Assembly (NCBI GenBank): GCA_946629885.1 | Contig: CAMOYI010000014.1 | Location: forward strand, 2,013-66,012 | From: an uncultured Mycoplasmatota bacterium | GTDB lineage: Bacteria; Bacillota_I; Bacilli_A; RF39; UBA660 | Direction: 5' to 3' | Length of the DNA: 64,000 nucleotides | Shown: positions 1 through 64,000 of the stretch, in pieces | Layout of the letters: every line of letters begins with the position of its first letter | Numbering within the stretch: the stretch's first letter is position 1 | The notes under the pieces: model-generated | What the model saw: only the letters and a program-made list of their open reading frames with translations | What the model was told of the DNA's origin: nothing | Database searches by the model: none | Program-made: the position numbers and the translations under genes

Positions 1-64
1 CAATCCAAGTACTATCTACACTCGATGTATTGACAAACGTAGTTGGATAAAAATCACTATACAT
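1..64 (-). CDS. 5' end (about 21 codons, MYSDFYPTTFVN...) of a gene continuing past the window start
   Basis: ATG at 62-64 on the minus strand with an AAGGAG RBS about 8 nt upstream; the frame stays open to the window edge. Confidence 0.3.
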   Translation of the reverse strand, partial: MYSDFYPTTFVNTSSVDSTWI

Positions 65-160
65 TTTAATACTCCTTTCCTATCTATATTACTAGTATAT
101 CATGAACTTTCGAAAAATAATACTCTTAATATTTACGTATTACATAATGTTTACTCATAA

Positions 161-1357
161 TTAAGGTATTAACAATTTTTGACCAATGGAAAGCTTATTG
201 GTGTTTAAGTTATTTAATTCTATTATTTTGTTAACACTAGTAGAGTACTTATTTGCAATTGAGTATAAGGTATCTCCTGACTTTACTATGTATATAGTTT
301 CATTAGATGGAATTGTTAATACTTGACCAATAGAAAGGATATTACTTGATAAATTGTTATATTTTTTTAACTCGTCGACAGTGATATTAAAATCCCTCGC
401 AATTTTATACAGACTATCTCCTTTTTTTACTGTATAGATGTTATCCGTAGTTTCATTAGTAGGAATTAATAATTTCTGGCCAACTGAAAGGACATTAGAG
501 TTAAGTTTATTAGCATTCTTTAAATCTGATACAGAAATTCCGTATGTGTTTGCAATCGAATATAGAGTGTCACCCTTTTTAACTAAGTATTCACTAGTAT
601 TAGTTGAAATAGAATTATCGGCATTTACAGGTTTATCGAGTTTTAAAGTTTGTCCAATCGATAGATTGTTGGAAACTAGATTATTAATTTTCTTTAGTTC
701 ATCAACCGAAATTCCAGCGTTTTTAGCAATGGACCAAAGTGTATCTCCACTTTTTACTACATAATAATTATCAGTAAGTAATGGTGTGTATTTAAGTCCT
801 TTATAATTCATAACAGCTCTTATAACTGCTTCTGCATATTTCTTATAGTTATTCTTTAAATCTTCTGAATCCTTTTTGTTATCTAGAAATCCATATTCAA
901 CTATAATTGCTTCCGTATTCGGCGTTTCTCTAAGCATATAATAATAATCTTTAGATGGATTTCCTGGTAATCTCCTCTGGTAGTATTTCCTCGACTCCTG
1001 TCCCTCTATAGCAAGACTATTTAAAATAGCTTCTGATAGTGTCGATTTATTCCGAAGAGCATAAATCACTTCAGCACCATCTGCTCCACCTGCATTTATG
1101 TGATTTGAAATAATTATCACATCCTTACCACTACCAAACTTACTTAGTGCCCTTTGTGGCCTATTAGAACTAGTTAGTTCTTCATCCATGGTTCTTGTCA
1201 TTGCGACAGGTACTCCCAAATCTTTAAATCTATTATACATATACTCACTTATTGCAAGAGTTAAATTTTTTTCAACAATTCCATTTCCTACCGCACCGGA
1301 ATCGTTGCCTCCATGCCCAGCGTCAATTACGACGCCTGTTAATCCTCTATCATACAT
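161..1357 (-). CDS. N-acetylmuramoyl-L-alanine amidase (Amidase_3 catalytic domain) with four C-terminal LysM repeats
   Basis: N-terminal [19 protein letters not shown]...NHINAGG motifs of MurNAc-LAA; four repeats of the form Y.VK.GD.L..IA......V..L...N.L.S..L..GQ.L.IP. The ATG at 1357 with AGGTGA RBS is preferred over the GTG at 1366. Confidence 0.85.
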
Positions 1358-1393
1358 ATTGTTCACCTAATTTAATTTATGTTAGATATCAAT

Positions 1394-1432
1394 TTTTGTG
1401 TAAAAAAAACAAGAGCTTTTTTTATTACTCTT
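1394..1432 (-). terminator. Intrinsic terminator after the 1425..2936 gene
   Basis: Minus-strand RNA folds as CAAGAG-(12 nt loop)-CUCUUG followed by U8. Confidence 0.6.
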
Positions 1433-2936
1433 GATTTTCTTTTTTAAATTTCTCATATTCTACATATAGATTAATATCATCTAGTTTAATTCCCGAACTT
1501 TGGATATTATCATAAGCAAGCATTATATCTATATCTTTTAGGGTAGCCTCTAAATTCAATAAATTGTCCATCGTCAAAGAAATATTATTTAAATTATATT
1601 TATCGACGATAAGTTGTTTAATTTGTTTTTCATCTAATAGTGCTAAATTATTTAATAGAACATGCTTATTATCCAATATATATGCTCTAAGTTCATCAAA
1701 TTCAGTGTTTATTGTATGTATATTCTTATTTTCATCTATTTCTAAAGACTTTGTTACAAAGAAAAGATAATTTGAAGTAATTAGCCTTAGTACTTCTAAT
1801 ATTGTTGAGTCGCTATTTAGCTTTTGGAAAATTAAATCGTCAAAAGATGCTGAATCTAACTCGTCATATCCACTTATAATGTTTTTAATAATACCATTAT
1901 ATTCGAGAATCCTTTTTTCAATCGGCTTAGCTCTACCAAAGAGAGGTTTTTTATTTTTTTTATTATTAAATTTTCTTAATATAGCTTCTTCCTTAGATAT
2001 CTTTTTTAAAGCGTCGCTTTTGTTATTCTTGATGCTTTCTCTCTTTTCCAATTTTTCTCTAAGTGGTGCGAACAAATGTTTGTATTTTACTATAATATCA
2101 TATTCATTTAAAACACTATTGAGTTCCACAATATCATCGTGATTATATCCACCATTTTCGAAATATTTTCCTCTAATTTTATCGACATCTTTAAAGTCAT
2201 TTATACTATATGTTCCGTTAATAATATTATTAAAATTAATATATTGGTCGCTGTTGATCAATTTTCTGATTCTTGAATTTATATCTATCCTAAGTTCATA
2301 TATCTCATTATCGTTATGTTTTATCAAGAACTCTTGATGTCTAGATGAATAAAACTTATTTATTTGTTTTTCATATCGGTAGTAAATACTTTTGAAGTTA
2401 GCTTCCAATATCTTAATAAAATCAGTATTTTTCCAATAATAATTTTCGAATAAATCTTTTAATTCATCACTAGAGGAGCCTGATATAATTTTATCCATAT
2501 AGTCTTGAGCATATTCATTAAAGTCAAAATCTTCTCTAGATAAAGTTATATTGACTTTTTTGAACGATTCCAACAATCTATTTAGACATTCGTTAACACT
2601 TTTTAAATCTTCTTTATAATATCTGTGAAGCTGGTACAAATAATAATCTAAATGCATTTTTTCATATGACGTATTGTATTCATTCCATTCATTGACAATA
2701 TTACACGTTTCTTTTTCTTTCTTTAAAGATTCAATATCTGGATTTATTTTTAGATTACTAAATATTTTAAGTCTCTTTTCTATTTCAGCTTTAACTGAGC
2801 TTATTCTACTTTTGTCTTTTACTTTTTCCTCGTCGATGAGGCTTTGTTTACGATTCTTATTTTCCTTTGTCTTAGTGGGAAGTATTTCTATAACATCTTT
2901 TAACCCATCGTATTCTTTTTCTAATTCTTCGACCAT
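1425..2936 (-). CDS. Hypothetical cytoplasmic protein, K/E/N-rich and coiled-coil
   Basis: 503-aa ORF with no signal peptide and no recognised motif; coding-like composition. Confidence 0.5.
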   Translation of the reverse strand: MVEELEKEYDGLKDVIEILPTKTKENKNRKQSLIDEEKVKDKSRISSVKAEIEKRLKIFSNLKINPDIESLKKEKETCNIVNEWNEYNTSYEKMHLDYYLYQLHRYYKEDLKSVNECLNRLLESFKKVNITLSREDFDFNEYAQDYMDKIISGSSSDELKDLFENYYWKNTDFIKILEANFKSIYYRYEKQINKFYSSRHQEFLIKHNDNEIYELRIDINSRIRKLINSDQYINFNNIINGTYSINDFKDVDKIRGKYFENGGYNHDDIVELNSVLNEYDIIVKYKHLFAPLREKLEKRESIKNNKSDALKKISKEEAILRKFNNKKNKKPLFGRAKPIEKRILEYNGIIKNIISGYDELDSASFDDLIFQKLNSDSTILEVLRLITSNYLFFVTKSLEIDENKNIHTINTEFDELRAYILDNKHVLLNNLALLDEKQIKQLIVDKYNLNNISLTMDNLLNLEATLKDIDIMLAYDNIQSSGIKLDDINLYVEYEKFKKENQE

Positions 2937-3056
2937 TATGCTTCATCTTCCTTTAATTTTTTTTCTTCACTTTCTAGAAAATCCATATGCTCTTTAATTA
3001 ATCTTAAAAGTTGTAGAAGTTCTTTATTTGTAAGACTTTCTAAATTATTCATATCA

Positions 3057-6000
3057 TCACCTCACCACAATGTATTTATATATTTCGCCGACCATTGTCT
3101 CACCATCGTAAAGTTTAAATTCTAGTCTATATGTACCCGTTAATAAGTCAGTTGGAGTACTAAAAGACATAGAGTTCGTTGCATTTGGATTATCAAATAA
3201 GATATATTCATTCTGATTTGAACTTGCATTTAATTCTTCTATAATATAATCCTGTAGATCTACAGATTCAAATTCTTGAGTATATGTTGTATCATATTTT
3301 CTTCTAGACATTGAAAGTCTAATATTTGGGTTATCTAATAAAGATGAATACTCAACACTAAAATTGATATTGTTAGTTTCACCATTCTTTAAAATAACTG
3401 ATTCTGGATTAATTATAGGTTTTAATCCATAAGAACTACTTATAAAATTGAACTCCAAATTATATACGACTGGTGTTACTTTTTCAAAGTATACTCCATC
3501 CACAGAAGGAAATACTTCTATGACCATTGTGTAATTTCCAGTTGCTAGTAGCGAATTTTGTGCATTAAACATCAGCCACTTTTGGACATTACCAACTGCC
3601 TCAGATAGCGTTAAACGATAATAACCATTTATATCTGCTTGAACAGTTTTTGTACCATTAGTAATAGTTGTTCCAACTAAGTCTGTACCAGAGACAGTAT
3701 GACCGTTCTTGTCGACAAGATGCATCTGCATACCGAGTTTTTTATCGTTATTTTGTGTATCTATTACCACTAAACCATTTTGAGTAGTACTTTGATATCC
3801 AATAGATAGATTTAATACATCACTATATCCAACATAAAGTGGATCATCATCTAATGATGCATCGACAGTTATCACTGCATCTTTATCAGCGTATAAATTA
3901 TATGTAAGTTGATCTCGTTGCATACCTAAAACAGTAATTATCGATTCATCATTTACATCTCTCATCTCTAAGAGCAACGAATTTCCAAGTTTATCACTTG
4001 TTATATTTGAATCTTCAAAATCCACTATAAAGATAAATTCCTCATTACTATCAGTTCCATCATAGTATATAGAATTTCTACCTTGATCATCATAATATAG
4101 CGAACTGCCCTTAGTTCCCATAGTAACAAATGTAGAAAGATCATAAGAACATTCATTTTCCATACTAAATTCTTGAAGTGTTCTATTATAATCAGTTTCA
4201 TCAATTACATGATAATAGTATAGGTTGTTACCGTCTAATAATTCAATCATGGTTATCTTTGTACCTACTGGTAGTACAAAAGAAGAAGTCAACGCTCTAT
4301 GGTACCCAGGTTTATAAAGATTGACGTTACTACCATATAGACCATAATAAGCACTCAACTTGCTTTTTGATGTTATATTAGTCGTCGTAGATGCAAAAAG
4401 TTCATACTTATCGCCAGGTGTCATTGTTCCCTCGTATTCATTTGTTTGGAATAATGCTGTCGACATATTGACATTAATTACTAGTCTTTTAATTTCATTT
4501 TTCAAAGCATCTATCTTTGTTACTGCTATCATAGATATTCTAACTGTTCCCAAATCTTCTTCTATTGTAATGTTTTTTGAGTGGTGTAAATAGAAAAGGA
4601 ATGTAGGGACGGCATTAGTACTGTCTTTTTCGTAACTATCTCTTCCATATCTACTATTAGTTTGAATTGATTGAAATCCAGTACTACCTGGTGTAAGCCA
4701 ACCACTATTAGATGATTCCATAGATAAACCGAAATTACTATTCGCTTGAGTTTCACTTGAGGCAACCTTTGGTATTGATGCTTTATTAACGAGATTTATA
4801 CCTTGAGCCAAATCGGTAAAATCAAAACTTGTTATTGAAAATGTAGTATTTGGCTTTGCAAAATCCAAGAATGATGTTTCAACTGAACCGAGCGTAGAAT
4901 ATTTAGATGCAACTAAATTTACATTGTATTCGATTATGTTTTCACCTATAAACCACATATAAAATCTCGATGATTCAGGAGTCGGTCTAATATACTTAAC
5001 TTCATTAATCATAGTATCTTCATTCATGAAGTTACTATAGAAACCATTGATTTTTATATTATGGTTAGTTTCGTGCAATCCTAGAACGTAACTACCTTTT
5101 GAGAATGTTTCGTTCCAATCTAAAGTATCTCCTGGTGAATGATTGTTATTGTAGATACCCGTATTTACTGTGCCATCATTTGCATAATTGTAAATTCCAA
5201 AGAAACTCATTCCAATTACTTCACCGTAGTCAGTTACCTGTTGGTCTTTAGATATGTTGAGATTTCTTCCCTCATACATATATACTCTATTATTTACTGT
5301 CCTAGTAATTGTATTATTATCTTCGTCTATAGTTGCAGCAGCTGGAGTACCATCGCTAGTTAAACTTCTAAACTTCTTTAGAAGATTAGCTCCGGTTTCA
5401 AAGTATATTTCCGTATTGTTTTTAATTGTAAAGTCATCTACTCTACTTACTGCAAACAGCTCTTTATCGTAATCATTGGCTCTGTCAATTGCTCCTTTAA
5501 GTAGAATACTTGAGTTATCTATCGTTACATATGTTACTCTCTGAATAGAAATGTTTCTTTTAGGTGTACCTATGGTACCATAGTTACTGATATTTAAGTA
5601 ACTATCACCACTAGCACTCGAGGCATTACCACCGCCATAGAAAGAACCGTCAATTAGAAAATTGTTATATCCGCTAGCATCTATATCAATGTGTGTACCC
5701 TCTGTAACACTGATAAAGAACCAGTCATATATCTCTGATCCGCTTGCATTAGCTTCTCCACCGCCAAACACGTGTCCAAACACGTGGATGTCAGATTTTG
5801 TTAGTGATGAATCGTTCGAAATTGCATTAGAACCAATATTAACAATGGTATTACCATATACGACTGAAGTATTAGCGCCACCATAGATATTACCATAAAA
5901 AGTACCTCCTGCAATATTAACTGTACTTATTGAATTGTTATTGGCTTCCAATCCGGTGTACGCTTGATTACCTCCACCAAATACGCAACCACTCGTAGGG

Positions 6001-9000
6001 GCTTTACCATCTACTGAACCGATAGTAGTCTCGCCATCAATTGAAATATTTGCATTTCCTTCAAGCGTTGCGGTTAAGCCATTACCACCGGCATACGCAC
6101 TACCACCTATTGTTGCATCTGATATTGTAACAAATGATGAACCCTTTACAACGCCCTGGTTACCTCCGCCATAAACGTTTAATCTAATATTGCCGCCGTT
6201 GACATCAACATACGTATTACCAGTAACTTTAGCAAGGTTACCTCCTCCATAGATATTATTGATAGAGCCATCTTCTACAGTCACATTAGCTGTGGTAACA
6301 TCGCCAGTATTGTTTGACCCACCATAAATGTCGGTAATAGTTCCATCATTAAACAAAATATTCGTAGTAGTAACACCAGCATTATTACCTCCGCCAAATA
6401 CCGTACTTGACTCTCCACCATTGATGGTAATATTTGAAGTACCGCCATTCGCTCTATTTCCGCCACCATAGATGGTATTGTTTTGTCCACCGTTAAAAAT
6501 TATATTTGATGTAACAGTATTTCCACCAGCATTATTACCACCGTAAATCGTTTGAGCGACACCACTATTTACGGTTATATTGCTTTCAAGAACTGTTCCG
6601 CTCGAGTTAGATCCTCCAAACATATTTTGAACCGATATTTCGCCTTGTTGTACTATATTACTGGTGGTTACATTGGCACTATTTCCACTACCATATACAT
6701 TCGGTATAACTCCGTTTGCTTTATTTAGCGTAACATTAGTTGTCGTAGTATCTACTTGATTTCCACCACCATATACACTGCCATTAATGTTTGCAGTACC
6801 ATTTATCACTACATTAGTTGTAGCGCATGATCCACCTTCGTTATTGCCACCATAGACATTCTGAACAGTACCACTTGATATGTTAACTAGGGTGGTAGAT
6901 ACATCACCTAATGAATTAGAACCTCCATATATATTTGTAACTGTCGATCCCTTTTGATATATATGAGTGTTAGTAACACTTGACTTATTACCACCACCAT
7001 AGACATTTTCTATTGTACCAGCATTTAAATGTATTTCATTTTGTTTATCGTGTATGCCAGCTTGATCATTACCTCCAAACACATTTGAAATGTCGCCACC
7101 ATTTATCGTTACTGTAATATTTCCGACAACTTTTGGTGTATATGTAGTTGAACCTTTACCACCACCAAATAGTGATCCGACAATCGTTCCATCGTTAACA
7201 GTTACTGTCGTGTTATAAGAAGAACTAGTCGTATTTTCGTTAAGAGTATTTACAGAACCAAATGCTGATCCACCGTAAACATTACCTTCTACTCGGCCAT
7301 CATTTATTAAAACTGATACTCCATCTCTTACATATGTACCAGGATTATTTGAGTTTTGATAGCCACCTTCGCCACCGCCGTAAATGCTATTTACTATTTT
7401 ACCACCGTTCATCGTGACGTTTGTTGATCCATATATTGTTCCCTTTGTTCTCGATCCACCGTATACTGAATTGTTGATCGTTCCTCCGGTAACATCTATA
7501 TTTATAGTTGATGAAACATTATTTTTACCGCTGCCATTGTTATTTCCACCACCGTAAACGCTTCCTTCAATTGTACCATCTAATATTTTAATTTTTGTAT
7601 TAGTCGATCCACTCGATAGTATATAACCTGTGGCTCCGTAGTTGCCGCCACCATAAACATTACCTTTAATAGTTCCACCATTAATTAAAATATTTGAGTT
7701 ATTTACAGAACCTACTTGGTCATATCCACTTCTACCATTTCCAGCGCCAAATACACCACCTGGTGCTACGCCGTACATTCCAGTTTCATCGCCACCACCG
7801 ATATTTGCAGTGCCACCTATATAAACAAATGTGCTTCCAAATACTTCACCAGTCTGATTAGAGGCTCCAGTACTTTCACTACCATTTGATCCTCCAAAGA
7901 CACCGTATTTTACGTTACCACCTGTTACCGCTACAATTCTATTACCATACGTTGTAGATAATCCTGCTCCACCTACAATCATATCAATAGTTCCACCTTT
8001 TACATAGATGTACGTATCATTAGTATTATTTCTAGTACTTGCTGTAAATGGTCCTCCAATCAGATTGAAGATTACACCACCTTCTATAATTGCACTTCTA
8101 GCAGCATAGTGGTTAGTTCCTGAAGTACCACGACCACCAGAGTATATACCAAAGTCATAATCTAGCTTGCCATAGCCAAACTCACCACTTTTAACTATTT
8201 GAGTAATAGCTATAGAATTGCTATCTTTGCCATATAAGGCTCCTCCCCAGTTACCTGAAGCACAAAACCTTACTCTAAGCGTATTGTTGGCAGATTTTAC
8301 TCTGTCTATGTCACTACCCCAAATGGCCTTACCATCTACATATAGGCTTGTTCTAGAGGAAACAGCAGAACCAGTTGCACCTAGTTTATCATAGTGTCCA
8401 CTTTCTACTATAAATTTATATTTTTTTGGTGTCTCAGAAGAACCTATTTGACTTACATTACCAGCGTATGCTCCATTAGCACTATAGTACTCTGTAGTTC
8501 CAGAGTAACTAGTAACAGTTCTTCCAGTTATACCTCGTCCTATTTTTACATTATAATAGTTTCCATAAATATTATTAGAGGCAAGAGATGTATCTGGATT
8601 TGTGGACGGATTATTTTCATTACCAGCGAAATACGAAGTACTATACATTGTAACGTATTCGATTCTCAAATCCGCATTTGCATAAATATAGGCATTATTG
8701 ATGCCTATTCTTGCATCGTCCATATAGTTATTACCATTATTTAAAGAAGTAATTGTCATAGGTACGGTATTTCTAATATAAGTACTTGATTCTCTACTGA
8801 CATTAGCTCTTAAAACTAATACATTTGTATCTCTAGTGGTTAAATAATAGTATGTTTCATTTGGGTCCATTTCATTTAAGCTGCCATTTTCGTAGTATTG
8901 TTCGAGTTGATATACAGTACAACCGTTTCTTTGATTACAATTACCACTTTGAAGTTCCCCGGTATTAGAGTACATCCCATCGACGCTATAACCATTTCTT

Positions 9001-10757
9001 ATTGTTGTCCTAGTAAAATAACCTCCTACACCATTTGGCAATAGATTAACTATTTCTTCTGTATATGGTAGAAGAGATGCACCAGTATTTTCATTTAAAA
9101 TATAGTATGTAGCTGTTGGATCATATTCACTATCAGCTCTTACATAATAATCACATCCACCATAAGTTGTACAGTAATCATAGTATCCGCCATTATGAGG
9201 CTCTAGATAAGCCGAATATGATCCAGCTGGAAAGTCCTCATACCTTGAAATTCTGTATTTTAAAAAATATTGACTAAAATCTGTTATTCCTTCGTAAACT
9301 TTTCTGGTTTCAGTGGCCTCGATTTGCTGCATACCGGTTTTAAAGTTATTCGCTAAACTAGATAGTGTACTAGAACTGGTCAATTCATATACTACTCCAG
9401 TGTTCCAAATTGCATACATTGTAATACTAATTGGCTCTTCAACACTAGATACTGGAATTTTCACATATCTAGTATAATCAGTCATATCTATAGAGATTTC
9501 AGAACCTTCATAATCTGTAATCCATCCCATAAACACTTTAGATGTAGGTCTATTAGCGTAAGGGTTATCAATTAAGTCAATTGTAATATAACCATTTTCA
9601 ACGGGATAATACTTATAATATATGATATTTGAATATAGTTCAGTATCACTTACATAGCCGGTAAAATTGCCTGCAATATCAGTTCCAGAATATTTAATAT
9701 ATACTTTAGCTAAATTTTGATCAGTGTATTTATTTAGCCTGTTAAAGTCAGGAATATTTCCACTATCAGTAAAATACGTGTAGTCCATCGCTGTATAATA
9801 GTTCAAATCTGTAACTAAGTCATTTATATATACAGTATCACCGTCTATACCAGTGTTGTGTGCTTCGATAGTTGCACTTTTCAAAGGAACTTTAGAAATA
9901 TTTTTCTTTACAATGGTATTATTTTTAATGACTACGTTGTCATTAACTATTAATAAAGAGTAATTATCAACATTGATATTTTCAAGTAAAGGAGTTTTAT
10001 CATCTACTAATTCATAATAATTTATGTCTTCTGTACTATCGCCAATAATAGGTTTTAAATTAGCATTTACATATACATTATCAATCGATGTACCACTCTT
10101 ATCAATTACAATATCGGTTGAAAGATTGCTGTTTTCATTGACTAAAATATTAAAAATGACATTGTCTATAGATGAATCATTATCAACACGTGATAATAAA
10201 GCCACTTCTGATTGAGTTCCACTCGTATTGACAGCACCATTTATTGTCAATAATGAGAAATTTGAGTTATTAGATGTAGCCGTGAGTAAACCAGTATTAT
10301 TCGATATGTCAAATTTCATATCTGCAAAACTAATATTTTTAATGGTAGCGTTGTCAACTGAAGCGAAGATAGAATTAGTTACATGAGCATTGCTAATAGT
10401 ATGACCCAATCCATCAATCGCACCTGAGAAAGGGATCTTATTATTAATAGAAATGTTATGGTTACCATAATCAAAACTTTCAGTAATTAAATAATTTTTA
10501 TTAAAATATACAGACGAATCATCGCTTTCAAGAATATTCTTAAAATATGCAAATTCTCCGGCATTTGAAATTAAATATGGATTTTCGAGAGAACCAGTAC
10601 CACTCTTAAAAGATGTCGCAGCAACTCCGTCCCAGGCTGTGGTAGTAGTATCTACGCTAAAAGTCGAAACTATTTTCCACGATAAAAGAGAAATAACAAC
10701 AGTTACTATCAAAATAGGTATAAATTTATGCTTTTTTAGTATCGACTGCAATTTCAC
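3057..10757 (-). CDS. Giant secreted surface protein (2566 aa) with dozens of glycine-rich parallel beta-helix repeats of about 20-22 aa (Pmp-like GGxN/xxN repeats)
   Basis: N-terminal signal/TM segment (KHKFIPILIVTVVISLLSW). The central roughly 1000 aa is a tandem array of units such as TI.NVYGGGN....T.N..VN.G ([IV]YGG[GS]N recurring about 40 times). The C-terminal approximately 1300 aa is non-repetitive. No LPXTG motif. Confidence 0.8.
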   Translation of the reverse strand: MKLQSILKKHKFIPILIVTVVISLLSWKIVSTFSVDTTTTAWDGVAATSFKSGTGSLENPYLISNAGEFAYFKNILESDDSSVYFNKNYLITESFDYGNHNISINNKIPFSGAIDGLGHTISNAHVTNSIFASVDNATIKNISFADMKFDISNNTGLLTATSNNSNFSLLTINGAVNTSGTQSEVALLSRVDNDSSIDNVIFNILVNENSNLSTDIVIDKSGTSIDNVYVNANLKPIIGDSTEDINYYELVDDKTPLLENINVDNYSLLIVNDNVVIKNNTIVKKNISKVPLKSATIEAHNTGIDGDTVYINDLVTDLNYYTAMDYTYFTDSGNIPDFNRLNKYTDQNLAKVYIKYSGTDIAGNFTGYVSDTELYSNIIYYKYYPVENGYITIDLIDNPYANRPTSKVFMGWITDYEGSEISIDMTDYTRYVKIPVSSVEEPISITMYAIWNTGVVYELTSSSTLSSLANNFKTGMQQIEATETRKVYEGITDFSQYFLKYRISRYEDFPAGSYSAYLEPHNGGYYDYCTTYGGCDYYVRADSEYDPTATYYILNENTGASLLPYTEEIVNLLPNGVGGYFTRTTIRNGYSVDGMYSNTGELQSGNCNQRNGCTVYQLEQYYENGSLNEMDPNETYYYLTTRDTNVLVLRANVSRESSTYIRNTVPMTITSLNNGNNYMDDARIGINNAYIYANADLRIEYVTMYSTSYFAGNENNPSTNPDTSLASNNIYGNYYNVKIGRGITGRTVTSYSGTTEYYSANGAYAGNVSQIGSSETPKKYKFIVESGHYDKLGATGSAVSSRTSLYVDGKAIWGSDIDRVKSANNTLRVRFCASGNWGGALYGKDSNSIAITQIVKSGEFGYGKLDYDFGIYSGGRGTSGTNHYAARSAIIEGGVIFNLIGGPFTASTRNNTNDTYIYVKGGTIDMIVGGAGLSTTYGNRIVAVTGGNVKYGVFGGSNGSESTGASNQTGEVFGSTFVYIGGTANIGGGDETGMYGVAPGGVFGAGNGRSGYDQVGSVNNSNILINGGTIKGNVYGGGNYGATGYILSSGSTNTKIKILDGTIEGSVYGGGNNNGSGKNNVSSTINIDVTGGTINNSVYGGSRTKGTIYGSTNVTMNGGKIVNSIYGGGEGGYQNSNNPGTYVRDGVSVLINDGRVEGNVYGGSAFGSVNTLNENTTSSSYNTTVTVNDGTIVGSLFGGGKGSTTYTPKVVGNITVTINGGDISNVFGGNDQAGIHDKQNEIHLNAGTIENVYGGGNKSSVTNTHIYQKGSTVTNIYGGSNSLGDVSTTLVNISSGTVQNVYGGNNEGGSCATTNVVINGTANINGSVYGGGNQVDTTTTNVTLNKANGVIPNVYGSGNSANVTTSNIVQQGEISVQNMFGGSNSSGTVLESNITVNSGVAQTIYGGNNAGGNTVTSNIIFNGGQNNTIYGGGNRANGGTSNITINGGESSTVFGGGNNAGVTTTNILFNDGTITDIYGGSNNTGDVTTANVTVEDGSINNIYGGGNLAKVTGNTYVDVNGGNIRLNVYGGGNQGVVKGSSFVTISDATIGGSAYAGGNGLTATLEGNANISIDGETTIGSVDGKAPTSGCVFGGGNQAYTGLEANNNSISTVNIAGGTFYGNIYGGANTSVVYGNTIVNIGSNAISNDSSLTKSDIHVFGHVFGGGEANASGSEIYDWFFISVTEGTHIDIDASGYNNFLIDGSFYGGGNASSASGDSYLNISNYGTIGTPKRNISIQRVTYVTIDNSSILLKGAIDRANDYDKELFAVSRVDDFTIKNNTEIYFETGANLLKKFRSLTSDGTPAAATIDEDNNTITRTVNNRVYMYEGRNLNISKDQQVTDYGEVIGMSFFGIYNYANDGTVNTGIYNNNHSPGDTLDWNETFSKGSYVLGLHETNHNIKINGFYSNFMNEDTMINEVKYIRPTPESSRFYMWFIGENIIEYNVNLVASKYSTLGSVETSFLDFAKPNTTFSITSFDFTDLAQGINLVNKASIPKVASSETQANSNFGLSMESSNSGWLTPGSTGFQSIQTNSRYGRDSYEKDSTNAVPTFLFYLHHSKNITIEEDLGTVRISMIAVTKIDALKNEIKRLVINVNMSTALFQTNEYEGTMTPGDKYELFASTTTNITSKSKLSAYYGLYGSNVNLYKPGYHRALTSSFVLPVGTKITMIELLDGNNLYYYHVIDETDYNRTLQEFSMENECSYDLSTFVTMGTKGSSLYYDDQGRNSIYYDGTDSNEEFIFIVDFEDSNITSDKLGNSLLLEMRDVNDESIITVLGMQRDQLTYNLYADKDAVITVDASLDDDPLYVGYSDVLNLSIGYQSTTQNGLVVIDTQNNDKKLGMQMHLVDKNGHTVSGTDLVGTTITNGTKTVQADINGYYRLTLSEAVGNVQKWLMFNAQNSLLATGNYTMVIEVFPSVDGVYFEKVTPVVYNLEFNFISSSYGLKPIINPESVILKNGETNNINFSVEYSSLLDNPNIRLSMSRRKYDTTYTQEFESVDLQDYIIEELNASSNQNEYILFDNPNATNSMSFSTPTDLLTGTYRLEFKLYDGETMVGEIYKYIVVR

Positions 10758-10820
10758 TTCTAAGCCTACTTTCCTATTGTTTATTTTATCATAATTAGTA
10801 GAAAAAGGGAATAATTTAGC

Positions 10821-10846
10821 AAAAAAAAAGAAGATAAAATCTTCTT
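10821..10846 (-). terminator. Strong intrinsic terminator between the 368-aa TasA-like gene and the giant gene
   Basis: Minus-strand RNA folds as AAGAAGAU-UUU-AUCUUCUU followed by U9. Confidence 0.7.
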
Positions 10847-10851
10847 AATTA

Positions 10852-11958
10852 TTAAGCCTCATTTGCTTCTCTAATACTTAACTCTAGATTGAATGTAATA
10901 TCTGTACCAGAAGCATTGTTTTCACAGTCAATATCTTGACCTTCAATCCACATGTATACACGCATCTTAGTAACACCTGCATTAAGTGTGAATATGTTAT
11001 AGTCAGTATTAGCTGCCAATGTGCCAGGAGTTGATAGTAACAATCCAGAAGTAGAATATACTCCACCAGAATTTGAAACAGTTCCAGCAGATACTACTTC
11101 AGAGAAAGTAGTGCTATCATATTGAGTAACTGTACCCTTAACTGCACCGATTAAATCCTGTGCTTTATTTGTAGGTATTGCAGCTTTAATACCATAATAT
11201 GTAACTGGATTACCACCACTTGCAGTTAATGCGTTAGAACCAGTGAAACCATATTCAGTACCAACACTGTTGACAACAGCAGTTGAGTGTAAATCGTTAT
11301 TAGGTTCCCAAATTTTAATTGATGGGAAATTCGTGTAATATGCTTGAGTTATTTCTTGAACAGTTGCAGTTGATGCAGCTTCACCAATAGGAACGAATGC
11401 TACACGAGCTGCATTTTTAAGACCTCTATCAGAAGATCCCTCAGCCATAACTACATTTGAACCACTATCAGAGGTATTGATGTATACCTTTTTCTTTGCA
11501 CTAACCTTGAAGAATAGATCAAATGCGACAAATTTTGTTCTGTCTGTTGATTCATCTACTGAATTAGTAGCAAGTGTATATGCACCACTTGTTGCATCAG
11601 TACCGATAACACTACTAAACATATTTAAAACTCTTGTCTTACTTGAACTGTTTTCTGTTGTTGCACCAGAAGTAGATACTGCATCTAATGTTTCTGGGAT
11701 AAAGTTGTTTGCGCCAGAATAAGCTCCAGTTTTAATATCAGATTGAGTAACTACTGATTTCCAAGTACTACCATTTGTTGAAATCTGCAAACCGTCGCTT
11801 GTCTCAACGTGTACATTGATGCTTTCGATATTTACAACTCTATTTGCAGTAAACCATGCATAAGTCGATGCACCAAACATTACGATTGTTAAAAACAATA
11901 GTAATATTAATGATCTAAATTTTTTGTTCTTTTTTTCACTTTTTTTAGCTTTAGCCAT
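10852..11958 (-). CDS. TasA/camelysin-like secreted protein with SipW-cognate signal peptide (368 aa)
   Basis: N-terminus K-rich, then hydrophobic, then GASTYAWFTAN, compared with TasA GGGTWAAFND and CalY GGGTFAFFSD. C-terminal motif RVYMWIEGQDIDC is shared with the paralogs. AGGAG RBS. Confidence 0.7.
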   Translation of the reverse strand: MAKAKKSEKKNKKFRSLILLLFLTIVMFGASTYAWFTANRVVNIESINVHVETSDGLQISTNGSTWKSVVTQSDIKTGAYSGANNFIPETLDAVSTSGATTENSSSKTRVLNMFSSVIGTDATSGAYTLATNSVDESTDRTKFVAFDLFFKVSAKKKVYINTSDSGSNVVMAEGSSDRGLKNAARVAFVPIGEAASTATVQEITQAYYTNFPSIKIWEPNNDLHSTAVVNSVGTEYGFTGSNALTASGGNPVTYYGIKAAIPTNKAQDLIGAVKGTVTQYDSTTFSEVVSAGTVSNSGGVYSTSGLLLSTPGTLAANTDYNIFTLNAGVTKMRVYMWIEGQDIDCENNASGTDITFNLELSIREANEA

Positions 11959-11977
11959 ATAATACCAACTCCTATAT

Positions 11978-12691
11978 CTATTTTTGTTCTATGTGCTCTT
12001 CAGTGATTGTCATATGCATTTTTATTTCTCCACCAAGAAGTGCGTCGGTACAATCCGGATCATCTCCTTCAATCCAAACGACGATAGTAAATCTATCTAA
12101 ATCATCCGGTTTAAAATCCGATACTTTCTCCAAAATAATTGTGCCTTGATTATCTTCGATGTCTTCAAATGGCACAGTATCCTTTTCTGGTTCGCCATTT
12201 AAATGATTTTTCTTAGCGTATGTAGTAGCTTCACCATTTCTATAAATTCGTATCCTTATTGCCTTGTCGACATTTTTTATTATGTCATCGACAATCACTT
12301 CATAGTGATAGTTAAGCACTTCATTTCCTTGGTTTTCAATAAAAAATGTGTATGCTATATAGTTTTCTCCGTTATGCGAACCTTCGCCTTCCTCGTCGAT
12401 GTTCTTTGGGAGCCACTTGTACGATATGTTGTCCATGAACTTTATCGGCGTCGCCTCAAGTTTTCTTTTACCGTGCGAGTTATTAAGACTATCAAATATT
12501 GCCATTCCGCTTTCTAAAGTTTTATTAGAATCTAATGTAACTGTGAACCTACCTTCATTATATATTATTTCGAGAATAATATATAAAACAATTAGAAACA
12601 AGAGTAAAATCAGGAGTGAGCGTCTTACGATTCTTACTACTTTTTTTCTCTTCTTAACCTTATTGGCGGTTACAACAACCTCCTTAGCCAT
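11978..12691 (-). CDS. TasA-like family membrane-anchored protein (237 aa)
   Basis: N-terminal K/R-rich region plus TM anchor. C-terminal FTIVVWIEGDDPDC motif is shared with the neighbouring paralogs. No clear AxF cleavage motif. Confidence 0.6.
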   Translation of the reverse strand: MAKEVVVTANKVKKRKKVVRIVRRSLLILLLFLIVLYIILEIIYNEGRFTVTLDSNKTLESGMAIFDSLNNSHGKRKLEATPIKFMDNISYKWLPKNIDEEGEGSHNGENYIAYTFFIENQGNEVLNYHYEVIVDDIIKNVDKAIRIRIYRNGEATTYAKKNHLNGEPEKDTVPFEDIEDNQGTIILEKVSDFKPDDLDRFTIVVWIEGDDPDCTDALLGGEIKMHMTITEEHIEQK

Positions 12692-12906
12692 AACATCACC
12701 ACATCACATATTGATATCATCTACCATACGTCAATATCGTAAAATATTTTTGGTAAAAAGTCAATATAATTTTTTCGTTAATTATCGAATCACAATTAAC
12801 TCTATTTTATGTAAATTTTGGTGTAAAATGTCAAAAAAAAACGATATTTTCGACAAAAATCATCTTAATTTTTGTAAAATTAAGTTAAGGAAAGGAGTAA
12901 TGGTAA

Positions 12907-13506
12907 GTGAAAAAGCTATTTGAAAAAAAACAAATACGAGTTTTGATGGCCTGTATTTCTCTATTACTCCTAGTAAATCTCATTCAAGAAACATATGCTA
13001 AATATATTTCATCGGCTGATGCAAGTGGAAATTTTACTATTGCAAAATGGGTATTTAATATTAATAATCAAGATGTTTTGGCAAATAGCGATTTCTCTGA
13101 AGTCGTTGTCCCTGTTTTAGAAGATAATGACTATATAGTCGATGGAGTTATTGCACCGACAGCAAAGGCTTACTTTGAAATTACAATTGATTCCACTGAC
13201 GTCGATGTCGCATACACAGAAAACATTACTGTCACTAAAGATGAAAATAATACAGTCTCAGATTTAATTATAACAGGCTATAAAAAAAATGATGGACCAC
13301 TTATAACTGTAAGTGATCCAGAAACATTGACATTAAGTCAAGAATATGATTTAGGAGAGCAAGGAACTAATAAATATACATTTTATTTAGAATGGAATGA
13401 TGACGAAAATGAAGAAACCATGGACAATGCCATGGATACTCTTCAAACTATTGATGGTGTTGCTGCCTTTAATGTAACTGTGAATTTTGTACAAAATGCT
13501 AGCTAG
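12907..13506 (+). CDS. TasA-like secreted protein with SipW-cognate signal (199 aa)
   Basis: GTG start at 12907 after an AAGGAAAGGAG RBS. Contains ETYAKYISSADASG, GVIAPTAKAYFEITID and FYLEWNDDEN motifs. Ends VQNAS*. Confidence 0.65.
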   Translation: MKKLFEKKQIRVLMACISLLLLVNLIQETYAKYISSADASGNFTIAKWVFNINNQDVLANSDFSEVVVPVLEDNDYIVDGVIAPTAKAYFEITIDSTDVDVAYTENITVTKDENNTVSDLIITGYKKNDGPLITVSDPETLTLSQEYDLGEQGTNKYTFYLEWNDDENEETMDNAMDTLQTIDGVAAFNVTVNFVQNAS

Positions 13507-13513
13507 CATTTTG
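13492..13513. repeat. 22-nt perfect palindrome CAAAATGCTAGCTAGCATTTTG forming the shared 3' end of two convergent TasA-like genes
   Basis: Read directly from the sequence. Both genes terminate with codons for Q-N-A-S-stop inside the palindrome, with an 8-nt overlap at 13499..13506. Confidence 0.9.
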
Positions 13514-14122
13514 AGTAATAGTTATTTTAACTTTTATTGCAATCGTAGGATTACTAGGATTGCTTTTTTTGTAGTTACTCGCATTTATTCCCCATTCTGT
13601 ATCTGCTTCATCATTGTCATTTTCATATGGCCATACTAAGTCAAAGTTAACCTTTTCAATACCTGTACCAGCCTGTAAGTTTGTATTAGATCTGCTTATT
13701 TCTAATGAAAACGGATAATTATTTAATAATTCACTTTCGAGTTGTGTACTAGTTTTATCATCACTTTGTACAGGTTGATTATAATAACCTTTTCCTTCTT
13801 GTGATATATATGTGTTGTCGAGTAATCTAACTTCTAGTATCTCATAAGTTAGTGATGCCGACATTTCACTTCTATTATATGCTTTAACCTCATAATGATA
13901 ATCATCCATGCCTGGATATATACTATCGACATTTACATTGATTATGTTGGTAACTTCGTTTTCACCTGCTTCAAAGAGTACGTCCCATCCCTTTACGTGA
14001 ACTGAAACTGATCCATCAATTTTAGTTGCATAAATAAACCATGCAAATGTATTTGCAGAAATTAAAACCACAAGTATGATAAGCCTAAATATCTTACTGT
14101 TTTTGTTTTTTTTCTTAGACAT
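13499..14122 (-). CDS. TasA-like secreted protein with SipW-cognate signal (207 aa)
   Basis: N-terminus K-rich, hydrophobic, then ANTFAWFIYATKIDG. Contains FDLVWPYENDND motif. Ends TQNAS*. Confidence 0.7.
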   Translation of the reverse strand: MSKKKNKNSKIFRLIILVVLISANTFAWFIYATKIDGSVSVHVKGWDVLFEAGENEVTNIINVNVDSIYPGMDDYHYEVKAYNRSEMSASLTYEILEVRLLDNTYISQEGKGYYNQPVQSDDKTSTQLESELLNNYPFSLEISRSNTNLQAGTGIEKVNFDLVWPYENDNDEADTEWGINASNYKKSNPSNPTIAIKVKITITQNAS

Positions 14123-14658
14123 TAGTCATCGTCCTCTTCATCAGTATCATCTCTGTTGATTAATGGATTTAATATCTCATATGCAAGACTTACACCAACA
14201 GCCACAAACATGATATAGTACAAAACGACATTAGTCATCGCTCTACCAATTAAACTAAAGATGAGCGTATGATAGACTACTTTACCATAAACGCTGTCTT
14301 CAGTTATCTCTGGATCTTCAAATTCATTTGCAGTTCCTTTTGTTGTGAAAAAATATTTTTCTTTTTCTTTCCTGATGTTTATTATTCTGTGTGTTATTGT
14401 GAGCCCTTTTAGCTCATTTTTTTCACCTAAATACGTTATGTCATCACCTATTTTAAGGGAACTTGCGTTTTCCTTTTTAACAACAATTATATCTCCGGCA
14501 TGGTATTTTGGTAACATACTTTCCGAAACAACTTGAAAAATATATACATTACCGAGCGCAATTTTGTTATTAGTAACCTTTTGTAAAATAGTAAGTGCTA
14601 AAATAAATACCAGGAAGCAGGTTACTATCCATCTTAAAATCTTCAAAGCTTTTTTCAT
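14122..14658 (-). CDS. sipW: Signal peptidase I, ER/archaeal type (SipW-like, Ser/His dyad)
   Basis: N-terminal TM segment. SESMLP box (catalytic Ser) and TITHRIINI box (catalytic His in place of the Lys of P-type SPases). Confidence 0.8.
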   Translation of the reverse strand: MKKALKILRWIVTCFLVFILALTILQKVTNNKIALGNVYIFQVVSESMLPKYHAGDIIVVKKENASSLKIGDDITYLGEKNELKGLTITHRIINIRKEKEKYFFTTKGTANEFEDPEITEDSVYGKVVYHTLIFSLIGRAMTNVVLYYIMFVAVGVSLAYEILNPLINRDDTDEEDDD

Positions 14659-14668
14659 TTTTTCACCT

Positions 14669-15775
14669 CTATAATCTAGTATTTTCTATCTTGTCTAAGA
14701 AAGCTTTGATACGATCTTGAAACGCATTTTGTATCTCACTCAGACTAGCTTCTTTTTTTGTCTTAATAACAGCTATTTTGTCGCCAATGCGTTCTTGTAA
14801 AGTTGTAAGTGGCATATCTAGATTCAACTCCACAATTCGCTGAATAAGATTATCAGTAATTTCTTGAATAACTTCCTTCTTTTTGTCTTCGTTTGTCTTT
14901 TCACTTAGAGTACTCATAGCTAAGTAGTCCATCAAGAATGTATTATTCATATACTCTTTTAAAATGCCGTTATCTTCGTAGTTCTTTTTCGACTTAACGT
15001 TTTTTGTATCATCTGCCACATGATTTTGTAAAAAGTCCCAAAGTCTCATAGCATATTGGAAATTGGTATTTTTTAAAATGACATTTGTCTTCTTTATTGG
15101 TGGAATTACTCTTGCAACATGTAGCTTTTTAAGAGTTTTATAGACTTCTGTGTTACAAAGCATTGTTATGTCATCATCTAGCCTTTTAATTCTATCTTCT
15201 ACTGGCAATTCACCTGCAGGACCTTTTTTATCGATTAGACTCGATGTATAGTTTAGCTCAATAAAAACCTGTTCTTTCCCAATGCTGCTCTTCGCTGTAT
15301 ATTTTGCCTTTTTAACATCCTTTAAACTAGACTCGGTAATAATACTTTTCTTCTTTATTTCTACGAAGTTTCTCATATTGTTTATTAGAGTATATATTAA
15401 TCTGTTTTCATATGTATCGTAGCTTTCATCTTTGTTTGTGTTTAAAATTTTTGATGGTTTAACATCTCCATTGTCTTCAATTTTTTGTATAAAATTAGTA
15501 TGCTTTGCGAGGTGCTTGATGCTTTCGACAGTTGTACGTCTTGCAAGTTCAATTTTGACGATTTCTTCTTCATTAACAATAAATCTATTGGGATTTCTTA
15601 AAATATTATCTATATAGTGTATTGTGTCTTCCATTATATCTAGCCATTCAAAATCAACTTCCACCTTATTTATATCAGTAGATATAGCAAGACTAGAGCG
15701 AGTGTTATTGCTGAATTTATTGACATCATTTTCACTCGCTTCTCTTAGTAAATTAATAATTTTCAGATTGTTCAT
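14669..15775 (-). CDS. Hypothetical cytoplasmic protein, 9 bp downstream of the McrB-like NTPase (candidate McrC-like or adaptor partner)
   Basis: 368-aa ORF, tightly coupled to its neighbours. No PD-(D/E)xK motif was recognisable by eye. Confidence 0.45.
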   Translation of the reverse strand: MNNLKIINLLREASENDVNKFSNNTRSSLAISTDINKVEVDFEWLDIMEDTIHYIDNILRNPNRFIVNEEEIVKIELARRTTVESIKHLAKHTNFIQKIEDNGDVKPSKILNTNKDESYDTYENRLIYTLINNMRNFVEIKKKSIITESSLKDVKKAKYTAKSSIGKEQVFIELNYTSSLIDKKGPAGELPVEDRIKRLDDDITMLCNTEVYKTLKKLHVARVIPPIKKTNVILKNTNFQYAMRLWDFLQNHVADDTKNVKSKKNYEDNGILKEYMNNTFLMDYLAMSTLSEKTNEDKKKEVIQEITDNLIQRIVELNLDMPLTTLQERIGDKIAVIKTKKEASLSEIQNAFQDRIKAFLDKIENTRL

Positions 15776-15783
15776 TGCATCAC

Positions 15784-17307
15784 CTATGCCATCTTCTTAA
15801 GTCGCAACAAATACTCAATACATTCAGACATTTTATTCTCTCCAAAAGTATCATTTAAGAATTTGATAAATCCATCTATTTCATCTCTGATGTATGCAAT
15901 ATTTAATTGTTCAAATTTCCTCAAAATTTTACGCGCAATAAAGTAATCGATACCTCTTATTTCATCTCCTCCGCAGGCTACAAATACAGGTACAAACTTT
16001 TTCATATGCGCAACTATTCTGTTACCGAAGGCAATACGGAAGTGTTTGATTACATAATCATCCATTTCCTCTATTTTCTTTAAATTGTCTTCATGAATTT
16101 GGTTATTTGCAATTGCATCCTGGAAAAGTTTATCTACATATGAATAATTTATGTCTTGACTAGGTGTATCAATTGGTTCAAAAACAGTACCTTTGTCATT
16201 GATGTCGATCGGCATAGCACGGTCGTATACCTTATCAGTAACCATAAATGTCGAGTCATCGTTATTTATTGTACCTATGTACCACACATTTGCTGGTATC
16301 TGTAATTTACCTTCTTTTAAGTGAACTGGGTCATTCTTCCATGCGCTTGGAACAATTTCTACAATCCACTCGTTTTTATCAGGCATTTCCAAAATAGATA
16401 GCATCTCTGCAAAATAGTATTCCACACGAGAAATATTCATCTCATCTAATATTACTGTGTATATGTCGTCTGTGTAACTTGCAACATACAATTCCTTTAA
16501 AACTTCAGTTTCGTTAAATCTCTTAGTAAACTCATTAAAGTATCCAAACAATTCTGTTCTATCACGCCACGATGGTTGAACCGAGGCAATACATGAATCG
16601 TGTTTTAAAAATTTTCCCCAGGCATAAGCTAGCGATGTTTTACCTGTACCAGAAATACCTTGCAAAATTACAAGCTTTGTCGATGCTAAAGCTGAAATAA
16701 AGAGTCTTATCATATCAGTAGTATAATATAATCTTAACTGACTAGCAGCAAAGTTTCTAAATAGTTCAACTAGCTCAGGCAATTCAAAACTGTTTCCATA
16801 ATTCTGAACCTTATAATCTTTAAATTTGTAGTCGACATCGGTCAATTTTGGGAATCTAATTTCAGTATTAGGATCAACTGAGTCATCTTCTTGTGTAACA
16901 TCTTCAGTATCAGATTCATCAGGCTTTAGTCCAAGTTTAGAAACCTTCATCGCGAGAATTGTTTCCTTTTCTTTCATGAGTTTCGCAACTTCATTATTTA
17001 GGGTTCCAACCTCCTCAAGAAGAGACTCTTGTTCAACTAAAGACTTTCTAATTCTGATATACTTTCTGATTAAGAAATATATTCCAAGCACTATTAAAGT
17101 TAAGAACGCCAAAGTTATAAGTATGGCAAGACCGACTAACAACCATTCAGGAATCGAGAAATCGTTTTTATATTCTCCTACTACCCTTACGTACTCTGGA
17201 ATATTAAATACAGATTTAAATCCCTTAACAAGACCATTAAATATATACTTTATTCCATTAAATATTTGAGATAAAAACTCGTATAAGAATCTCAAAAATG
17301 TATCCAT
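15784..17307 (-). CDS. Membrane-anchored McrB-family AAA+ GTPase/ATPase
   Basis: Two N-terminal TM helices plus a coiled coil. Walker A GISGTGKTS. McrB-type Walker B and sensor ILDEMNISRVEYYFAEMLSILE (compare McrB DEINRA). WYIGTINNDDST (compare McrB GTMNTAD). Confidence 0.75.
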   Translation of the reverse strand: MDTFLRFLYEFLSQIFNGIKYIFNGLVKGFKSVFNIPEYVRVVGEYKNDFSIPEWLLVGLAILITLAFLTLIVLGIYFLIRKYIRIRKSLVEQESLLEEVGTLNNEVAKLMKEKETILAMKVSKLGLKPDESDTEDVTQEDDSVDPNTEIRFPKLTDVDYKFKDYKVQNYGNSFELPELVELFRNFAASQLRLYYTTDMIRLFISALASTKLVILQGISGTGKTSLAYAWGKFLKHDSCIASVQPSWRDRTELFGYFNEFTKRFNETEVLKELYVASYTDDIYTVILDEMNISRVEYYFAEMLSILEMPDKNEWIVEIVPSAWKNDPVHLKEGKLQIPANVWYIGTINNDDSTFMVTDKVYDRAMPIDINDKGTVFEPIDTPSQDINYSYVDKLFQDAIANNQIHEDNLKKIEEMDDYVIKHFRIAFGNRIVAHMKKFVPVFVACGGDEIRGIDYFIARKILRKFEQLNIAYIRDEIDGFIKFLNDTFGENKMSECIEYLLRLKKMA

Positions 17308-17316
17308 GTTTACCTC

Positions 17317-18294
17317 CTATATACTTATTATCTTTGATCTGACATACTCTTTCTTTTTAATTAGTTTTTCAAACTCCTCTGTATTTTTATTGACGAGAAT
17401 GTATGGGAATAGTATCAATTCCATAGTATTTCCATCAAATGATGAGTCGAGTTCCAAAGCAAATGAGAAACCCTTTTGCAAATATTTGTCGATGATATCC
17501 TTATGTTCGATATAGTCACTATATAATAATCTCATAAAAATATGCTTTTTGGCAAGAGTAGAATCCAAAATATTAATAAGTCTTTCTAATTTTTTATCTT
17601 TTTCAAAAAGCGTAGGTGGCAAGTCAACCACATATTTTTTGGAGAAATCTAAGCTAATTGCATTATTTAAAACAATTTGCGCTGCCAAAATATAACAGAC
17701 AAATGCTTTGTCTTCCCTTACTATTCCGCTGTTATAAACTTTGTCTATTGCAAATTCACTATATAAATTTGATATTTTTACATTGTGTCCTAACTCTATA
17801 GAATATAATGTGCGATATATTCTCTTTTCAATTGCAACAAAGTCACGTGTATATAGCGCTTCGTCAAATAATGCTTTATCACACTTGAATCCGACATACC
17901 ATGTCCTTAGTCTCTCCGCCAAATGCTCTCTATCTTCAATTTTAACTATGTCACTCGAGGCAATATACTCGATAAATTCCCCTTCGTGCTCAATCGGACA
18001 TACATCATCAAAATATAAAATATATCCAAAAATCGCAATAATATTTTTTAAAATATTATGGTTGGCGTTCTCACCAAATGTTTCTAATACATCGAGTAGT
18101 TCTTTATTTAATCTATCTGTGAAATCTTTAACTTTAGGGTAATTAGTTTCATCATAATATCTAACCATAAAATATCTATCTAAAAACATAGAACACAACT
18201 CTTTTGAATACTTGTTTTTTAAAATTATTTTAAAAAGAGATAAATAATTTTTTTTTAAAAAGTCCATATATTCTGCAATTATATTTATCTTCAA
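17317..18294 (-). CDS. Hypothetical cytoplasmic protein (325 aa) in the same operon
   Basis: ORF 10 bp upstream of the NTPase gene, with no recognised motif. Confidence 0.5.
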   Translation of the reverse strand: MKINIIAEYMDFLKKNYLSLFKIILKNKYSKELCSMFLDRYFMVRYYDETNYPKVKDFTDRLNKELLDVLETFGENANHNILKNIIAIFGYILYFDDVCPIEHEGEFIEYIASSDIVKIEDREHLAERLRTWYVGFKCDKALFDEALYTRDFVAIEKRIYRTLYSIELGHNVKISNLYSEFAIDKVYNSGIVREDKAFVCYILAAQIVLNNAISLDFSKKYVVDLPPTLFEKDKKLERLINILDSTLAKKHIFMRLLYSDYIEHKDIIDKYLQKGFSFALELDSSFDGNTMELILFPYILVNKNTEEFEKLIKKKEYVRSKIISI

Positions 18295-18305
18295 GATAAT
18301 TCCTC

Positions 18306-19217
18306 CTATCTTCCACCTAATTCAGTAACAGTTATTGGGGCATAACCACCCGCGTTGGTACTAAACACGTCTTCGGCATTTACTTTATAAAATTTTACAT
18401 CTATTGCACTCATAGGATTTATATTTGTCGTAAAAGAATTAATATATGGTATACCATTAATTATATTTGTCGTGTAGTTATTTGTTTCAATAATATTGTC
18501 AGTAGAATCGATAATTAGGGCATTTGCGTCAAATGACACGCTTACCTCTGTTCCTTCGCATTTTGTCTTATCTTCTTGCGAGAGCTCTCTATATTCATCT
18601 ATACTAATCCTATCCAGTGGCTGGTAGTCTCCAAATGCGGTTTTCACAATATAGTAATTTTTAGCATTAGTAATAGTAAGCTTAGCATATACAGGCCCGT
18701 AATCTGTTAATGTATACGAAATTCCGCTTTGAGCTACTTGGTAAAAAAAATCTGCGTATAAATTTTGTTCATAAGGGAATGTGCTTTTAGCAGCGATATC
18801 AATAAGAAGCGTATCATGTTCATTAAATTTTTCCAAAGGTTGAACATGAATTACGACAGTATCTGTATGATCTGGGTCGGATGCATATATCACACCACTT
18901 TTACTCTCGAGACTGCATTCCACATTGTCAGGACAATCGACAAATACTTCATATGGCACATCATAGTCCACATAGTATAAATTATTCTTCTTAGTACTTA
19001 AATCGAAGGTGATATCAAAGGCTCCTACACCCGACCAATTGTTCAAGGTATATATAGTTGTACCATTTGGCTTTAAGACATTGCTAGTGAATGAAAATTC
19101 TTTTGCATTAGTAAAGTATCCATGATAATCTTCGGCAATAAATTTAGCGAACGTTACTCCTACTAAAGAGATAATCATGATAATTAGTCCAATCAATAAA
19201 TTTTTTTTCTTTATCAT
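18306..19217 (-). CDS. Secreted protein with SipW-cognate signal (303 aa)
   Basis: N-terminus MIKKKN, hydrophobic, then GVTFAKFIAE. Confidence 0.65.
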   Translation of the reverse strand: MIKKKNLLIGLIIMIISLVGVTFAKFIAEDYHGYFTNAKEFSFTSNVLKPNGTTIYTLNNWSGVGAFDITFDLSTKKNNLYYVDYDVPYEVFVDCPDNVECSLESKSGVIYASDPDHTDTVVIHVQPLEKFNEHDTLLIDIAAKSTFPYEQNLYADFFYQVAQSGISYTLTDYGPVYAKLTITNAKNYYIVKTAFGDYQPLDRISIDEYRELSQEDKTKCEGTEVSVSFDANALIIDSTDNIIETNNYTTNIINGIPYINSFTTNINPMSAIDVKFYKVNAEDVFSTNAGGYAPITVTELGGR

Positions 19218-19816
19218 CTTGACACGTCCTGTTCTGCATTGATCTTAATGTCGATTAGTTCAATCATCCCAGCATAATATTCAGGAAAAATCTTATTGCT
19301 AATTGGATAATTAACAACTAAGTAGTAATAATCAGTTACATCATCGTCATATCCCATCATATTAACTTGATCAATGATTAGATGCTTAAAGAAAACACCG
19401 TCATCATTTGTAGTTATAATGTCTTGGTCGAGGATTTCATTAGATAACTGTTCGTCAGAATAAACTGAATATTCAAGCGGCAAATTAGTCGTAGTTATAA
19501 TTTCAATATTATATTTTAAATCTACATCCGCATGGCGTTCACTATTAAAATTAGATACGCTGAAACAGTATACATATGGTTCTTTGTTCGGAACAATATT
19601 TTCGAGTTCGATTTGGCCTGTTTGTGTCCCAACATCAACTATAAAGAAGGCAACATTTGGACTGGATGTTGCGGTAACTCGACTTTCGTATCGCGCTTGT
19701 ATAAAATTAAAGGAACTAATTAAAATAAGAGCTACAATAAAAACTACACTTATTATCAAGTAGTGTTTAAAATCTTTTAAATTTATATTATGTAAAAATT
19801 TCTTTAGCTCCTTCAT
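19214..19816 (-). CDS. Secreted protein with SipW-cognate-like signal (about 200 aa)
   Basis: Start moved to the ATG at 19816 (AGGTG RBS; the TTG at 19846 has no usable RBS spacing). Hydrophobic segment followed by SSFNFIQARYESRV. Confidence 0.55.
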   Translation of the reverse strand: MKELKKFLHNINLKDFKHYLIISVVFIVALILISSFNFIQARYESRVTATSSPNVAFFIVDVGTQTGQIELENIVPNKEPYVYCFSVSNFNSERHADVDLKYNIEIITTTNLPLEYSVYSDEQLSNEILDQDIITTNDDGVFFKHLIIDQVNMMGYDDDVTDYYYLVVNYPISNKIFPEYYAGMIELIDIKINAEQDVSR

Positions 19817-19826
19817 TTTGATACAC

Positions 19827-20669
19827 CTACTTAACCTTCGAGTCAATTCTCCTTCTTATTTCGTTTAGATCCAATCTGACAGTATAATTTATAAAGTTTT
19901 TTTCTTTCTCGGAAAGTCTTAGTGGCAATTCTTCACTGCCTTCTTCAATTTTATTTATTTCGCATTTTATATTGTTCAATTCTTTTTTATTGAGTTTTAT
20001 ACCTGGCTCTTCAATCAGTTTATTTATTTCTGATATATCTATTTTTCTTGTCAATTCTAGTAGTTGTTCAGGCTCTCTAAATATATCAGATTTATTTTCT
20101 TCCGACTTCACTTCAGTAATTATTATTGGATTTTCCAGTTCAGTTTCTTTTTTCTTTTCATCGATTTTTTGTTCATCTTTTTTATTGTAAGATAGAGCAA
20201 AATCGAAGAGTAACAATGTTACAAATAGTGCAATAATTATTTTTGGATCAGTCAATACCTTTTTCCACAAGCCTAAGTGAGGAAATATTTTTACCACAGG
20301 TCCAATTATTTGATCTATTTTAATTGGTTTATCTACAGTATTGTTGTTATCACCTTTTACTATAACGCTATCGCCATCGATATATACAACACGGTGAGTA
20401 ATAACAGATTCTCCGTCAGTAAAAGCTATTATGTCGTCCTTTTCTATATTTTTGTTTCCAAACTTTACTGCAATTACATCGTTGATATCTAGGGTTGGTT
20501 TCATTGAACCACTTGCAACTTCAAAGAAAGTATACCCAAAGTAATTCGGATACAACTTATTTGAGAATGTGACACTGACTTTTCCATAAATTATGAGAAC
20601 TAATATTGCTAATAGTATATAAGTAAGACCATTTATAGTTATTTTTACTATCTTTTTAATATAGTTCAT
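19827..20669 (-). CDS. Signal peptidase I, ER/archaeal type (second SipW-like) with a roughly 110-aa K/E-rich C-terminal extension
   Basis: TM segment, then SGSMKPTL and VITHRVVYI boxes, a second TM segment, then a charged tail. Confidence 0.75.
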   Translation of the reverse strand: MNYIKKIVKITINGLTYILLAILVLIIYGKVSVTFSNKLYPNYFGYTFFEVASGSMKPTLDINDVIAVKFGNKNIEKDDIIAFTDGESVITHRVVYIDGDSVIVKGDNNNTVDKPIKIDQIIGPVVKIFPHLGLWKKVLTDPKIIIALFVTLLLFDFALSYNKKDEQKIDEKKKETELENPIIITEVKSEENKSDIFREPEQLLELTRKIDISEINKLIEEPGIKLNKKELNNIKCEINKIEEGSEELPLRLSEKEKNFINYTVRLDLNEIRRRIDSKVK

Positions 20670-20692
20670 ATGTCACCTCCTCTATTCTTTTA

Positions 20693-21250
20693 TTATTCCC
20701 CTAAATATTGTTCACAATGAACATCAAAATTAATATTATAATTTAATCCTATCAATTTATTATCATCTTCGTCATATTCATCAATACTTGTCCAAATTAA
20801 GCGATAATTAATATTTGTGATTTTAGATACATCGTCTTGGCCAAAAATAACTTTATAACTTTTAGTGCTATTTAGTAAATTTGGAATTGATGAATTCTCA
20901 ATAAAAACATCTATATTTTCATGTTCCAATATTTCATCATTTTGCATATCAATGGTACACACTGTTGCAACATCTGTTCCTTCTGCTGATAAGTCTATTC
21001 TGAAGCTTCCTCCATTTCCCGGGGCAATATATCCTTCTCTTACGTGAATGTTATTATCATATATAAACATATCCAATGGTACGCTTTCACTATATGAAAC
21101 AAGGTTGCTATTAATAAAGATTGACCATCTACCAATCGCTAATTCATTTACCGATTCTGCATTGGTTTCAAAAAGAGCGTACGTCTTAACTATGTATAAA
21201 GCCGTAATACAAAGAACGATAAAGCTTACTAAAAACAATCTTTTTTTCAT
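20693..21250 (-). CDS. TasA-like secreted protein with SipW-cognate signal (about 185 aa)
   Basis: MKKRLFLVSFIVLCITALYIVKTYALFETNAES. Shares the IAPG..F.ID and RLIWTSIDEYDEDD motifs with its paralogs. The start is uncertain (ATG at 21250 or at 21298). Confidence 0.6.
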   Translation of the reverse strand: MKKRLFLVSFIVLCITALYIVKTYALFETNAESVNELAIGRWSIFINSNLVSYSESVPLDMFIYDNNIHVREGYIAPGNGGSFRIDLSAEGTDVATVCTIDMQNDEILEHENIDVFIENSSIPNLLNSTKSYKVIFGQDDVSKITNINYRLIWTSIDEYDEDDNKLIGLNYNINFDVHCEQYLGE

Positions 21251-21251
21251 A

Positions 21252-21794
21252 CTAATCGACCGCGTTTTTATCAGCTTTTGACTTTTGGGCCGCGTCAAAA
21301 ATCATCATGATCTCATATATAATGGCAAAAAGCGTAGGCAATATTACCATGAACATAAATCCCCATTTTGATGTAAATACATTTAAGATCATTCCTATTT
21401 TATGGTAAGATTTACTGCTTTCAATTTTACCTATTACATATTCGCCTGAAACTTTTTCTCCGTCAATTGTATACGTGGTTTCCTTACGATCAATTTCTTG
21501 CTTATCTTGAACGAAACCGTTATACACCATTACTTTTGTATTTTTTGCGCTGTTGTAATAAAATACTTTATCCCCAATATTAATTTTGTTATCACTATTA
21601 CGCTTGACAACTAGTAAATCACCTTCCAGAATATCTGGTTCCAATTCATCACTGTCGATTATAAGAAGCGTTTTTCTGCCAAAAGTTGTTACTTTAAATT
21701 CATTGTATGATAACAAGCAAACAGTTGTAAAAAGTGCTATCACGAGCCAAACACTTATAACTACATTCAATAAAAACCTAGCTATTTTTTTCAT
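21252..21794 (-). CDS. Catalytically degenerate SipW-like signal-peptidase homolog (pseudo-peptidase)
   Basis: Has the architecture of a TM segment followed by a peptidase-box region. The Ser box reads IIDSDELEPDI, with the catalytic Ser position occupied by Glu. No THR His box is present. Confidence 0.45.
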   Translation of the reverse strand: MKKIARFLLNVVISVWLVIALFTTVCLLSYNEFKVTTFGRKTLLIIDSDELEPDILEGDLLVVKRNSDNKINIGDKVFYYNSAKNTKVMVYNGFVQDKQEIDRKETTYTIDGEKVSGEYVIGKIESSKSYHKIGMILNVFTSKWGFMFMVILPTLFAIIYEIMMIFDAAQKSKADKNAVD

Positions 21795-21879
21795 ATTATT
21801 ACATTTACCTCCATTTTCCTACTATTTTCATTTTAGCATATTATTATTCTTATTTAAAGTTTTTTATTTAAAATAGAGA

Positions 21880-21900
21880 AAAATAAAAAGACGCAAAGCG
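21880..21900 (-). terminator. Probable terminator after the secreted-protein gene
   Basis: Minus-strand RNA folds as GGCGC-UUU-GCGUC followed by a U-rich run. Confidence 0.4.
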
Positions 21901-21905
21901 CCTTT

Positions 21906-22793
21906 TTATGGAATAGGTATTCTTAATTCTATTCCAGTCATATCGTCATATTTATTTCGAATAGTCGAATTAGAATAGTATAGTACATCACCTAATCCGC
22001 CAGCTTGAAGAGTATATGACATTGACTGAGCTCTTGTTAGTGAACTTTGTGCATGTTGATAAGTCGTAAATACGTGGGCAGTAGAATAATTGTATTCACT
22101 TATTTGCATGTCTGCTACCAGTGTCATTAAGAAAGATGTGATATTTGTATCATCTTTTAAATTCATTGAAATTCCTGCACCATTACTTAGCCCTTTATAA
22201 CCCGCAGAATTTGAGTTATAGTTGATGCTTGTTTGATTATTACCAACATAATATGCCTGCACACCTGCAACATTTGAGTATGATAAGTGCTTAGTTCTAA
22301 ATGCAATCACATCATAAGACCTAGTTGCCGGTACTATTTTCCAAAGTAACTGTACAGAGAAATCATAAAAATTACTCATTTCGAATATACTTGCTGAAAG
22401 CGCCTTATAATTGGTTTCAAAGAAACCTCCATCATTACTTCTAGTACTTTCATCACAAATTGCTGTATTAACTGGTGCAGACTCAAACTCTTCCTTTGTT
22501 ATTTCATGTTCACTTACAACATTGTTACCCTGGTATACAGTTTTAAAGTATTTTGTCTCAGAATTGACAAGCCTTGCATTCAAGTATTTTTGTACTTCTT
22601 CATACGTAAAATTGTCTATTTGAACCATATAAAATGTATTTAACAACTTATTTATTTCTTCTTCGGTTAAAATGACACCTTTTTTATTTACGTAACAGTT
22701 ATTACAGTCAATGTCTTTTGCAATTACGTCAAAACTTGATCCAAACCAGATTGCTAAAGCAATAAGTACCATAAAAAATATAGCTTTTTTCAT
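21906..22793 (-). CDS. Secreted hypothetical protein with a classical Sec signal peptide
   Basis: Start at the ATG at 22793 (AAGGAG RBS). Sequence MKKAIFFMVLIALAIWFGSSFDVIAKD. Confidence 0.6.
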   Translation of the reverse strand: MKKAIFFMVLIALAIWFGSSFDVIAKDIDCNNCYVNKKGVILTEEEINKLLNTFYMVQIDNFTYEEVQKYLNARLVNSETKYFKTVYQGNNVVSEHEITKEEFESAPVNTAICDESTRSNDGGFFETNYKALSASIFEMSNFYDFSVQLLWKIVPATRSYDVIAFRTKHLSYSNVAGVQAYYVGNNQTSINYNSNSAGYKGLSNGAGISMNLKDDTNITSFLMTLVADMQISEYNYSTAHVFTTYQHAQSSLTRAQSMSYTLQAGGLGDVLYYSNSTIRNKYDDMTGIELRIPIP

Positions 22794-22866
22794 TTTTACT
22801 CCTTTCTGTTTAAATATTAACTTATAATGAAAATTAAAACACGCTACCTGGAGTAGCATGTCCTTA

Positions 22867-24042
22867 TTAATTAAAACTACTAAATATATCAATTAATAAA
22901 TTTATGAATTTTAATGTCTCTTTTTGTTCCGAAAATAATACGTCAATCTTCAATTCATGATTTATTACTTTTCCTGTAAAAATATGTACATTCAAAGCTT
23001 GTATATTTCGTATAGAAAATACTTTTGTATTCATGTCAAGTTTAAATAAAAAGTTGCCATCTGAAATTGTGAGAAAATTATTACTATATTCTATATTATA
23101 ATTTTTTTCTCTTCTATTTAACAGCCTAATTCTATCTTCTTCAATCATATTGAATAAACCAAATAATTCTATCGAAGTTGATAAATTATTAAAATACTTG
23201 CCTTTATCACATGTTTTCAATTTATAAGGAAACTCAGGCCTATAATTGTCTTTAAACAATTTGTTTCTTTGCTGTTCGAATTGATTAATATCATTGCTCT
23301 TGTATCTAAGTTCAATATTTAATGGAACAATTTTTTCCTGCTCTATTTCGTCATTAGATACATATTTTACTCGAAGCATAAGTTCGTCTTTTAATGACTC
23401 CATATTAACATCTGTTAATTCCTTGTAATTTGAATTTCTAAAGTATGCTTGGTTATTCATGCTGTAGGTTGCGATAGTTTTTTTAGTATTCTCATCAATC
23501 TGTCTATACAATTCAACATTTACAGACGAGTCACCCTGTATTTCTTTATCATCTATCCAGACCGTACCGAAATTAATGTATATCTTACTTCTAGTCGAAA
23601 TAATTATACCGTTCTTAACATATAGTCCATCGTCTTCATAAAACACATCATATATTTTTGTTGCATTATAATTTTCAAAAAAGAATATAAGAAGGCATAC
23701 AATCAGCAAGATGATAATAATTCTTATAGTGTTTTTGATACGTTTATTTTTAAAAACCCTAATTACATAATCGAATGTATTATTAGCCTCATCACTATCA
23801 CACTTAAATTCGCCTGAAAGGATTTCTTCGAGCGATACTCCAAATAGATTTGCAATACGCGGTATTAAATCAATTGATGGATAGCAAATACCATTCTCCC
23901 ATTTACTTACAGCTTTTCTAGTGACATATATCATATCACCTAGTTCTTCCTGTGTTAGATTATGAGATATCCGAAGCATTTTAATAAATGCACCAGTTTT
24001 CTCTGGACCCGGATAATTTATAGAGGTATTATTATCGTTCAT
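22867..24042 (-). CDS. Membrane-anchored XRE-family HTH transcriptional regulator with an extracytoplasmic C-terminal domain
   Basis: N-terminal HTH (LTQEELGDMIYVTRKAVSKWENG), a central TM helix and a roughly 250-aa C-terminal domain. Confidence 0.7.
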   Translation of the reverse strand: MNDNNTSINYPGPEKTGAFIKMLRISHNLTQEELGDMIYVTRKAVSKWENGICYPSIDLIPRIANLFGVSLEEILSGEFKCDSDEANNTFDYVIRVFKNKRIKNTIRIIIILLIVCLLIFFFENYNATKIYDVFYEDDGLYVKNGIIISTRSKIYINFGTVWIDDKEIQGDSSVNVELYRQIDENTKKTIATYSMNNQAYFRNSNYKELTDVNMESLKDELMLRVKYVSNDEIEQEKIVPLNIELRYKSNDINQFEQQRNKLFKDNYRPEFPYKLKTCDKGKYFNNLSTSIELFGLFNMIEEDRIRLLNRREKNYNIEYSNNFLTISDGNFLFKLDMNTKVFSIRNIQALNVHIFTGKVINHELKIDVLFSEQKETLKFINLLIDIFSSFN

Positions 24043-25142
24043 TATACGTTAAATCTGAAATAGCAAATATCTCCATCTTGCATTTCGTAATCCTTTCCCT
24101 CAAGACGCATTTTGCCATTTTCCTTAACTTTTAATTCAGATCCATATTTTACAAGATCATTATAACTCATAACCTCAGCTCGAATAAAGCCTCTTTCGAA
24201 ATCGGTATGTATAATACCAGCACATTTAGGAGCTTTCATTCCCTGTTTAAATGTCCATGCTCTTACTTCATCAGTACCAGATGTAAAGAAAGTTCTAAGG
24301 CCAAGTAAGCTGTAAGTTTGATAAATTAACTTGTCCAGGCCACTGTTCGATATTCCAATTTCTTGTAAAAATTTCTTTTTATCATCGTCTGACAATTCTG
24401 AGAGTTCACTTTCGACTTGACAGCTCATTACGATAACTCCAGAGCCCTCATTTCCAGCGTATTCCTTAACTTTCTTAGTATATTCGTTGTCGCCAATTAC
24501 TGCACTATCTAAATCGACATTCGCAACATAAATGACAGGCTTAAGGGTTATTAAATTAAACGATTTCAAAAAATCCAATTCATCATCAGTTAAACTGGTG
24601 TTTCTAAGAGAATATCCATTTTCTAGTAACTCTTTGACTTTTCTAAGAGTGTTTGCTTCGAGTACTTCTTGCTTATCTCTTGCCATATCCATTTTTTTGC
24701 CAAGTTTTAATATTCTATTATTAATTGTCTCAAGATCAGAAAGAATCAACTCAGTATTTATTATTTCGATATCTCGAATTGGATCTACTGCACCTTCGAC
24801 GTGCGTTATCTCAGAATCATCAAAACATCTTATAACATTTACTATAGCATCTACATCCCTAATATGGGATAAGAACTTATTACCCAATCCTTCTCCATGA
24901 GATGCACCTTTTACTAATCCTGCTATATCAGTAAATTCAAAAGATGTTGGAACTAAGCTTTTCGGTTTGTATAAATCGTTTAGATAGTCTAATCTTTCAT
25001 CTGGTACTACCACTACTCCAACATTTGGTTCTATTGTAGCAAATGGATAATTTGCTGCTAAAATATGCTTTTTAGTTATTGCATTAAACAATGTGCTTTT
25101 TCCAACATTAGGTAATCCTACTATTCCTGCTTTTAATGACAT
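24042..25142 (-). CDS. ychF: Ribosome-binding ATPase YchF
   Basis: MSLKAGIVGLPNVGKSTLFNAIT G1 motif and a C-terminal TGS-like region. Start trimmed to the ATG at 25142. Confidence 0.9.
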   Translation of the reverse strand: MSLKAGIVGLPNVGKSTLFNAITKKHILAANYPFATIEPNVGVVVVPDERLDYLNDLYKPKSLVPTSFEFTDIAGLVKGASHGEGLGNKFLSHIRDVDAIVNVIRCFDDSEITHVEGAVDPIRDIEIINTELILSDLETINNRILKLGKKMDMARDKQEVLEANTLRKVKELLENGYSLRNTSLTDDELDFLKSFNLITLKPVIYVANVDLDSAVIGDNEYTKKVKEYAGNEGSGVIVMSCQVESELSELSDDDKKKFLQEIGISNSGLDKLIYQTYSLLGLRTFFTSGTDEVRAWTFKQGMKAPKCAGIIHTDFERGFIRAEVMSYNDLVKYGSELKVKENGKMRLEGKDYEMQDGDICYFRFNV

Positions 25143-25203
25143 ACTATCACCTTTTCCTGGCTTATTATACCATTTTAAAATAATAAAAACCACAAAAATG
25201 TGG

Positions 25204-26733
25204 TTACATAATAGAGAACGTACCAATACCGATTGGGAGTCCCAATATATAAGATACTATGAGTACTACTATCCATACAGCTGCTGTCATCAGTGAATAT
25301 GGCATTATTTCTTTTAGTGCTCCAAACAAACTTATAGGTTTGTCTTCCCCGCTGTACATGTCCAAAAAAGCCAAGTATATTACAAAATAAGCCATTAGTG
25401 GAGTTATACCATATGTTACACAAGAGGCTCCTCTAAATACCAATTCCGCAAATTCGGCACTCATGCCGGAATTCATAAATACTGGTACTATTACTCCGCT
25501 TAAAATTGCCCACGAACTTACAGCGGAAGGAACAAGCAATGTTACTATAATAACTATAATAAATGTAGTAACAATAAGCGGTATTCCAGTAAAACTGATT
25601 GAAGAAATTAAATCTGCTGCCAAAGCAGTAAAAACACTACCTATGTTACTATCCTTAAAAATGGATATGAAAGTTGAAGCAAAAAATATCAATACCAAAG
25701 GTTTACCAATGCCATCTAGTGAATGCCCAAGATAGCTACATAGTTCTCTGTTATTTTTTATGGTTTTTGCGCCTAATCCATAAAATAATCCACATAGGAA
25801 GAAAAACATAGTTATAACGAATACAAATCCTTGGTTAAAAAATGAATTATACCCGAATAACTTATCAATATAGAGTTTTTGGCTGTAGTCTAGTAGATTA
25901 CCAGACAATGGTAATCCAGGAATAATATTATATATAAATATTAATAAGTACAAAGACCCAACAGACATGCTGAATAAAAGGCCTCTCTTTTTATATTTAT
26001 CTAAATATAATTCTTCTTCAGTTTCTTCATCATATTTGCCTAACTTAGGTATTGTTACTTTTTCGGCAATGCTTGTTATAATAAAACTCATAATTATAGT
26101 CATACATAGCATAACTAAAATATGTGCAAAATTACCTATCGTATAGCCGTTATCTAGTGATGTGGCAGCCAAGCGTGTATACTCCAATAGAGCTGAATCG
26201 ATTGAATTCATAAAAATGTTGATTCCCGTACCACAGGTCAAGCCTGCAAAAGCTAGAATTATTCCGGCTTTTGGATTTCTTTTACTATATTTGAAGAATA
26301 ATGCCATTATTGGAATTAATACAATAAAACTGATATCCCCCATAATACTAGCAAGAATTGTGATTAAACTCAAAACAAAAGTTACTCGTTTTTTGCTAGC
26401 TTTCTTTGTCAATAATGTAAAGAAAGACGATAAAAATCCGCTTTTATCCATTATTCCAATACCTATTAGTGTAATAAGCAACATGCTAAGAGGAGCAAAA
26501 GAAGCAAAATTTGATACTGTCGTCCTGAATATAAGCTTTAAGCCTGATAAATTAAGTAATGAATTTACTGATACTGGCGTACTATCATAGCCGCCCCTTA
26601 TTGCATTGACAGTATTATAACTTGCAGATAGTCCAAGAAGACCACATATACCGCTTATAATAATTGTTATCAAAATAAGAATAAGAAACGACATAATTGG
26701 ATGCAATAATATTTTACTGCGCAGTTTTTTCAT
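25204..26733 (-). CDS. AbgT-family transporter (p-aminobenzoyl-glutamate/MtrF family)
   Basis: 509-aa polytopic membrane protein with an AbgT-like N-terminus and length. Confidence 0.6.
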   Translation of the reverse strand: MKKLRSKILLHPIMSFLILILITIIISGICGLLGLSASYNTVNAIRGGYDSTPVSVNSLLNLSGLKLIFRTTVSNFASFAPLSMLLITLIGIGIMDKSGFLSSFFTLLTKKASKKRVTFVLSLITILASIMGDISFIVLIPIMALFFKYSKRNPKAGIILAFAGLTCGTGINIFMNSIDSALLEYTRLAATSLDNGYTIGNFAHILVMLCMTIIMSFIITSIAEKVTIPKLGKYDEETEEELYLDKYKKRGLLFSMSVGSLYLLIFIYNIIPGLPLSGNLLDYSQKLYIDKLFGYNSFFNQGFVFVITMFFFLCGLFYGLGAKTIKNNRELCSYLGHSLDGIGKPLVLIFFASTFISIFKDSNIGSVFTALAADLISSISFTGIPLIVTTFIIVIIVTLLVPSAVSSWAILSGVIVPVFMNSGMSAEFAELVFRGASCVTYGITPLMAYFVIYLAFLDMYSGEDKPISLFGALKEIMPYSLMTAAVWIVVLIVSYILGLPIGIGTFSIM

Positions 26734-26920
26734 TTTTATTGCCTTCTTTCTTTTTCATCTTTTTATATACTTCAAGTCTATCCATCATTATTTCGTGAGA
26801 ACAACCGATACACTTGAGTTTTAAATCGACTCCAAGTCTAACAATTTCAAAACGAGATTCTCCGCAAGCATGAGGTTTCTTCATGACAATAATGTCACCA
26901 AGTTCTAATTTATTTACCAT
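26714..26920 (-). CDS. DUF951 (YyzM-like) small protein
   Basis: GDIIVMKKPHACGESRFEIVRLGVDLKLKCIGCSHEIMM matches the conserved DUF951 core. Confidence 0.7.
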   Translation of the reverse strand: MVNKLELGDIIVMKKPHACGESRFEIVRLGVDLKLKCIGCSHEIMMDRLEVYKKMKKKEGNKNEKTAQ

Positions 26921-27713
26921 TGTGAACCTCTATCTGATTATATGGTATTTTAATGTCATGTTCGTCATATTTTTTCTTAATAAGCCGTAATGCGTCTCTT
27001 TTGTATTGCCATACATGTCCGGGACTACAATAATATCTAATACCATAATTAATACTAGAATCTGCAAGAGCAGTTATTCCGATATAGGAAGTTTTACTTT
27101 CATCTACAGCCTCCCAAGTTTTAATTTCATTTACAACTTCTTCGAGTACTTTTTCCACTTTTTCTAGTTTTTCTTCATATGCTGTAGGTATTTCAATTAA
27201 AGAAGAAGCAGTCTTTTGTGAAAGATTGATTATTTCGTCAATATTTCTATTTGCGATTGTATATACCTGTCCGTCGAAATCCATAATTTTAGTAGATCTC
27301 AACCCAAGCTGTATTACCGTACCGGTAAAGTTTTTATATTTAACATAATCGCCAACAATGTAATAGTTATCCATTATTATCGAGGTGCCACTTATAATGT
27401 CTTTTAATGTATCTTGTAATGCTAATGCTCCAACAGCACTTGCAACACCTAAACTAGCAATTAGTGATGTTACTTTAATTCCATACAAATCGAGAATAAA
27501 TATTAGTCCCAGTATAATAAGGGCATATTTACCTATATTTTTAATAAGTTGGACCACAGTTCTCCTTTTTTTGCGTTCAAGTTCAGTTTTACTTTTTGCA
27601 ATTAGTTTATCAACTAATATATTAAATATCTTATATAGTATGATTACTGCGATAATAACTAAAATAGATCCATATACTTGCTTCTTAGAAAGAAAGTCTA
27701 AGACTACTTTCAT
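26910..27713 (-). CDS. Small-conductance mechanosensitive channel (MscS family)
   Basis: N-terminal TM helices followed by an MscS beta-domain pattern. Confidence 0.7.
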   Translation of the reverse strand: MKVVLDFLSKKQVYGSILVIIAVIILYKIFNILVDKLIAKSKTELERKKRRTVVQLIKNIGKYALIILGLIFILDLYGIKVTSLIASLGVASAVGALALQDTLKDIISGTSIIMDNYYIVGDYVKYKNFTGTVIQLGLRSTKIMDFDGQVYTIANRNIDEIINLSQKTASSLIEIPTAYEEKLEKVEKVLEEVVNEIKTWEAVDESKTSYIGITALADSSINYGIRYYCSPGHVWQYKRDALRLIKKKYDEHDIKIPYNQIEVHNGK

Positions 27714-27715
27714 TT

Positions 27716-28612
27716 TTATTCACCATCCATATCTACATTAATGATTTCAAGAATTCTATTCAAATCCTCATCGCTGTCAAAAGGAATGGTGATCTTATTT
27801 GCTGATATTGTTACCCTAGCACCGATTTTTTCTCTTAAAACGTTTTCATATATTGCATATGTCCTGCTTGGCGCGGTAGTACGATTTATTTTATGTTTTT
27901 TAGGTACTTTTTCATCAGATACAATCTTTTCAAGTGAGCGAATGCTAATTCCTTCAGATACAATCTTATCAGCGAGGCGAACGGCGTATTCATCGTCACC
28001 TATCTTACTCAATATCTTCGCATGAGCCATGCTCAACTTTTTATCGATAACCAGAAGTTTAATTTCTTCTGGAAGTGAGACCAAACCAAGTACATTAGTA
28101 ATATAACTTCTGCTCTTACTTACCCTTTTAGCAAGTTCATCTTGTGTTATATTAGATGATTCCATAATTTTACTATATGCTTCAGCTTCCTCGATTGGGT
28201 TTAAGTCCTCTCTTTGGATATTTTCCAAAAGGGCTACTTCCATCATCTCTTTATCTGTAAAATCTTTAACTATTGCGGGTATTTCAGTTAATCCTGCCAA
28301 TTGCGATGCTCTAGTTCTTCTTTCACCAGCAACTAATTCATAACCTTTTATACTTTTTTTAACTATAATTGGTTGAAATAATCCATGCTCCTTAATCGAA
28401 TCTGCTAATTCCTGTAATTTTTCCTCATTGAATCTTTTACGAGGCTGATACGGATTTGGTCTAATGTCAGATATCTTTATATTTTTTATGTCGCTTTCCT
28501 TAGCGTTGTCTACTATTTCTTTTTCTATATCAGAAAAATTTATATTTTGATTGTTAAATAGTTGTTCTAAGCCAGTTCCAAGTGCTCGTCTCTTAGTTTC
28601 CATCTCTTTCAA
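27716..28612 (-). CDS. parB: Chromosome partitioning protein ParB/Spo0J
   Basis: ParB box VAGERRTRASQLAGLTEIPAIV plus an HTH. Confidence 0.85.
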   Translation of the reverse strand: MKEMETKRRALGTGLEQLFNNQNINFSDIEKEIVDNAKESDIKNIKISDIRPNPYQPRKRFNEEKLQELADSIKEHGLFQPIIVKKSIKGYELVAGERRTRASQLAGLTEIPAIVKDFTDKEMMEVALLENIQREDLNPIEEAEAYSKIMESSNITQDELAKRVSKSRSYITNVLGLVSLPEEIKLLVIDKKLSMAHAKILSKIGDDEYAVRLADKIVSEGISIRSLEKIVSDEKVPKKHKINRTTAPSRTYAIYENVLREKIGARVTISANKITIPFDSDEDLNRILEIINVDMDGE

Positions 28613-29378
28613 TTACCTCCTTAGCTAAATTAAAATATGCTTCCGTAGCTCTGCAAAACGGATCATATTCGCAAATCGGTACTCCATGGCTTGGAGCCTC
28701 CACTAGCCTAATTAGACGTGGAATAATTGTATTAAACGTTGTATCACCAAAGTATTTTCTTACTTCTTCGACAACTTCAAGCCCCATATTTGTTCTCGAA
28801 TCCAACATTGTCAATAAAACACCCTCGATTGTGAGATCTTGATTTAATTTATTCTGGATTCTTATAATAGTACTTAATAATTGCGATAATCCTTCAAGTG
28901 CATAGTACTCGCATTGTACTGCAATAATTACAGCATTGCTAGCAACTAGAGCATTCATGGTATTTAATCCAAGTGATGGAGGACAGTCAACAATGATGTA
29001 GTCAAATGATTCTTTTATAGTTTCTAACGCATTCTTTAATTGCTCATTTTTTTTAAATTCGCTGTCACTATACTCGAGTTGGATAAGTTCAAGGTCAATG
29101 CCTGCTAGGTTAATATTGGCAGGCAATATGTATAATCTATCAAATTTTGTTTTTATAATTGCATCTTTAATATCGCACTTACCGGTAATTACCTCGTATG
29201 TACTATATTTTAAAGATCCCTTGTTAATACCCAATCCAGTCGATGCATTTCCTTGCGGATCTAAATCGACTAGTAGAGTCTTTTTACCCAATTTTCCTAG
29301 TGAAGCTGCAAGATTTATGCTTGTAGTAGTTTTACCAACCCCGCCCTTTTGGTTAACTAATGAAATAATTTTTGCCAT
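28593..29378 (-). CDS. parA: Chromosome partitioning ATPase ParA/Soj
   Basis: Deviant Walker A KGGVGKTTTSINLAASL. Start trimmed to MAKIISL (ATG at 29378). Confidence 0.85.
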   Translation of the reverse strand: MAKIISLVNQKGGVGKTTTSINLAASLGKLGKKTLLVDLDPQGNASTGLGINKGSLKYSTYEVITGKCDIKDAIIKTKFDRLYILPANINLAGIDLELIQLEYSDSEFKKNEQLKNALETIKESFDYIIVDCPPSLGLNTMNALVASNAVIIAVQCEYYALEGLSQLLSTIIRIQNKLNQDLTIEGVLLTMLDSRTNMGLEVVEEVRKYFGDTTFNTIIPRLIRLVEAPSHGVPICEYDPFCRATEAYFNLAKEVIERDGN

Positions 29379-29489
29379 TAATACATCACACCTTCTGCAT
29401 AAATAAGTTCTTAAATATTTTAACATATTTGAGGAGTAAAATACAACCATGTTTATACTATTTTAATTTTTACAAAAGAAAAAAGAGAT

Positions 29490-31397
29490 TTATTCCTGAT
29501 CTCCTTTTTTTTCTTTTGTTTTTTTCTCTTTTATTTCGTATTTTGAAATTTTTCCTGACTCTACAAGCTCCTCAATTTCTTCTTTAGTGATTGTTTCATG
29601 TTCGATTAAGACATCACTAATTTTAAATACCAAATCTTTGTTCTCTTTTAGAATTTTAGTTGCCTGCTTATAACAACTGTCCATTATTTTTCTTACTTCC
29701 TGGTCAATTTCCAACGCAACTGTATCACTGAAGTTCTTAGCTTTATCATAGTCTCTACCTAGGAATACATTGCCTTGTTTTTCTTCTAACTGTACTGGGC
29801 CTAAGTCACTCATTCCGTATTCAGTTACCATTGATCTTGCAATTCTGGTAGCTTTACTAAAGTCATCTGATGCTCCAGTGCTTATTTCGCCAAAGAACAA
29901 CTCTTCTGAAACTCGACCACCTAATAACCCTGTTATCTGTGCTAATAGTTCATTCTTAGTTGCTAGGTTCATTTTTTCTTCTTTTGGAAGCATCATTGTA
30001 TATCCACCAGCCATACCGCGTGGTATGATTGTAATTTTTTGTACATCTGAGGCATCATCCAATTTTATTCCTATTACAGCGTGACCAGCTTCATGTAAAC
30101 TGACAAGCTTCTTCTCTTTATCAGTAATTTTTCTACTTACCTTTGCTGGTCCCATCAAAACTCTATCGGTTGCTTCATCTATCTCGTCCATACTAATGGA
30201 ATTTTTATTTCTTCTAACAGCAAGAAGTGCGGATTCGTTTAATAAATTCTCTAAATCAGCTCCACTGAAACCTGGAGTTCTTCTCGACAAATTTTTTAAG
30301 CTTACATCTTCAGCTAACTTTTTGTTTCTTGCATGAACTTTTAATATTTCTTCTCTTTCAGACGCATCTGGGTAATTGACTGTTACCTGTCTATCGAATC
30401 TACCTGGTCTTAATAGTGCCGGATCCAATACATCAGGTCTATTGGTTGCAGCAATTATTATAATTCCCTCATTTGCACCAAATCCATCCATTTCGGTTAG
30501 TAACTGGTTAAGTGTCTGTTCACGTTCATCGTGACCTCCACCTATTCCTGTTCCTCTCTGTCTTCCGACTGCATCGATCTCATCGATAAATATTAAGCAA
30601 GGCGCATTGTGTTTTGCTTCTTTAAACATATCTCTAACACGACTCGCACCTACTCCGACGAATAGTTCTACAAAGTCAGAACCACTTATATAGTAGAACG
30701 GTACATTTGCTTCTCCAGCAACAGCTTTTGCCAGCAATGTTTTACCTGTTCCAGGAGGTCCCACTAATAAAACACCTTTAGGTATCCTAGCCCCAAGTTT
30801 TTGGAATTTCTTTGGATTTTTCAAGAAGTCAATCAACTCGCGGACTTCTTCTTTTTCTTCTTTAAGACCTGCAACATCAGTAAATTTTACCTTTCCGCCG
30901 TCTGCATTAAGTTTAGCAGTGCTCTTACCAAAATCCATCGACTTGTTGTTTCCACCAGCTATACGGCTAAACAAGTAGATAGATAAGAATACAAGAACCA
31001 CTAGTGGCAAGACGTCTACAATGATTGAAATAACTGAAATACTTCCTGGATCTTGATTTGTAACTATTTTGAACTCCATTGTATCTGCATAGTTCAATAC
31101 TTTTTCCATTACTGCTTCGGAATATGGCACTTTAACAGTAAATGATTCCATTTTGGCATAATCTTTTAATTTACCTTCTATTACATATATACTTGATCCG
31201 GATTTTGGGGTAATAGAAATTTCTTCGACGTTGCCCTTTGTAACATCCGCAATAAATTCATCATACGTCTTTTCATGAACTACATTTTTAGATAAACCAT
31301 AAAAGTATATAGCACCTAAGATCATTACGATCAACAAACCATACATGGCATATGATCTCATATTAATATTTCTTTTTTTATTTATTGGATTTTTCAT
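29490..31397 (-). CDS. ftsH: ATP-dependent zinc metalloprotease FtsH
   Basis: AAA module GPPGTGKT...DEIDAVG, HEAGHA zinc motif and an N-terminal TM segment. Confidence 0.95.
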
Positions 31398-32727
31398 CTT
31401 TATTTTCCTTTCTTGTGTACTTAAGTATTATATCATATTTTTGATTAATGTCATTATCAAATTTACTTTTCTTAATTCCTGGTATCCAAAGAATGTTATC
31501 CTCGGAATCAACTACTATTGGATAACGGTCTCTTAAAGATGGCGAAATTTTTTTATCGATAAAAATTTGTTTGACTTTCTGACTTCCTTGAAGATTTTTA
31601 ACCATGATTCTATCTCCTGTTTTTCTGCTTCTTATATATAGTGGCAAGCTTATGTCTTTCGAGTTTATTCTAATACAATTATTGCTGGTATCATCAGATG
31701 TATCAACAATTTCTATAATATGTCTGGAATCTATAATATTAGAGTCATCTAAAGGAATTTTATATCCTTCAATGTCTTTCTTTTTACAAATAATTAATTT
31801 GTTATATTCTCTTCTTACTTCATATTTCTTAGGCAAGGAAAAAATAAAATTTTTATTAGTGTTCAATTTTTCTATAATCTTAGTTACAGTCTTTTTAGAT
31901 AGTAAGTCTATATCATCACCATAAATTATTGATAGAATTTTTTCTAATTCACACTCTTTTATGTAGTCATCTAATTGTAAATAATTGTTTAAATCTATAT
32001 AGTTATCCACAAAATTTTTTTTCATTTCTCTGTCTACAACATCGCTAATGTATTTTGCAGCTTTTTCTAATTCTTGTGAGTACTGTAAATATTTTTCATG
32101 AACTTTGGGATTTTCCCTTTTTAAAAAAGGTACTACTAAGTGTCTAAATCTATTTCGCGTGTAGTTATCACTGTCGTTAGTTGCATCCAGAAAATATTTA
32201 ATATTCTTCTCATTAAGATATTTAAGTATATCATCTTTTGTATAAAAGACGAGTGGTTTAATCATCAAGTATCCCTTTTCATTAAATAGCTTTGAAAAGC
32301 CTAAATATCCTTTCAAATTTGAACCTCTCGATATTCTCATTAGTATGGTCTCTATTAAATCATCGCCGTGGTGTGCAGTTGCAATATACTTTGTATTATA
32401 TTTACATGCAAGTGATTTATAAAAATCATACCTCTTTTTTCTATAATAATACTCATTTCCATTAATACCTTTTTCTAGTTCAAGCGATTCGAATATTATA
32501 TTATTTTCTTCACAGAATTTTTTTAAGTACTCAAACTCTAATTTACTCTCACTACGAATGTTGTGATTAACATGGGCACATACAACATTATATTTGTTTT
32601 CGTGAAGCATGTTTATTAAACACATAGAATCTGGTCCACTCGAACAACCGACTATGATATAGTCGTTCTTTGAGAAATGTAACGATTCTAGAAAATCTAA
32701 AGATTGCTTCATTGTACTTGCTCCCAT
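31378..32727 (-). CDS. tilS: tRNA(Ile)-lysidine synthetase
   Basis: PP-loop SGGPDS in GCSSGPDSMCL. The start may be the ATG at 32712. Confidence 0.85.
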   Translation of the reverse strand: MGASTMKQSLDFLESLHFSKNDYIIVGCSSGPDSMCLINMLHENKYNVVCAHVNHNIRSESKLEFEYLKKFCEENNIIFESLELEKGINGNEYYYRKKRYDFYKSLACKYNTKYIATAHHGDDLIETILMRISRGSNLKGYLGFSKLFNEKGYLMIKPLVFYTKDDILKYLNEKNIKYFLDATNDSDNYTRNRFRHLVVPFLKRENPKVHEKYLQYSQELEKAAKYISDVVDREMKKNFVDNYIDLNNYLQLDDYIKECELEKILSIIYGDDIDLLSKKTVTKIIEKLNTNKNFIFSLPKKYEVRREYNKLIICKKKDIEGYKIPLDDSNIIDSRHIIEIVDTSDDTSNNCIRINSKDISLPLYIRSRKTGDRIMVKNLQGSQKVKQIFIDKKISPSLRDRYPIVVDSEDNILWIPGIKKSKFDNDINQKYDIILKYTRKENKDEKSNK

Positions 32728-32780
32728 TCGTGATTATTCTATATTATTTATTAGAATTTTTCAACTATATAAAAAGAGCA

Positions 32781-33245
32781 CTACTTAGTTACTCCATTTA
32801 TATACTTATTTATCCATTTAGAAAATTCATCTACATCTTGATACTTTAAAATATCATCGTCTTTTTCCGCATCTAGGTAAGCGATTATTTTATTATTTTT
32901 AACAACTATAATGGAAGGCGCATATTTTACTTCACTATAAAACGTTGTCTTCTTAAATTCTTCAAACGTCATTGATAAAAAGTTGATTTTGTTATTCTTC
33001 ATATATGATAAAAAGATTTCATCGCAAGGTATTTTAAACGTACAGTAATTGTTATAAACAAATAACACATAATTTTGATCACTTTTTTTTAATAGTTCCT
33101 CGCTAGTAGTTTCGATAAATTCCCCTATACCATAATAATCTGCTGTGATACCGATTCTATTGTTATTTGTTTTATATAAAGTGTATGTTACTACTGCCAT
33201 TGCCACAATGACACCGACTATGATAAATACTATTTTCTTTTTCAT
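32781..33245 (-). CDS. Hypothetical membrane-anchored protein
   Basis: N-terminal TM segment and a 154-aa ORF. Confidence 0.45.
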   Translation of the reverse strand: MKKKIVFIIVGVIVAMAVVTYTLYKTNNNRIGITADYYGIGEFIETTSEELLKKSDQNYVLFVYNNYCTFKIPCDEIFLSYMKNNKINFLSMTFEEFKKTTFYSEVKYAPSIIVVKNNKIIAYLDAEKDDDILKYQDVDEFSKWINKYINGVTK

Positions 33246-33321
33246 ATTTTAACTCCAATCTTTTGTAAACAAAAAAATTATACATTAAAATATAATTTTT
33301 TTCACTAAAAATTAAGTTGAG

Positions 33322-34017
33322 TTATTTACAATTCTCGTTTAAACTTAATGGTATTTTATATTCAGTCGTTTTGTCATCTTGATGGGCGTCAATTATCAGA
33401 TAGAGACTATCAGTAGTATAAGTTTTACAAAGACTTTTATAGTTATCTACTACAAAGGTGAGATCCTTTAAAAAGTCTTCTAGTCTTATCTTATCTTTGT
33501 CATATGTATACGAACTGATTTCTGAGGTTATATTATTATCCTTTTCGAATAGACGGCATTCGATCTTATCATATTTGGTTTCATCGTTACCACCACAGTA
33601 AGTGACATTGGTTATGTATATTGCCGATTTTTTATCGTTGTAAGATATGTTTCCAGAAACTGTAAAATTAGGGCAACTTGCACTTAAAGTTTTAAATTTA
33701 AAATCACTTGGTCTATTAATTAGCAGTAATACGATGACGATAATAATTGAACAGATAAAAAGTAGAACTGCAATAATTTTTTTTATATTTTTTTTCTTAT
33801 CTATAGGATTATCCAACAAATCGTTAATATCTAGTCCATAATCTTTACATATCTCTCTCAATATTGAAACATCTGGTAAATTTTTGGCGTTTTCCCATTT
33901 GCTTACCGCTTGATATGTAACATTGTACTTGTCGGCAAATTCTTTTTGGGTTAGTCCACTTTTTATCCTTGCATTTTTGATTATTTTACTAATTTTTTCT
34001 GGATTCATTTTTTTCAC
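33322..34017 (-). CDS. Membrane-anchored XRE-family HTH regulator (second copy of this architecture)
   Basis: HTH LTQKEFADKYNVTYQAVSKWENAK, then a TM segment, then a roughly 130-aa extracytoplasmic domain. Confidence 0.65.
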   Translation of the reverse strand: MKKMNPEKISKIIKNARIKSGLTQKEFADKYNVTYQAVSKWENAKNLPDVSILREICKDYGLDINDLLDNPIDKKKNIKKIIAVLLFICSIIIVIVLLLINRPSDFKFKTLSASCPNFTVSGNISYNDKKSAIYITNVTYCGGNDETKYDKIECRLFEKDNNITSEISSYTYDKDKIRLEDFLKDLTFVVDNYKSLCKTYTTDSLYLIIDAHQDDKTTEYKIPLSLNENCK

Positions 34018-34255
34018 CGTGTTTCTTGTTGTAAATTATTTTTGCTATTGAATATGCTGCTATTATTGCCCATATTATTTGAAGAGTAAAGGAAAACCAA
34101 GCATTTTTAGGATATAACCCTAAAGCCATAAAAGTACCTGCAAGTAGATTTAACAATTGATAAATAAAACCATTTTTAATTTTATTTGTAGACAATAATC
34201 CATATGCTATAAGAACTAATACCATTCCAATCCAACCTACTATATCAAAAAACAT
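33989..34255 (-). CDS. Small hypothetical membrane protein
   Basis: 88 aa with two predicted TM helices. Confidence 0.4.
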   Translation of the reverse strand: MFFDIVGWIGMVLVLIAYGLLSTNKIKNGFIYQLLNLLAGTFMALGLYPKNAWFSFTLQIIWAIIAAYSIAKIIYNKKHGEKNESRKN

Positions 34256-34309
34256 CTTATCACTTCCTAAGTCAAAATAATTTTAAATTAATAATTAATT
34301 AATGTCAAA

Positions 34310-34711
34310 TTATTTATTTTCTTTATAATCATAGTCCCATAGTCCAAGTTTACCATTGATATATATGGGATCAATTTTCTCGACATTTTCGAGTTTAAAT
34401 CCATAACCACTCCATGCCCCTTTATCAATTATACCTCGATAAACTAGTGCGTTTTTTGAAGCAACTCTATTTACAAATTCATCGTTTACATATTCTGAAT
34501 CAGTTAATCTTACCTTTGCTATTATACATCCGGTTGGATATTCAAGGTTATAATCACTAAATCTTTTTATCGCTTCTTTATCGACGCCTTTACCAGCATG
34601 TATTAGTAAATCACCTCTATACTTTGTGTTCCATGTTCTAAACTCATATTCTTTTAGTCCTTCAGCAATCAGTGTTGCCCATGGTTGTCGAATTGTTAAT
34701 ACTTTCATCAA
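34310..34711 (-). CDS. ASCH domain protein
   Basis: VLTIRQPWATLIAEGLKEYEFRTW, the N-terminal ASCH/PUA-like signature. Confidence 0.65.
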   Translation of the reverse strand: MMKVLTIRQPWATLIAEGLKEYEFRTWNTKYRGDLLIHAGKGVDKEAIKRFSDYNLEYPTGCIIAKVRLTDSEYVNDEFVNRVASKNALVYRGIIDKGAWSGYGFKLENVEKIDPIYINGKLGLWDYDYKENK

Positions 34712-34712
34712 A

Positions 34713-35282
34713 TCACTTCTCTCCCATTAAAATTATATATATTTCTTCCCAACTGCCAACTTTTAATATTCTATTATCACTAAAGTCACTATTTTGCGGC
34801 GTATTCATCATAATTACACGGCACTTCGTATTGCTTGCTGCAAGAGTACACTCCTTTATCGAGTCATCGATAAAATAGTCATAATCTTCTAAATACTTAT
34901 ATTTCTCATTAGCCTTAGTGATTAGCTCGTCATACGGAATATTATTTATTGCGAGGTACTCAGGTGTTATTTCCCCGGCAATATCATCTTCCTTATTACC
35001 TCTATTTGTTATAAAAGTAATTTGAGCTCCATTCTTCTTTAGCATTCTTATATAGTAGGGAGCTTTTTCAATAACAGGTATATTTAATAAATTTTTATTA
35101 TAATAGTTACTAATAAAGTATTTAAGTTCTTCCTTTGACCAACTATCGCTTCGAGGTATACCTTTTGTATAATCGATTTTATTATTTTTTCTCAAAATCT
35201 CTCTATCATATAAAACTGCGAGTTCGCCATAAAATTCAGTAGTTTTACATATTGTATTGTCTATATCTATTGCTATTTTCAT
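34713..35282 (-). CDS. HAD-superfamily hydrolase (5'-nucleotidase-like)
   Basis: N-terminal DxD motif in MKIAIDIDNTIC. Confidence 0.55.
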   Translation of the reverse strand: MKIAIDIDNTICKTTEFYGELAVLYDREILRKNNKIDYTKGIPRSDSWSKEELKYFISNYYNKNLLNIPVIEKAPYYIRMLKKNGAQITFITNRGNKEDDIAGEITPEYLAINNIPYDELITKANEKYKYLEDYDYFIDDSIKECTLAASNTKCRVIMMNTPQNSDFSDNRILKVGSWEEIYIILMGEK

Positions 35283-35379
35283 AATTTATCCTCGATAATT
35301 TTTACAACGTCATATAGTGTATCAAATCCGGCTGTAGTGTTTAAGTGCCCTCCTCCACTTACGATGATTTCTTTAGCGC

Positions 35380-35853
35380 TCAATTTTTTGCAAATTCATT
35401 TAATTTATCTTGAGGAATATACGGATCATTATCACCATATATACAAAAGATGGAGTTTGATAATTTTTTAATTTCTAACAATGCCTCGTCGCTCATATAG
35501 AATGATTTATTAACTGCACTATGGAATGTATCTTCGCCTTTTGCAAAAAAATTGTTAAAGCCACTAACAAGTATTAATTTATCTATCTTTATTTTATTTT
35601 CGATTAAGTACTTTATTGTAAACATGCATCCGCTTGAGTGACCTATCATAATTGTATCACCATTTATATATCCATACTCTTTATAATTATCTAAAATAGG
35701 TTTCCAATATTTATAAAAATGATGTTTTTCATCTATTGGATATTGCGGTATTATAACTTGTAAATTATCGCTATCAATTTTTTCCTTAACATAAGGAAAC
35801 CAATTTTCAATGTTACTCCCTTTAAAGCCGTGATTTATAATAACATATTTCAT
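35380..35853 (-). CDS. Alpha/beta-hydrolase (RBBP9/YdeN-like serine hydrolase)
   Basis: Nucleophile elbow GHSSGC. Start trimmed to MKYVIINHG (ATG at 35853, GGAGG RBS). Confidence 0.6.
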   Translation of the reverse strand: MKYVIINHGFKGSNIENWFPYVKEKIDSDNLQVIIPQYPIDEKHHFYKYWKPILDNYKEYGYINGDTIMIGHSSGCMFTIKYLIENKIKIDKLILVSGFNNFFAKGEDTFHSAVNKSFYMSDEALLEIKKLSNSIFCIYGDNDPYIPQDKLNEFAKN

Positions 35854-35944
35854 ATTAACCTCCTCCATAATAACTATAGTAACTAAATCAACTAACAGTA
35901 TATCACAACCAGAGCTATCAAACAAATCATTAAATCTATTATTA

Positions 35945-35980
35945 TTCGGCAGAAAAAAAGCCCGAATAATCAGACTTTTC
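35945..35980 (-). terminator. Intrinsic terminator downstream of the phosphatase gene
   Basis: Minus-strand hairpin AGUCUGA-UUAU-UCGGGCU followed by U7. Shares the 16-nt aaaaaaagcccgaata motif with the rpsI terminator. Confidence 0.5.
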
Positions 35981-36113
35981 AATAAGTTTTTTTATCTCTT
36001 TGTAAATTAGCGTCCCTTTATTTATGGGACTTTGCAGGACTTTTGTAGCCTACGTGTAGTCTACATAACAGGTCTTATACGTTCTTAGTAGTATCTAAGT
36101 AATTTTTTACAAT

Positions 36114-36668
36114 TTATTTGATTATATACTTTTTATATTCACAATTTGAAGAAGCAAATTTTAAATAATCATCATATATTGTTTTAATTTCAAATCCATT
36201 AAAATATGCATCTAACATACCACTAGAATCTTTATGACCGACTATAAGGATGTTACAATTTGCTTTTCCATAATCTTTTATTAAATCTTCTATGAAACTA
36301 TATATTCTTTTTTTATAATCTTCTAGATCCTCAACACCAGAATATATTTTTTTATCCGGAACTGTGCCGGTAATTTTTATTTCTGATAATGGTAATCCAT
36401 CTGCGCTACCCAAATCATAAACATCTAATCTTTCATCAATTATAATTTTATCACTTCCAGAGATGATTTTTGCAGTCTGAACAGCTCTTTCCTGAGGTGA
36501 AGAATAAATATAATCAAAAGTAATATTTGCTTCTTCAAATTTTCTATTTAGTAACTTAGCTTGTTTAATTCCCTCTTCATTTAATGGTAGCCCATTTCTA
36601 CCTTGAGCTTTGCGTTCTAAATTCAAATCTGTTTGTCCATGTCTTACTACATATATTACCATGTGCAA
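36114..36668 (-). CDS. Histidine phosphatase family protein (phosphoglycerate mutase-like)
   Basis: RHG motif VVRHGQTDLN. Confidence 0.7.
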   Translation of the reverse strand: MHMVIYVVRHGQTDLNLERKAQGRNGLPLNEEGIKQAKLLNRKFEEANITFDYIYSSPQERAVQTAKIISGSDKIIIDERLDVYDLGSADGLPLSEIKITGTVPDKKIYSGVEDLEDYKKRIYSFIEDLIKDYGKANCNILIVGHKDSSGMLDAYFNGFEIKTIYDDYLKFASSNCEYKKYIIK

Positions 36669-36807
36669 TCACCATCCAATATAATTATATCATATGAATT
36701 GTTAATTTGTATACCTGGCTGGTTCTACTAGCATGAGATAAATAAAGGTTTGCGAAGGTCGTGTAGCCTACGACCTCTAAAAAGCGCATATTTTCTATAT
36801 TTCGACA

Positions 36808-36836
36808 TCAAAAAAAGCCCGAATATCGGACTTTCC
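36808..36836 (-). terminator. Intrinsic terminator of rplM-rpsI
   Basis: Minus-strand hairpin GUCCGA-UAU-UCGGGC followed by U7. Confidence 0.6.
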
Positions 36837-36842
36837 AAAATA

Positions 36843-37256
36843 TTATCTCTTACTGAATTGTGGTGCTCTACGAGCTTTCTTAAGGCCTGGTTTCTTACGT
36901 TCTTTAATTCTAGAATCTCTAGTAATTAATCCGTTAGCTTTAAGAATCTTGCGATAAGAATCATCTCTAGTTTGATCAGTCTCAGCGTCATATTCAAGCA
37001 AACCTTTTGCAATAGCTAATCTTATTGCGCCAGTTTGACCAGAGAATCCGCCGCCTTTAGCAACAACTGTAATATCGAATGTGTTTTCGTTATTTGTTAC
37101 AACTAAAGGTTGTTTTAAATCCATTACTAAAGTAGCAAAAGGCATATATTCATTTACATCTACACCGTTTACTGTAATCTTACCAGTTCCTGAAACCATT
37201 TTGATTTGTGCAACTGATTGTTTTCTACGACCTGTAGCAGTTATTGTCTTCTTCAT
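36843..37256 (-). CDS. rpsI: 30S ribosomal protein S9
   Basis: C-terminal ...[12 protein letters not shown] and typical S9 length. Confidence 0.95.
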
Positions 37257-37269
37257 TCTAATGCCTCCC

Positions 37270-37701
37270 TTACTTTACTTCAATCTTTTCTGGTTTTTGA
37301 GCTATTTGTTCATATTCGCTACCACCATAGACGAATAATTTCTTACCCATTTGTCTACCAAGACGTCCATGAGGAAGCATTCCTTTAACAGCTCTTTCTA
37401 CCATTTCTTCTGGATAGTTTGTAATCATTTCTTTTGCTGTTCTTTCTCTTAATCCTCCTGGGAATCCGCTGTGATTATAATACTTCTTATCATCGAGCTT
37501 CTTTCCAGTTAAATTTACTTTAGAGGCATTAATGATTATTACATAATCTCCACAATCAACGTGTGGTGTATAAGTAACCTTATGTTTACCTCTTAAAATT
37601 GTTGCAGCTTTAGTAGCAAGACGTCCTAGTGTCTCACCTTCTGCATCGATCAAATACCATTTTCTAGATATTTCTTCTTTCTTTTGCATAAATGTGTTCA
37701 T
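37270..37701 (-). CDS. rplM: 50S ribosomal protein L13
   Basis: [22 protein letters not shown]. Start trimmed to the ATG at 37701. Confidence 0.9.
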
Positions 37702-37833
37702 ATTCTTTTTCCCTTTCAATTGTTCCATGTTATCAACTTCCCACATCGAAAACACTTCCCAAATAAAATGTACCGAATAAAATTATATTTTATCAGTGTC
37801 AAAATGTCAACAAATTTTGAGATTATTTCGCAC

Positions 37834-38559
37834 TTAATACTCAATTTCTTTTAAATATAGACCAGAAGCCGGCACCGGAGCATATTCTAATGCCTTTTTG
37901 CCAGTTTTTAACATGCTTTCTATTTGCAATTTATCTACCATTCTATCATTATATAAAATTAATATGCTAACTATATTTCTAACCATGTAAGTATAAAATG
38001 CTTTTCCACTTATTTCGATAATAAATTCTTCACCATCATAATACGTATTTATTTCATTAATTATACTTGTAGTGGTTTTATGTTTACCTACAACGAATGC
38101 TTTATAGTCGTGTTCTCCAATTAAAATTTTAGAAGCTTCGTCTACCATCTTTTTATCAATCTTTTTACAATAATTATATGTATAATCGTGTTTAATTGAA
38201 CTGTAGGGTCCTGTATTAATTCTATATAGATATGTTTTACTTTTTACAGAAAATCTGGCATGGAAATTTGTATCTTCAATTATTGAACAATCTTTAACAT
38301 ATAAGTAAGGCGATGTGGACCTGTTTAGATAGTATCTAAGCTTATAAGGTGTTGTATTTTTTTTAAGAAAAAACTGACATTTTTGATTTAAAGCATGCGT
38401 TCCTTTGTCTGTTCTTCCAGAAGATATGACCTTTACATCGGTTCCTTCCATTTTACTTAAAACCAATTCCAATTCTCCTTGTACGGTTTTACAATTTTTT
38501 AATTTCTGTAGGCCGTTATATTTCGATCCATCGTATTCTACTGTAATTAAATAATTCAT
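37834..38559 (-). CDS. truA: tRNA pseudouridine(38-40) synthase
   Basis: Catalytic motif SSGRTDKGTHA. Confidence 0.9.
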   Translation of the reverse strand: MNYLITVEYDGSKYNGLQKLKNCKTVQGELELVLSKMEGTDVKVISSGRTDKGTHALNQKCQFFLKKNTTPYKLRYYLNRSTSPYLYVKDCSIIEDTNFHARFSVKSKTYLYRINTGPYSSIKHDYTYNYCKKIDKKMVDEASKILIGEHDYKAFVVGKHKTTTSIINEINTYYDGEEFIIEISGKAFYTYMVRNIVSILILYNDRMVDKLQIESMLKTGKKALEYAPVPASGLYLKEIEY

Positions 38560-39182
38560 TTTTTAACACTTCTATATATTGCTTTTAACAAATCGCTTGG
38601 TTCTTTATAATATGACATCTTTGCTTTGCGGTCGTTTGCCATATCTACAAATTCCATTAATTCCGTCTTATGAGGTAGCATTTCTATATTTTTACCGGAA
38701 TAGTCGACATCAGCATTGTTTAATATTATATATTTCGTACAAGTTGGAACTATGTTATCTATATTATTCGATGATACAATTATTGTCTTGTCAATATCTT
38801 TTAAATTTCTTCTCAAACACTTTAATATTGAATTTAGTTGACCATAAGATAGACATGTGTCTATATGGTTTAAAAGTACGCTTTCACAAGATGAGAGACA
38901 AGCCTTTAATATTAGAACTTTCACTAATTCTCCAGATGATAAATTAAAGATCTTTTTATTTAATATATCATCAGTAATCTCTAATTCTTCCAATAACACA
39001 TAATATAATCTTTTTTGTCTTATCTTACTCAAGAATAAGTAAAATTTTACTGGATAATTGAAATGTGCAGATAGTACTTCGTATGAATTGATTAAACACG
39101 AGTCTATTTCATATAATCCATTAATTTCTTTTTTATCAAATGCCCTATTGAGTAGTTCTTTTTTTGAGATTCCTATTTCCAT
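38556..39182 (-). CDS. Truncated ABC-ATPase-like protein lacking Walker A (signature plus Walker-B half only)
   Basis: LSSGELVKVL (compare LSGGQ) and VLLNHID (compare hhhhDE), with no P-loop. Confidence 0.5.
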   Translation of the reverse strand: MEIGISKKELLNRAFDKKEINGLYEIDSCLINSYEVLSAHFNYPVKFYLFLSKIRQKRLYYVLLEELEITDDILNKKIFNLSSGELVKVLILKACLSSCESVLLNHIDTCLSYGQLNSILKCLRRNLKDIDKTIIVSSNNIDNIVPTCTKYIILNNADVDYSGKNIEMLPHKTELMEFVDMANDRKAKMSYYKEPSDLLKAIYRSVKK

Positions 39183-39958
39183 AACGCCTTCACCAACTTT
39201 TCATTTGTAGTATATACTTTTTTAATAAGACCGTAATTTCCCAATTCAATACTGAGTCCTACCGCAAGTGGTAACTTGAATCCTAACCTTTTAAGAAGCG
39301 TATCTGCTTGTAGTACTGTTAATGTATTGCCTTCCATAATCATCACAAAATTTTCAAGAACAAAAATTCTATTTCCGTATAGTGTTTCACTTAGATCATT
39401 TGTAACGTTAATTAGTGTCATTTCGTATTTCTTAATATAATCGATTACTCTATTTTTATCCTCTTTTGATAAGTTAACCAATAGGTTATCTATTGCTACA
39501 ACTTTTGGATGAATTATCAAGTATCTCAATATCTTAATTAAATTCTGTTTACCAAATGATAGTCTGTCTATATCCAATGATAAGACATCTTTTAGTCCAA
39601 AAAAGTCTACTATATCGTTGAATTTATCGAGTTTTTCACTAGAATCCACTGATAATTGTTCAATTTTACTCAGCAACTCTTGTTGGACTTTGTTAGCTGT
39701 AAATGGTAAATCCAAAATTACTACAATTTGTCGTTTTAATTCATCAGAACTATATTCACTAAAGGGTTTTCCTTTAAAATAACAAGAATCATTTGGTAAT
39801 TTGTGACACAACATTTTTAATAGTGTCGTTTTTCCTGAACCCATAGGTCCAACAATGCTTACTATATCCTTAGCATCGACATACATATTAAAATCATTAA
39901 ATGCATTAGATCCATTATATGAAAAATTAGTATGTCTAAATTCTATAATTTTCTCCAT
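39173..39958 (-). CDS. Degenerate ABC transporter ATP-binding protein (EcfA-like position; Walker A intact, catalytic Glu and H-loop His substituted)
   Basis: GPMGSGKTT Walker A, signature LSFGKQ, Walker B VVAIDN (the Glu is replaced by Asn), and no H-loop His. Confidence 0.55.
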   Translation of the reverse strand: MEKIIEFRHTNFSYNGSNAFNDFNMYVDAKDIVSIVGPMGSGKTTLLKMLCHKLPNDSCYFKGKPFSEYSSDELKRQIVVILDLPFTANKVQQELLSKIEQLSVDSSEKLDKFNDIVDFFGLKDVLSLDIDRLSFGKQNLIKILRYLIIHPKVVAIDNLLVNLSKEDKNRVIDYIKKYEMTLINVTNDLSETLYGNRIFVLENFVMIMEGNTLTVLQADTLLKRLGFKLPLAVGLSIELGNYGLIKKVYTTNEKLVKALWK

Positions 39959-40012
39959 AAACTTCCCTCTTATTCGTATTATATCATAAATAAATAATAA
40001 AAAAATAGTAGA

Positions 40013-40297
40013 TTATTCCACTATTCTGATAATTAATTCACCATTTTTTGAATATAAATATTTTTCTCTTGCAAACCTAGAAATATATTTTGGGTCTTTA
40101 AGTTTATTAATGTTTCCCTCAAGTATTGCTTCTTCCTCCAAAAGATCATTATATTGAGTCTCTAGTTTCTTTTTTTCCTGATAATTAGCGAATATCTTTG
40201 GCCAATAAGAAAACATCCTGTAACCTAAAATAGATACAAGTAAAATAATTACAAATAAATAAATACCCTTTCTTCTATTTGCTTTTTTATTTTTCAT
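40013..40297 (-). CDS. divIC: Septum formation initiator family protein (DivIC/FtsB-like)
   Basis: N-terminal TM segment plus coiled coil, positioned yabP-yabQ-divIC as in Bacillus. Confidence 0.6.
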   Translation of the reverse strand: MKNKKANRRKGIYLFVIILLVSILGYRMFSYWPKIFANYQEKKKLETQYNDLLEEEAILEGNINKLKDPKYISRFAREKYLYSKNGELIIRIVE

Positions 40298-40320
40298 TGT
40301 ATTACCTCACAATAATTATA

Positions 40321-40605
40321 TCATCTATTGAACAATGTGAGCAACTTTTTTATCCCATAAATCATCTTCTTTACAAATAGTTTACTCAAGTATATTCCAA
40401 GAATTTGAGAAAGAAAAAAATATACATGTATTCTCCCGTTATCGATTTTATACAGTGCGACCATAAATAATATGGAGACAAGGGGCAGAAGAATTAGTAT
40501 TGCCCAATTTTTTCTTAGCCTATTGACAATTAAATATATGGTATACTGTATTATTCCGAGAATTAAGAATAGAATGATTGATTGGAATTGTTCTCTAATG
40601 TTCAC
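40321..40605 (-). CDS. yabQ: Small membrane protein, YabQ-like (spore cortex biosynthesis) by position
   Basis: 94 aa with two or three TM helices. The 4-bp overlap with yabP is read from the sequence. The yabP-yabQ-divIC gene order matches Bacillus. Confidence 0.4.
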   Translation of the reverse strand: MNIREQFQSIILFLILGIIQYTIYLIVNRLRKNWAILILLPLVSILFMVALYKIDNGRIHVYFFLSQILGIYLSKLFVKKMIYGIKKLLTLFNR

Positions 40606-40889
40606 TTGAATAACCTATTTAAGAAGCTTCCATCTTTTTCTGTTTTTTTTCCATCAAGATACTCAAGACTGTTAATGAGACCTTTAATTGCGACCTTTCC
40701 TTCGATAGTATCTAACTTTACCATTTCCAGTTCTTGTCCGCGTATTAGCAAAATGCCAAGATTAGTATCTAGTAAAAACTCTTCGTTGTCAAAACTTTCA
40801 ATCTTCTTTACTCCTCCTAACACAATATTTTTTCTTTCATTAATATTCATATAGTTGTTAACTATTCTACTTTCCGAAGATTTATCCAT
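40602..40889 (-). CDS. yabP: Sporulation protein YabP
   Basis: LGGVKKIESFDNEEFLLDTNLGILLIRGQELEMVKLDTIEGKVAIKG matches the YabP family core. Confidence 0.75.
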   Translation of the reverse strand: MDKSSESRIVNNYMNINERKNIVLGGVKKIESFDNEEFLLDTNLGILLIRGQELEMVKLDTIEGKVAIKGLINSLEYLDGKKTEKDGSFLNRLFK

Positions 40890-40928
40890 TGTATCACCAA
40901 TAAAATATATGTAAAAAAAAAGAAAAGA

Positions 40929-41207
40929 TTACTCCTCTACAGTTTCATCTTTAATTTTGTTATATTCTTCGATTATAGTGTCGTTAAACATTTTTCTCGT
41001 TTCTTCGTTAATTGGATGGCAAGTGTCTTTATGCTCTCCGTTAGCCATTTTCTTACTTGGCATTGCTGCAAATAGTGTTCCATCTTGTCTTTCGATTATT
41101 CTAATGTTTTCGATTGCAAAACAATCATCTAACTCGACATAGGCAGTTCCTTTCATCCTAGGATTGACATTTTCAACTTTTCTAACTGATACTTTTGTGA
41201 TTTTCAT
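40929..41207 (-). CDS. spoVG: Septation/sporulation regulator SpoVG
   Basis: MKITKVSVRKVENVNPRMKGTAYVELDDCFAIENIRIIERQDGTLFAAMPSKK. Start trimmed to the ATG at 41207 (GAGGGAG RBS). Confidence 0.9.
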   Translation of the reverse strand: MKITKVSVRKVENVNPRMKGTAYVELDDCFAIENIRIIERQDGTLFAAMPSKKMANGEHKDTCHPINEETRKMFNDTIIEEYNKIKDETVEE

Positions 41208-41274
41208 ATAAAACTCCCTCTTTCTAAGTCTCAATCTATAATAATTTTATAATATGATTAAGAAAAATGCAAGA

Positions 41275-41487
41275 TTAAATAAATGAGAGTACAACCTCTT
41301 TACTTATCAATTCGGAGTAGCTGAACGTTCTTATAGAATTACCGGTATTAATTGTAAAAATTTTCGGATATAAATCTTCTAATACTCCTATAAATGAGTC
41401 AGTTTTATTTCGCATGCCATATACTTTTACCTGAACTCTTTCTCCTTTATGTTTAAATAAATTATCTCGTATCACATATGGATTCAT
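41275..41487 (-). CDS. veg: Veg-like biofilm/sporulation small protein
   Basis: 70-aa protein with Veg-like core (…YPKIFTI…FSYSELISKEVVLSF) and position between yabG and spoVG. Confidence 0.6.
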   Translation of the reverse strand: MNPYVIRDNLFKHKGERVQVKVYGMRNKTDSFIGVLEDLYPKIFTINTGNSIRTFSYSELISKEVVLSFI

Positions 41488-42263
41488 TATCTAGGGTATC
41501 CGACGTACATTACGCCTTGTCCCATTATCCCTCCCATCCCGTCATGGCCATATTTTGTTCTTTCGAGCAAGTCAATCAAGTCTATGTCTTTATTTCTTTC
41601 GGTTAAAGCAACTGTTACGGCAATTATCGCTGGATCTAAAGCATGTATATTTACTCTTTTAGGACTCGACGCATAGTTTGCTCCTGCTTTAATAAGTTCT
41701 TCATAATTACTCTGACATGCGCCGGCAATTATTACTAACTTATCATGAGATTTTTCATATATACGCGCCTTTTGTACACTTTTAATAAAGTTTAATGAGT
41801 TTTGATAATTCGCGCTATCATTTTTATCGTTCTTTTTTTTATAGTATGCATCGTGTCCTGTTATTATAACTATGTCGGGTTTAAATTCGCTAAGATATTT
41901 ATTTATTACTTTTGGCAATTCACTTTCTTTAATATTTTTCCCAATGGCATATACTCCTGTTTTTTTATAAAAGTCTAAGCATCTATTTAAATAGTCAACG
42001 TCACCATCAAAATGAAGTACTTTTCCCGGCAAATAAAAGTATTCGCTCCTATCTAAAAGGATTTTATCTTGGACCCTATAGGTATAGTCTTCTCTATCTT
42101 CTTCCTTTTCAACTTTAATTAAATCATCTAAAGGACTATCAGCATATAGTCTAACATCAACACCTTTTAAGTAGGCAATATCATTCTCTATATTCATCAC
42201 GATAAAAACAGTATCGTTATCGTGTGATATTCTAGTTACATAATCTCCTTTTTTTATAATCAT
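41487..42263 (-). CDS. yabG: Sporulation-specific protease YabG (peptidase U57)
   Basis: N-terminus MIIKKGDYVTRISHDNDTVFIVMNIE...VDVRLYADSPLDDL resembles YabG. Synteny ksgA-yabG-veg. Confidence 0.7.
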   Translation of the reverse strand: MIIKKGDYVTRISHDNDTVFIVMNIENDIAYLKGVDVRLYADSPLDDLIKVEKEEDREDYTYRVQDKILLDRSEYFYLPGKVLHFDGDVDYLNRCLDFYKKTGVYAIGKNIKESELPKVINKYLSEFKPDIVIITGHDAYYKKKNDKNDSANYQNSLNFIKSVQKARIYEKSHDKLVIIAGACQSNYEELIKAGANYASSPKRVNIHALDPAIIAVTVALTERNKDIDLIDLLERTKYGHDGMGGIMGQGVMYVGYPR

Positions 42264-42581
42264 AAGTTCACCTATAAGAAGTATATTTTTAAAACAAAAA
42301 AAAAGACTAAGCTTTTTTATTAAATACGATAAATTTACTAAATAAATAGTTTAAAACAAGTATTATTACCTGAACTATAATTTGGAAAAATATCTTTTAA
42401 CCCAACAAGAGAAGTATGCAAATGTTACACAAGACAACCAAGAAATAACGGTACGGATTTGTATATTTATTTAGCTATCCTCTATTAATCTTAATTCTTT
42501 TAATAAAAAATAAGTTAACATGCTAATAAGCGTAGTCATTGCGCCTATTATTACGTAATAAACCATTTCTGTTATATTTTT

Positions 42582-43382
42582 CTATCTTTCATGTTTAGAG
42601 TTCTTTTGTGATTTTGTAAGATCAATGAAAGTATCTAAGTCGATTTCTTCTGCCCTCACGTCTTCCTTAAATCCATGTTTTGTAACTATCTCTAAAATTA
42701 AATTTCTATCGATACTTTTTAAGTTATTGAGAAGTGTTTTTCTCTTAAATTGAAAGCTCTCTTTTATAACTTTTTTAAAATCGTAATAGTTTACGTCATT
42801 TTTATCTTGCTTTAGACTCAATTGTATAACAGCACTGTCTACATTTGGAACGGGGTAAAAACACGTTCTTTTTACATCAACAATTTTTTTAATTTCATAA
42901 TTAAAATTTAGTAGTACCGTCATATATCCATAATTCTTTGTGTGAGGTTTAGCTGCTAATCTATCGGCAACTTCTTTTTGTACCATGACAGTGATGGATT
43001 TAATAGCAGTGTTTGACTCAATAATTTTTTCAAGTATTGCAGTCGTAATGTAATACGGAAGATTGCCTATTACATATATGTCATTATGTGGAATATTGCG
43101 TATATAAGAGTTTAAATCCACCTTTAGAAAATCCTCAAATATTATTTTTGTCTTTTTATTTTCTAAAGGTATGAGATATTTGGAAGTGTCTTTATCTATT
43201 TCAAAAGCTATATAATTAGAATTATACTGAATTAACCTCTTTGTAAGTGCTCCGCTTCCAGGACCAATTTCAATTATTATATCGTCATTATTAGGATTAA
43301 TTGACGTGACTATTTTATTAATGATATTTGGATCATTTAAAAAGTTTTGACCAAATTTTTTTTTGAAATTAAAGTTAGCCAT
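42582..43382 (-). CDS. rsmA: 16S rRNA (adenine1518/1519-N6)-dimethyltransferase
   Basis: FKKKFGQNFLNDPNIINKIV. Start trimmed to MANFNF. Confidence 0.9.
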   Translation of the reverse strand: MANFNFKKKFGQNFLNDPNIINKIVTSINPNNDDIIIEIGPGSGALTKRLIQYNSNYIAFEIDKDTSKYLIPLENKKTKIIFEDFLKVDLNSYIRNIPHNDIYVIGNLPYYITTAILEKIIESNTAIKSITVMVQKEVADRLAAKPHTKNYGYMTVLLNFNYEIKKIVDVKRTCFYPVPNVDSAVIQLSLKQDKNDVNYYDFKKVIKESFQFKRKTLLNNLKSIDRNLILEIVTKHGFKEDVRAEEIDLDTFIDLTKSQKNSKHER

Positions 43383-43430
43383 TTTTTTCACCAACTAGAT
43401 TGTATCATTATTTTTATAAAATAAAAAGAC

Positions 43431-43970
43431 TTAAGCTTTAGCTTTAGTCCATCCAAATCTTAAAACCTCATAATATATATGTCTTCTACCAATACTTTCA
43501 GTTGCAAATTGTTCCGACTGAACTAATAAATCTAATGCAGTTCCTGTAACTCCTCGGTCGAGTACTATGGCGGTCATCTGTTCATCTGCGACAAATGGGT
43601 TTGTAAATCGGACAATCGATCCACATGGAAGATTCTTGGATGATGCAACTATATTTACAAGACCATATGTGCTATCTTGATACGTTGTTGTACCGTCCAA
43701 TACATTTTGACCAGTACATCCCAAAGAACCATTACAAAGAGGACAATTAGCAGCATATCCGGTCAAATCACCACTATAAGTATCTAGCACAGAGTATATA
43801 TCGCTCAAATTAAAATTCTCAATAACCTTTGCCATTGCATTCAAATTTAAATTTTTATTTAAATTGTTATTTGTAGATTTAGATTCATTTATCACACTGC
43901 TATTTTTAAAGCAAAGTATAATAGACAATACGAGACAAATACAAATGAATTTAACAACTTTTTTCATCAT
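43431..43970 (-). CDS. Secreted 3D-domain protein (YabE/RlpA-like cell-wall-binding)
   Basis: Signal peptide. C-terminal VLDRGVTGTALDLL... carries the 3D-domain Asp pattern. Confidence 0.5.
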   Translation of the reverse strand: MMKKVVKFICICLVLSIILCFKNSSVINESKSTNNNLNKNLNLNAMAKVIENFNLSDIYSVLDTYSGDLTGYAANCPLCNGSLGCTGQNVLDGTTTYQDSTYGLVNIVASSKNLPCGSIVRFTNPFVADEQMTAIVLDRGVTGTALDLLVQSEQFATESIGRRHIYYEVLRFGWTKAKA

Positions 43971-44006
43971 AAAATCTCCTTAAATAGCATTTTATCACAT
44001 GTCCAG

Positions 44007-44753
44007 TTATATGTCAAAAATATCCTTTACATTCTGTTCGGTAATTCTTGCCAATTCATCAATGCTTATGTTTTTAATAGACGATATGAATTCTGCAATT
44101 TTAATGATATTTGCCGGCTCATTTCTTGTCCCTCTTAATGGTTCCGGAGATAGATAAGGTGAATCGGTTTCTAAAACGATGGATTCAAGTGGTATTTTTT
44201 CGAGTACCTCACGAAATTTTGAATTCTTAAAAGTAATAACTCCATTCATACCGAGTTTATATCCCATTTTAATATATTCTTTTGCAGTTTCGAGACTACC
44301 CGTAAAACAATGAATAACACCTTTTACTTTTGGATACATTTTTAGTATATCAATCGTATCTTTTGTTGCATCCCTCGAATGAACGATTACGGGTTTATTG
44401 TATTTTTGTGCTAGCTCAAGCTGAACAATAAATAGCCTTTTTTCTGTGTCTTTATCGAAATTATCGTAGTGATAATCTAGTCCTATTTCTCCAATCGCAA
44501 CTATACGATCGATATTTTGCTCGATAAATTGAACGTCGCCTTCGTTATAATGCTTTACTTCTGGATGTATTCCTAATGCCGCATAAACTTCAGGGTATTT
44601 ATTACAAATATCTAAAACTTCCCGATTTGATTTGGTATCAGTTCCATTATTTATAATTTTTTTAATTCCAGAATTCCGAGCTTTTGTAACAATATCAGGC
44701 ATATCTTTCTCGTAGTATTCACTAAATATATGACAATGCGTATCAGTAAACAT
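44007..44753 (-). CDS. tatD: TatD-family metal-dependent DNase/hydrolase
   Basis: MFTDTHCH N-terminal motif and ...GEIGLDYH. Confidence 0.85.
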   Translation of the reverse strand: MFTDTHCHIFSEYYEKDMPDIVTKARNSGIKKIINNGTDTKSNREVLDICNKYPEVYAALGIHPEVKHYNEGDVQFIEQNIDRIVAIGEIGLDYHYDNFDKDTEKRLFIVQLELAQKYNKPVIVHSRDATKDTIDILKMYPKVKGVIHCFTGSLETAKEYIKMGYKLGMNGVITFKNSKFREVLEKIPLESIVLETDSPYLSPEPLRGTRNEPANIIKIAEFISSIKNISIDELARITEQNVKDIFDI

Positions 44754-44812
44754 TTTATCACCGAAATAATTATATAAATTTTCTTTGTAAATGTAAAATA
44801 AAAAAGTGAGAC

Positions 44813-46339
44813 CTACTCACTTTGTATTCTTTCAAATAACGGACTTGGTGTTTTAGATACCGTATATTTTAAATTATCAATAAATTTGGCCTCTTTAAAA
44901 CTGTTATTTTCTGAATTAATAGTTTCAATAACTTTTTTAGTACTCGTCGGCATAAATGGCATCAATAGTATATTAGATACTCTTATAGCTTCGAGCAAAT
45001 TATAAAGAACTGTTTCAAGTCTTCCTTTTTTAGTTTCATCCTTGGCAAGCACCCAAGGTGTCGTATCATCTATATATTTATTACAAGCTCTAAGCAAATC
45101 AAATATATTTTCTAATATTTTAGAAATTTGTAATTCGTCTAATAGTTTATCGGTTCTTGACTTAAGTGAACTAATATCATCAACTAGTGGTTTGTCAATA
45201 TCTTCGTTAACTTTAGAATTACTAATCGTGCCGTCAAAATATTTGTTAGCCATGCCCACTGTTCTATTGACTAGATTTCCCCATACATTAGCAAGGTCAC
45301 TATTTATTCTTCCGATTAATGCTTCTTCTGAGAAATTGCCATCAGAACCAAACGGTATTTCTCTTAAAACATAATATCGAACTGCGTCTTTTCCATATTT
45401 TTCAATATATTCTCTAGGATCTCTATAGTTGCCTAAACTTTTAGAAATTTTACCGCCATCTATAATTAACCATCCGTGGCCAAATACTTTTTTTGGAAGC
45501 GGCAAATCTAATGCCATTAACATAATTGGCCATATTATCGTGTGAAATCTAACTATTTCTTTTCCTACTATATGCACATCTGCAGGCCAATATTTCTTCA
45601 TAAGGGTCTCATCATCACTCAAGTAACCTAAAGCAGTTAAGTAGTTCGATAACGCATCTATCCAGACATATACTACGTGATTAGTATCAAAAGTAACAGG
45701 AATCCCCCACTTAAAACTTGTCCTAGATACACATAAATCTTCGAGGCCAGGTTTAATAAAATTGTTAATCATCTCATTTTTTCTTGATTCAGGTTGAATA
45801 AAATCAGGGTGTTCTTCTATATATTTTTCGAGCCTGTCTTGATAATTGGATAGTTTTAAGAAATATGCTTCTTCCTTTACTAGCTGAACTTCTCTACCGC
45901 AGTCTGGACACTTTCCTTCTACTAATTGTGTTTCTGTCCAAAACGATTCACAAGGAGTGCAGTATAAACCTTTGTATTCACCTTTGTATATGTCTCCTTG
46001 ATCGTATAGTTTCTTAAATACCTTTTGTACACATTTTACGTGATCTTCATCTGTAGTTCTAATAAACCTGTCATATGAGATATCTAACTGTTTCCATAAA
46101 TCTTTCGCATTTGCTACAATTTTATCTACATATTCTTTTGGTGTAACACCAGTTTCACTTGCCTTTTTTTCTATTTTTTGTCCATGCTCATCGCTACCAG
46201 TAAGAAAAAATGTATCAAATCCATCAAGTCTTTTATATCTCGCAATTGAGTCTGCAATTATTGTACTGTAACAATGTCCTATATGAAAATTTGCAGATGG
46301 ATAATAAATGGGTGTGGTAATATAAAAATTTTTGTTCAT
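44813..46339 (-). CDS. metG: Methionine--tRNA ligase (short form)
   Basis: HIGH motif (NFHIGHCYS), KMSKS motif (KISKSLGN) and a zinc knuckle CPDCG. Confidence 0.95.
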   Translation of the reverse strand: MNKNFYITTPIYYPSANFHIGHCYSTIIADSIARYKRLDGFDTFFLTGSDEHGQKIEKKASETGVTPKEYVDKIVANAKDLWKQLDISYDRFIRTTDEDHVKCVQKVFKKLYDQGDIYKGEYKGLYCTPCESFWTETQLVEGKCPDCGREVQLVKEEAYFLKLSNYQDRLEKYIEEHPDFIQPESRKNEMINNFIKPGLEDLCVSRTSFKWGIPVTFDTNHVVYVWIDALSNYLTALGYLSDDETLMKKYWPADVHIVGKEIVRFHTIIWPIMLMALDLPLPKKVFGHGWLIIDGGKISKSLGNYRDPREYIEKYGKDAVRYYVLREIPFGSDGNFSEEALIGRINSDLANVWGNLVNRTVGMANKYFDGTISNSKVNEDIDKPLVDDISSLKSRTDKLLDELQISKILENIFDLLRACNKYIDDTTPWVLAKDETKKGRLETVLYNLLEAIRVSNILLMPFMPTSTKKVIETINSENNSFKEAKFIDNLKYTVSKTPSPLFERIQSE

Positions 46340-46344
46340 AATAT

Positions 46345-46581
46345 CTTCCTTTCATAAAAAAAATCACGAACTAAAGGACGAAATAAAATCCGCGGTACCA
46401 CCTTAATTCATGATTACATGCACTTTTGATCTTTAACGATATCACCCGATTGAACTCCAAAACCATGTTCAACTATTTCGTATATTCTTTTTCACCAAGC
46501 AAGAACTCTCTAAAATACTACGTAGTCTACTCTTTTCTTCATCGCTCATTGCGTTAACTATACCACACAATAAGGACAATA
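46345..46581 (-). promoter_or_regulatory. T-box riboswitch leader of metG (Met specifier)
   Basis: Minus-strand RNA contains AAUUAAGGUGGUACCGCGG at 46390..46408 (T-box consensus AAUUAGGGUGGNACCGCG), followed by a U8 run and the RBS. There is a candidate AUG specifier (GCGAUGAAG) about 140 nt upstream. Confidence 0.55.
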
Positions 46582-47094
46582 TCAATAATTGTTTAATCTA
46601 TTTTCTATTATTTCTTTTAACAACAAAATGATATAGTTATTCGTTTTATTATTGCACAATTCCAGTAGTACACCCTCATTTGCACTATCAATATTTATAG
46701 CAGTAATATTGAAATCGCCTGAATTATATATTTTTTCCCCTAAAGTTATCTTATCTATTTTTATTGCAGTATTTGAGATAAAAAGCTTTATTTCATTTGT
46801 AGTGTTGATTTCTTTATATTCATCTGCACTCGCTGATATAGAGCGACTATTATCAAAGATAATATAATCATTTCCGGTTACCTTTTTTGCTAGGGATAAA
46901 AGTCTATTTAATTCAACTACTACACTCGTTAAAACTGAGTATTTTTCAATTTTGACTGCACTATCTACTATAGAAATATTTAAAGAATCACTACTTAATA
47001 TATGTAATTTTTTTCTAATATCTCGAGGTATAACAATTCGACCAAGTTCATCTATTTTTCTAATACATCCATTTTCTTTCAAAATAATCACCAT
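46582..47094 (-). CDS. spoVT: Stage V sporulation protein T (AbrB-family regulator with a GAF-like C-terminus)
   Basis: N-terminal SpoVT/AbrB swapped-hairpin motif IRKIDELGRIVIPRDIRKKL. About 170 aa. Position directly downstream of mfd, as in Bacillus. Confidence 0.75.
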   Translation of the reverse strand: MVIILKENGCIRKIDELGRIVIPRDIRKKLHILSSDSLNISIVDSAVKIEKYSVLTSVVVELNRLLSLAKKVTGNDYIIFDNSRSISASADEYKEINTTNEIKLFISNTAIKIDKITLGEKIYNSGDFNITAINIDSANEGVLLELCNNKTNNYIILLLKEIIENRLNNY

Positions 47095-47112
47095 TATTAT
47101 TGTTGTTAATAA

Positions 47113-50100
47113 TCATGGTTTTATACTTATCAAGTCATTTAACATTATTACTATATCGTACATGTAATAAATGTAGTTTTTTTTAAGATTAACTGTTTTC
47201 ATTAGTATTACTATTTTCTTGTTTCTATAGCTGATCTTTATGTTTGGATTGACATTATATAGTTGTAAGAATAACTTTTCCCCGTTGATGCAGGCGCTCG
47301 ATTCTTCTGACAAAATAATGGTAATATCATTCTCAGTTTTAATTATGTTGAGATTAAGTCTTTCGACATAATTATCAACCAATTGTTTAAGCATGTATAT
47401 TTCGATTGTTTCATCGATTTTTCCAAATCTATCCTCTAGTTCTGATTTTACTTCCTGTAAGTCCGATTTACTAGAAATGCTATTAATCATTTTATGTATT
47501 TCTATTTTGACAGCATCATCGGAAACATACTCATCTGAAATATGATTTGAAACATCGAGAGAACTCTTTTTTTGTTCTTCATTATTTGGAGTAACTCCAT
47601 CTTTGATAGCTTCAACTTCCTCGTTTATCATTTTTGTATAGAGATCTATTCCGACTGAATTAATGAATCCAGCTTGTTCGCTACCTAATAAATCTCCAGC
47701 ACCTCTTATGGATAAGTCTCTCATTGCTATCTTGTATCCACTTCCAAGTGCAGTAAATTCTTTGATAGAATTTAGCCTTTTTTCTGCAATTTCAGATAAT
47801 ATTTTTCTAGGATTATACATTAAAAACGCATATGCTATCCTATCTGAACGTCCAACTCTACCCCTAATCTGATATAGTTGGCTTAAACCAAATTTGTCTG
47901 CATCTATAATTATTATTGTATTGACGTTTGATATATCGATACCGGTCTCAATTATGGTCGTACAAACTAGTATATCATATTCTTTATTGACGAATCTTTC
48001 CATAGTATCGTTAATCAATTGACTATCTTGTTTTCCATGAGCACAAATAATCCTGGCTTCTGGAACAAGATTTCTAATTTTATTAGAATATGTTTCCATT
48101 TCTTCAATGTTATTAATGAGAACATATATTTGACCCTCTCTTGAAAGTTCCTTATATATTGCATCTCTAATTATTAAATCATTTTCTTCTATAACATAGG
48201 TTTGTATAGGGTATCTATTAACTGGAGGCGTATCTAGTATTGAAAGTGATCTAAGACCACTCATTGCCATCTTCAATGTTCTTGGTATTGGTGTTGCTGA
48301 CAGGGTAAGCACGTTTACATCATCTTTTATTTTTTTTATTTTTTCTTTATGTGTTACACCAAATCTTTGTTCTTCATCAATGACAAGTAATCCGAGCCTT
48401 TTAAATTTTATACCGTCGTTAAGTAGCTTGTGTGTACCTATTACGATATCTACAGTACCATCTTCAATCTTTTTATATATTTCTTTGACTTTCTTATCTG
48501 GTACGTATCTATTTAAAAGTTCGATATTAACAGGAAAGTCTTTAAATCGCTCTAATGCAGATAGATACTGTTGTCTCGATAAAATTGTAGTAGGGCAAAG
48601 ATAAGCAACCTGATGTGCATTTAATACTGTTTTGAACATTGCTCTAAATGCAACTTCGGTTTTTCCATATCCGACATCGCCACACAAAAGTCGGTCCATT
48701 GGATATTCCAAAGATAAATCGTGATTAATATCATTAATTGCCTTTTCTTGATCTGAAGTTAAAGTATAAGGAAATGAAAATGCAAATTTCATTTCTTCAT
48801 CATATTCGATATACGGAGTTGTTTTAACTTTTGCCCTATTCATATATAACTCAAGCAGTTCTTGCGATATATCGTGAATTTTTTTTCTTGTCTCAAGCTT
48901 TTTCTTTTCCCATACTGGACTATTTAGCTTGTTTAACTTTGGCGCCTCTCCTTCTCTAGTTTCATATTTAAATAACTTATCAATATTATCGACAGGTAAA
49001 TATATTTTATCTTCTCCCTGATAAAGTAACTGAATATAGTCTTTAACATAAGATTTTGATTTTAGAGTTTTAAGTCCATTATATATTCCTATACCATAAG
49101 CTTCATGTACGATATAATCTCCAACTTTAATGTCATCAAAAGACTTTATTCTGGTGCCTATACGATAGTTAGTTTTATATTTAACCTCCTTAGATTTAGT
49201 ATTATCAATATCATATGGAGAAATGACAATGTAATCACCGATTATAAAGCCTTTATTAACATTTCCTTTATAAATATTAATTCTATTTTTAACAGGCTCG
49301 TCATCTTTAATATAGGTAACATCGTTAAATAGAGATTCAATTTCGTTGATCTGTTTATCGCTGTTACATGCGACAATAATCTTTTTATCAGCTAGGTTTG
49401 ATAGACAAAAGTCTTTTAGTTTTTTTAGATCCGAATTAAAATTAGTAATTTCCCTACTTTCATAAATAATATAGTCCTTACCACTATAAGTATTTAATGT
49501 ATCGATTTTAAAACATGAATTAGGAAGTATATCTTCCAATTTAAACATAAACTGGTGATTTTCATCTAAGTTTTTACTAATTATATATTTGAACATATCT
49601 TCACAGAGTTGATTATAGGCAATTTTTATCTGATTTTCATTTATAATAAATGTACTACAATCATTCATATAGTCGTATATGCTACTAGGATTATCATCAT
49701 CAGTTTCTAAAATCCTTTTTATTTCTACAGAATCAATTTTTTCTATAGTCCTTTGTGTTAACTCATCAAACAATTTAATGCTGTCTACATCGTTATCAAA
49801 AAACTCAATTCTGATTGGGTGTTCATAGTCTATTGGAAAAATATCGACAATGTAACCCCTCACAGCATATTCACCAGTAGATGTTACAATGGATACCTTA
49901 TTATATCCAAATAAGTCTAATTTACTTAAAATTATTTCCCGGGAAATAATTGAGGGGGAGGGGTCAATCACAAATTTGTTTTCTTCCCCGATATTTGGCA
50001 AAAATTTTAGATAGCCCATTAAAGGCGTAATTAGTAAGTGTTGTTTGTTTTCTCTTTTTAGTTTTTCCATTACTTCTAATCGCTTATACATAAAGTCTGG

Positions 50101-50340
50101 TGAAACTGCGACAGCAACAGATGTTATGAAATCATCCATTGGAAAAAGAAGACAATCATCAACATATGTCTTCATTAATTTGTAAATATTATTTGCTTCG
50201 TATAGTGTATTTGTTAAAACTACAACATTTTTATCGTTATTTTTATAGTAATTTGCTATATACTGTGTAAAAAGTTCATCTGTCAATCCAAGAACTGTTT
50301 TGGTGTCATCATATTTAAATATATTATTTATGCATTTCAT
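47113..50340 (-). CDS. mfd: Transcription-repair coupling factor
   Basis: 1075 aa with helicase motifs LLCGDVGYGKTEVA and DEEQRFG and a TRG motif region. Confidence 0.95.
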   Translation of the reverse strand: MKCINNIFKYDDTKTVLGLTDELFTQYIANYYKNNDKNVVVLTNTLYEANNIYKLMKTYVDDCLLFPMDDFITSVAVAVSPDFMYKRLEVMEKLKRENKQHLLITPLMGYLKFLPNIGEENKFVIDPSPSIISREIILSKLDLFGYNKVSIVTSTGEYAVRGYIVDIFPIDYEHPIRIEFFDNDVDSIKLFDELTQRTIEKIDSVEIKRILETDDDNPSSIYDYMNDCSTFIINENQIKIAYNQLCEDMFKYIISKNLDENHQFMFKLEDILPNSCFKIDTLNTYSGKDYIIYESREITNFNSDLKKLKDFCLSNLADKKIIVACNSDKQINEIESLFNDVTYIKDDEPVKNRINIYKGNVNKGFIIGDYIVISPYDIDNTKSKEVKYKTNYRIGTRIKSFDDIKVGDYIVHEAYGIGIYNGLKTLKSKSYVKDYIQLLYQGEDKIYLPVDNIDKLFKYETREGEAPKLNKLNSPVWEKKKLETRKKIHDISQELLELYMNRAKVKTTPYIEYDEEMKFAFSFPYTLTSDQEKAINDINHDLSLEYPMDRLLCGDVGYGKTEVAFRAMFKTVLNAHQVAYLCPTTILSRQQYLSALERFKDFPVNIELLNRYVPDKKVKEIYKKIEDGTVDIVIGTHKLLNDGIKFKRLGLLVIDEEQRFGVTHKEKIKKIKDDVNVLTLSATPIPRTLKMAMSGLRSLSILDTPPVNRYPIQTYVIEENDLIIRDAIYKELSREGQIYVLINNIEEMETYSNKIRNLVPEARIICAHGKQDSQLINDTMERFVNKEYDILVCTTIIETGIDISNVNTIIIIDADKFGLSQLYQIRGRVGRSDRIAYAFLMYNPRKILSEIAEKRLNSIKEFTALGSGYKIAMRDLSIRGAGDLLGSEQAGFINSVGIDLYTKMINEEVEAIKDGVTPNNEEQKKSSLDVSNHISDEYVSDDAVKIEIHKMINSISSKSDLQEVKSELEDRFGKIDETIEIYMLKQLVDNYVERLNLNIIKTENDITIILSEESSACINGEKLFLQLYNVNPNIKISYRNKKIVILMKTVNLKKNYIYYMYDIVIMLNDLISIKP
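49929..49951. repeat. 23-nt sequence aaattatttcccgggaaataatt (containing a 22-nt perfect palindrome) inside mfd, identical to a copy at 56461..56483
   Basis: Exact 23/23 identity read directly from the sequence. Within mfd it encodes IISREIIL. Confidence 0.9.
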
Positions 50341-50894
50341 TTTAATATACCATTATACTTATTAATAAGTTCATCTTGCGATAGTTTTTTAAAGTCAAAA
50401 ATTATGGGGTGACACTTCTTAATTACTTGCATTAGCACATTAAACTCATCACTACTAAATTTAGATAATACAAAATCTTTTTTATCATGTAACTTATCGT
50501 TAAGTATTCCAATCTTTAGTTGCATAAATCTTTGAGAGTTAAGTTCATTTATTATCGACTTAACTCCATTGTCACCGCCACTGGAACTATCAAATTTCAA
50601 CCTAGCTTTACCTATTTGTATATCCAAATCATCTCTTACAATCAGTATGTTTTCAATTTCAATTTTAAAGTAGTCGACAAATTTTTTCACTACTGTTCCT
50701 GATAAGTTCATATAGCTTTGCGGTTTTAAAAATATTGTTTTTTCACCATCTATTGTCGTTATATAATATAACCCATTAAATTTTGATTCAAAACTTACAT
50801 TTTCCAAATATGAATCAATGAACATAAATCCAATATTATGGCGGGTTTTATCATATTCTTTGCCTGGGTTTCCTAAACCGACTATTAGCTTCAT
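50337..50894 (-). CDS. pth: Peptidyl-tRNA hydrolase
   Basis: MKLIVGLGNPGKEYDKTRHNIGF. Confidence 0.95.
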   Translation of the reverse strand: MKLIVGLGNPGKEYDKTRHNIGFMFIDSYLENVSFESKFNGLYYITTIDGEKTIFLKPQSYMNLSGTVVKKFVDYFKIEIENILIVRDDLDIQIGKARLKFDSSSGGDNGVKSIINELNSQRFMQLKIGILNDKLHDKKDFVLSKFSSDEFNVLMQVIKKCHPIIFDFKKLSQDELINKYNGILK

Positions 50895-50895
50895 T

Positions 50896-51588
50896 TTATA
50901 CCTCCTTAAATATTTCTTTATATGTTGTCCTATTTCTCACGTCTATAACAAATATCTTAGGATCATCTTTTCTATTTAACTGTCCCTCAATCAAAAAAAA
51001 CTCCGATTTATTGCTCTTCGATGTAATTATAAAACATATTTTTCGTACGCCAATATTATTATAACTAAATTCTCTTAATACATCCAGTAATCTTGATGTT
51101 CTATGCACTAAATATATTTTCCCATTTTTTTTTAAGTTCTTATTAGCAGTTAATACAATATCATGTAAGTTGATCAATATTTCATGTCTTGCATATCTCT
51201 TTATAATGTTATCATTAATCATACTTTTATCTGAGTATTTAAAATATGGTGGATTGCACGTAACAATATCATATTTATTATCTGATAAAAAATATTTAGC
51301 ATCTTGATTATAAACAGAAATGCTTTTAAAGCCACTTTCTTTAATACTTTTATTTGCAAGGTCATATATTTCCTTTTGTATTTCAACTGCATCAATTTCA
51401 ATTTTCTTATTTTTTGTAGAAATAATCAACGGTATCGGTGCATTACCGGTGCATAGATCTAGAAGCCTATTTGCTCCCCTAGTATCGACAAATTCTGCAA
51501 GTAGTATAGAATCTAAACTAAATTTAAAGTACTCATCATTTTGATAAATACTCAATCCATAATCATATAAATCATTTTTTAGAATCAT
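50896..51588 (-). CDS. SAM-dependent methyltransferase, NPPY family (YabB/tRNA1(Val) m6A37-like)
   Basis: DLCTGNAPIPL (motif I) and NPPYF (motif IV). Confidence 0.7.
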   Translation of the reverse strand: MILKNDLYDYGLSIYQNDEYFKFSLDSILLAEFVDTRGANRLLDLCTGNAPIPLIISTKNKKIEIDAVEIQKEIYDLANKSIKESGFKSISVYNQDAKYFLSDNKYDIVTCNPPYFKYSDKSMINDNIIKRYARHEILINLHDIVLTANKNLKKNGKIYLVHRTSRLLDVLREFSYNNIGVRKICFIITSKSNKSEFFLIEGQLNRKDDPKIFVIDVRNRTTYKEIFKEV

Positions 51589-52351
51589 CTAATTTCACTT
51601 CTTCTATTATGCTTTCTGATACTTTAACTTTATATTTCTTGTTAAGTATATCTACATCAATTACCTCACAATATTTGCCTTTATAATTAACCTTTTCTCC
51701 AATTTTAGGTAATATTTTACGGTTTTCTTCGTAAATATCATTTTCAAAATTGAAACAACACAATAATCTTCCACATGCACCATTTATCTTATTTGGATTT
51801 AATGCAATATTTTGACATTTTACCATGCTTATATTTACAGTAGAAAGATTTTTTAGTACTTTTGAACAGCAAAGTGGTCTACCACACAAACCTAATCCGC
51901 CTATCTCTTTTGCTTTATCTCGTATGCCTATTTGGTGTAATTCAATTCTCGTGTGATATTTAGATGCCATATGTTTAACTAAATCTCTAAAATCAACCCG
52001 TTCATCAGAAATAAAATTAAATAATAGTATGCTTCTATCTAAAGAGTAACTTGAGTCAATTATAGTCATATTGAGATTCATTTTATTTGCTTCTTCGCGA
52101 ATACTTTCAAGTGCCTTTTTAGCTGCCGTGACATTTTTTAAATAATTTGTGTAATCTTGCTCATCTGCAATTCTTAAAACTTTTTTCAATTTCTTGGTAT
52201 TGCTAACTTTACAATTAGTGGTACTGACCATACCCAATTGAATGCCGCGTTCCGTTTCTACAACTACTTTGTCTCCAACGTTTAGTTCATAATCTGATTC
52301 AAAATTATATATATTTCCATCTTCTTTAAATTTTACTCCAGTAATAGCCAT
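51572..52351 (-). CDS. ricT: RicT/YaaT (PSP1 C-terminal domain) regulatory protein
   Basis: PSP1-like N-terminus, cysteine cluster CGRPLCC...CGRLLCC, and position next to holB. Confidence 0.8.
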   Translation of the reverse strand: MAITGVKFKEDGNIYNFESDYELNVGDKVVVETERGIQLGMVSTTNCKVSNTKKLKKVLRIADEQDYTNYLKNVTAAKKALESIREEANKMNLNMTIIDSSYSLDRSILLFNFISDERVDFRDLVKHMASKYHTRIELHQIGIRDKAKEIGGLGLCGRPLCCSKVLKNLSTVNISMVKCQNIALNPNKINGACGRLLCCFNFENDIYEENRKILPKIGEKVNYKGKYCEVIDVDILNKKYKVKVSESIIEEVKLDDSKK

Positions 52352-53193
52352 TATTTAATTTCCTCCAAATCGATAAAGATTTTTTCTAACAATAAATCTC
52401 CGTTTGCATTAACATTTAACTTATTAGTAAGCATATTTAAGTATTTAGATTTTCTGACAAGTTCTTTATATGAGTTTTTTTCTATAATGATATGTAGTGT
52501 TTTTTCTTCCAGATTATCGAGGCTTTCTACCCCACAAGCAGAGCTATAATATTTTCTAATCAATTCGATTATTTCTTTTGATTTTGTTGAAACCTCTGAG
52601 TTGTTTAAAAGATACAGATTATAGTCACCTAGAGTTCCGTTTTCTATTATGTTTATCAAGCTACAGGCATAATTCATTAATTCAGTGTCTATAACATTGA
52701 CATCAACTTTTTTTTCATAATAAGCTGATATTTTTTCACATCTACTTTTAATAGTTGGAAGTATTTGAGAAGGATTATCCGTAATTAAAAAGCCCACTAC
52801 GTCTTCATAAGGTTCTTCTATAGTTTTAAGTAATTTATTTGACGCTATTTCATTTAAGCAATTTGCCGGTGTTATTATGTAAAATAGTCTGTTTGAAAGT
52901 GTTGGTCTGAGTTTAAGCCTTTCTTGTAGTGCAAAAATTTTGTCTCTTTTTATAAATCTACCGTCTGGACGAATAACAATTAAATCGATATATTCGTCAG
53001 CTCGAATCTGTTTTAATTTGTTTTCATCGTTTGGTAAGTATGAAGAAATTAGGTTTTTAATCTCTTCTTCACATAAAGACAAGTCGTTTGTTTCAATTAA
53101 AAAAACATGGGAATTAACATTCTCATCAAATTCTTTTTTAATAAGTTTTAGTTCATTTTTTACATCCATAAAATTCCCATTAAATAAATACAC
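52351..53193 (-). CDS. holB: DNA polymerase III delta' subunit
   Basis: HVFLIETND clamp-loader N-terminus with a degenerate P-loop, and synteny with ricT. Confidence 0.75.
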   Translation of the reverse strand: MYLFNGNFMDVKNELKLIKKEFDENVNSHVFLIETNDLSLCEEEIKNLISSYLPNDENKLKQIRADEYIDLIVIRPDGRFIKRDKIFALQERLKLRPTLSNRLFYIITPANCLNEIASNKLLKTIEEPYEDVVGFLITDNPSQILPTIKSRCEKISAYYEKKVDVNVIDTELMNYACSLINIIENGTLGDYNLYLLNNSEVSTKSKEIIELIRKYYSSACGVESLDNLEEKTLHIIIEKNSYKELVRKSKYLNMLTNKLNVNANGDLLLEKIFIDLEEIK

Positions 53194-53362
53194 TTATGCC
53201 AACTATGACTAATAATCCAGGAAAACCAAGGGTTGCAACTGTAATAATTGTAACGATATTTAAGGGTATAAACATCATTATTGGATTCATCAGCATATTG
53301 AACCCGTATATAATACTAAGTGCAAATATTACTTTCTTTACTATATTTAAAATTTTTTTCAT
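53180..53362 (-). CDS. bofA: Pro-sigmaK processing inhibitor BofA
   Basis: 60-aa membrane protein. PLNIVTIITVATLGFPGLLVIVGISVFI aligns with B. subtilis BofA PINLVTTAISGILGIPGIAALVVIKQFI. Position directly downstream of recR, as in Bacillus. Confidence 0.65.
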   Translation of the reverse strand: MKKILNIVKKVIFALSIIYGFNMLMNPIMMFIPLNIVTIITVATLGFPGLLVIVGISVFI

Positions 53363-53397
53363 GTGTAATCATTTAATCATATGATCATTATGTTTTT

Positions 53398-54000
53398 TTA
53401 TGACACTTCTTTCCTATCAAATAGTGCTCTTTCAAGAGTTAGAACATCCAAGTAGTCAATTTCGGCTCCCATAGGTATGCCATATGACAATCTGGTGATT
53501 TTTGTGTTGGTATTTTCCAATATTTTTTTTATATAAAGAGTAGTTGTATCACCTTCTACTGTTGGTTTTAGGGCAATTATCAACTCAGTATCCTTATTTT
53601 CTTTACATCTTTTAACTAGTGATGCTATATTTATGTCGTCAGGATTGATACCGTCAATTGGTGAAATTAATCCACCCAATACATGGTAAACACCATCAAA
53701 ATTTCCCATTTTTTCAAACATAAAAACACTTTTATAATCTTCAACTACACAGATCAAATTTTTCTTTTTATCTGGATCGCTGCAAATTTTACACACATCT
53801 GAATCAGTAAGATGGCCACATATTGAACACTTCCGAAGTGTTTTTTTAATACTTGAAATTGACGACGAAAAATCTTCAAGTTCATCTTCGTTTAGATTTA
53901 TAAGCGATAATGCGTATCTCTCTGCTGTTCTTTCACCAATTCCAGGAAGTTTTTTAAAGTATTCAATAATGACTGATAATAATTCTGGATAAATATTCAT
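53398..54000 (-). CDS. recR: Recombination protein RecR
   Basis: C4 zinc finger CSICGHLTDSDVCKIC and a Toprim region. Confidence 0.95.
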   Translation of the reverse strand: MNIYPELLSVIIEYFKKLPGIGERTAERYALSLINLNEDELEDFSSSISSIKKTLRKCSICGHLTDSDVCKICSDPDKKKNLICVVEDYKSVFMFEKMGNFDGVYHVLGGLISPIDGINPDDINIASLVKRCKENKDTELIIALKPTVEGDTTTLYIKKILENTNTKITRLSYGIPMGAEIDYLDVLTLERALFDRKEVS

Positions 54001-54296
54001 TAAAGCAAACCACCAAGCTGCTTACTATAACTACCTAGCTTGTTTTCAACATCTTTTTCTATTTTGCTGAGTGCGTCATTAAATGCGATTGTCATCATAT
54101 CAGATAGCATTTCTCTGTCACCATCAATATTGCCTTGATATACTATTTCTATTTTCTTTACTTCCTTTTTACCACTCAACGTTACTTTAACCCACTCTGA
54201 GCATCCTTCATAAGTGCTATTGTAAATTTCTTCTTGTTTTTTAGTAATTTCTCTTTGCATCTTTTGTGCTTGAGCCATTAAATTTTGCATATTCAT
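54000..54296 (-). CDS. ybaB: Nucleoid-associated protein YbaB/EbfC
   Basis: MNMQNLMAQAQKMQREITKKQEEI, 98 aa, between dnaX and recR. Confidence 0.9.
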   Translation of the reverse strand: MNMQNLMAQAQKMQREITKKQEEIYNSTYEGCSEWVKVTLSGKKEVKKIEIVYQGNIDGDREMLSDMMTIAFNDALSKIEKDVENKLGSYSKQLGGLL

Positions 54297-54308
54297 AATT
54301 ATTCTCCT

Positions 54309-55820
54309 TTATGACACTTCGACGATTTCATCATCGAATATTTGTTTTATAGTTTCGTCTTCTTCTTTTGGTTTGATCACCGGTTCATCTACATAATTAT
54401 ATTTTACTCCGCGCTTTATATTTTCCTTATATTTATTTTTTTCTTGCATCCATCTTTCTTCAACAACCGAAATTACTTTAATTGCCATATTTGATTTTTG
54501 AAAAAAATTTTCAATTTGTTCTTTTTTTATATTAAACAAATCTACAAGGGATTCATCTTCTGAGACAAATATTGCATACTTCCCAGATGAAGCTACAGGT
54601 TTATATTCATTAATATCTATATCAATTTTTGTCTTTTTATCGAAGTTGTTCCAAAAATCCAACAACTGTTTAAGTGCTTGCTTGTTTGCTTCCACAAAGC
54701 AATTGTTAATTCTTATGTCGATAATGTCCATTTGCTTAGGCTGATTAGTTACAGTTGTCCTAACATTTTCATGTTTTATCTCATCTTCAATTGAATCTAA
54801 AAATGCAATCTTTAGCATTGTATATGTATTATCATTAATTCTAGATTCTGTATACAATTCATTAAGAGAAAAAATCAGTTTTTTTAACATTTGATATGAG
54901 TATTTTTTTTGGTTTTTCAACTTTATATTAATGCATTCTTTTTCTATGTGAACTATTAGTCTTCGTATTAATCTTTGAACATTATAACCATTTGTCATCA
55001 ATTGATCAATCGTTTCTATTATAGTCTTAACATTCCCATTTTTGGTAGCTGATAGAAGTTCATCAATTGTCTTTGTTGAAATCAGTTCATACCGTTCTAA
55101 TACTGTATCCATATTAATTTCACTACTTGATTTTAACAACTGATCTAATATACTTAGTGCGTCTCTAAGACAGCCTTCACTTAAGTTATATATTTCGTCC
55201 AATGCTTCTTCTGTACAGTTGATTTTCTCTTTTTGACATATTATTTTTAAATAATTTGTCATGTCATTTTCGGATATTTTTTTAAAATCTAATCGTTGAC
55301 AACGTGACAGAATCGTTATTGGAATTTTATATACCTCTGTAGTTGCGAGTATAAAAACAACATGACTCGGCGGTTCCTCTAACGTCTTTAATAGAGCATT
55401 AAACGCGCCTGCTGAAAGCATGTGTACCTCGTCGATGATATATACTTTATATTTAGACGAGCTAGGAGCAAGTGCAATGTTTGTTCTTAATTCTCTAATT
55501 TCGTCCACACCGTTATTTGATGCCGCGTCAATTTCAATAATATCAGGGCTGGTCTTGAAATTAATGCAACTCTGACATTTTCCACACGGCTCACCATCAA
55601 TTGGTGATTCACAATTAATTGCCTTTGCCATTATTTTAGCAGTTGACGTTTTACCTGTGCCTCTTGGTCCTGTAAATACGTAAGCATGTGCAAAAGTACT
55701 ATTTTTAACACTTTGTTTTAAGGCTGTAACAATGGTGTTTTGACCTATTACTTCGCCAAATATTTGTGGTCTATACTTTCTGTAGAGCACTCTATACGAT
55801 GTTTCCGCCACAATGACCAT
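54309..55820 (-). CDS. dnaX: DNA polymerase III subunit gamma/tau
   Basis: YRKYRPQIFGEVIGQ, GPRGTGKTS, and zinc module CGKCQSC. Confidence 0.95.
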   Translation of the reverse strand: MVIVAETSYRVLYRKYRPQIFGEVIGQNTIVTALKQSVKNSTFAHAYVFTGPRGTGKTSTAKIMAKAINCESPIDGEPCGKCQSCINFKTSPDIIEIDAASNNGVDEIRELRTNIALAPSSSKYKVYIIDEVHMLSAGAFNALLKTLEEPPSHVVFILATTEVYKIPITILSRCQRLDFKKISENDMTNYLKIICQKEKINCTEEALDEIYNLSEGCLRDALSILDQLLKSSSEINMDTVLERYELISTKTIDELLSATKNGNVKTIIETIDQLMTNGYNVQRLIRRLIVHIEKECINIKLKNQKKYSYQMLKKLIFSLNELYTESRINDNTYTMLKIAFLDSIEDEIKHENVRTTVTNQPKQMDIIDIRINNCFVEANKQALKQLLDFWNNFDKKTKIDIDINEYKPVASSGKYAIFVSEDESLVDLFNIKKEQIENFFQKSNMAIKVISVVEERWMQEKNKYKENIKRGVKYNYVDEPVIKPKEEDETIKQIFDDEIVEVS

Positions 55821-55858
55821 CTCCCTATAAAAATTATATCAAAATAAGTAGTTAAAAG

Positions 55859-56278
55859 CTAGCGTTTGTCTTTAAAAAATGAAGTAATTTTATTCTCGTA
55901 TTCGACTTTTTCAGGTCCGTCATAAATGTAATTTTCAAAATCCGTTCCTTTATACGCTTTTTTGGTTTTCAATCTCGGTATTATGTAAAAGACATTATCC
56001 AATCTACTTTCTAGTATTACTTGTTCGCACATGTGACATGGTTCTAAAGTGACTATCATATTATACCCCTGTAAATTCCAGTTTTTTATTTTTTTATTTG
56101 CTTTCTTTATTGCAGTTATTTCGGCGTGATCCGTAGTTATATTTGATTTATTTCTTTTGTTATATCCATAAGATATTATTTTATCATCTTTAAAAACTAT
56201 CGCACTAACAGGGAAATCGCAGGTTTTATCAGATTTTAAAGCATAGTTAAATAGTTTTTTTATTATTTTTTCATTCAT
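55859..56278 (-). CDS. tadA: tRNA-specific adenosine deaminase
   Basis: HAEITAI and PCHMC zinc motifs. Confidence 0.9.
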   Translation of the reverse strand: MNEKIIKKLFNYALKSDKTCDFPVSAIVFKDDKIISYGYNKRNKSNITTDHAEITAIKKANKKIKNWNLQGYNMIVTLEPCHMCEQVILESRLDNVFYIIPRLKTKKAYKGTDFENYIYDGPEKVEYENKITSFFKDKR

Positions 56279-56284
56279 ATTTTC

Positions 56285-56385
56285 TCCAAAAAAAAGAACA
56301 CGCAGAATCCGTTCTTATGGCTGCTGCCTTCCGACTCTGACCAGTTTCAAACATTTTCTGCTGTTCATAAAGATTATACATCAAT
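56285..56385 (-). ncRNA. ffs: Small (4.5S-type) signal recognition particle RNA
   Basis: Minus-strand RNA ...GGUCAGAGUCGGAAGGCAGCAGCCAUAAG... matches the SRP domain IV consensus GGUCAGGUCCGGAAGGAAGCAGCC. The 5' and 3' ends pair (GAACAGCAGAA/UUCUGCGUGUUC), followed by a U8 run. Confidence 0.65.
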
Positions 56386-56401
56386 ACTATATTAATTACA
56401 A
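56373..56401 (-). promoter_or_regulatory. Sigma-A-type promoter of ffs
   Basis: Minus strand reads TTGTAA, 17 nt spacer, TGTATAAT (extended -10), about 7 nt upstream of the SRP RNA 5' end. Confidence 0.5.
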
Positions 56402-56407
56402 GTGTTA

Positions 56408-56425
56408 ATGTTCCACGTGGAACAT
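56408..56425. repeat. 18-bp perfect palindrome ATGTTCCACGTGGAACAT, copy 1
   Basis: Read directly from the sequence; abuts the ffs -35 element. Confidence 0.9.
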
Positions 56426-56442
56426 TTTTCGATTGACTTTTT

Positions 56443-56460
56443 ATGTTCCACGTGGAACAT
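56443..56460. repeat. 18-bp perfect palindrome ATGTTCCACGTGGAACAT, copy 2
   Basis: Identical to copy 1, 17 bp away. A TTGACT hexamer lies between the two copies. Confidence 0.9.
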
Positions 56461-56484
56461 AAATTATTTCCCGGGAAATAATTT
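56461..56484. repeat. 24-bp perfect palindrome AAATTATTTCCCGGGAAATAATTT immediately after the gyrA stop (candidate terminator hairpin); the 23-nt core is duplicated in mfd
   Basis: Read directly from the sequence. Confidence 0.9.
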
Positions 56485-56498
56485 AAAAAGAAGAAAAA

Positions 56499-59066
56499 TT
56501 AATTTTCTTCTCTTGTTTGTTCGTCTTCAACGTCTGTATCTTCTTCATTTTCTCTATTTACAATACTAATAGATTTAACGGTTTGATTGTCTTTTAGATT
56601 AATTAATCTGACTCCTTGAGCAATTCGACTAAGCTGAGATATGCTTGTGGTTTCAATTCTGATGACAATGCCGGCATCAGTTATAATAATCAAATCATTG
56701 TCGTCGTTTACAATATTGAATGAAGTAATGCCACCGTTCTTTTCAGTAATATTTAAGGCCTTAACTCCCTTGCTTCCACGCTTAGTTTCTCTGAATTCGC
56801 GTACAAAAGTCCTTTTTCCATATCCTTTTTCAGTTACGATAAGAAGATTTGCATCAATATCGCATGCTTCAGCACAAATGCATTCGCCATCAGGCATAGA
56901 TATGCCTCTTACGCCAGAGGCCGTTCTACCCATAACCCTTATTTCGCTTTCATCAAATAAAACCATGTGTCCATTTGTGCTACCCATCATTATCTTATTA
57001 TTGCCAGTCGTCTTTTTGACAGAAATTAATTCGTCGTTTCCTTTAAGTGAAATACACAATTTACCTGTTTTTCTAATATTTTCAAACTCACTAATGGCAG
57101 TTCTCTTTACAATTCCTTTCTTAGTTGCAAAGAACAAATACTTAGCAACTTCTTCAGAATTTTCAATTTTTATAACTGATGTGACAAATTCATCTTTTTC
57201 AACCTGTAATAAATTGATAATCGGAAGTCCCTTGGCTTGTCTAGAAAATTCAGGAACCTCATAACCTTTAATTCTATATACTTTACCCTTATTGGTAAAG
57301 AATAGAACATAATCATGAGTGGATACGTTAACCATTATTTTTACATTATCCTCTTCATTAGTTGTCATTCCTTTAATGCCAACGCCACCTCTATTTTGAG
57401 TCTTATATGTGCTAGCTGCTAGTCTCTTAACATATCCTTTGTCAGTAATTGTAATTATGCTGTTTTCTTCTGGAATTAATGATTCGTCTTCGATGAAATC
57501 TATAGCGGTCATATCAATTTTTGTTCTTCTATCATCGCCATATTTATTTTTAATTTCGATTAATTCATCTTTAATTATAGCAAGAACTTTTTCATTACTT
57601 GCTAAGATAGACTTCAATTCCTCGATTAATGCAAGTTTTTCTTTTAATTCAGCTTCGATTTTGTCTCGCTCTAGTCCCGTTAACCTTCTTAACTTTAATT
57701 CTAGAATTGCATCTGCTTGAATTTCAGTGAATCCAAACTTTTTTATCAATTCATCTTTTGCGACTTGATCGCTTACAGCTTCTTTTATAATTTTTATAAC
57801 TTCATCGATATTATTTAACGCAATCGAATAGCCCTCCAATATGTGAACCCTATCCTCAGCTTTTTTCAAATCAAATTTTGTTCTTCTAATAATTACTGTT
57901 TTTTGATGATCAATATATTTAGAGATAATATCCCTCAATCCAAGTATTTTAGGTGTCTTATCGTCAATCATTAGGAATATAATTCCATAACTTATCTGAA
58001 AGTTAGTCAATTTATATAACTTATTTAGTATAACTTGTGGATTTGCTTCCTTTTTAAGAGTAATTGTTATTTTGATTCCATTTTTTAGATCAGTATGATA
58101 ATCAGAAATGCCATCTATTATCTTATTGTGGACTAATTCAGCTACCTTATTTTTTAGTTCTGCTGTATTAACACCGTATGGAACTTCTGTAATTACAATC
58201 TGTGTATGATTTTTAGTTTCTTCAATTGTGGCTTTAGACCTAATTGTAATTGTACCTCTACCGGTTTCGTAGGCTTTTTTAATTCCACTATTGCCAAGAA
58301 TTATTCCACCAGTTGGGAAATCTGGTCCCTTAATATATTGCATTAAACCTAACGTATCTATATCTGGATTATCTATATATGCGATGCAACCATCAATAAC
58401 TTCAGTTAAGTTATGAGGCGGAATGTTCGTTGCCATACCGACTGCAATACCCATGGTACCATTTACCAAAATATTAGGAAATTTTGAAGGCAAAACAGTT
58501 GGTTCCTTAAACATCTCATCAAAGTTTGGTGCCATATCTACTGTATCTTTACCAATATCTCGCAATAATTCGAGAGATATTTTTGATAGTCTTGATTCAG
58601 TATAACGGTATGCTGCTGCTCCATCTCCTTCGATGTTTCCGAAATTTCCGTGCCCATCGATTAACATATATCTTTCATTAAAGTCTTGGGCTAATCTAAC
58701 CATTGCTTCATATATAGATGAATCACCATGTGGATGATACCTACCCATTACGTTACCAACAGTAGTTGCACATTTTCTGTGTGGTTTGTCTGGTGTATAT
58801 CCGTTTTCATACATCGACCATAATATTCGACGATGTACGGGTTTTAATCCATCTCTTAAATCAGGTATAGCTCTAGCAACAATTACGCTAGCAGCATAAT
58901 CTCTAAATGAATCCTTAACTTCTGATACAATATTATTTTCGATGAAACTATCCCTTTCATGAAATTCGCCAGAAAATTCAGTAACAATTTCTTTTTCATC
59001 TACTGTTTCATTTTTTTCAACAGTTTCATCTTCAATTTGAAAATCATTTTCATTTTCATTTTCCAT
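56499..59066 (-). CDS. gyrA: DNA gyrase subunit A
   Basis: AAMRYTE-type active-site region (AAYRYTESRLS), QRDR, and beta-pinwheel C-terminal domain. Confidence 0.97.
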   Translation of the reverse strand: MENENENDFQIEDETVEKNETVDEKEIVTEFSGEFHERDSFIENNIVSEVKDSFRDYAASVIVARAIPDLRDGLKPVHRRILWSMYENGYTPDKPHRKCATTVGNVMGRYHPHGDSSIYEAMVRLAQDFNERYMLIDGHGNFGNIEGDGAAAYRYTESRLSKISLELLRDIGKDTVDMAPNFDEMFKEPTVLPSKFPNILVNGTMGIAVGMATNIPPHNLTEVIDGCIAYIDNPDIDTLGLMQYIKGPDFPTGGIILGNSGIKKAYETGRGTITIRSKATIEETKNHTQIVITEVPYGVNTAELKNKVAELVHNKIIDGISDYHTDLKNGIKITITLKKEANPQVILNKLYKLTNFQISYGIIFLMIDDKTPKILGLRDIISKYIDHQKTVIIRRTKFDLKKAEDRVHILEGYSIALNNIDEVIKIIKEAVSDQVAKDELIKKFGFTEIQADAILELKLRRLTGLERDKIEAELKEKLALIEELKSILASNEKVLAIIKDELIEIKNKYGDDRRTKIDMTAIDFIEDESLIPEENSIITITDKGYVKRLAASTYKTQNRGGVGIKGMTTNEEDNVKIMVNVSTHDYVLFFTNKGKVYRIKGYEVPEFSRQAKGLPIINLLQVEKDEFVTSVIKIENSEEVAKYLFFATKKGIVKRTAISEFENIRKTGKLCISLKGNDELISVKKTTGNNKIMMGSTNGHMVLFDESEIRVMGRTASGVRGISMPDGECICAEACDIDANLLIVTEKGYGKRTFVREFRETKRGSKGVKALNITEKNGGITSFNIVNDDNDLIIITDAGIVIRIETTSISQLSRIAQGVRLINLKDNQTVKSISIVNRENEEDTDVEDEQTREEN

Positions 59067-59081
59067 GTTTCATTCCCCCTT

Positions 59082-61010
59082 CTATGCATCGACGTCTGCA
59101 AAACGTGCGTTTTCCTCAATAAATTTACGTCTCGGTTCAACATCTTCGCCCATCAATTGTTCAAAGATAGCATCTGCTGCAACCAAATCGTCTACATTTA
59201 TTTTTTTTAGAACCCTCGTATTAATATCCATAGTAGTTTCGTATAATTCTTCTGCGTCCATTTCACCAAGACCTTTCATTCTCGTAATTTCAGCCTTGTT
59301 TCTGTCAGATTCTTTTAATGTATTTAAATATGCTTGTTTTTCTTCTTCTGTTAGGACATATTTTCTAGTTCGACCGTGCATTATTCTAAATAATGGTGGC
59401 TGGGCTGCATAAACATGGCCGGCTTCAACAATTGGTCTAAAGTATCTATAGAACAATGTCAATAATAGAACCCTGATGTGTGCCCCATCGACATCGGCAT
59501 CGGTCATTATTATTATTTTATCATACCGAAGTTTAGATAAATCAAATTCAGCGCCTATTCCAGTTCCAAATGATGTTATTATTGTTCTTATTTCCTCATT
59601 TGATAATGCTTTATCTAATCTTGCTTTTTCAACATTTAGTATTTTACCTCTCAACGGTAATATAGCTTGTGTCATCGAATCTCTACCCTTTTTAGCAGAT
59701 CCTCCTGCACTATCTCCCTCGACTATAAATATCTCTGAAATAGCGGGATCTTTACTTTTACAGTCCGATAATTTTCCCCACGTATTTCCCATTGTAAGGT
59801 CAGTTTTTCTTGAAGCTTCTCTTGCTCGTTTAGCAGCGTTTCTTGCTCTGCAAGCTTGTATAGATTTTTCTATAATAATTTTAGCTTCTTGTGGATTTTC
59901 CATTAAAAATCTTTCAAACCCCTGAGAAAACACGCTATCTGCAAGTTTTCTTACCTCTGAATTTCCCAATCTACCCTTAGTTTGTCCTTCGAATTGTGGA
60001 TTAGGATGCTTACAAGAGATAATCATTGTTAAGCCTTCTTTGACATCGTCACCAGTTAATGCTTCATCTTTTTCTTTTAGTATATTAGCCTTTCTTGCAT
60101 AGTTATTGATAACTCTAGTTAACGCTCTTCTAACTCCCTCTTCGTGTGTACCACCATCGTGCGTATTGATATTGTTTACAAATGAATATATATTGTCATT
60201 GTAGCCAGTATTATATTGCATAGCAACTTCAAAGAAAACTCCGTCTTCTTCACCTTCTAAGTGAATAATATCTTCATGAACAGGAGTTTTTCCCTGGTTG
60301 ATAAAACGAACATATTCGCTAATTCCACCTTCATATAAGAAATGGTCACCCGTCGTATCTTCTAAGTCTCTATCATCCCTTAATGTAAGTGACAATCCCT
60401 TATTTAAGAATGCTAATTCTCTAGTTCTAACTTTAAGAGTTTCGTAATCATAGATATCCGTATCAAATATCTCTGCATCTGGTTTAAACGTTACAGTAGT
60501 TCCTGTTCTATTTGGTTCACATTCGCCAATTTCTGTTAAATGTTGAACAATTTTTCCACCATTTTCAAATTTTGTTTCATATATTTTCGAATTCTTATAT
60601 ACAGTAACCGTAACCCAAGAAGAAAGTGCATTTACTACACTAGCTCCAACTCCGTGAAGGCCTCCTGATACTTTATATCCTCCTCCACCAAACTTTCCAC
60701 CGGCATGCAAAACTGTATAAACCGTTTCAACAGTTGATAACCCAGTTTTAGCGTGTACTTCAACTGGTATACCTCTACCGTCATCCTTAACAGTGATTGA
60801 ATTATCCTTGTTAATAACTATTTCTATATTTTTACAATATCCTGCTAAAGCCTCATCAATCGAATTGTCTACGATTTCCCATACTAGATGATGTAGTCCC
60901 TTAACGTCTGTAGTTCCAATATACATACCAGGTCGTTTTCTAACCGCTTCTAATCCTTCTAATACTTGAATATCACTTGCAGTATAATCATTTGTAACCT
61001 TTTCATTCAT
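59082..61010 (-). CDS. gyrB: DNA gyrase subunit B
   Basis: GHKL ATPase, Toprim EGDSAGG, and PLRGKILN. Confidence 0.97.
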
Positions 61011-62100
61011 ATACTTTTTTCACCACTTTCTCATTTTTGATATTAAACACTGTACAGTTATTCAAAATTTTTGTATTAATGTTTTTTAAATCTGTAGTAG
61101 TAATAAATATTTGCAGATTTTTATTTAACTTTTTTAAAATATTATTAATTTTTTTGGCATCCAGGCAGCTGAAGAGATCATCTAATATGAGTATCGGATA
61201 CTTTTTCTTATCCTTGATATACATTTCAATCTCCGCTAATTTAAAGCAAATAATTGCATTTTTTTGTTCCCCTTCACTTCCAAAATCTTTCAAATTGTTA
61301 CCGTCAATAGAAAAGATTATATCATCGTGGTGGACACCAATACTTGTCTTCCCAAGTACAATATCTCTATCCATATAATACCTATATTTCTTTAATAGTT
61401 CATCTTTCTTCTTGTTTTTATAGGTACTGACATATGAAACTTTTAGTCCATTTTTATTGGTTATAGATTTATAAATATCGTCATAATATTCATTAATACC
61501 ATTTATAAATTTTTCACGGTAAGAACATATTTGCAATCCGATATCGACAAGTTTTTCAGTAAGAATCCATAGATAATCTGGACTTGCTAACTTATTGACA
61601 TACATTAACTTTAAAAATGCATTTCGCTGCTTTAAAATTTTATTATATTCGTTTAAGATATGCAAATATGATTGATCATATTGAGATATTTCAATATTTA
61701 ACAAATTTCTTCTACTCGTGGGTGAATCCTTTATTATGTTAGTATCCTCGGGAGTAAAAATTATCACATTAATTCTAGAAATATAATTACTGAGTTTAAC
61801 TACTTTATTGTTATCTACCTTTACGGTTTTACCATCATCTGATAAACTCAGCTTATAGTCATGAAAAATTCTGTCTTTAACCCTACCTTCAATTACCATT
61901 TCGTTACTTTTGGTATTTATTAAAACTTTATCAAGTGACCCTCTAAACGATTTGGTAATAGCTAACACGTAAATTGCTTCAACTATATTTGTCTTTCCTA
62001 CACCATTTGGTCCAATGATAATATTTTGTTTATTTGAAAAATCTAAAGACAAGGACTTATAATTTCTAAAATTGTTTAATTTTAAGCTAGTGATTTTCAT
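61003..62100 (-). CDS. recF: DNA replication and repair protein RecF
   Basis: Walker [13 protein letters not shown]-like signature, and position between the dnaN side and gyrB. Confidence 0.9.
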
Positions 62101-62203
62101 AATTGCCCTCTTAAAGCCTCAAAATAAAATTTACTAGGTATACTCGTATAGCTGTACCTAGTAACATTATAACATAAAATTAAGCCTTTAAAAAGCGTTT
62201 TTT

Positions 62204-62677
62204 TTACTTTTCACCGTTTATTTCACGTTTTCTACGATACATTACAGATTCTAATCTAGTTGCCCTTAAAATTTGATTATTTATTATTTCATTAGAAATA
62301 GGAAATTTTAATTTTACATCATCAGAAAAGCTTATTATCGTAGAATTGTCCGATTTCGTATAATTATCGACGTTGTTTAGAGATATCCAACTGCAGTTTT
62401 TTAGTCTTGGACTGCATGTTGGAAAGAAAATTATTCCGTTTGTCTCTTCAATAACTATTGGAGACTTGTGGGTAACTCCTATTAAATCGACAGTTCCTTT
62501 CTTTCTACCAATATATGAGCTACCATAGTATACACAGTTCTCTTCAATTATTTTTTGAGAATTTTTTGGAATAATTATGATATTATCCTTCTCATATATT
62601 TTGGTACTTCTTTCACTTATTGGTACGATAGCAAGTGTTTTTTTACTAATTGTATAGCTGTTTTTCACCAAATTCAC
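62204..62677 (-). CDS. comK: ComK-family competence transcription factor homolog
   Basis: Aligns along its length with B. subtilis ComK: YGSSYIGRKKGT vs FGSSYAGRKAGT, THKSPIVIEETNGIIFFPTCSPRLKNCSWIS vs SHKPPIMVDPSNQIFLFPTLSSTRPQCGWIS, and FPISNEIINNQILRA vs LPISYNSFENQVYRTA. Confidence 0.7.
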   Translation of the reverse strand: MNLVKNSYTISKKTLAIVPISERSTKIYEKDNIIIIPKNSQKIIEENCVYYGSSYIGRKKGTVDLIGVTHKSPIVIEETNGIIFFPTCSPRLKNCSWISLNNVDNYTKSDNSTIISFSDDVKLKFPISNEIINNQILRATRLESVMYRRKREINGEK

Positions 62678-62785
62678 CTCCCTCTTGGTTGCCTGTTATA
62701 CAACAAAATAATGTCGAAATTTGTCATATTTTGTCGAATATATGCCAAATTATGGTAAAAAAAAACGATTTTTTCAAAAACCGTT

Positions 62786-63904
62786 TTAGTACGTCTTGAT
62801 AGGTAAAATCAATTGTATCAATGTTTCATCTTGACTGGATTTAATTATAATTGGCTTAATTTCGCTATTTAATAGAATTACAATTTCAGTATCATCTATT
62901 GTTTTTAAGGCATCCATCATATATTTAGCACTAAATGAAATTCCTAAATCTGCAGATTCATTTTTTTCTATTTCTATTTTTTCTTCAACTCGCCCTATTT
63001 CTGATGAGAAAGAAGAAATTGTAAGATTCGATCCTTTTGTTTCCATCTTTACGATATTTTTTTCTTTATTTTGAGTCAAAAGTGACGCTCTATCTATTGC
63101 GGCAAAGAAATCATTGTAATTCACATTAATTATAGTACTAAAATTATCTGGTATAAGATTATTAGTATTAGGATATGTTCCGCTCAAGAGATTAGTTTGA
63201 AATGTAATATTCTTATAAATGAATAAAGCCTTATTTGAGAAAATATGCATTTCTATTGGTTCATCATCAACAATTATCTTATCGAGTTCATTTATATTAT
63301 TTCCAGGTATAGTAATATTAATCTCATCTTTAATAAATTCCGATAACGTAACAGTCTTTTTTGCCAACCTATAAGAATCAGTCGCAGTAACTTCCATTAT
63401 ATTTCCCATCAATTTAAAGTTAATACCTGTTAGTAATGGTCTAGACTCTTGATTACTGATTGCATAAACAGTTTGTTTTATTATAGATTTAAATAAGTTT
63501 CCTTTAATGATTATTGGATCTTTTTGATATTCTAATTTTATCTGTGGATAATCTTCTACTTTTAAACAGTTTAGATTAAATTGAGAATTTTTAGATTTAA
63601 TTAAAACTTTCAATCCATCTATTACTTCTATATCTATAACCTCATCTGGAAGTTTTCTAATTATTTCTGTAATAAATTTACTTTGTATTACAATACTTCC
63701 CAATGAACTAACTTTTTTTATCTTATCTTTCTTTATAAAAGATTTAATAGTTAAGTCTGTATTACTCGCAGTTAAATATAAACCATCTTCCGTCAATTCC
63801 ATTTTTATTCCATTTAGTACAGGTATAACGTTTTTGATCGATATTGCCTTTGTAACATTTGATAAATTTTCTAATAAAATATTTTTTTCGATTGTGAATT
63901 TCAT
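62786..63904 (-). CDS. dnaN: DNA polymerase III beta sliding clamp
   Basis: 372 aa with a three-domain beta-clamp pattern, upstream of recF and gyrB. Confidence 0.9.
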   Translation of the reverse strand: MKFTIEKNILLENLSNVTKAISIKNVIPVLNGIKMELTEDGLYLTASNTDLTIKSFIKKDKIKKVSSLGSIVIQSKFITEIIRKLPDEVIDIEVIDGLKVLIKSKNSQFNLNCLKVEDYPQIKLEYQKDPIIIKGNLFKSIIKQTVYAISNQESRPLLTGINFKLMGNIMEVTATDSYRLAKKTVTLSEFIKDEINITIPGNNINELDKIIVDDEPIEMHIFSNKALFIYKNITFQTNLLSGTYPNTNNLIPDNFSTIINVNYNDFFAAIDRASLLTQNKEKNIVKMETKGSNLTISSFSSEIGRVEEKIEIEKNESADLGISFSAKYMMDALKTIDDTEIVILLNSEIKPIIIKSSQDETLIQLILPIKTY

Positions 63905-63961
63905 TTTTTTCCTTCTTTCTTTTATTTATATAATTTTATTAATAATATGTGCTGTTGATAT

Positions 63962-63987
63962 TGTGGAAAACTTGTGTTTTCTCCACA
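63962..63987. promoter_or_regulatory. Inverted pair of DnaA-box-like 9-mers (start of the dnaA-dnaN intergenic oriC region; truncated by the window end)
   Basis: TGTGGAAAA (reverse complement TTTTCCACA) at 63962..63970 and TTCTCCACA at 63979..63987, each one mismatch from TTATCCACA. AT-rich DNA lies upstream of dnaN. Confidence 0.45.
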
Positions 63988-64000
63988 ATTATGGGAATTT

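Follow-up and report, generated by a model that had tools for sequence, protein, structure and literature searches.

The perfect 22-nt palindrome at the shared 3' ends of two convergent genes, here called A and B, is probably a structural by-product of overlapping convergent stop codons and a common short C-terminal tail, and not a designed element. It lies in a 64,000-nt stretch of DNA from an uncultured Mycoplasmatota bacterium (GCA_946629885.1 CAMOYI010000014.1:2013-66012), hereafter the window, in which positions are counted from the first nucleotide and in which the following features meet:

13492-13513, both strands: the palindrome CAAAATGCTAGCTAGCATTTTG, 11+11 nt, perfect, with zero spacer
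13499-13506: the gene overlap CTAGCTAG, 8 nt, with TAG stops on opposite strands and 2 nt between them
12907-13506, plus strand: gene A, 199 aa, of a family without annotation (179 homologues)
13499-14122, minus strand: gene B, 207 aa, of a family without annotation (302 homologues)

The palindrome is composed of the last four codons and the stop of both genes, which read CAA AAT GCT AGC TAG (QNAS-stop) at the 3' end of A and, on the other strand, in the same codons at the 3' end of B, the stops being located at 13504-13506 (A, plus strand) and 13499-13501 (B, minus strand). On the palindrome, the common QNAS-stop, the 8-nt overlap, the stops 2 nt apart, and the convergent orientation, the ORF coordinates agree with the original prediction in every respect. 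Beyond 22 nt, the inverted repeat ends abruptly. An assembly error or a collapsed inverted repeat, which the prediction had itself raised as a danger, is very unlikely, since the same 22-mer is present in three further assemblies of the organism (ENA ERZ28612944, Logan SRR873610, and NCBI GCA_001684375.1; loci L001-L003) and the -8 overlap geometry recurs in eight related lineages from other studies. The length of the palindrome is by itself unremarkable: a perfect palindrome with a half-length of at least 11 occurs in 15 of 200 Markov-1 simulated 64-kb windows of the same composition, and four other long perfect palindromes lie within the window. What is distinctive is its centring exactly on the stop/stop overlap, which follows from the geometry of that overlap.

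Gene A starts with GTG, 9 nt after AAGGAG, and is the sole plus-strand gene in the window, all other long non-nested ORFs being on the minus strand. Members of both families come from uncultured rumen and gut bins of Bacilli, "Erysipelotrichaceae", and "Mollicutes", and a metagenome scan for close relatives of B returned only three loci, one of which ends short of the junction. In AlphaFold (AF2) models, with pLDDT values of 77 for A and 83.7 for B, each protein is built of an N-terminal helix and a β-sandwich, and in each the last predicted β-strand ends in a Gln that is invariant in the family alignments (Q196 in the A family and Q204 in the B family), with the final three residues forming coil. 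The N-terminal helix of B bears the motif NTFAWFIYA. Two further features flank the pair:

14122-14658, minus strand: a signal peptidase I gene of the archaeal/SipW type (TIGR02228), immediately preceding B
12692-12906: a 215-bp intergenic region between the divergent gene A (plus strand) and a gene for a 237-aa protein (minus strand)

The synteny of the signal peptidase gene with B is kept in relatives, and genes for a DUF2357 protein and a McrB-like AAA protein are found upstream of the signal peptidase gene. Several of the neighbouring small proteins show an N-terminal hydrophobic helix, then an aromatic-rich T[FY]A[WK][FY] motif, and then a β-sandwich. Both promoters are presumably located in the 215-bp intergenic region, where a promoter scan upstream of A gave no more matches than in shuffles, and an Rfam search at the locus returned no significant RNA family.

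The junction between the two genes was compared across 44 genome loci and contigs of the closest relatives, in each of which both gene ends were located. The convergent B→←A arrangement is found at about 45 loci and holds down to approximately 30-35% identity, so that the pair is ancient; A and B are a convergent overlapping pair of real, conserved genes whose overlap is recurrent in relatives. The junction itself ranges from +45 to -14 nt. Where 8-45 nt separate the genes, the junction contains a textbook bidirectional terminator (A-tract, stem-loop, and T-tract) of -10 to -17 kcal/mol; where the gap is 2-9 nt, the stop codons and tail codons are taken up into the stem; and many lineages have overlaps of -4, -8, -11, or -14 nt, with 17 non-redundant overlapping loci between -4 and -14 nt. 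The -8 overlap is found in L004, L005, L006, L018, L025, L036, L048-51, L055/56, and L060 and, in a neighbour-joining tree, the window is nested in a clade (77-84% B identity) in which all members have it.

Two TAG stops at a -8 overlap force the core CTA[AG][TC]TAG, in which the 6/8 symmetry of CTAnnTAG is obligatory, and force both genes to end in NCT (Ala, Pro, Ser, or Thr), then ANN, and then the stop. In both families, moreover, the invariant Gln is followed by Asn, Lys, or Arg, beyond which the tail varies and is short and small or polar. Because of the forced core and codons together with this Gln and its neighbour, every relative with the -8 overlap is palindromic at 7-8 of 11 pairs, and only the lineage of the window is perfect. 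The same comparison of orthologous loci, which had been proposed as a check, shows that the sister lineages also lack the exact QNAS; selection for a conserved C-terminus, as originally suggested, is only partly borne out, for the invariant Gln and its small or polar tail in both families, and not for the tetrapeptide. The nearest relatives end in QKAN or QKAS in A and in QNPS, QNPN, QNTN, or QNSN in B. Within the close clade, the codon at residue -2 is TCT, ACT, GCT, or CCT in B and always GCT in A, and the central dinucleotides of the four cores are AT, GC, GT, and AC, that is, all [AG][TC] states, which give Asn or Ser in both proteins.

The window lineage differs from these relatives in three points, namely, the Ala at residue -2 of B, the central GC, and the Asn codon of A at 13495-13497, which is a Lys codon in all eight close relatives and in the outgroup L057. 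For a perfect palindrome, Ala in B, Asn in A, the central GC, and concordant Gln codons had to coincide, and the rough product of the corresponding site frequencies in the clade is about 0.006, a post hoc value for one lineage among many. Once QNAS is given on both proteins, the -8 overlap leaves no choice but GCT and AGC and, with CAA used for 75% of Gln codons and AAT for 76% of Asn codons, codon bias alone gives a probability of about 0.39 for perfect symmetry. In a separate lineage with a different overlap (L057-59, -4 on TTAA), the junction is a 26-nt palindrome with one mismatched pair, from which near-palindromes seem to be a recurrent by-product of the A/B gene pair.

The original prediction had also considered that the palindrome could fold as a bidirectional terminator hairpin. 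A hairpin can indeed form, with a 9-bp stem, a 4-nt loop, three G-C pairs, and a folding energy of -8.9 to -9.3 kcal/mol (z=-2.6 versus shuffles for the -9.3 value), at the very position at which distant relatives with a spacer have a true bidirectional terminator. However, a U-tract is absent 3' of the stem on both strands, where GAGUAAUAG follows on the plus strand and UACAAAAUU on the minus strand, and the sole U run, of 4 nt, lies within the stem. The hairpin was not called in a consensus terminator scan, is weaker than the hairpins of the spaced relatives, and is absent or weak in the sister lineages with the -8 overlap, whose junctions fold at 0 to -3.8 kcal/mol; better candidates lie further on. 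Judged by its U-tract and by conservation in orthologous loci, CAAAATGCTAGCTAGCATTTTG does not look like an intrinsic terminator, and its hairpin is probably not the terminator of either gene. Nor is there any sign of selection for pairing, since each of the six sister lineages with the -8 overlap encodes one of its two Gln residues by CAA and the other by CAG.

A function of another kind could be imagined for the window lineage, in which, after the loss of the bidirectional terminator, a stem-loop would have been selected at the junction and perfected; this seems unlikely. Such a hairpin could possibly pause or position converging RNA polymerases (collision-assisted bidirectional termination), or it could make the 3' regions of both mRNAs more stable. 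Single-molecule work reports that, between convergent genes, head-on collisions take place at defined positions only if a nascent stem-loop is present (bioRxiv 10.1101/2022.10.23.513370), and the fold in the window is far stronger than in the sister lineages and occupies the place of the terminator of the spaced relatives. Moreover, its A4/T4 arms flank a G+C core, an arrangement also seen in the other palindromic terminator-like sites of the genome near gyrA, the junction palindrome of L057-59 is near-perfect as well, and the several states that had to coincide also speak in its favour. Against this stand the small number of G-C pairs, the missing single-stranded U-tract, the lack of conservation in the six sister lineages with their discordant Gln codons, and the ribosomes, which would melt the stem when finishing at the stops. 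In addition, strong canonical terminator signals are found shortly beyond the junction in both directions:

13539-13570, plus strand: candidate intrinsic terminator of A, antisense in the B codons YKKSNPSNPTIA
13402-13445, minus strand: candidate terminator T1 of B, antisense in the A codons (D)ENEETMDNAMDTLQ
13283-13320, minus strand: candidate terminator T2 of B, antisense in the A coding sequence

The candidate of A lies 57 nt past the A stop and consists of the hairpin GCAATCGTAGGATTACTAGGATTGC (13539-13563) followed by T7 (13564-13570). T1 is a hairpin of -14.0 kcal/mol running from 13445 to 13410 with the tail TTTTCGTC from 13409 to 13402, and T2 an 11-bp hairpin of -13.6 kcal/mol running from 13320 to 13293 and followed by TCATTTTTTT, both placed about 54-210 nt past the B stop. 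When both strands of the 64-kb window were scanned for a T-tract behind a 36-nt stretch that folds at ≤-10 kcal/mol, the plus strand gave only three hits, one of them the candidate terminator of A, and the minus strand gave six, with T1 the strongest, T2 the second strongest, and the remaining hits mostly intergenic. Intergenic gaps are where real terminators are expected.

These signals recur in relatives. Hairpins equivalent to T1 are found in L004, L050, and L060, and T2 has counterparts at its own position in L004, L048, and L055 and, in weaker form, in L049. In a comparison of 17 non-redundant loci whose genes overlap or lie at most 2 nt apart (six of them from the clade of the window) and 17 with a gap of ≥8 nt, the candidate terminator of A is at the same position in 12 of the overlapping loci and in one of the spaced loci; taking all embedded terminator-like signals, the counts are 15 and one, respectively (Fisher p=2e-6, a value that ignores shared ancestry). 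In relatives, the A-direction hairpin falls on the same codons, and some of its changes are compensatory (GCAAT/ATTGC versus GTAAT/ATTAT). Across 17 related sequences, 78.4% of its stem cells are paired, compared with 72.7% in shuffles (0 of 500 as high), and nine cells have double changes against 3.6 expected (0 of 500), the structure being derived from one of these sequences; covariation in the stem appears to be modest. As far as can be judged from the sequences, the embedded signals are strong, lie just past each stop, are rarer elsewhere, and are conserved in position, and transcription of both genes is predicted to terminate at them.

The junction hairpin and the embedded signals could also be parts of a single arrangement, in which the lineages that lost the intergenic bidirectional terminator to stop-codon overlap recruit their shared C-terminal codons, by templated mutation and/or selection, as a minimal stem-loop that fixes the site of polymerase collision, the reciprocal embedded terminators serving as back-stops. 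This is a rather unlikely scenario; if true, it would amount to a three-layer, dual-coded termination module made wholly of coding sequence.

The by-product explanation would take the following course. Long before the lineage of the window arose, A and B, unrelated-looking and similarly built, stood tail to tail, each with its N-terminal helix and its β-sandwich, the last strand of which ends in the invariant Gln and is followed by a small or polar tail of two to three residues. The ancestral pair would have had a spacer with a bidirectional intrinsic terminator, as distant relatives keep in a spacer of 10-45 nt, and this spacer would have been lost in the clade of the window, where the two TAG stops interlock in the 8-nt overlap. 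The interlock fixes the CTA-NN-TAG core and hence the NCT and ANN end codons, ANN being here Asn or Ser. In the window lineage, B ends in Ala-Ser, and A changed from Lys to Asn at 13495-13497 through one base at 13497, final substitutions that may have been neutral, and the preferred CAA and AAT codons in both genes complete the symmetry. Meanwhile, the termination signals would have moved into the partner coding sequence, to 13539-13570 for A and to 13445-13402 and/or 13320-13283 for B. Because the predicted terminators lie past the stop of the partner, the mRNAs of A and B would have complementary 3' ends of about 170-290 nt, with the palindrome mid-way.

The last of these steps, from AAA (Lys) to AAT (Asn) in A, could in principle have been a templated quasipalindrome mutation, in which a template switch copied one arm of the repeat onto the other. 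As Lys is present in A in all close relatives and in L057, the ancestor was presumably a quasipalindrome with exactly this mismatch, that is, a 10/11 palindrome (QNAS in B and QKAS in A) that would form a hairpin at replication and in which the Lys codon pairs with the third base of the Asn codon of B. That imperfect inverted repeats are mutational hotspots, at which template switching homogenises the arms, is well established (PMC7202029, PMC8794818, PMC8604942). Even so, the route is decidedly improbable: one base change looks no different from an ordinary substitution, the same mismatch stands uncorrected in L057-59, and the approximately four changes in 22 nt on the branch of the window would be what overall divergence leads one to expect. 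As a mutational path, it would in any case be compatible with the by-product explanation.

The original prediction had presented A and B as TasA-like paralogs and the palindrome as the junction of an inverted duplication located exactly at the stop codon. The TasA label did not find support in the profile searches. Pfam gave no match to A or B at E≤0.1, the TasA/camelysin (Peptidase_M73) profile matched none of 41 B members and none of 40 A members at E≤0.01, NCBIfam gave no relevant match to A, B, or members of their families, and searches of PDB sequences with the family profiles did not retrieve TasA at E≤10. In Foldseek, TasA (5of1_B) came no higher than ninth among the hits to the model of B (E=0.06, probability 0.15, TM ~0.2), and the model of A returned only generic β-sandwiches. 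By sequence, therefore, neither protein seems to be a member of the TasA family. A signal peptidase of the archaeal/SipW type does adjoin B, as its ORF matches TIGR02228 (2e-24, 86 bits, above the cut-off of 51.85), with a score below the cut-off of 190 for the SipW model NF046067 (8e-17, 61 bits). The arrangement recalls the tapA-sipW-tasA operon, where a SipW signal peptidase accompanies its cognate secreted fibre proteins, in that B directly follows a signal peptidase I gene and in that several neighbours share the hydrophobic helix, the aromatic-rich motif, and the β-sandwich; it differs in that the A and B families match neither a TasA/camelysin model nor another curated one and the peptidase remains below the SipW equivalog cut-off.

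Nor is paralogy of A and B detectable. In the protein alignment that the prediction had called for, BLASTP gave E=0.49, and a comparison of the family profiles with hhalign gave a probability of 2% and E=0.023. An origin of the two genes by inverted duplication, with the palindrome as the surviving junction, is very hard to credit. It could appeal to the common architecture, to the only hhalign hit, which sets the C-terminal ~55 residues of A and B in register (W, acidic loop, DT, last strand, and Q), and to a 21-nt inverted match of 76% (I3) at mirror positions about 100 nt each side of the centre, which corresponds to the acidic loops. However, the proteins are not significantly similar, the perfect repeat stops at 22 nt, and the junction of this old convergent pair differs in every other lineage, in many of them with unrelated spacers. 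Because the junctions differ across lineages, any duplication would be far older than the palindrome and could not explain it, and a recent inverted duplication of A and B is refuted by the comparative data as far as these loci go.

That the palindrome might be a DNA site for a protein or an enzyme, such as a recombinase or invertase, a restriction-modification system (GCTAGC or CTAG), or an operator-binding regulator, is scarcely credible at all: it has perfect dyad symmetry, GCTAGC occurs in it twice, in overlapping copies, and CTAG twice, and the opposite orientation of A, unique in 64 kb, at first suggested an invertible segment, but a second copy of the half-site is absent from the window even with one mismatch, A has been fixed in this orientation since ancient times, the sister lineages do not share the sequence, the window shows no avoidance of the sites (GCTAGC, 10 observed versus 4.1 expected; CTAG, 153 versus 175), and no recombinase gene was seen adjoining in the Pfam/NCBIfam annotation of the neighbours. 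The invertible segment and the recombinase site were accordingly rejected.

Among known kinds, the case is to be placed with tail-to-tail overlapping genes and with bidirectional terminators or 3'-overlapping convergent transcripts, and is not a new kind. As in the tail-to-tail overlapping genes of compact bacterial genomes, two real, conserved genes of opposite orientation have their 3' ends in common, the short overlap is phase-locked by the stops (CTAnnTAG here, TTAA or YTAR in -4 relatives), and it constrains the last codons of both proteins; the difference is that the same C-terminal motif on A and B extends the 6/8 core to a perfect 22-mer, which is lineage-specific. With bidirectional intrinsic or collision-assisted terminators (Wang, Watters, Ju & Liu, bioRxiv 10.1101/2022.10.23.513370), CAAAATGCTAGCTAGCATTTTG shares the genomic position, the A4/T4 flanks, and a possible stem-loop, whereas its stem is A-U rich, lies entirely inside coding sequence, has no free U-tract, and is not conserved. 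The likeness to quasipalindrome template-switch mutagenesis (PMC7202029, PMC8794818, PMC8604942) lies in the presumed one-mismatch ancestor and the perfect derived repeat, but a single base is concerned here and the signature is not diagnostic. A and B would also resemble a known class of transcripts through their predicted mRNA overlap of ~170-290 nt. This class, the 3'-overlapping mRNAs or excludon-like arrangements of Firmicutes, comprises convergent transcripts with long complementary 3' ends; in contrast to it, the candidate terminators of A and B are dual-coded in the coding sequence of the partner and not placed in untranslated regions.

The palindrome itself matters little, as perfect symmetry can follow almost automatically from the overlap geometry, the common tail, and codon bias, and it stands as a caution for sequence-only scans, in which an eye-catching symmetry may be a by-product. 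The graded series of junctions is a modestly interesting and testable by-product of the analysis. One gene pair shows every stage, from a terminator in the spacer, through stems that absorb the stops, to interlocked stops with embedded terminator-like hairpins, and is a natural experiment on the fate of termination signals, their relocation and their dual coding, in compacting genomes. The prediction for this uncultured group of Bacilli from rumen and gut is that the mRNAs of two envelope or secreted proteins encoded side by side would have long complementary 3' ends.

In two relatives, the stop ends of the convergent genes corresponding to A (plus strand, 199 aa) and B (minus strand, 207 aa) are separated by very short gaps, giving intermediate junctions:

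L009, 6616-6630: intermediate junction, gap of 9 nt
L010, 6586-6593: intermediate junction, gap of 2 nt

At both loci, the stop codons and the final codons of the two genes supply part of the terminator stem, as in AGCTAATTAGTAATACTAATTAGCT, and the junctions look like snapshots of coding sequence absorbing the spacer, the intergenic gap between the two stops. In the window, an inverted match of 21 nt (76%) is found between 13396-13416 and 13595-13615, mirrored at about 100 nt on each side of the centre of the 22-nt palindrome at the A/B junction. This match corresponds to the acidic loops of both proteins (WNDDENEE in A and ENDNDEADTE in B). It may be a faint remnant of a common ancestor, or it may simply reflect an acidic codon composition that the two loops share.

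Palindromes also occur elsewhere in the window, where the interval from the 3' end of gyrA to the SRP RNA gene is crowded with three perfect ones:

56288-56371, minus strand: SRP RNA gene
56407-56426: long perfect palindrome, AATGTTCCACGTGGAACATT
56440-56463: long perfect palindrome, TTTATGTTCCACGTGGAACATAAA
56460-56485: long perfect palindrome, TAAATTATTTCCCGGGAAATAATTTA
56499-59066, minus strand: gyrA

The arrangement in this interval is A-tract/palindrome/T-tract, which suggests that the three act as stacked bidirectional terminators. The palindrome of 56460-56485 is found again about 6.5 kb away, at 49930-49951 (AATTATTTCCCGGGAAATAATT, then GAGGGGGAGGGG), inside a long minus-strand ORF (47113-50340), and this copy could be a repeated element or mark a mis-called ORF boundary. 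A T-box leader precedes a 508-aa gene (44813-46339):

46371-46551, minus strand: T-box leader (Rfam RF00230, 110.9 bits)

In addition to the archaeal/SipW-type signal peptidase gene that lies directly upstream of B, two further features were found on the minus strand:

14669-17307, minus strand: McrB-like AAA protein (507 aa, N-terminal membrane helix) and its DUF2357 partner (368 aa)
19827-20669, minus strand: second signal-peptidase-like gene, S26/S24-type, 280 aa

The McrB-like AAA protein matches the PADLOC candidate defence family PDC-M26A (1.5e-35), and four relatives (L048, L050, L057 and L060) show conserved synteny, with the pair immediately ahead of the genes for the signal peptidase, B and A. 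The 280-aa gene lies about 5 kb upstream, within the same co-directional gene run, and is also present in L001, one of the loci that carry the identical 22-mer. The joining of an McrBC-like module to a secretion or fibre-like cluster is an unusual pairing.

Downstream of A, three further minus-strand genes (3057-12691) encode a 237-aa protein, a 368-aa protein and a giant one of 2566 aa, all with hydrophobic helices at the N-terminus and none with a Pfam domain. The 237- and 368-aa proteins have in common a C-terminal motif, 'W-I-E-G-x-D-x-D-C … last strand', similar to the W–acidic loop–last strand pattern that both A and B show. The entire cluster may code for envelope or fibre proteins that are related and form a single family.

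Follow-up and report, generated by a model that had tools for sequence, protein, structure and literature searches.

The three genes A325, B507 and C368, which lie on the minus strand of a 64,000-nt window (the whole stretch of DNA that was analysed), belong to the fixed core of a signal-peptidase/secreted-fibre operon (the fibres are putative) and are members of the CoCoPALM class, which has been named in the literature but never characterised. The trio appears to be a membrane McrBC-like module that was repurposed from defence to cell-surface assembly in uncultured gut Bacilli. Our best explanation, to which we assign a probability of roughly 60%, is that the trio is an exapted GTP-driven module that acts with SipW-processed secreted proteins and is not a restriction system; its link to SipW and to the secreted proteins, denoted as T proteins, is one of guilt by association through conserved gene order. 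The first-pass annotation had left two readings side by side, a repurposed McrB-type NTPase in a secretion/assembly operon and a nested anti-phage module. The former fits better and the latter less well, because the position in the operon is invariant, B is the most conserved gene, neither a DNA-binding domain nor a nuclease is detectable, the neighbours are housekeeping genes, and the linkage of B, C, SipW and secreted proteins recurs in distant lineages.

All three ORFs proposed for the trio were present on the minus strand at exactly the annotated positions: A325 (325 aa, TTG start) at 17317-18294, B507 (507 aa) at 15784-17307, and C368 (368 aa) at 14669-15775, with intergenic gaps of 9 nt between A325 and B507 and 8 nt between B507 and C368. 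Directly upstream of A325, after 11 nt, lies T303 (18306-19217, minus strand), a secreted protein with a VTFAKF motif, and 10 nt downstream of C368 lies a SipW-type (archaeal/ER-type) signal peptidase I (14122-14658, minus strand). The stop codon of this SipW gene overlaps by 1 nt with T207 (13499-14122, minus strand), a secreted protein with an NTFAWF motif whose gene closes the conserved core. The upstream part of the operon holds T210, a SipW-like peptidase of 280 aa, T201, and a SipW-like peptidase of 180 aa (19214-21794, minus strand), while the linked genes T199 (plus strand), T237, T368 (STYAWF motif) and a giant protein of 2566 aa occupy 3057-13506. Terminator-like hairpins were found at both ends of the operon, including one at 21909-21883 just upstream of its first gene, and no minus-strand hairpin of this kind was found within 13500-21800.

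B507 had 230 species-level matches, and synteny was counted in the 80 genomes listed among them. The order T303–A325–B507–C368–SipW–T207 is common to all 80 listed species-level loci, with per-gene positions kept in 76-79 of the 80: A325 is directly upstream of B in 79, the SipW gene directly follows C in 77, and T303 keeps its place upstream of A325 in 76. The claims that the trio is embedded in a secretion operon and that a cytoplasmic 325-aa protein is coupled directly upstream of B507 were both borne out by this arrangement. T199, T237, T368 and the 2566-aa giant gene are found near the trio in 54-69 of the 80 listed loci. Across these loci, the median identity is 73% for B, 49% for C and 31% for A, and the adjoining core genes (SipW178, T207 and T303) have values of 36-41%; no gene of the operon is better conserved than B (73% versus 31–55% for its neighbours).

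In B507, the McrB-like NTPase module spans about residues 175-507 (15787-16785, minus strand), as supported by hhalign to E. coli McrB, by the columns of the family alignment A4, and by the PADLOC model PDC-M26A. McrB was the sole PDB match both in a phmmer search with B507 (6ut6, E=5e-4) and in a search with the family profile (6hz4, E=1.8e-6), and hhalign aligned B507 with residues 176-356 of E. coli McrB at a probability of 96.8% (E=3e-10), which gives statistical support to the McrB-family assignment made in the first-pass annotation. Since the NCBIfam McrB equivalog score (E=3.4e-5, 22.7 bits) is far below its cutoff of 637, B507 is not an orthologue of EcoKMcrB. The three McrB motifs quoted earlier, namely the Walker A motif GISGTGKTS (residues 217-225), ILDEMNISRVEYYFAEML (residues 286-303) and WYIGTINNDDST (residues 342-353), are all present and are invariant or nearly invariant in homologues down to 33% identity. 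The landmarks of the module are Walker A G217-T224, Walker B D288-E289, the NxD residues N348 and D350, and the conserved R363; in A4, G217, G220, G222, K223, T224, D288, N348, D350 and R363 are invariant and E289 is nearly so. The signature motif is therefore present as annotated, but in the form NxD (invariant N348-x-D350) and not the classical NxxD. Taken together, B507 is a McrB-family AAA+ NTPase of the NxD type in which the Walker A, Walker B, NxD and Arg positions are all intact. Judging only from family membership, it would form a hexameric ring with GTP-specific hydrolysis stimulated by its McrC partner.

Within residues 1-150 of B507, an amphipathic segment is followed by one TM helix, then by a heptad helix and finally by an acidic linker, and this N-terminal architecture is kept in homologues down to 33% identity. 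The single clear TM helix (residues 55-80; 17068-17145, minus strand) has a Kyte-Doolittle 19-residue mean of about 3.0 and is followed by the basic cluster RKYIRIRK. Segment 1-35 peaks at 0.71, and with its R, E and K residues it has the look of an amphipathic stretch and not of one that spans the membrane. Of the two N-terminal TM helices annotated earlier, only the one at 55-80 is convincing. The annotated coiled coil corresponds to a heptad-patterned helix (about residues 88-125; 16933-17046, minus strand), a putative coiled coil recognised by inspection, in which L103 is invariant and L97, E99, N104, E113 and K121 are near-invariant in A4; the acidic linker follows it. No match to a DNA- or modified-base-binding domain was found on B507, and where such a domain would be expected, a single TM helix and the heptad helix tether the protein to the membrane.

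The FtsB-like TM and coiled-coil segment raised the possibility that the trio works on its own as a membrane-associated GTPase module, for instance in protein quality control, in remodelling of the envelope or in cell division, and is merely co-transcribed with the SipW and secreted-protein genes. The N-terminal fusion is FtsB-like according to Bell et al., and long relatives gave weak DivIVA or ZapB-type coiled-coil matches; B507 itself, however, had no Pfam FtsB/DivIC match, so the label is not confirmed for this protein, and its GTPase demands a C-terminus-in topology, the opposite of that of FtsB. While B evolves far slower than all operon neighbours, which could reflect a separate and more constrained role, B and C stay beside SipW and AWF-motif secreted proteins where all else in the locus changes. 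We regard an independent role as quite improbable.

The 368-aa partner, which had been described as uncharacterised, has a DUF2357 (McrC N-terminal) domain at about residues 30-255 (15011-15688, minus strand), as indicated by Pfam, hhalign and invariant motifs. Pfam DUF2357 (PF09823) matched C368 with E=1.5e-10 and 41.2 bits against a gathering cutoff of 23.3, and it matched 38 of 38 members of the C368 family (best E=8.9e-15). When the family profile A3 was aligned by hhalign with residues 116-320 of a plasmid DUF2357 (CnuC-like) protein, the probability was 86.8% (E=4e-6), and the alignment spanned C368 residues 46-252 and then stopped; a direct profile comparison of C368 with E. coli McrC gave no match. 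The residues T121-Y-E-N124 and K228-K-T-N231...F239-Q-Y241...W246 are invariant in the domain, and no column after W246 is invariant in the 38 family sequences, hence there is no invariant Asp, Glu or Lys. The C-terminal tail (about 113 aa; 14672-15010, minus strand) is helical only in a low-confidence AF2 model (pLDDT 52), which is mostly helical there (residues 271-291, 296-317, 323-339 and 345-364), and longer C homologues (L173) have coiled-coil-type Pfam matches. Neither PD-(D/E)xK nor any other nuclease family matched the 38 close and 10 distant C homologues, which agrees with the earlier remark that the 368-aa protein has no visible nuclease motif; neither a clear McrC/PD-(D/E)xK nuclease fold nor an occurrence in unrelated defence-island contexts, named there together as grounds for ordinary McrBC, was found. 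As the structure model is poor, the absence of a nuclease is judged from sequence, and the missing match is weak evidence because some defence-type DUF2357 partners (L082-L084) also have no nuclease Pfam match; the defence-type partners L085 and L086 match PDDEXK_7. C368 appears to keep only the McrC N-terminal DUF2357 domain and a predicted helical tail, with no detectable nuclease.

In the AF2 model of A325 (pLDDT 90.2), an all-helical N-terminal domain (residues 1-147; 17854-18294, minus strand), with helices at 5-28, 31-45, 58-71, 79-95, 104-113 and 125-147, precedes an EAL-like (TIM-barrel-like) domain at about residues 150-325 (17320-17847, minus strand); the EAL alignments leave the N-terminal domain uncovered. 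A325 had no matches in Pfam (including PF00563), NCBIfam, PADLOC or PDB sequences, and hhalign against canonical and small EALs was not significant. None of the EAL catalytic positions (the EAL Glu, the Asn, ExxE, DDFG and the Lys) is conserved in the A325 alignment A5. The model thus places A325 in the EAL fold without catalytic residues, and the EAL link is one of fold only. The A325 family was found only in the gut/rumen Bacilli lineage and at one other locus. The loss of the nuclease and the DNA-binding domain, together with an EAL-like partner that lacks catalytic residues, could be taken to mean that the trio is a functionless, decaying McrBC remnant. This reading is effectively refuted by the conservation pattern, since the ORFs are intact in 80 of 80 listed genomes at the median B identity given above, the catalytic NTPase residues are invariant down to 33% identity, and there are 8283 relatives in a representative library.

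The SipW gene product downstream of C368 matched NCBIfam TIGR02228 above its cutoff (E=2e-24) and the SipW model with E=8e-17, and the operon as a whole has three SipW-type peptidases and at least eight secreted proteins. By inspection, the N-termini of these secreted neighbours have a hydrophobic stretch followed by STYAWF, NTFAWF, VTFAKF, ETYAKY or KTYALF, which corresponds to a SipW-cognate signal peptide with an A-x-F type motif at its end; every member of the T207 family has A27 and W28, and nearly all have F29. The description of the secreted neighbours as TasA-like was not upheld by sequence, as Pfam and NCBIfam gave no matches to TasA or camelysin among them. The T207 family profile found nothing in the PDB, and Peptidase_M73 matched 1 of 34 family members (E=0.022).

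The class itself is not new, because Bell et al. (eLife 2024) already named CoCoPALM, in two sentences that defer the analysis to a "forthcoming publication". They link the class to signal peptidases and call its N-terminal fusion FtsB-like, and they mention neither c-di-GMP genes in CoCoPALM operons nor the absence of a nuclease. CoCoPALM and the present operon have in common a McrB-like GTPase of the NxD type that carries a TM and coiled-coil segment at its N-terminus, a DUF2357 McrC homologue as partner, and linked signal-peptidase-family genes. At distant loci (B 36-59% identical), B and C are kept together with SipW and AWF-motif proteins, and SipW directly follows C in most of them. Of 31 distant CoCoPALM locus clusters, 14 have EAL/GGDEF (cyclic-di-GMP) genes within or next to them. 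In these other lineages, many of which were sampled from related organisms, the canonical EAL/GGDEF genes often overlap or abut SipW on the same strand. New here are this occurrence of cyclic-di-GMP genes and the finding that McrC homologues of the class have no detectable nuclease.

The context also bears on whether the CoCoPALM operon or the trio is an anti-phage/conflict system. In that case infection would be sensed at the envelope by a McrBC-like sensor/motor tethered to the membrane, and the response would use effectors other than nucleases, possibly receptor-masking secreted or pilus-like proteins or an abortive-infection-like membrane perturbation. B belongs to the NxD McrB clade, in which the relatives characterised by context are CoCoNuT/McrBC defence cassettes (PMC11090510) and occur in plasmid contexts. 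B507 also matched PDC-M26A, a candidate-defence model, with E=1.5e-35, but this model is not specific because it matches every NxD-type McrB homologue tested. One distant A-B-C trio (L087) adjoins a phage-like lysis block of holin, amidase and DUF859 genes. A search of 2.9 million viral contigs gave only six weak, NTPase-only matches, a near-absence. Instead of the patchy turnover typical of defence genes, the trio has a vertical and universal presence at a fixed position, with B 70-96% identical in at least 80 species-level genomes. No defence-island context was found; the chromosomal neighbours are housekeeping genes (YchF, AbgT, MscS, ParB, ParA, FtsH and TilS), no nuclease or other recognisable effector was seen, and the c-di-GMP genes of related operons are typical of surface-structure/biofilm control. 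An anti-phage role is unlikely, although it is the most probable of the competing readings.

In the preferred reading, repurposing for cell-surface assembly, the DNA-targeting parts of the restriction enzyme would have been lost, and the GTP-driven module would work at the cytoplasmic face in a SipW-dependent secretion/surface-fibre operon. By analogy with McrBC, whose structures are established (Nirwan 2019; Niu 2020, as cited in PMC11090510), the B protein may be a hexameric ring hung from the membrane on stalks, and the DUF2357 stalk of C may enter this ring and stimulate GTP hydrolysis. The secreted T proteins could then be processed by SipW, exported, anchored or polymerised in a manner coupled to GTP turnover via the TM helix and stalk. 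A325, whether or not it binds c-di-GMP, might be an adaptor that regulates the AAA+ ring.

Compared with known systems, the trio resembles E. coli McrBC, a type IV restriction system (PDB 6ut6, 6hz4, 7vsr), in the AAA+ GTPase core of B507 with its Walker A/B motifs, signature Asn/Asp loop and conserved Arg, and in the McrC N-terminal-type domain of C368 (Pfam DUF2357 per PMC11090510). Unlike in McrBC, a TM helix and coiled coil replace the N-terminal DNA-binding domain of B507, the motif is NxD and not NxxD, C368 has no detectable PD-(D/E)xK, and the trio lies outside a restriction/defence context. Three features of canonical McrBC were thus not found in the trio, namely a DNA-binding domain, a variable defence-island or mobile context, and PD-(D/E)xK on McrC. 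Outside the class, the NTPase has its nearest relatives in McrBC/CoCoNuT-like cassettes of the defence type that are carried on plasmids (Deinococcus p96k, Polaromonas pPNAP01 and Nostoc plasmid2), whose NTPase module is 35-39% identical to that of B507 and which share the PDC-M26A match and a DUF2357 partner aligning to C368 46-252. These cassettes differ in having McrB homologues of about 800 aa with long soluble N-termini and no TM anchor, and partners of 630-720 aa. They also encode a large AAA protein (at least about 1080 aa) together with another protein of 480-550 aa, and have no SipW or secreted-protein genes.

Like the Bacillus SipW-TasA/CalY biofilm fibre system, in which no NTPase is known, the operon has SipW-type peptidases together with secreted proteins (about 200-370 aa) that have a (S/N)T(F/Y)AWF-type motif at the end of the signal peptide; it differs in its number of peptidases and secreted proteins and in the lack of a TasA/camelysin sequence match. 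For A325, possible analogies would be FimX, a regulator of the pilus-assembly ATPase of type IV pili, LapD, and YdiV, which delivers its client FlhDC to the AAA+ machine ClpXP. These proteins and A325 are alike in having no phosphodiesterase catalytic residues, while A325 is not significantly similar in sequence to any EAL family and is set apart by its unique N-terminal helical domain and by a McrB-type GTPase as its partner.

The first-pass annotation had placed three genes at 14669-18294, and ORF calls bear this out with three tightly spaced minus-strand ORFs: A325 (17317-18294), B507 (15784-17307) and C368 (14669-15775), where the numbers denote protein lengths in residues. A325 and B507 are 9 nt apart, B507 and C368 8 nt; the trio is separated by 11 nt from the gene upstream of it and by 10 nt from the one downstream. 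The window is AT-rich (G+C ~30%) with a negative GC skew throughout its 64 kb, and an ORF scan put almost all ORFs longer than 150 aa on the minus strand. One terminator-like hairpin (21909-21883) immediately precedes the first peptidase gene and another (13435-13418) immediately follows the gene of the secreted protein T207, and the window scan found none on the minus strand between the two. As such hairpins are only slightly enriched (7 against 4.8 expected), their bracketing of the stretch from the first peptidase gene to T207 is weak evidence. The promoter scan of the window was equal to that of shuffled sequence (82 found, 82.0 expected).

The three signal peptidases of the operon are of the archaeal/ER (SipW) type according to NCBIfam. 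The middle one (280 aa, 19827-20669, minus strand) is extended at its C-terminus by a charged, low-complexity stretch of ~100 aa that its two companions, of 178 and 180 aa, do not have. On inspection, the N-termini of the secreted proteins, denoted T with their length, exhibit a hydrophobic stretch followed by a motif such as STYAWF or NTFAWF. These proteins had been called TasA-like; since searches of Pfam, NCBIfam and PDB profiles gave no significant match to TasA or camelysin, the term is an unverified label. T199 (12907-13506, plus strand) is the sole operon gene on the opposite strand, and this inversion is kept in nearly all related loci displayed, with L031 as the exception. A 2566-aa ORF (3057-10757, minus strand) has a hydrophobic N-terminal segment and no Pfam match at E≤1e-3; its homologues (~40% identity) adjoin the operon in 59 of 80 related loci, and it possibly serves the same system as an adhesin or other surface protein.

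To place B507, we compared it with McrB at several levels. McrB was the sole match in PDB searches with the single sequence (E=5e-4) and again with the family profile (E=1.8e-6), and hhalign against E. coli McrB gave a probability of 96.8% (E=3e-10) across the AAA+ core. The proposed membership in the McrB family therefore stands, while its signature loop had to be corrected to the NxD variant, which distinguishes McrB GTPases of the CoCoNuT-like clade (Bell et al. 2024, PMC11090510). The motifs quoted earlier are present and, in alignment A4 of B homologues, which extends down to 33% identity, Walker A (G217...K223-T224), Walker B D288, N348-x-D350 and R363 are invariant and E289 is nearly so. 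No DNA-binding domain was found in the N-terminal 150 residues. Two TM helices had been predicted there, of which hydropathy retains one, at residues 55-80 (KD19 ~3.0), with the basic cluster RKYIRIRK behind it; residues 1-35 peak at only 0.71 and look amphipathic, so that the N-terminus probably consists of one TM helix and an interfacial helix. Ahead of the NTPase come a heptad-patterned helix (~88-125) and an acidic linker. In a representative library of 1.84 billion proteins, B507 has 8283 relatives, 762 of them at E≤1e-30; TM-type proteins of ~500 aa come closest, and most of the remainder are longer (600-870 aa) and carry the NTPase C-terminally. The six relatives in IMG/VR are all weak and NTPase-only.

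C368 had been described as uncharacterised, but it scores above the Pfam gathering threshold for DUF2357, as do all 38 aligned homologues. DUF2357 is the N-terminal domain of McrC, which enters and activates the McrB hexamer (Bell et al. 2024, PMC11090510). Furthermore, hhalign matched residues 46-252 of C368 to residues 116-320 of a 705-aa DUF2357 protein (probability 86.8%), whose gene adjoins that of a B507 relative on a Deinococcus plasmid. Direct comparisons of the C368 family profile with E. coli McrC and with the nuclease-domain partner from a Bacillus cereus plasmid gave no match, and a PDB profile search returned only a spurious match to a designed helical protein. Past residue ~255, about 113 residues are left, without an invariant Asp, Glu or Lys among the 38 homologues, and this tail is predicted to be helical at low confidence in the AlphaFold2 model. 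That model, built from a 41-sequence alignment, was too poor for a fold search (pLDDT 52). Neither C368 nor its 38 homologues matched a nuclease family, and a varied set of ten C homologues taken from distant loci (370-925 aa) gave no PD-(D/E)xK match, their added length yielding coiled-coil-type matches. A PDDEXK_7 match is seen in the defence-type partners encoded on plasmids of Bacillus and Lactiplantibacillus. Because three other plasmid DUF2357 partners also lack a nuclease match and the structure of C368 was unusable, the apparent loss of the nuclease, though well supported, is not proven.

Scanning a single genome for each species, we obtained 230 loci with a B507 relative. The best 80 (70-96% identity) are all from uncultured gut or rumen MAGs, labelled as Bacilli, Erysipelotrichaceae, Mollicutes/Tenericutes or Clostridium sp. 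CAG:1193/914/628/609/567. Within these 80, B and C are present in every locus, A in 79, SipW in 77, and T207 and T303 in 76 each, and the order T303-A-B-C-SipW178-T207 holds in 27/27 loci displayed. Median identity to the window protein is 73% for B, by far the most constrained operon gene, compared with 55% for T237, 49% for C, 41% for SipW, 38% for T207, 36% for T303 and 31% for A. Although the missing nuclease might bring to mind a decayed remnant, the strong purifying selection speaks against this and leaves it a negligible chance. We regard the domain identities, the missing DNA-binding part, the lack of a detectable nuclease, the membrane tethering, the fixed operon membership and, for the class as a whole, its association with c-di-GMP genes as established. 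An ordinary McrBC was rejected on the grounds that nuclease and DNA-binding domain are lacking and the operon context is fixed. A defence role of the operon or the trio appears unlikely, and an unrelated membrane function appears still less probable. L076 has, besides the main operon, a second and divergent B-C pair (1-1419; 65% and 36% identity) some 9 kb upstream of it, so some genomes possess the module twice.

The surrounding genes are of the housekeeping kind, with an XRE-type regulator followed by YchF, AbgT, MscS, ParB, ParA, FtsH and TilS (24042-32727, minus strand). FtsH and TilS are the 635-aa and 449-aa genes that had been guessed to be MnmG and MnmE. The uniformly negative GC skew fits a single replichore near the origin (parAB). 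The 391-aa protein with the XRE-type HTH and a predicted TM segment (22867-24042, minus strand) is encoded just upstream of the operon and could be a membrane-bound regulator, though it is kept in only 2 of 80 related loci. An Amidase_3 protein with four LysM repeats (161-1366, minus strand) is a peptidoglycan hydrolase, which indicates a walled organism despite the Mollicutes/Tenericutes labels on related MAGs.

A325 had no sequence match in Pfam, NCBIfam, PADLOC or PDB. Its AlphaFold2 model was confident (pLDDT 90.2, pTM 0.87), and Foldseek returned EAL domains in all 50 top matches. The EAL-like half is C-terminal (residues ~150-325), and residues 1-147 form a helical domain. In hhalign, A325 aligned in register but not significantly with one canonical EAL and with an alignment of the small operon-linked EALs (probability 2%, E=0.022), so the assignment comes from the predicted fold only. 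Considering that no EAL catalytic position is conserved in the family (alignment A5), A325, with such a fold, cannot be a phosphodiesterase.

In contigs with B homologues at 36-59% identity, a C-family gene always directly follows B, usually with SipW genes and AWF-motif proteins alongside. None of 80 metagenomic loci yielded a member of the A325 family, and outside the main lineage the family was found in one locus, L087 (384 aa, E=1.5e-10), where a trio of 384, 500 and 324 aa directly follows a phage-like DUF859-holin-amidase block (1-8695). This contig ends before any SipW gene could appear, and the trio may be a phage-borne or prophage-adjacent variant. Of 31 B-clusters formed at 70% identity, 14 include an EAL or GGDEF gene at the locus, and many of the others are short contigs. 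Three arrangements recur. The first is B-C-SipW-EAL, with a membrane-bound EAL of ~510 aa whose EALxR and DDFG are intact, which often overlaps SipW by a few nucleotides and is followed by a degenerate EAL of ~1010 aa. The second, T-EAL-SipW-B-C-SipW, has a small, soluble, degenerate EAL (~250-270 aa) and occurs in the L116 group and in a 27-locus cluster sampled mainly from human-gut metagenomes. The third is SipW-GGDEF. Within the window's own lineage, one locus, L020, has a GGDEF gene at a distance of 8 kb. The intact and degenerate EAL pair 3' of SipW was observed in L093 (13900-19100), L097, L098, L102 and L145, and in L093 a nucleoside phosphorylase gene (PNP_UDP_1) lies between the two. 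The recurrence of EAL and GGDEF genes makes it unlikely that the EAL fold of A325 is coincidental, and the linkage points to surface-structure or biofilm-type regulation. L095 (6692-14923) has two tandem B paralogues of 465 and 493 aa between giant LRR-repeat and 2193-aa proteins, the first followed by a 604-aa protein with a C-family HMM match and the second by a 1141-aa protein without one; it looks like a duplicated variant tied to large surface proteins.

Taken all together, of the two readings in the first-pass annotation, repurposing is favoured over a nested anti-phage module, and the interpretation is thus supported in part. McrBC is the textbook example of a GTP-dependent restriction enzyme, and we give a probability of roughly 0.6 to the reading that the McrBC-like trio is an exapted GTP-driven module acting with SipW-processed secreted proteins. 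By analogy with McrBC structures, a hexameric B ring would hang from the membrane, and the DUF2357 stalk of C would insert into it as GTPase activator. GTP turnover, relayed by the stalk and the TM helices, might govern how the secreted proteins are processed by SipW, exported, anchored or polymerised, with A325 as a putative regulatory adaptor. A bolder version, which we put forward tentatively and with some doubt, sees a new monoderm pilus-like fibre machine, in which the McrB hexamer and nuclease-less McrC stalk, tethered to the membrane and powered by GTP, would be the engine that assembles or anchors subunits processed by SipW, with c-di-GMP signalling proteins as the switch; in the RF39-like gut lineage, the EAL would have been reduced to a dead, motor-bound adaptor, A325. 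If exaptation holds, a McrBC without DNA-binding domain or detectable nuclease, strongly conserved lineage-wide in an operon of signal peptidases and secreted proteins, would plainly exemplify the recruitment of a defence motor to cell-surface biogenesis, here in abundant, uncultured gut and rumen Bacilli. We know of no NTPase for SipW/TasA-type fibre systems, and the view of their assembly would change if, in these bacteria, B-C were the missing energy-coupling or regulatory component. The EAL and GGDEF genes, together with the EAL-fold subunit, offer a concrete, testable hypothesis of c-di-GMP regulation.

Systems with a membrane-type NxD McrB and a McrC homologue near signal peptidases were named CoCoPALM, usually with coiled coils on the McrB and McrC homologues alike, and were left to a forthcoming publication (Bell et al. 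2024, PMC11090510). We found no later paper using the name in the literature searched, and searches for McrB with SipW returned solely strain-genotype mentions. The locus thus belongs to a class that has been named but not yet characterised, so that the added value lies in anatomy and leads, not in class discovery. EAL is unmentioned in the main text and two supplementary files of that study (Bell et al. 2024, PMC11090510); new here are the EAL-fold subunit, the link with c-di-GMP and the apparently missing nuclease. Outside CoCoPALM, the nearest relatives are plasmid cassettes encoding, in order, a large AAA protein, a hypothetical protein, a McrB-like protein and a DUF2357 protein, which we infer are probably type II/III CoCoNuT-like.
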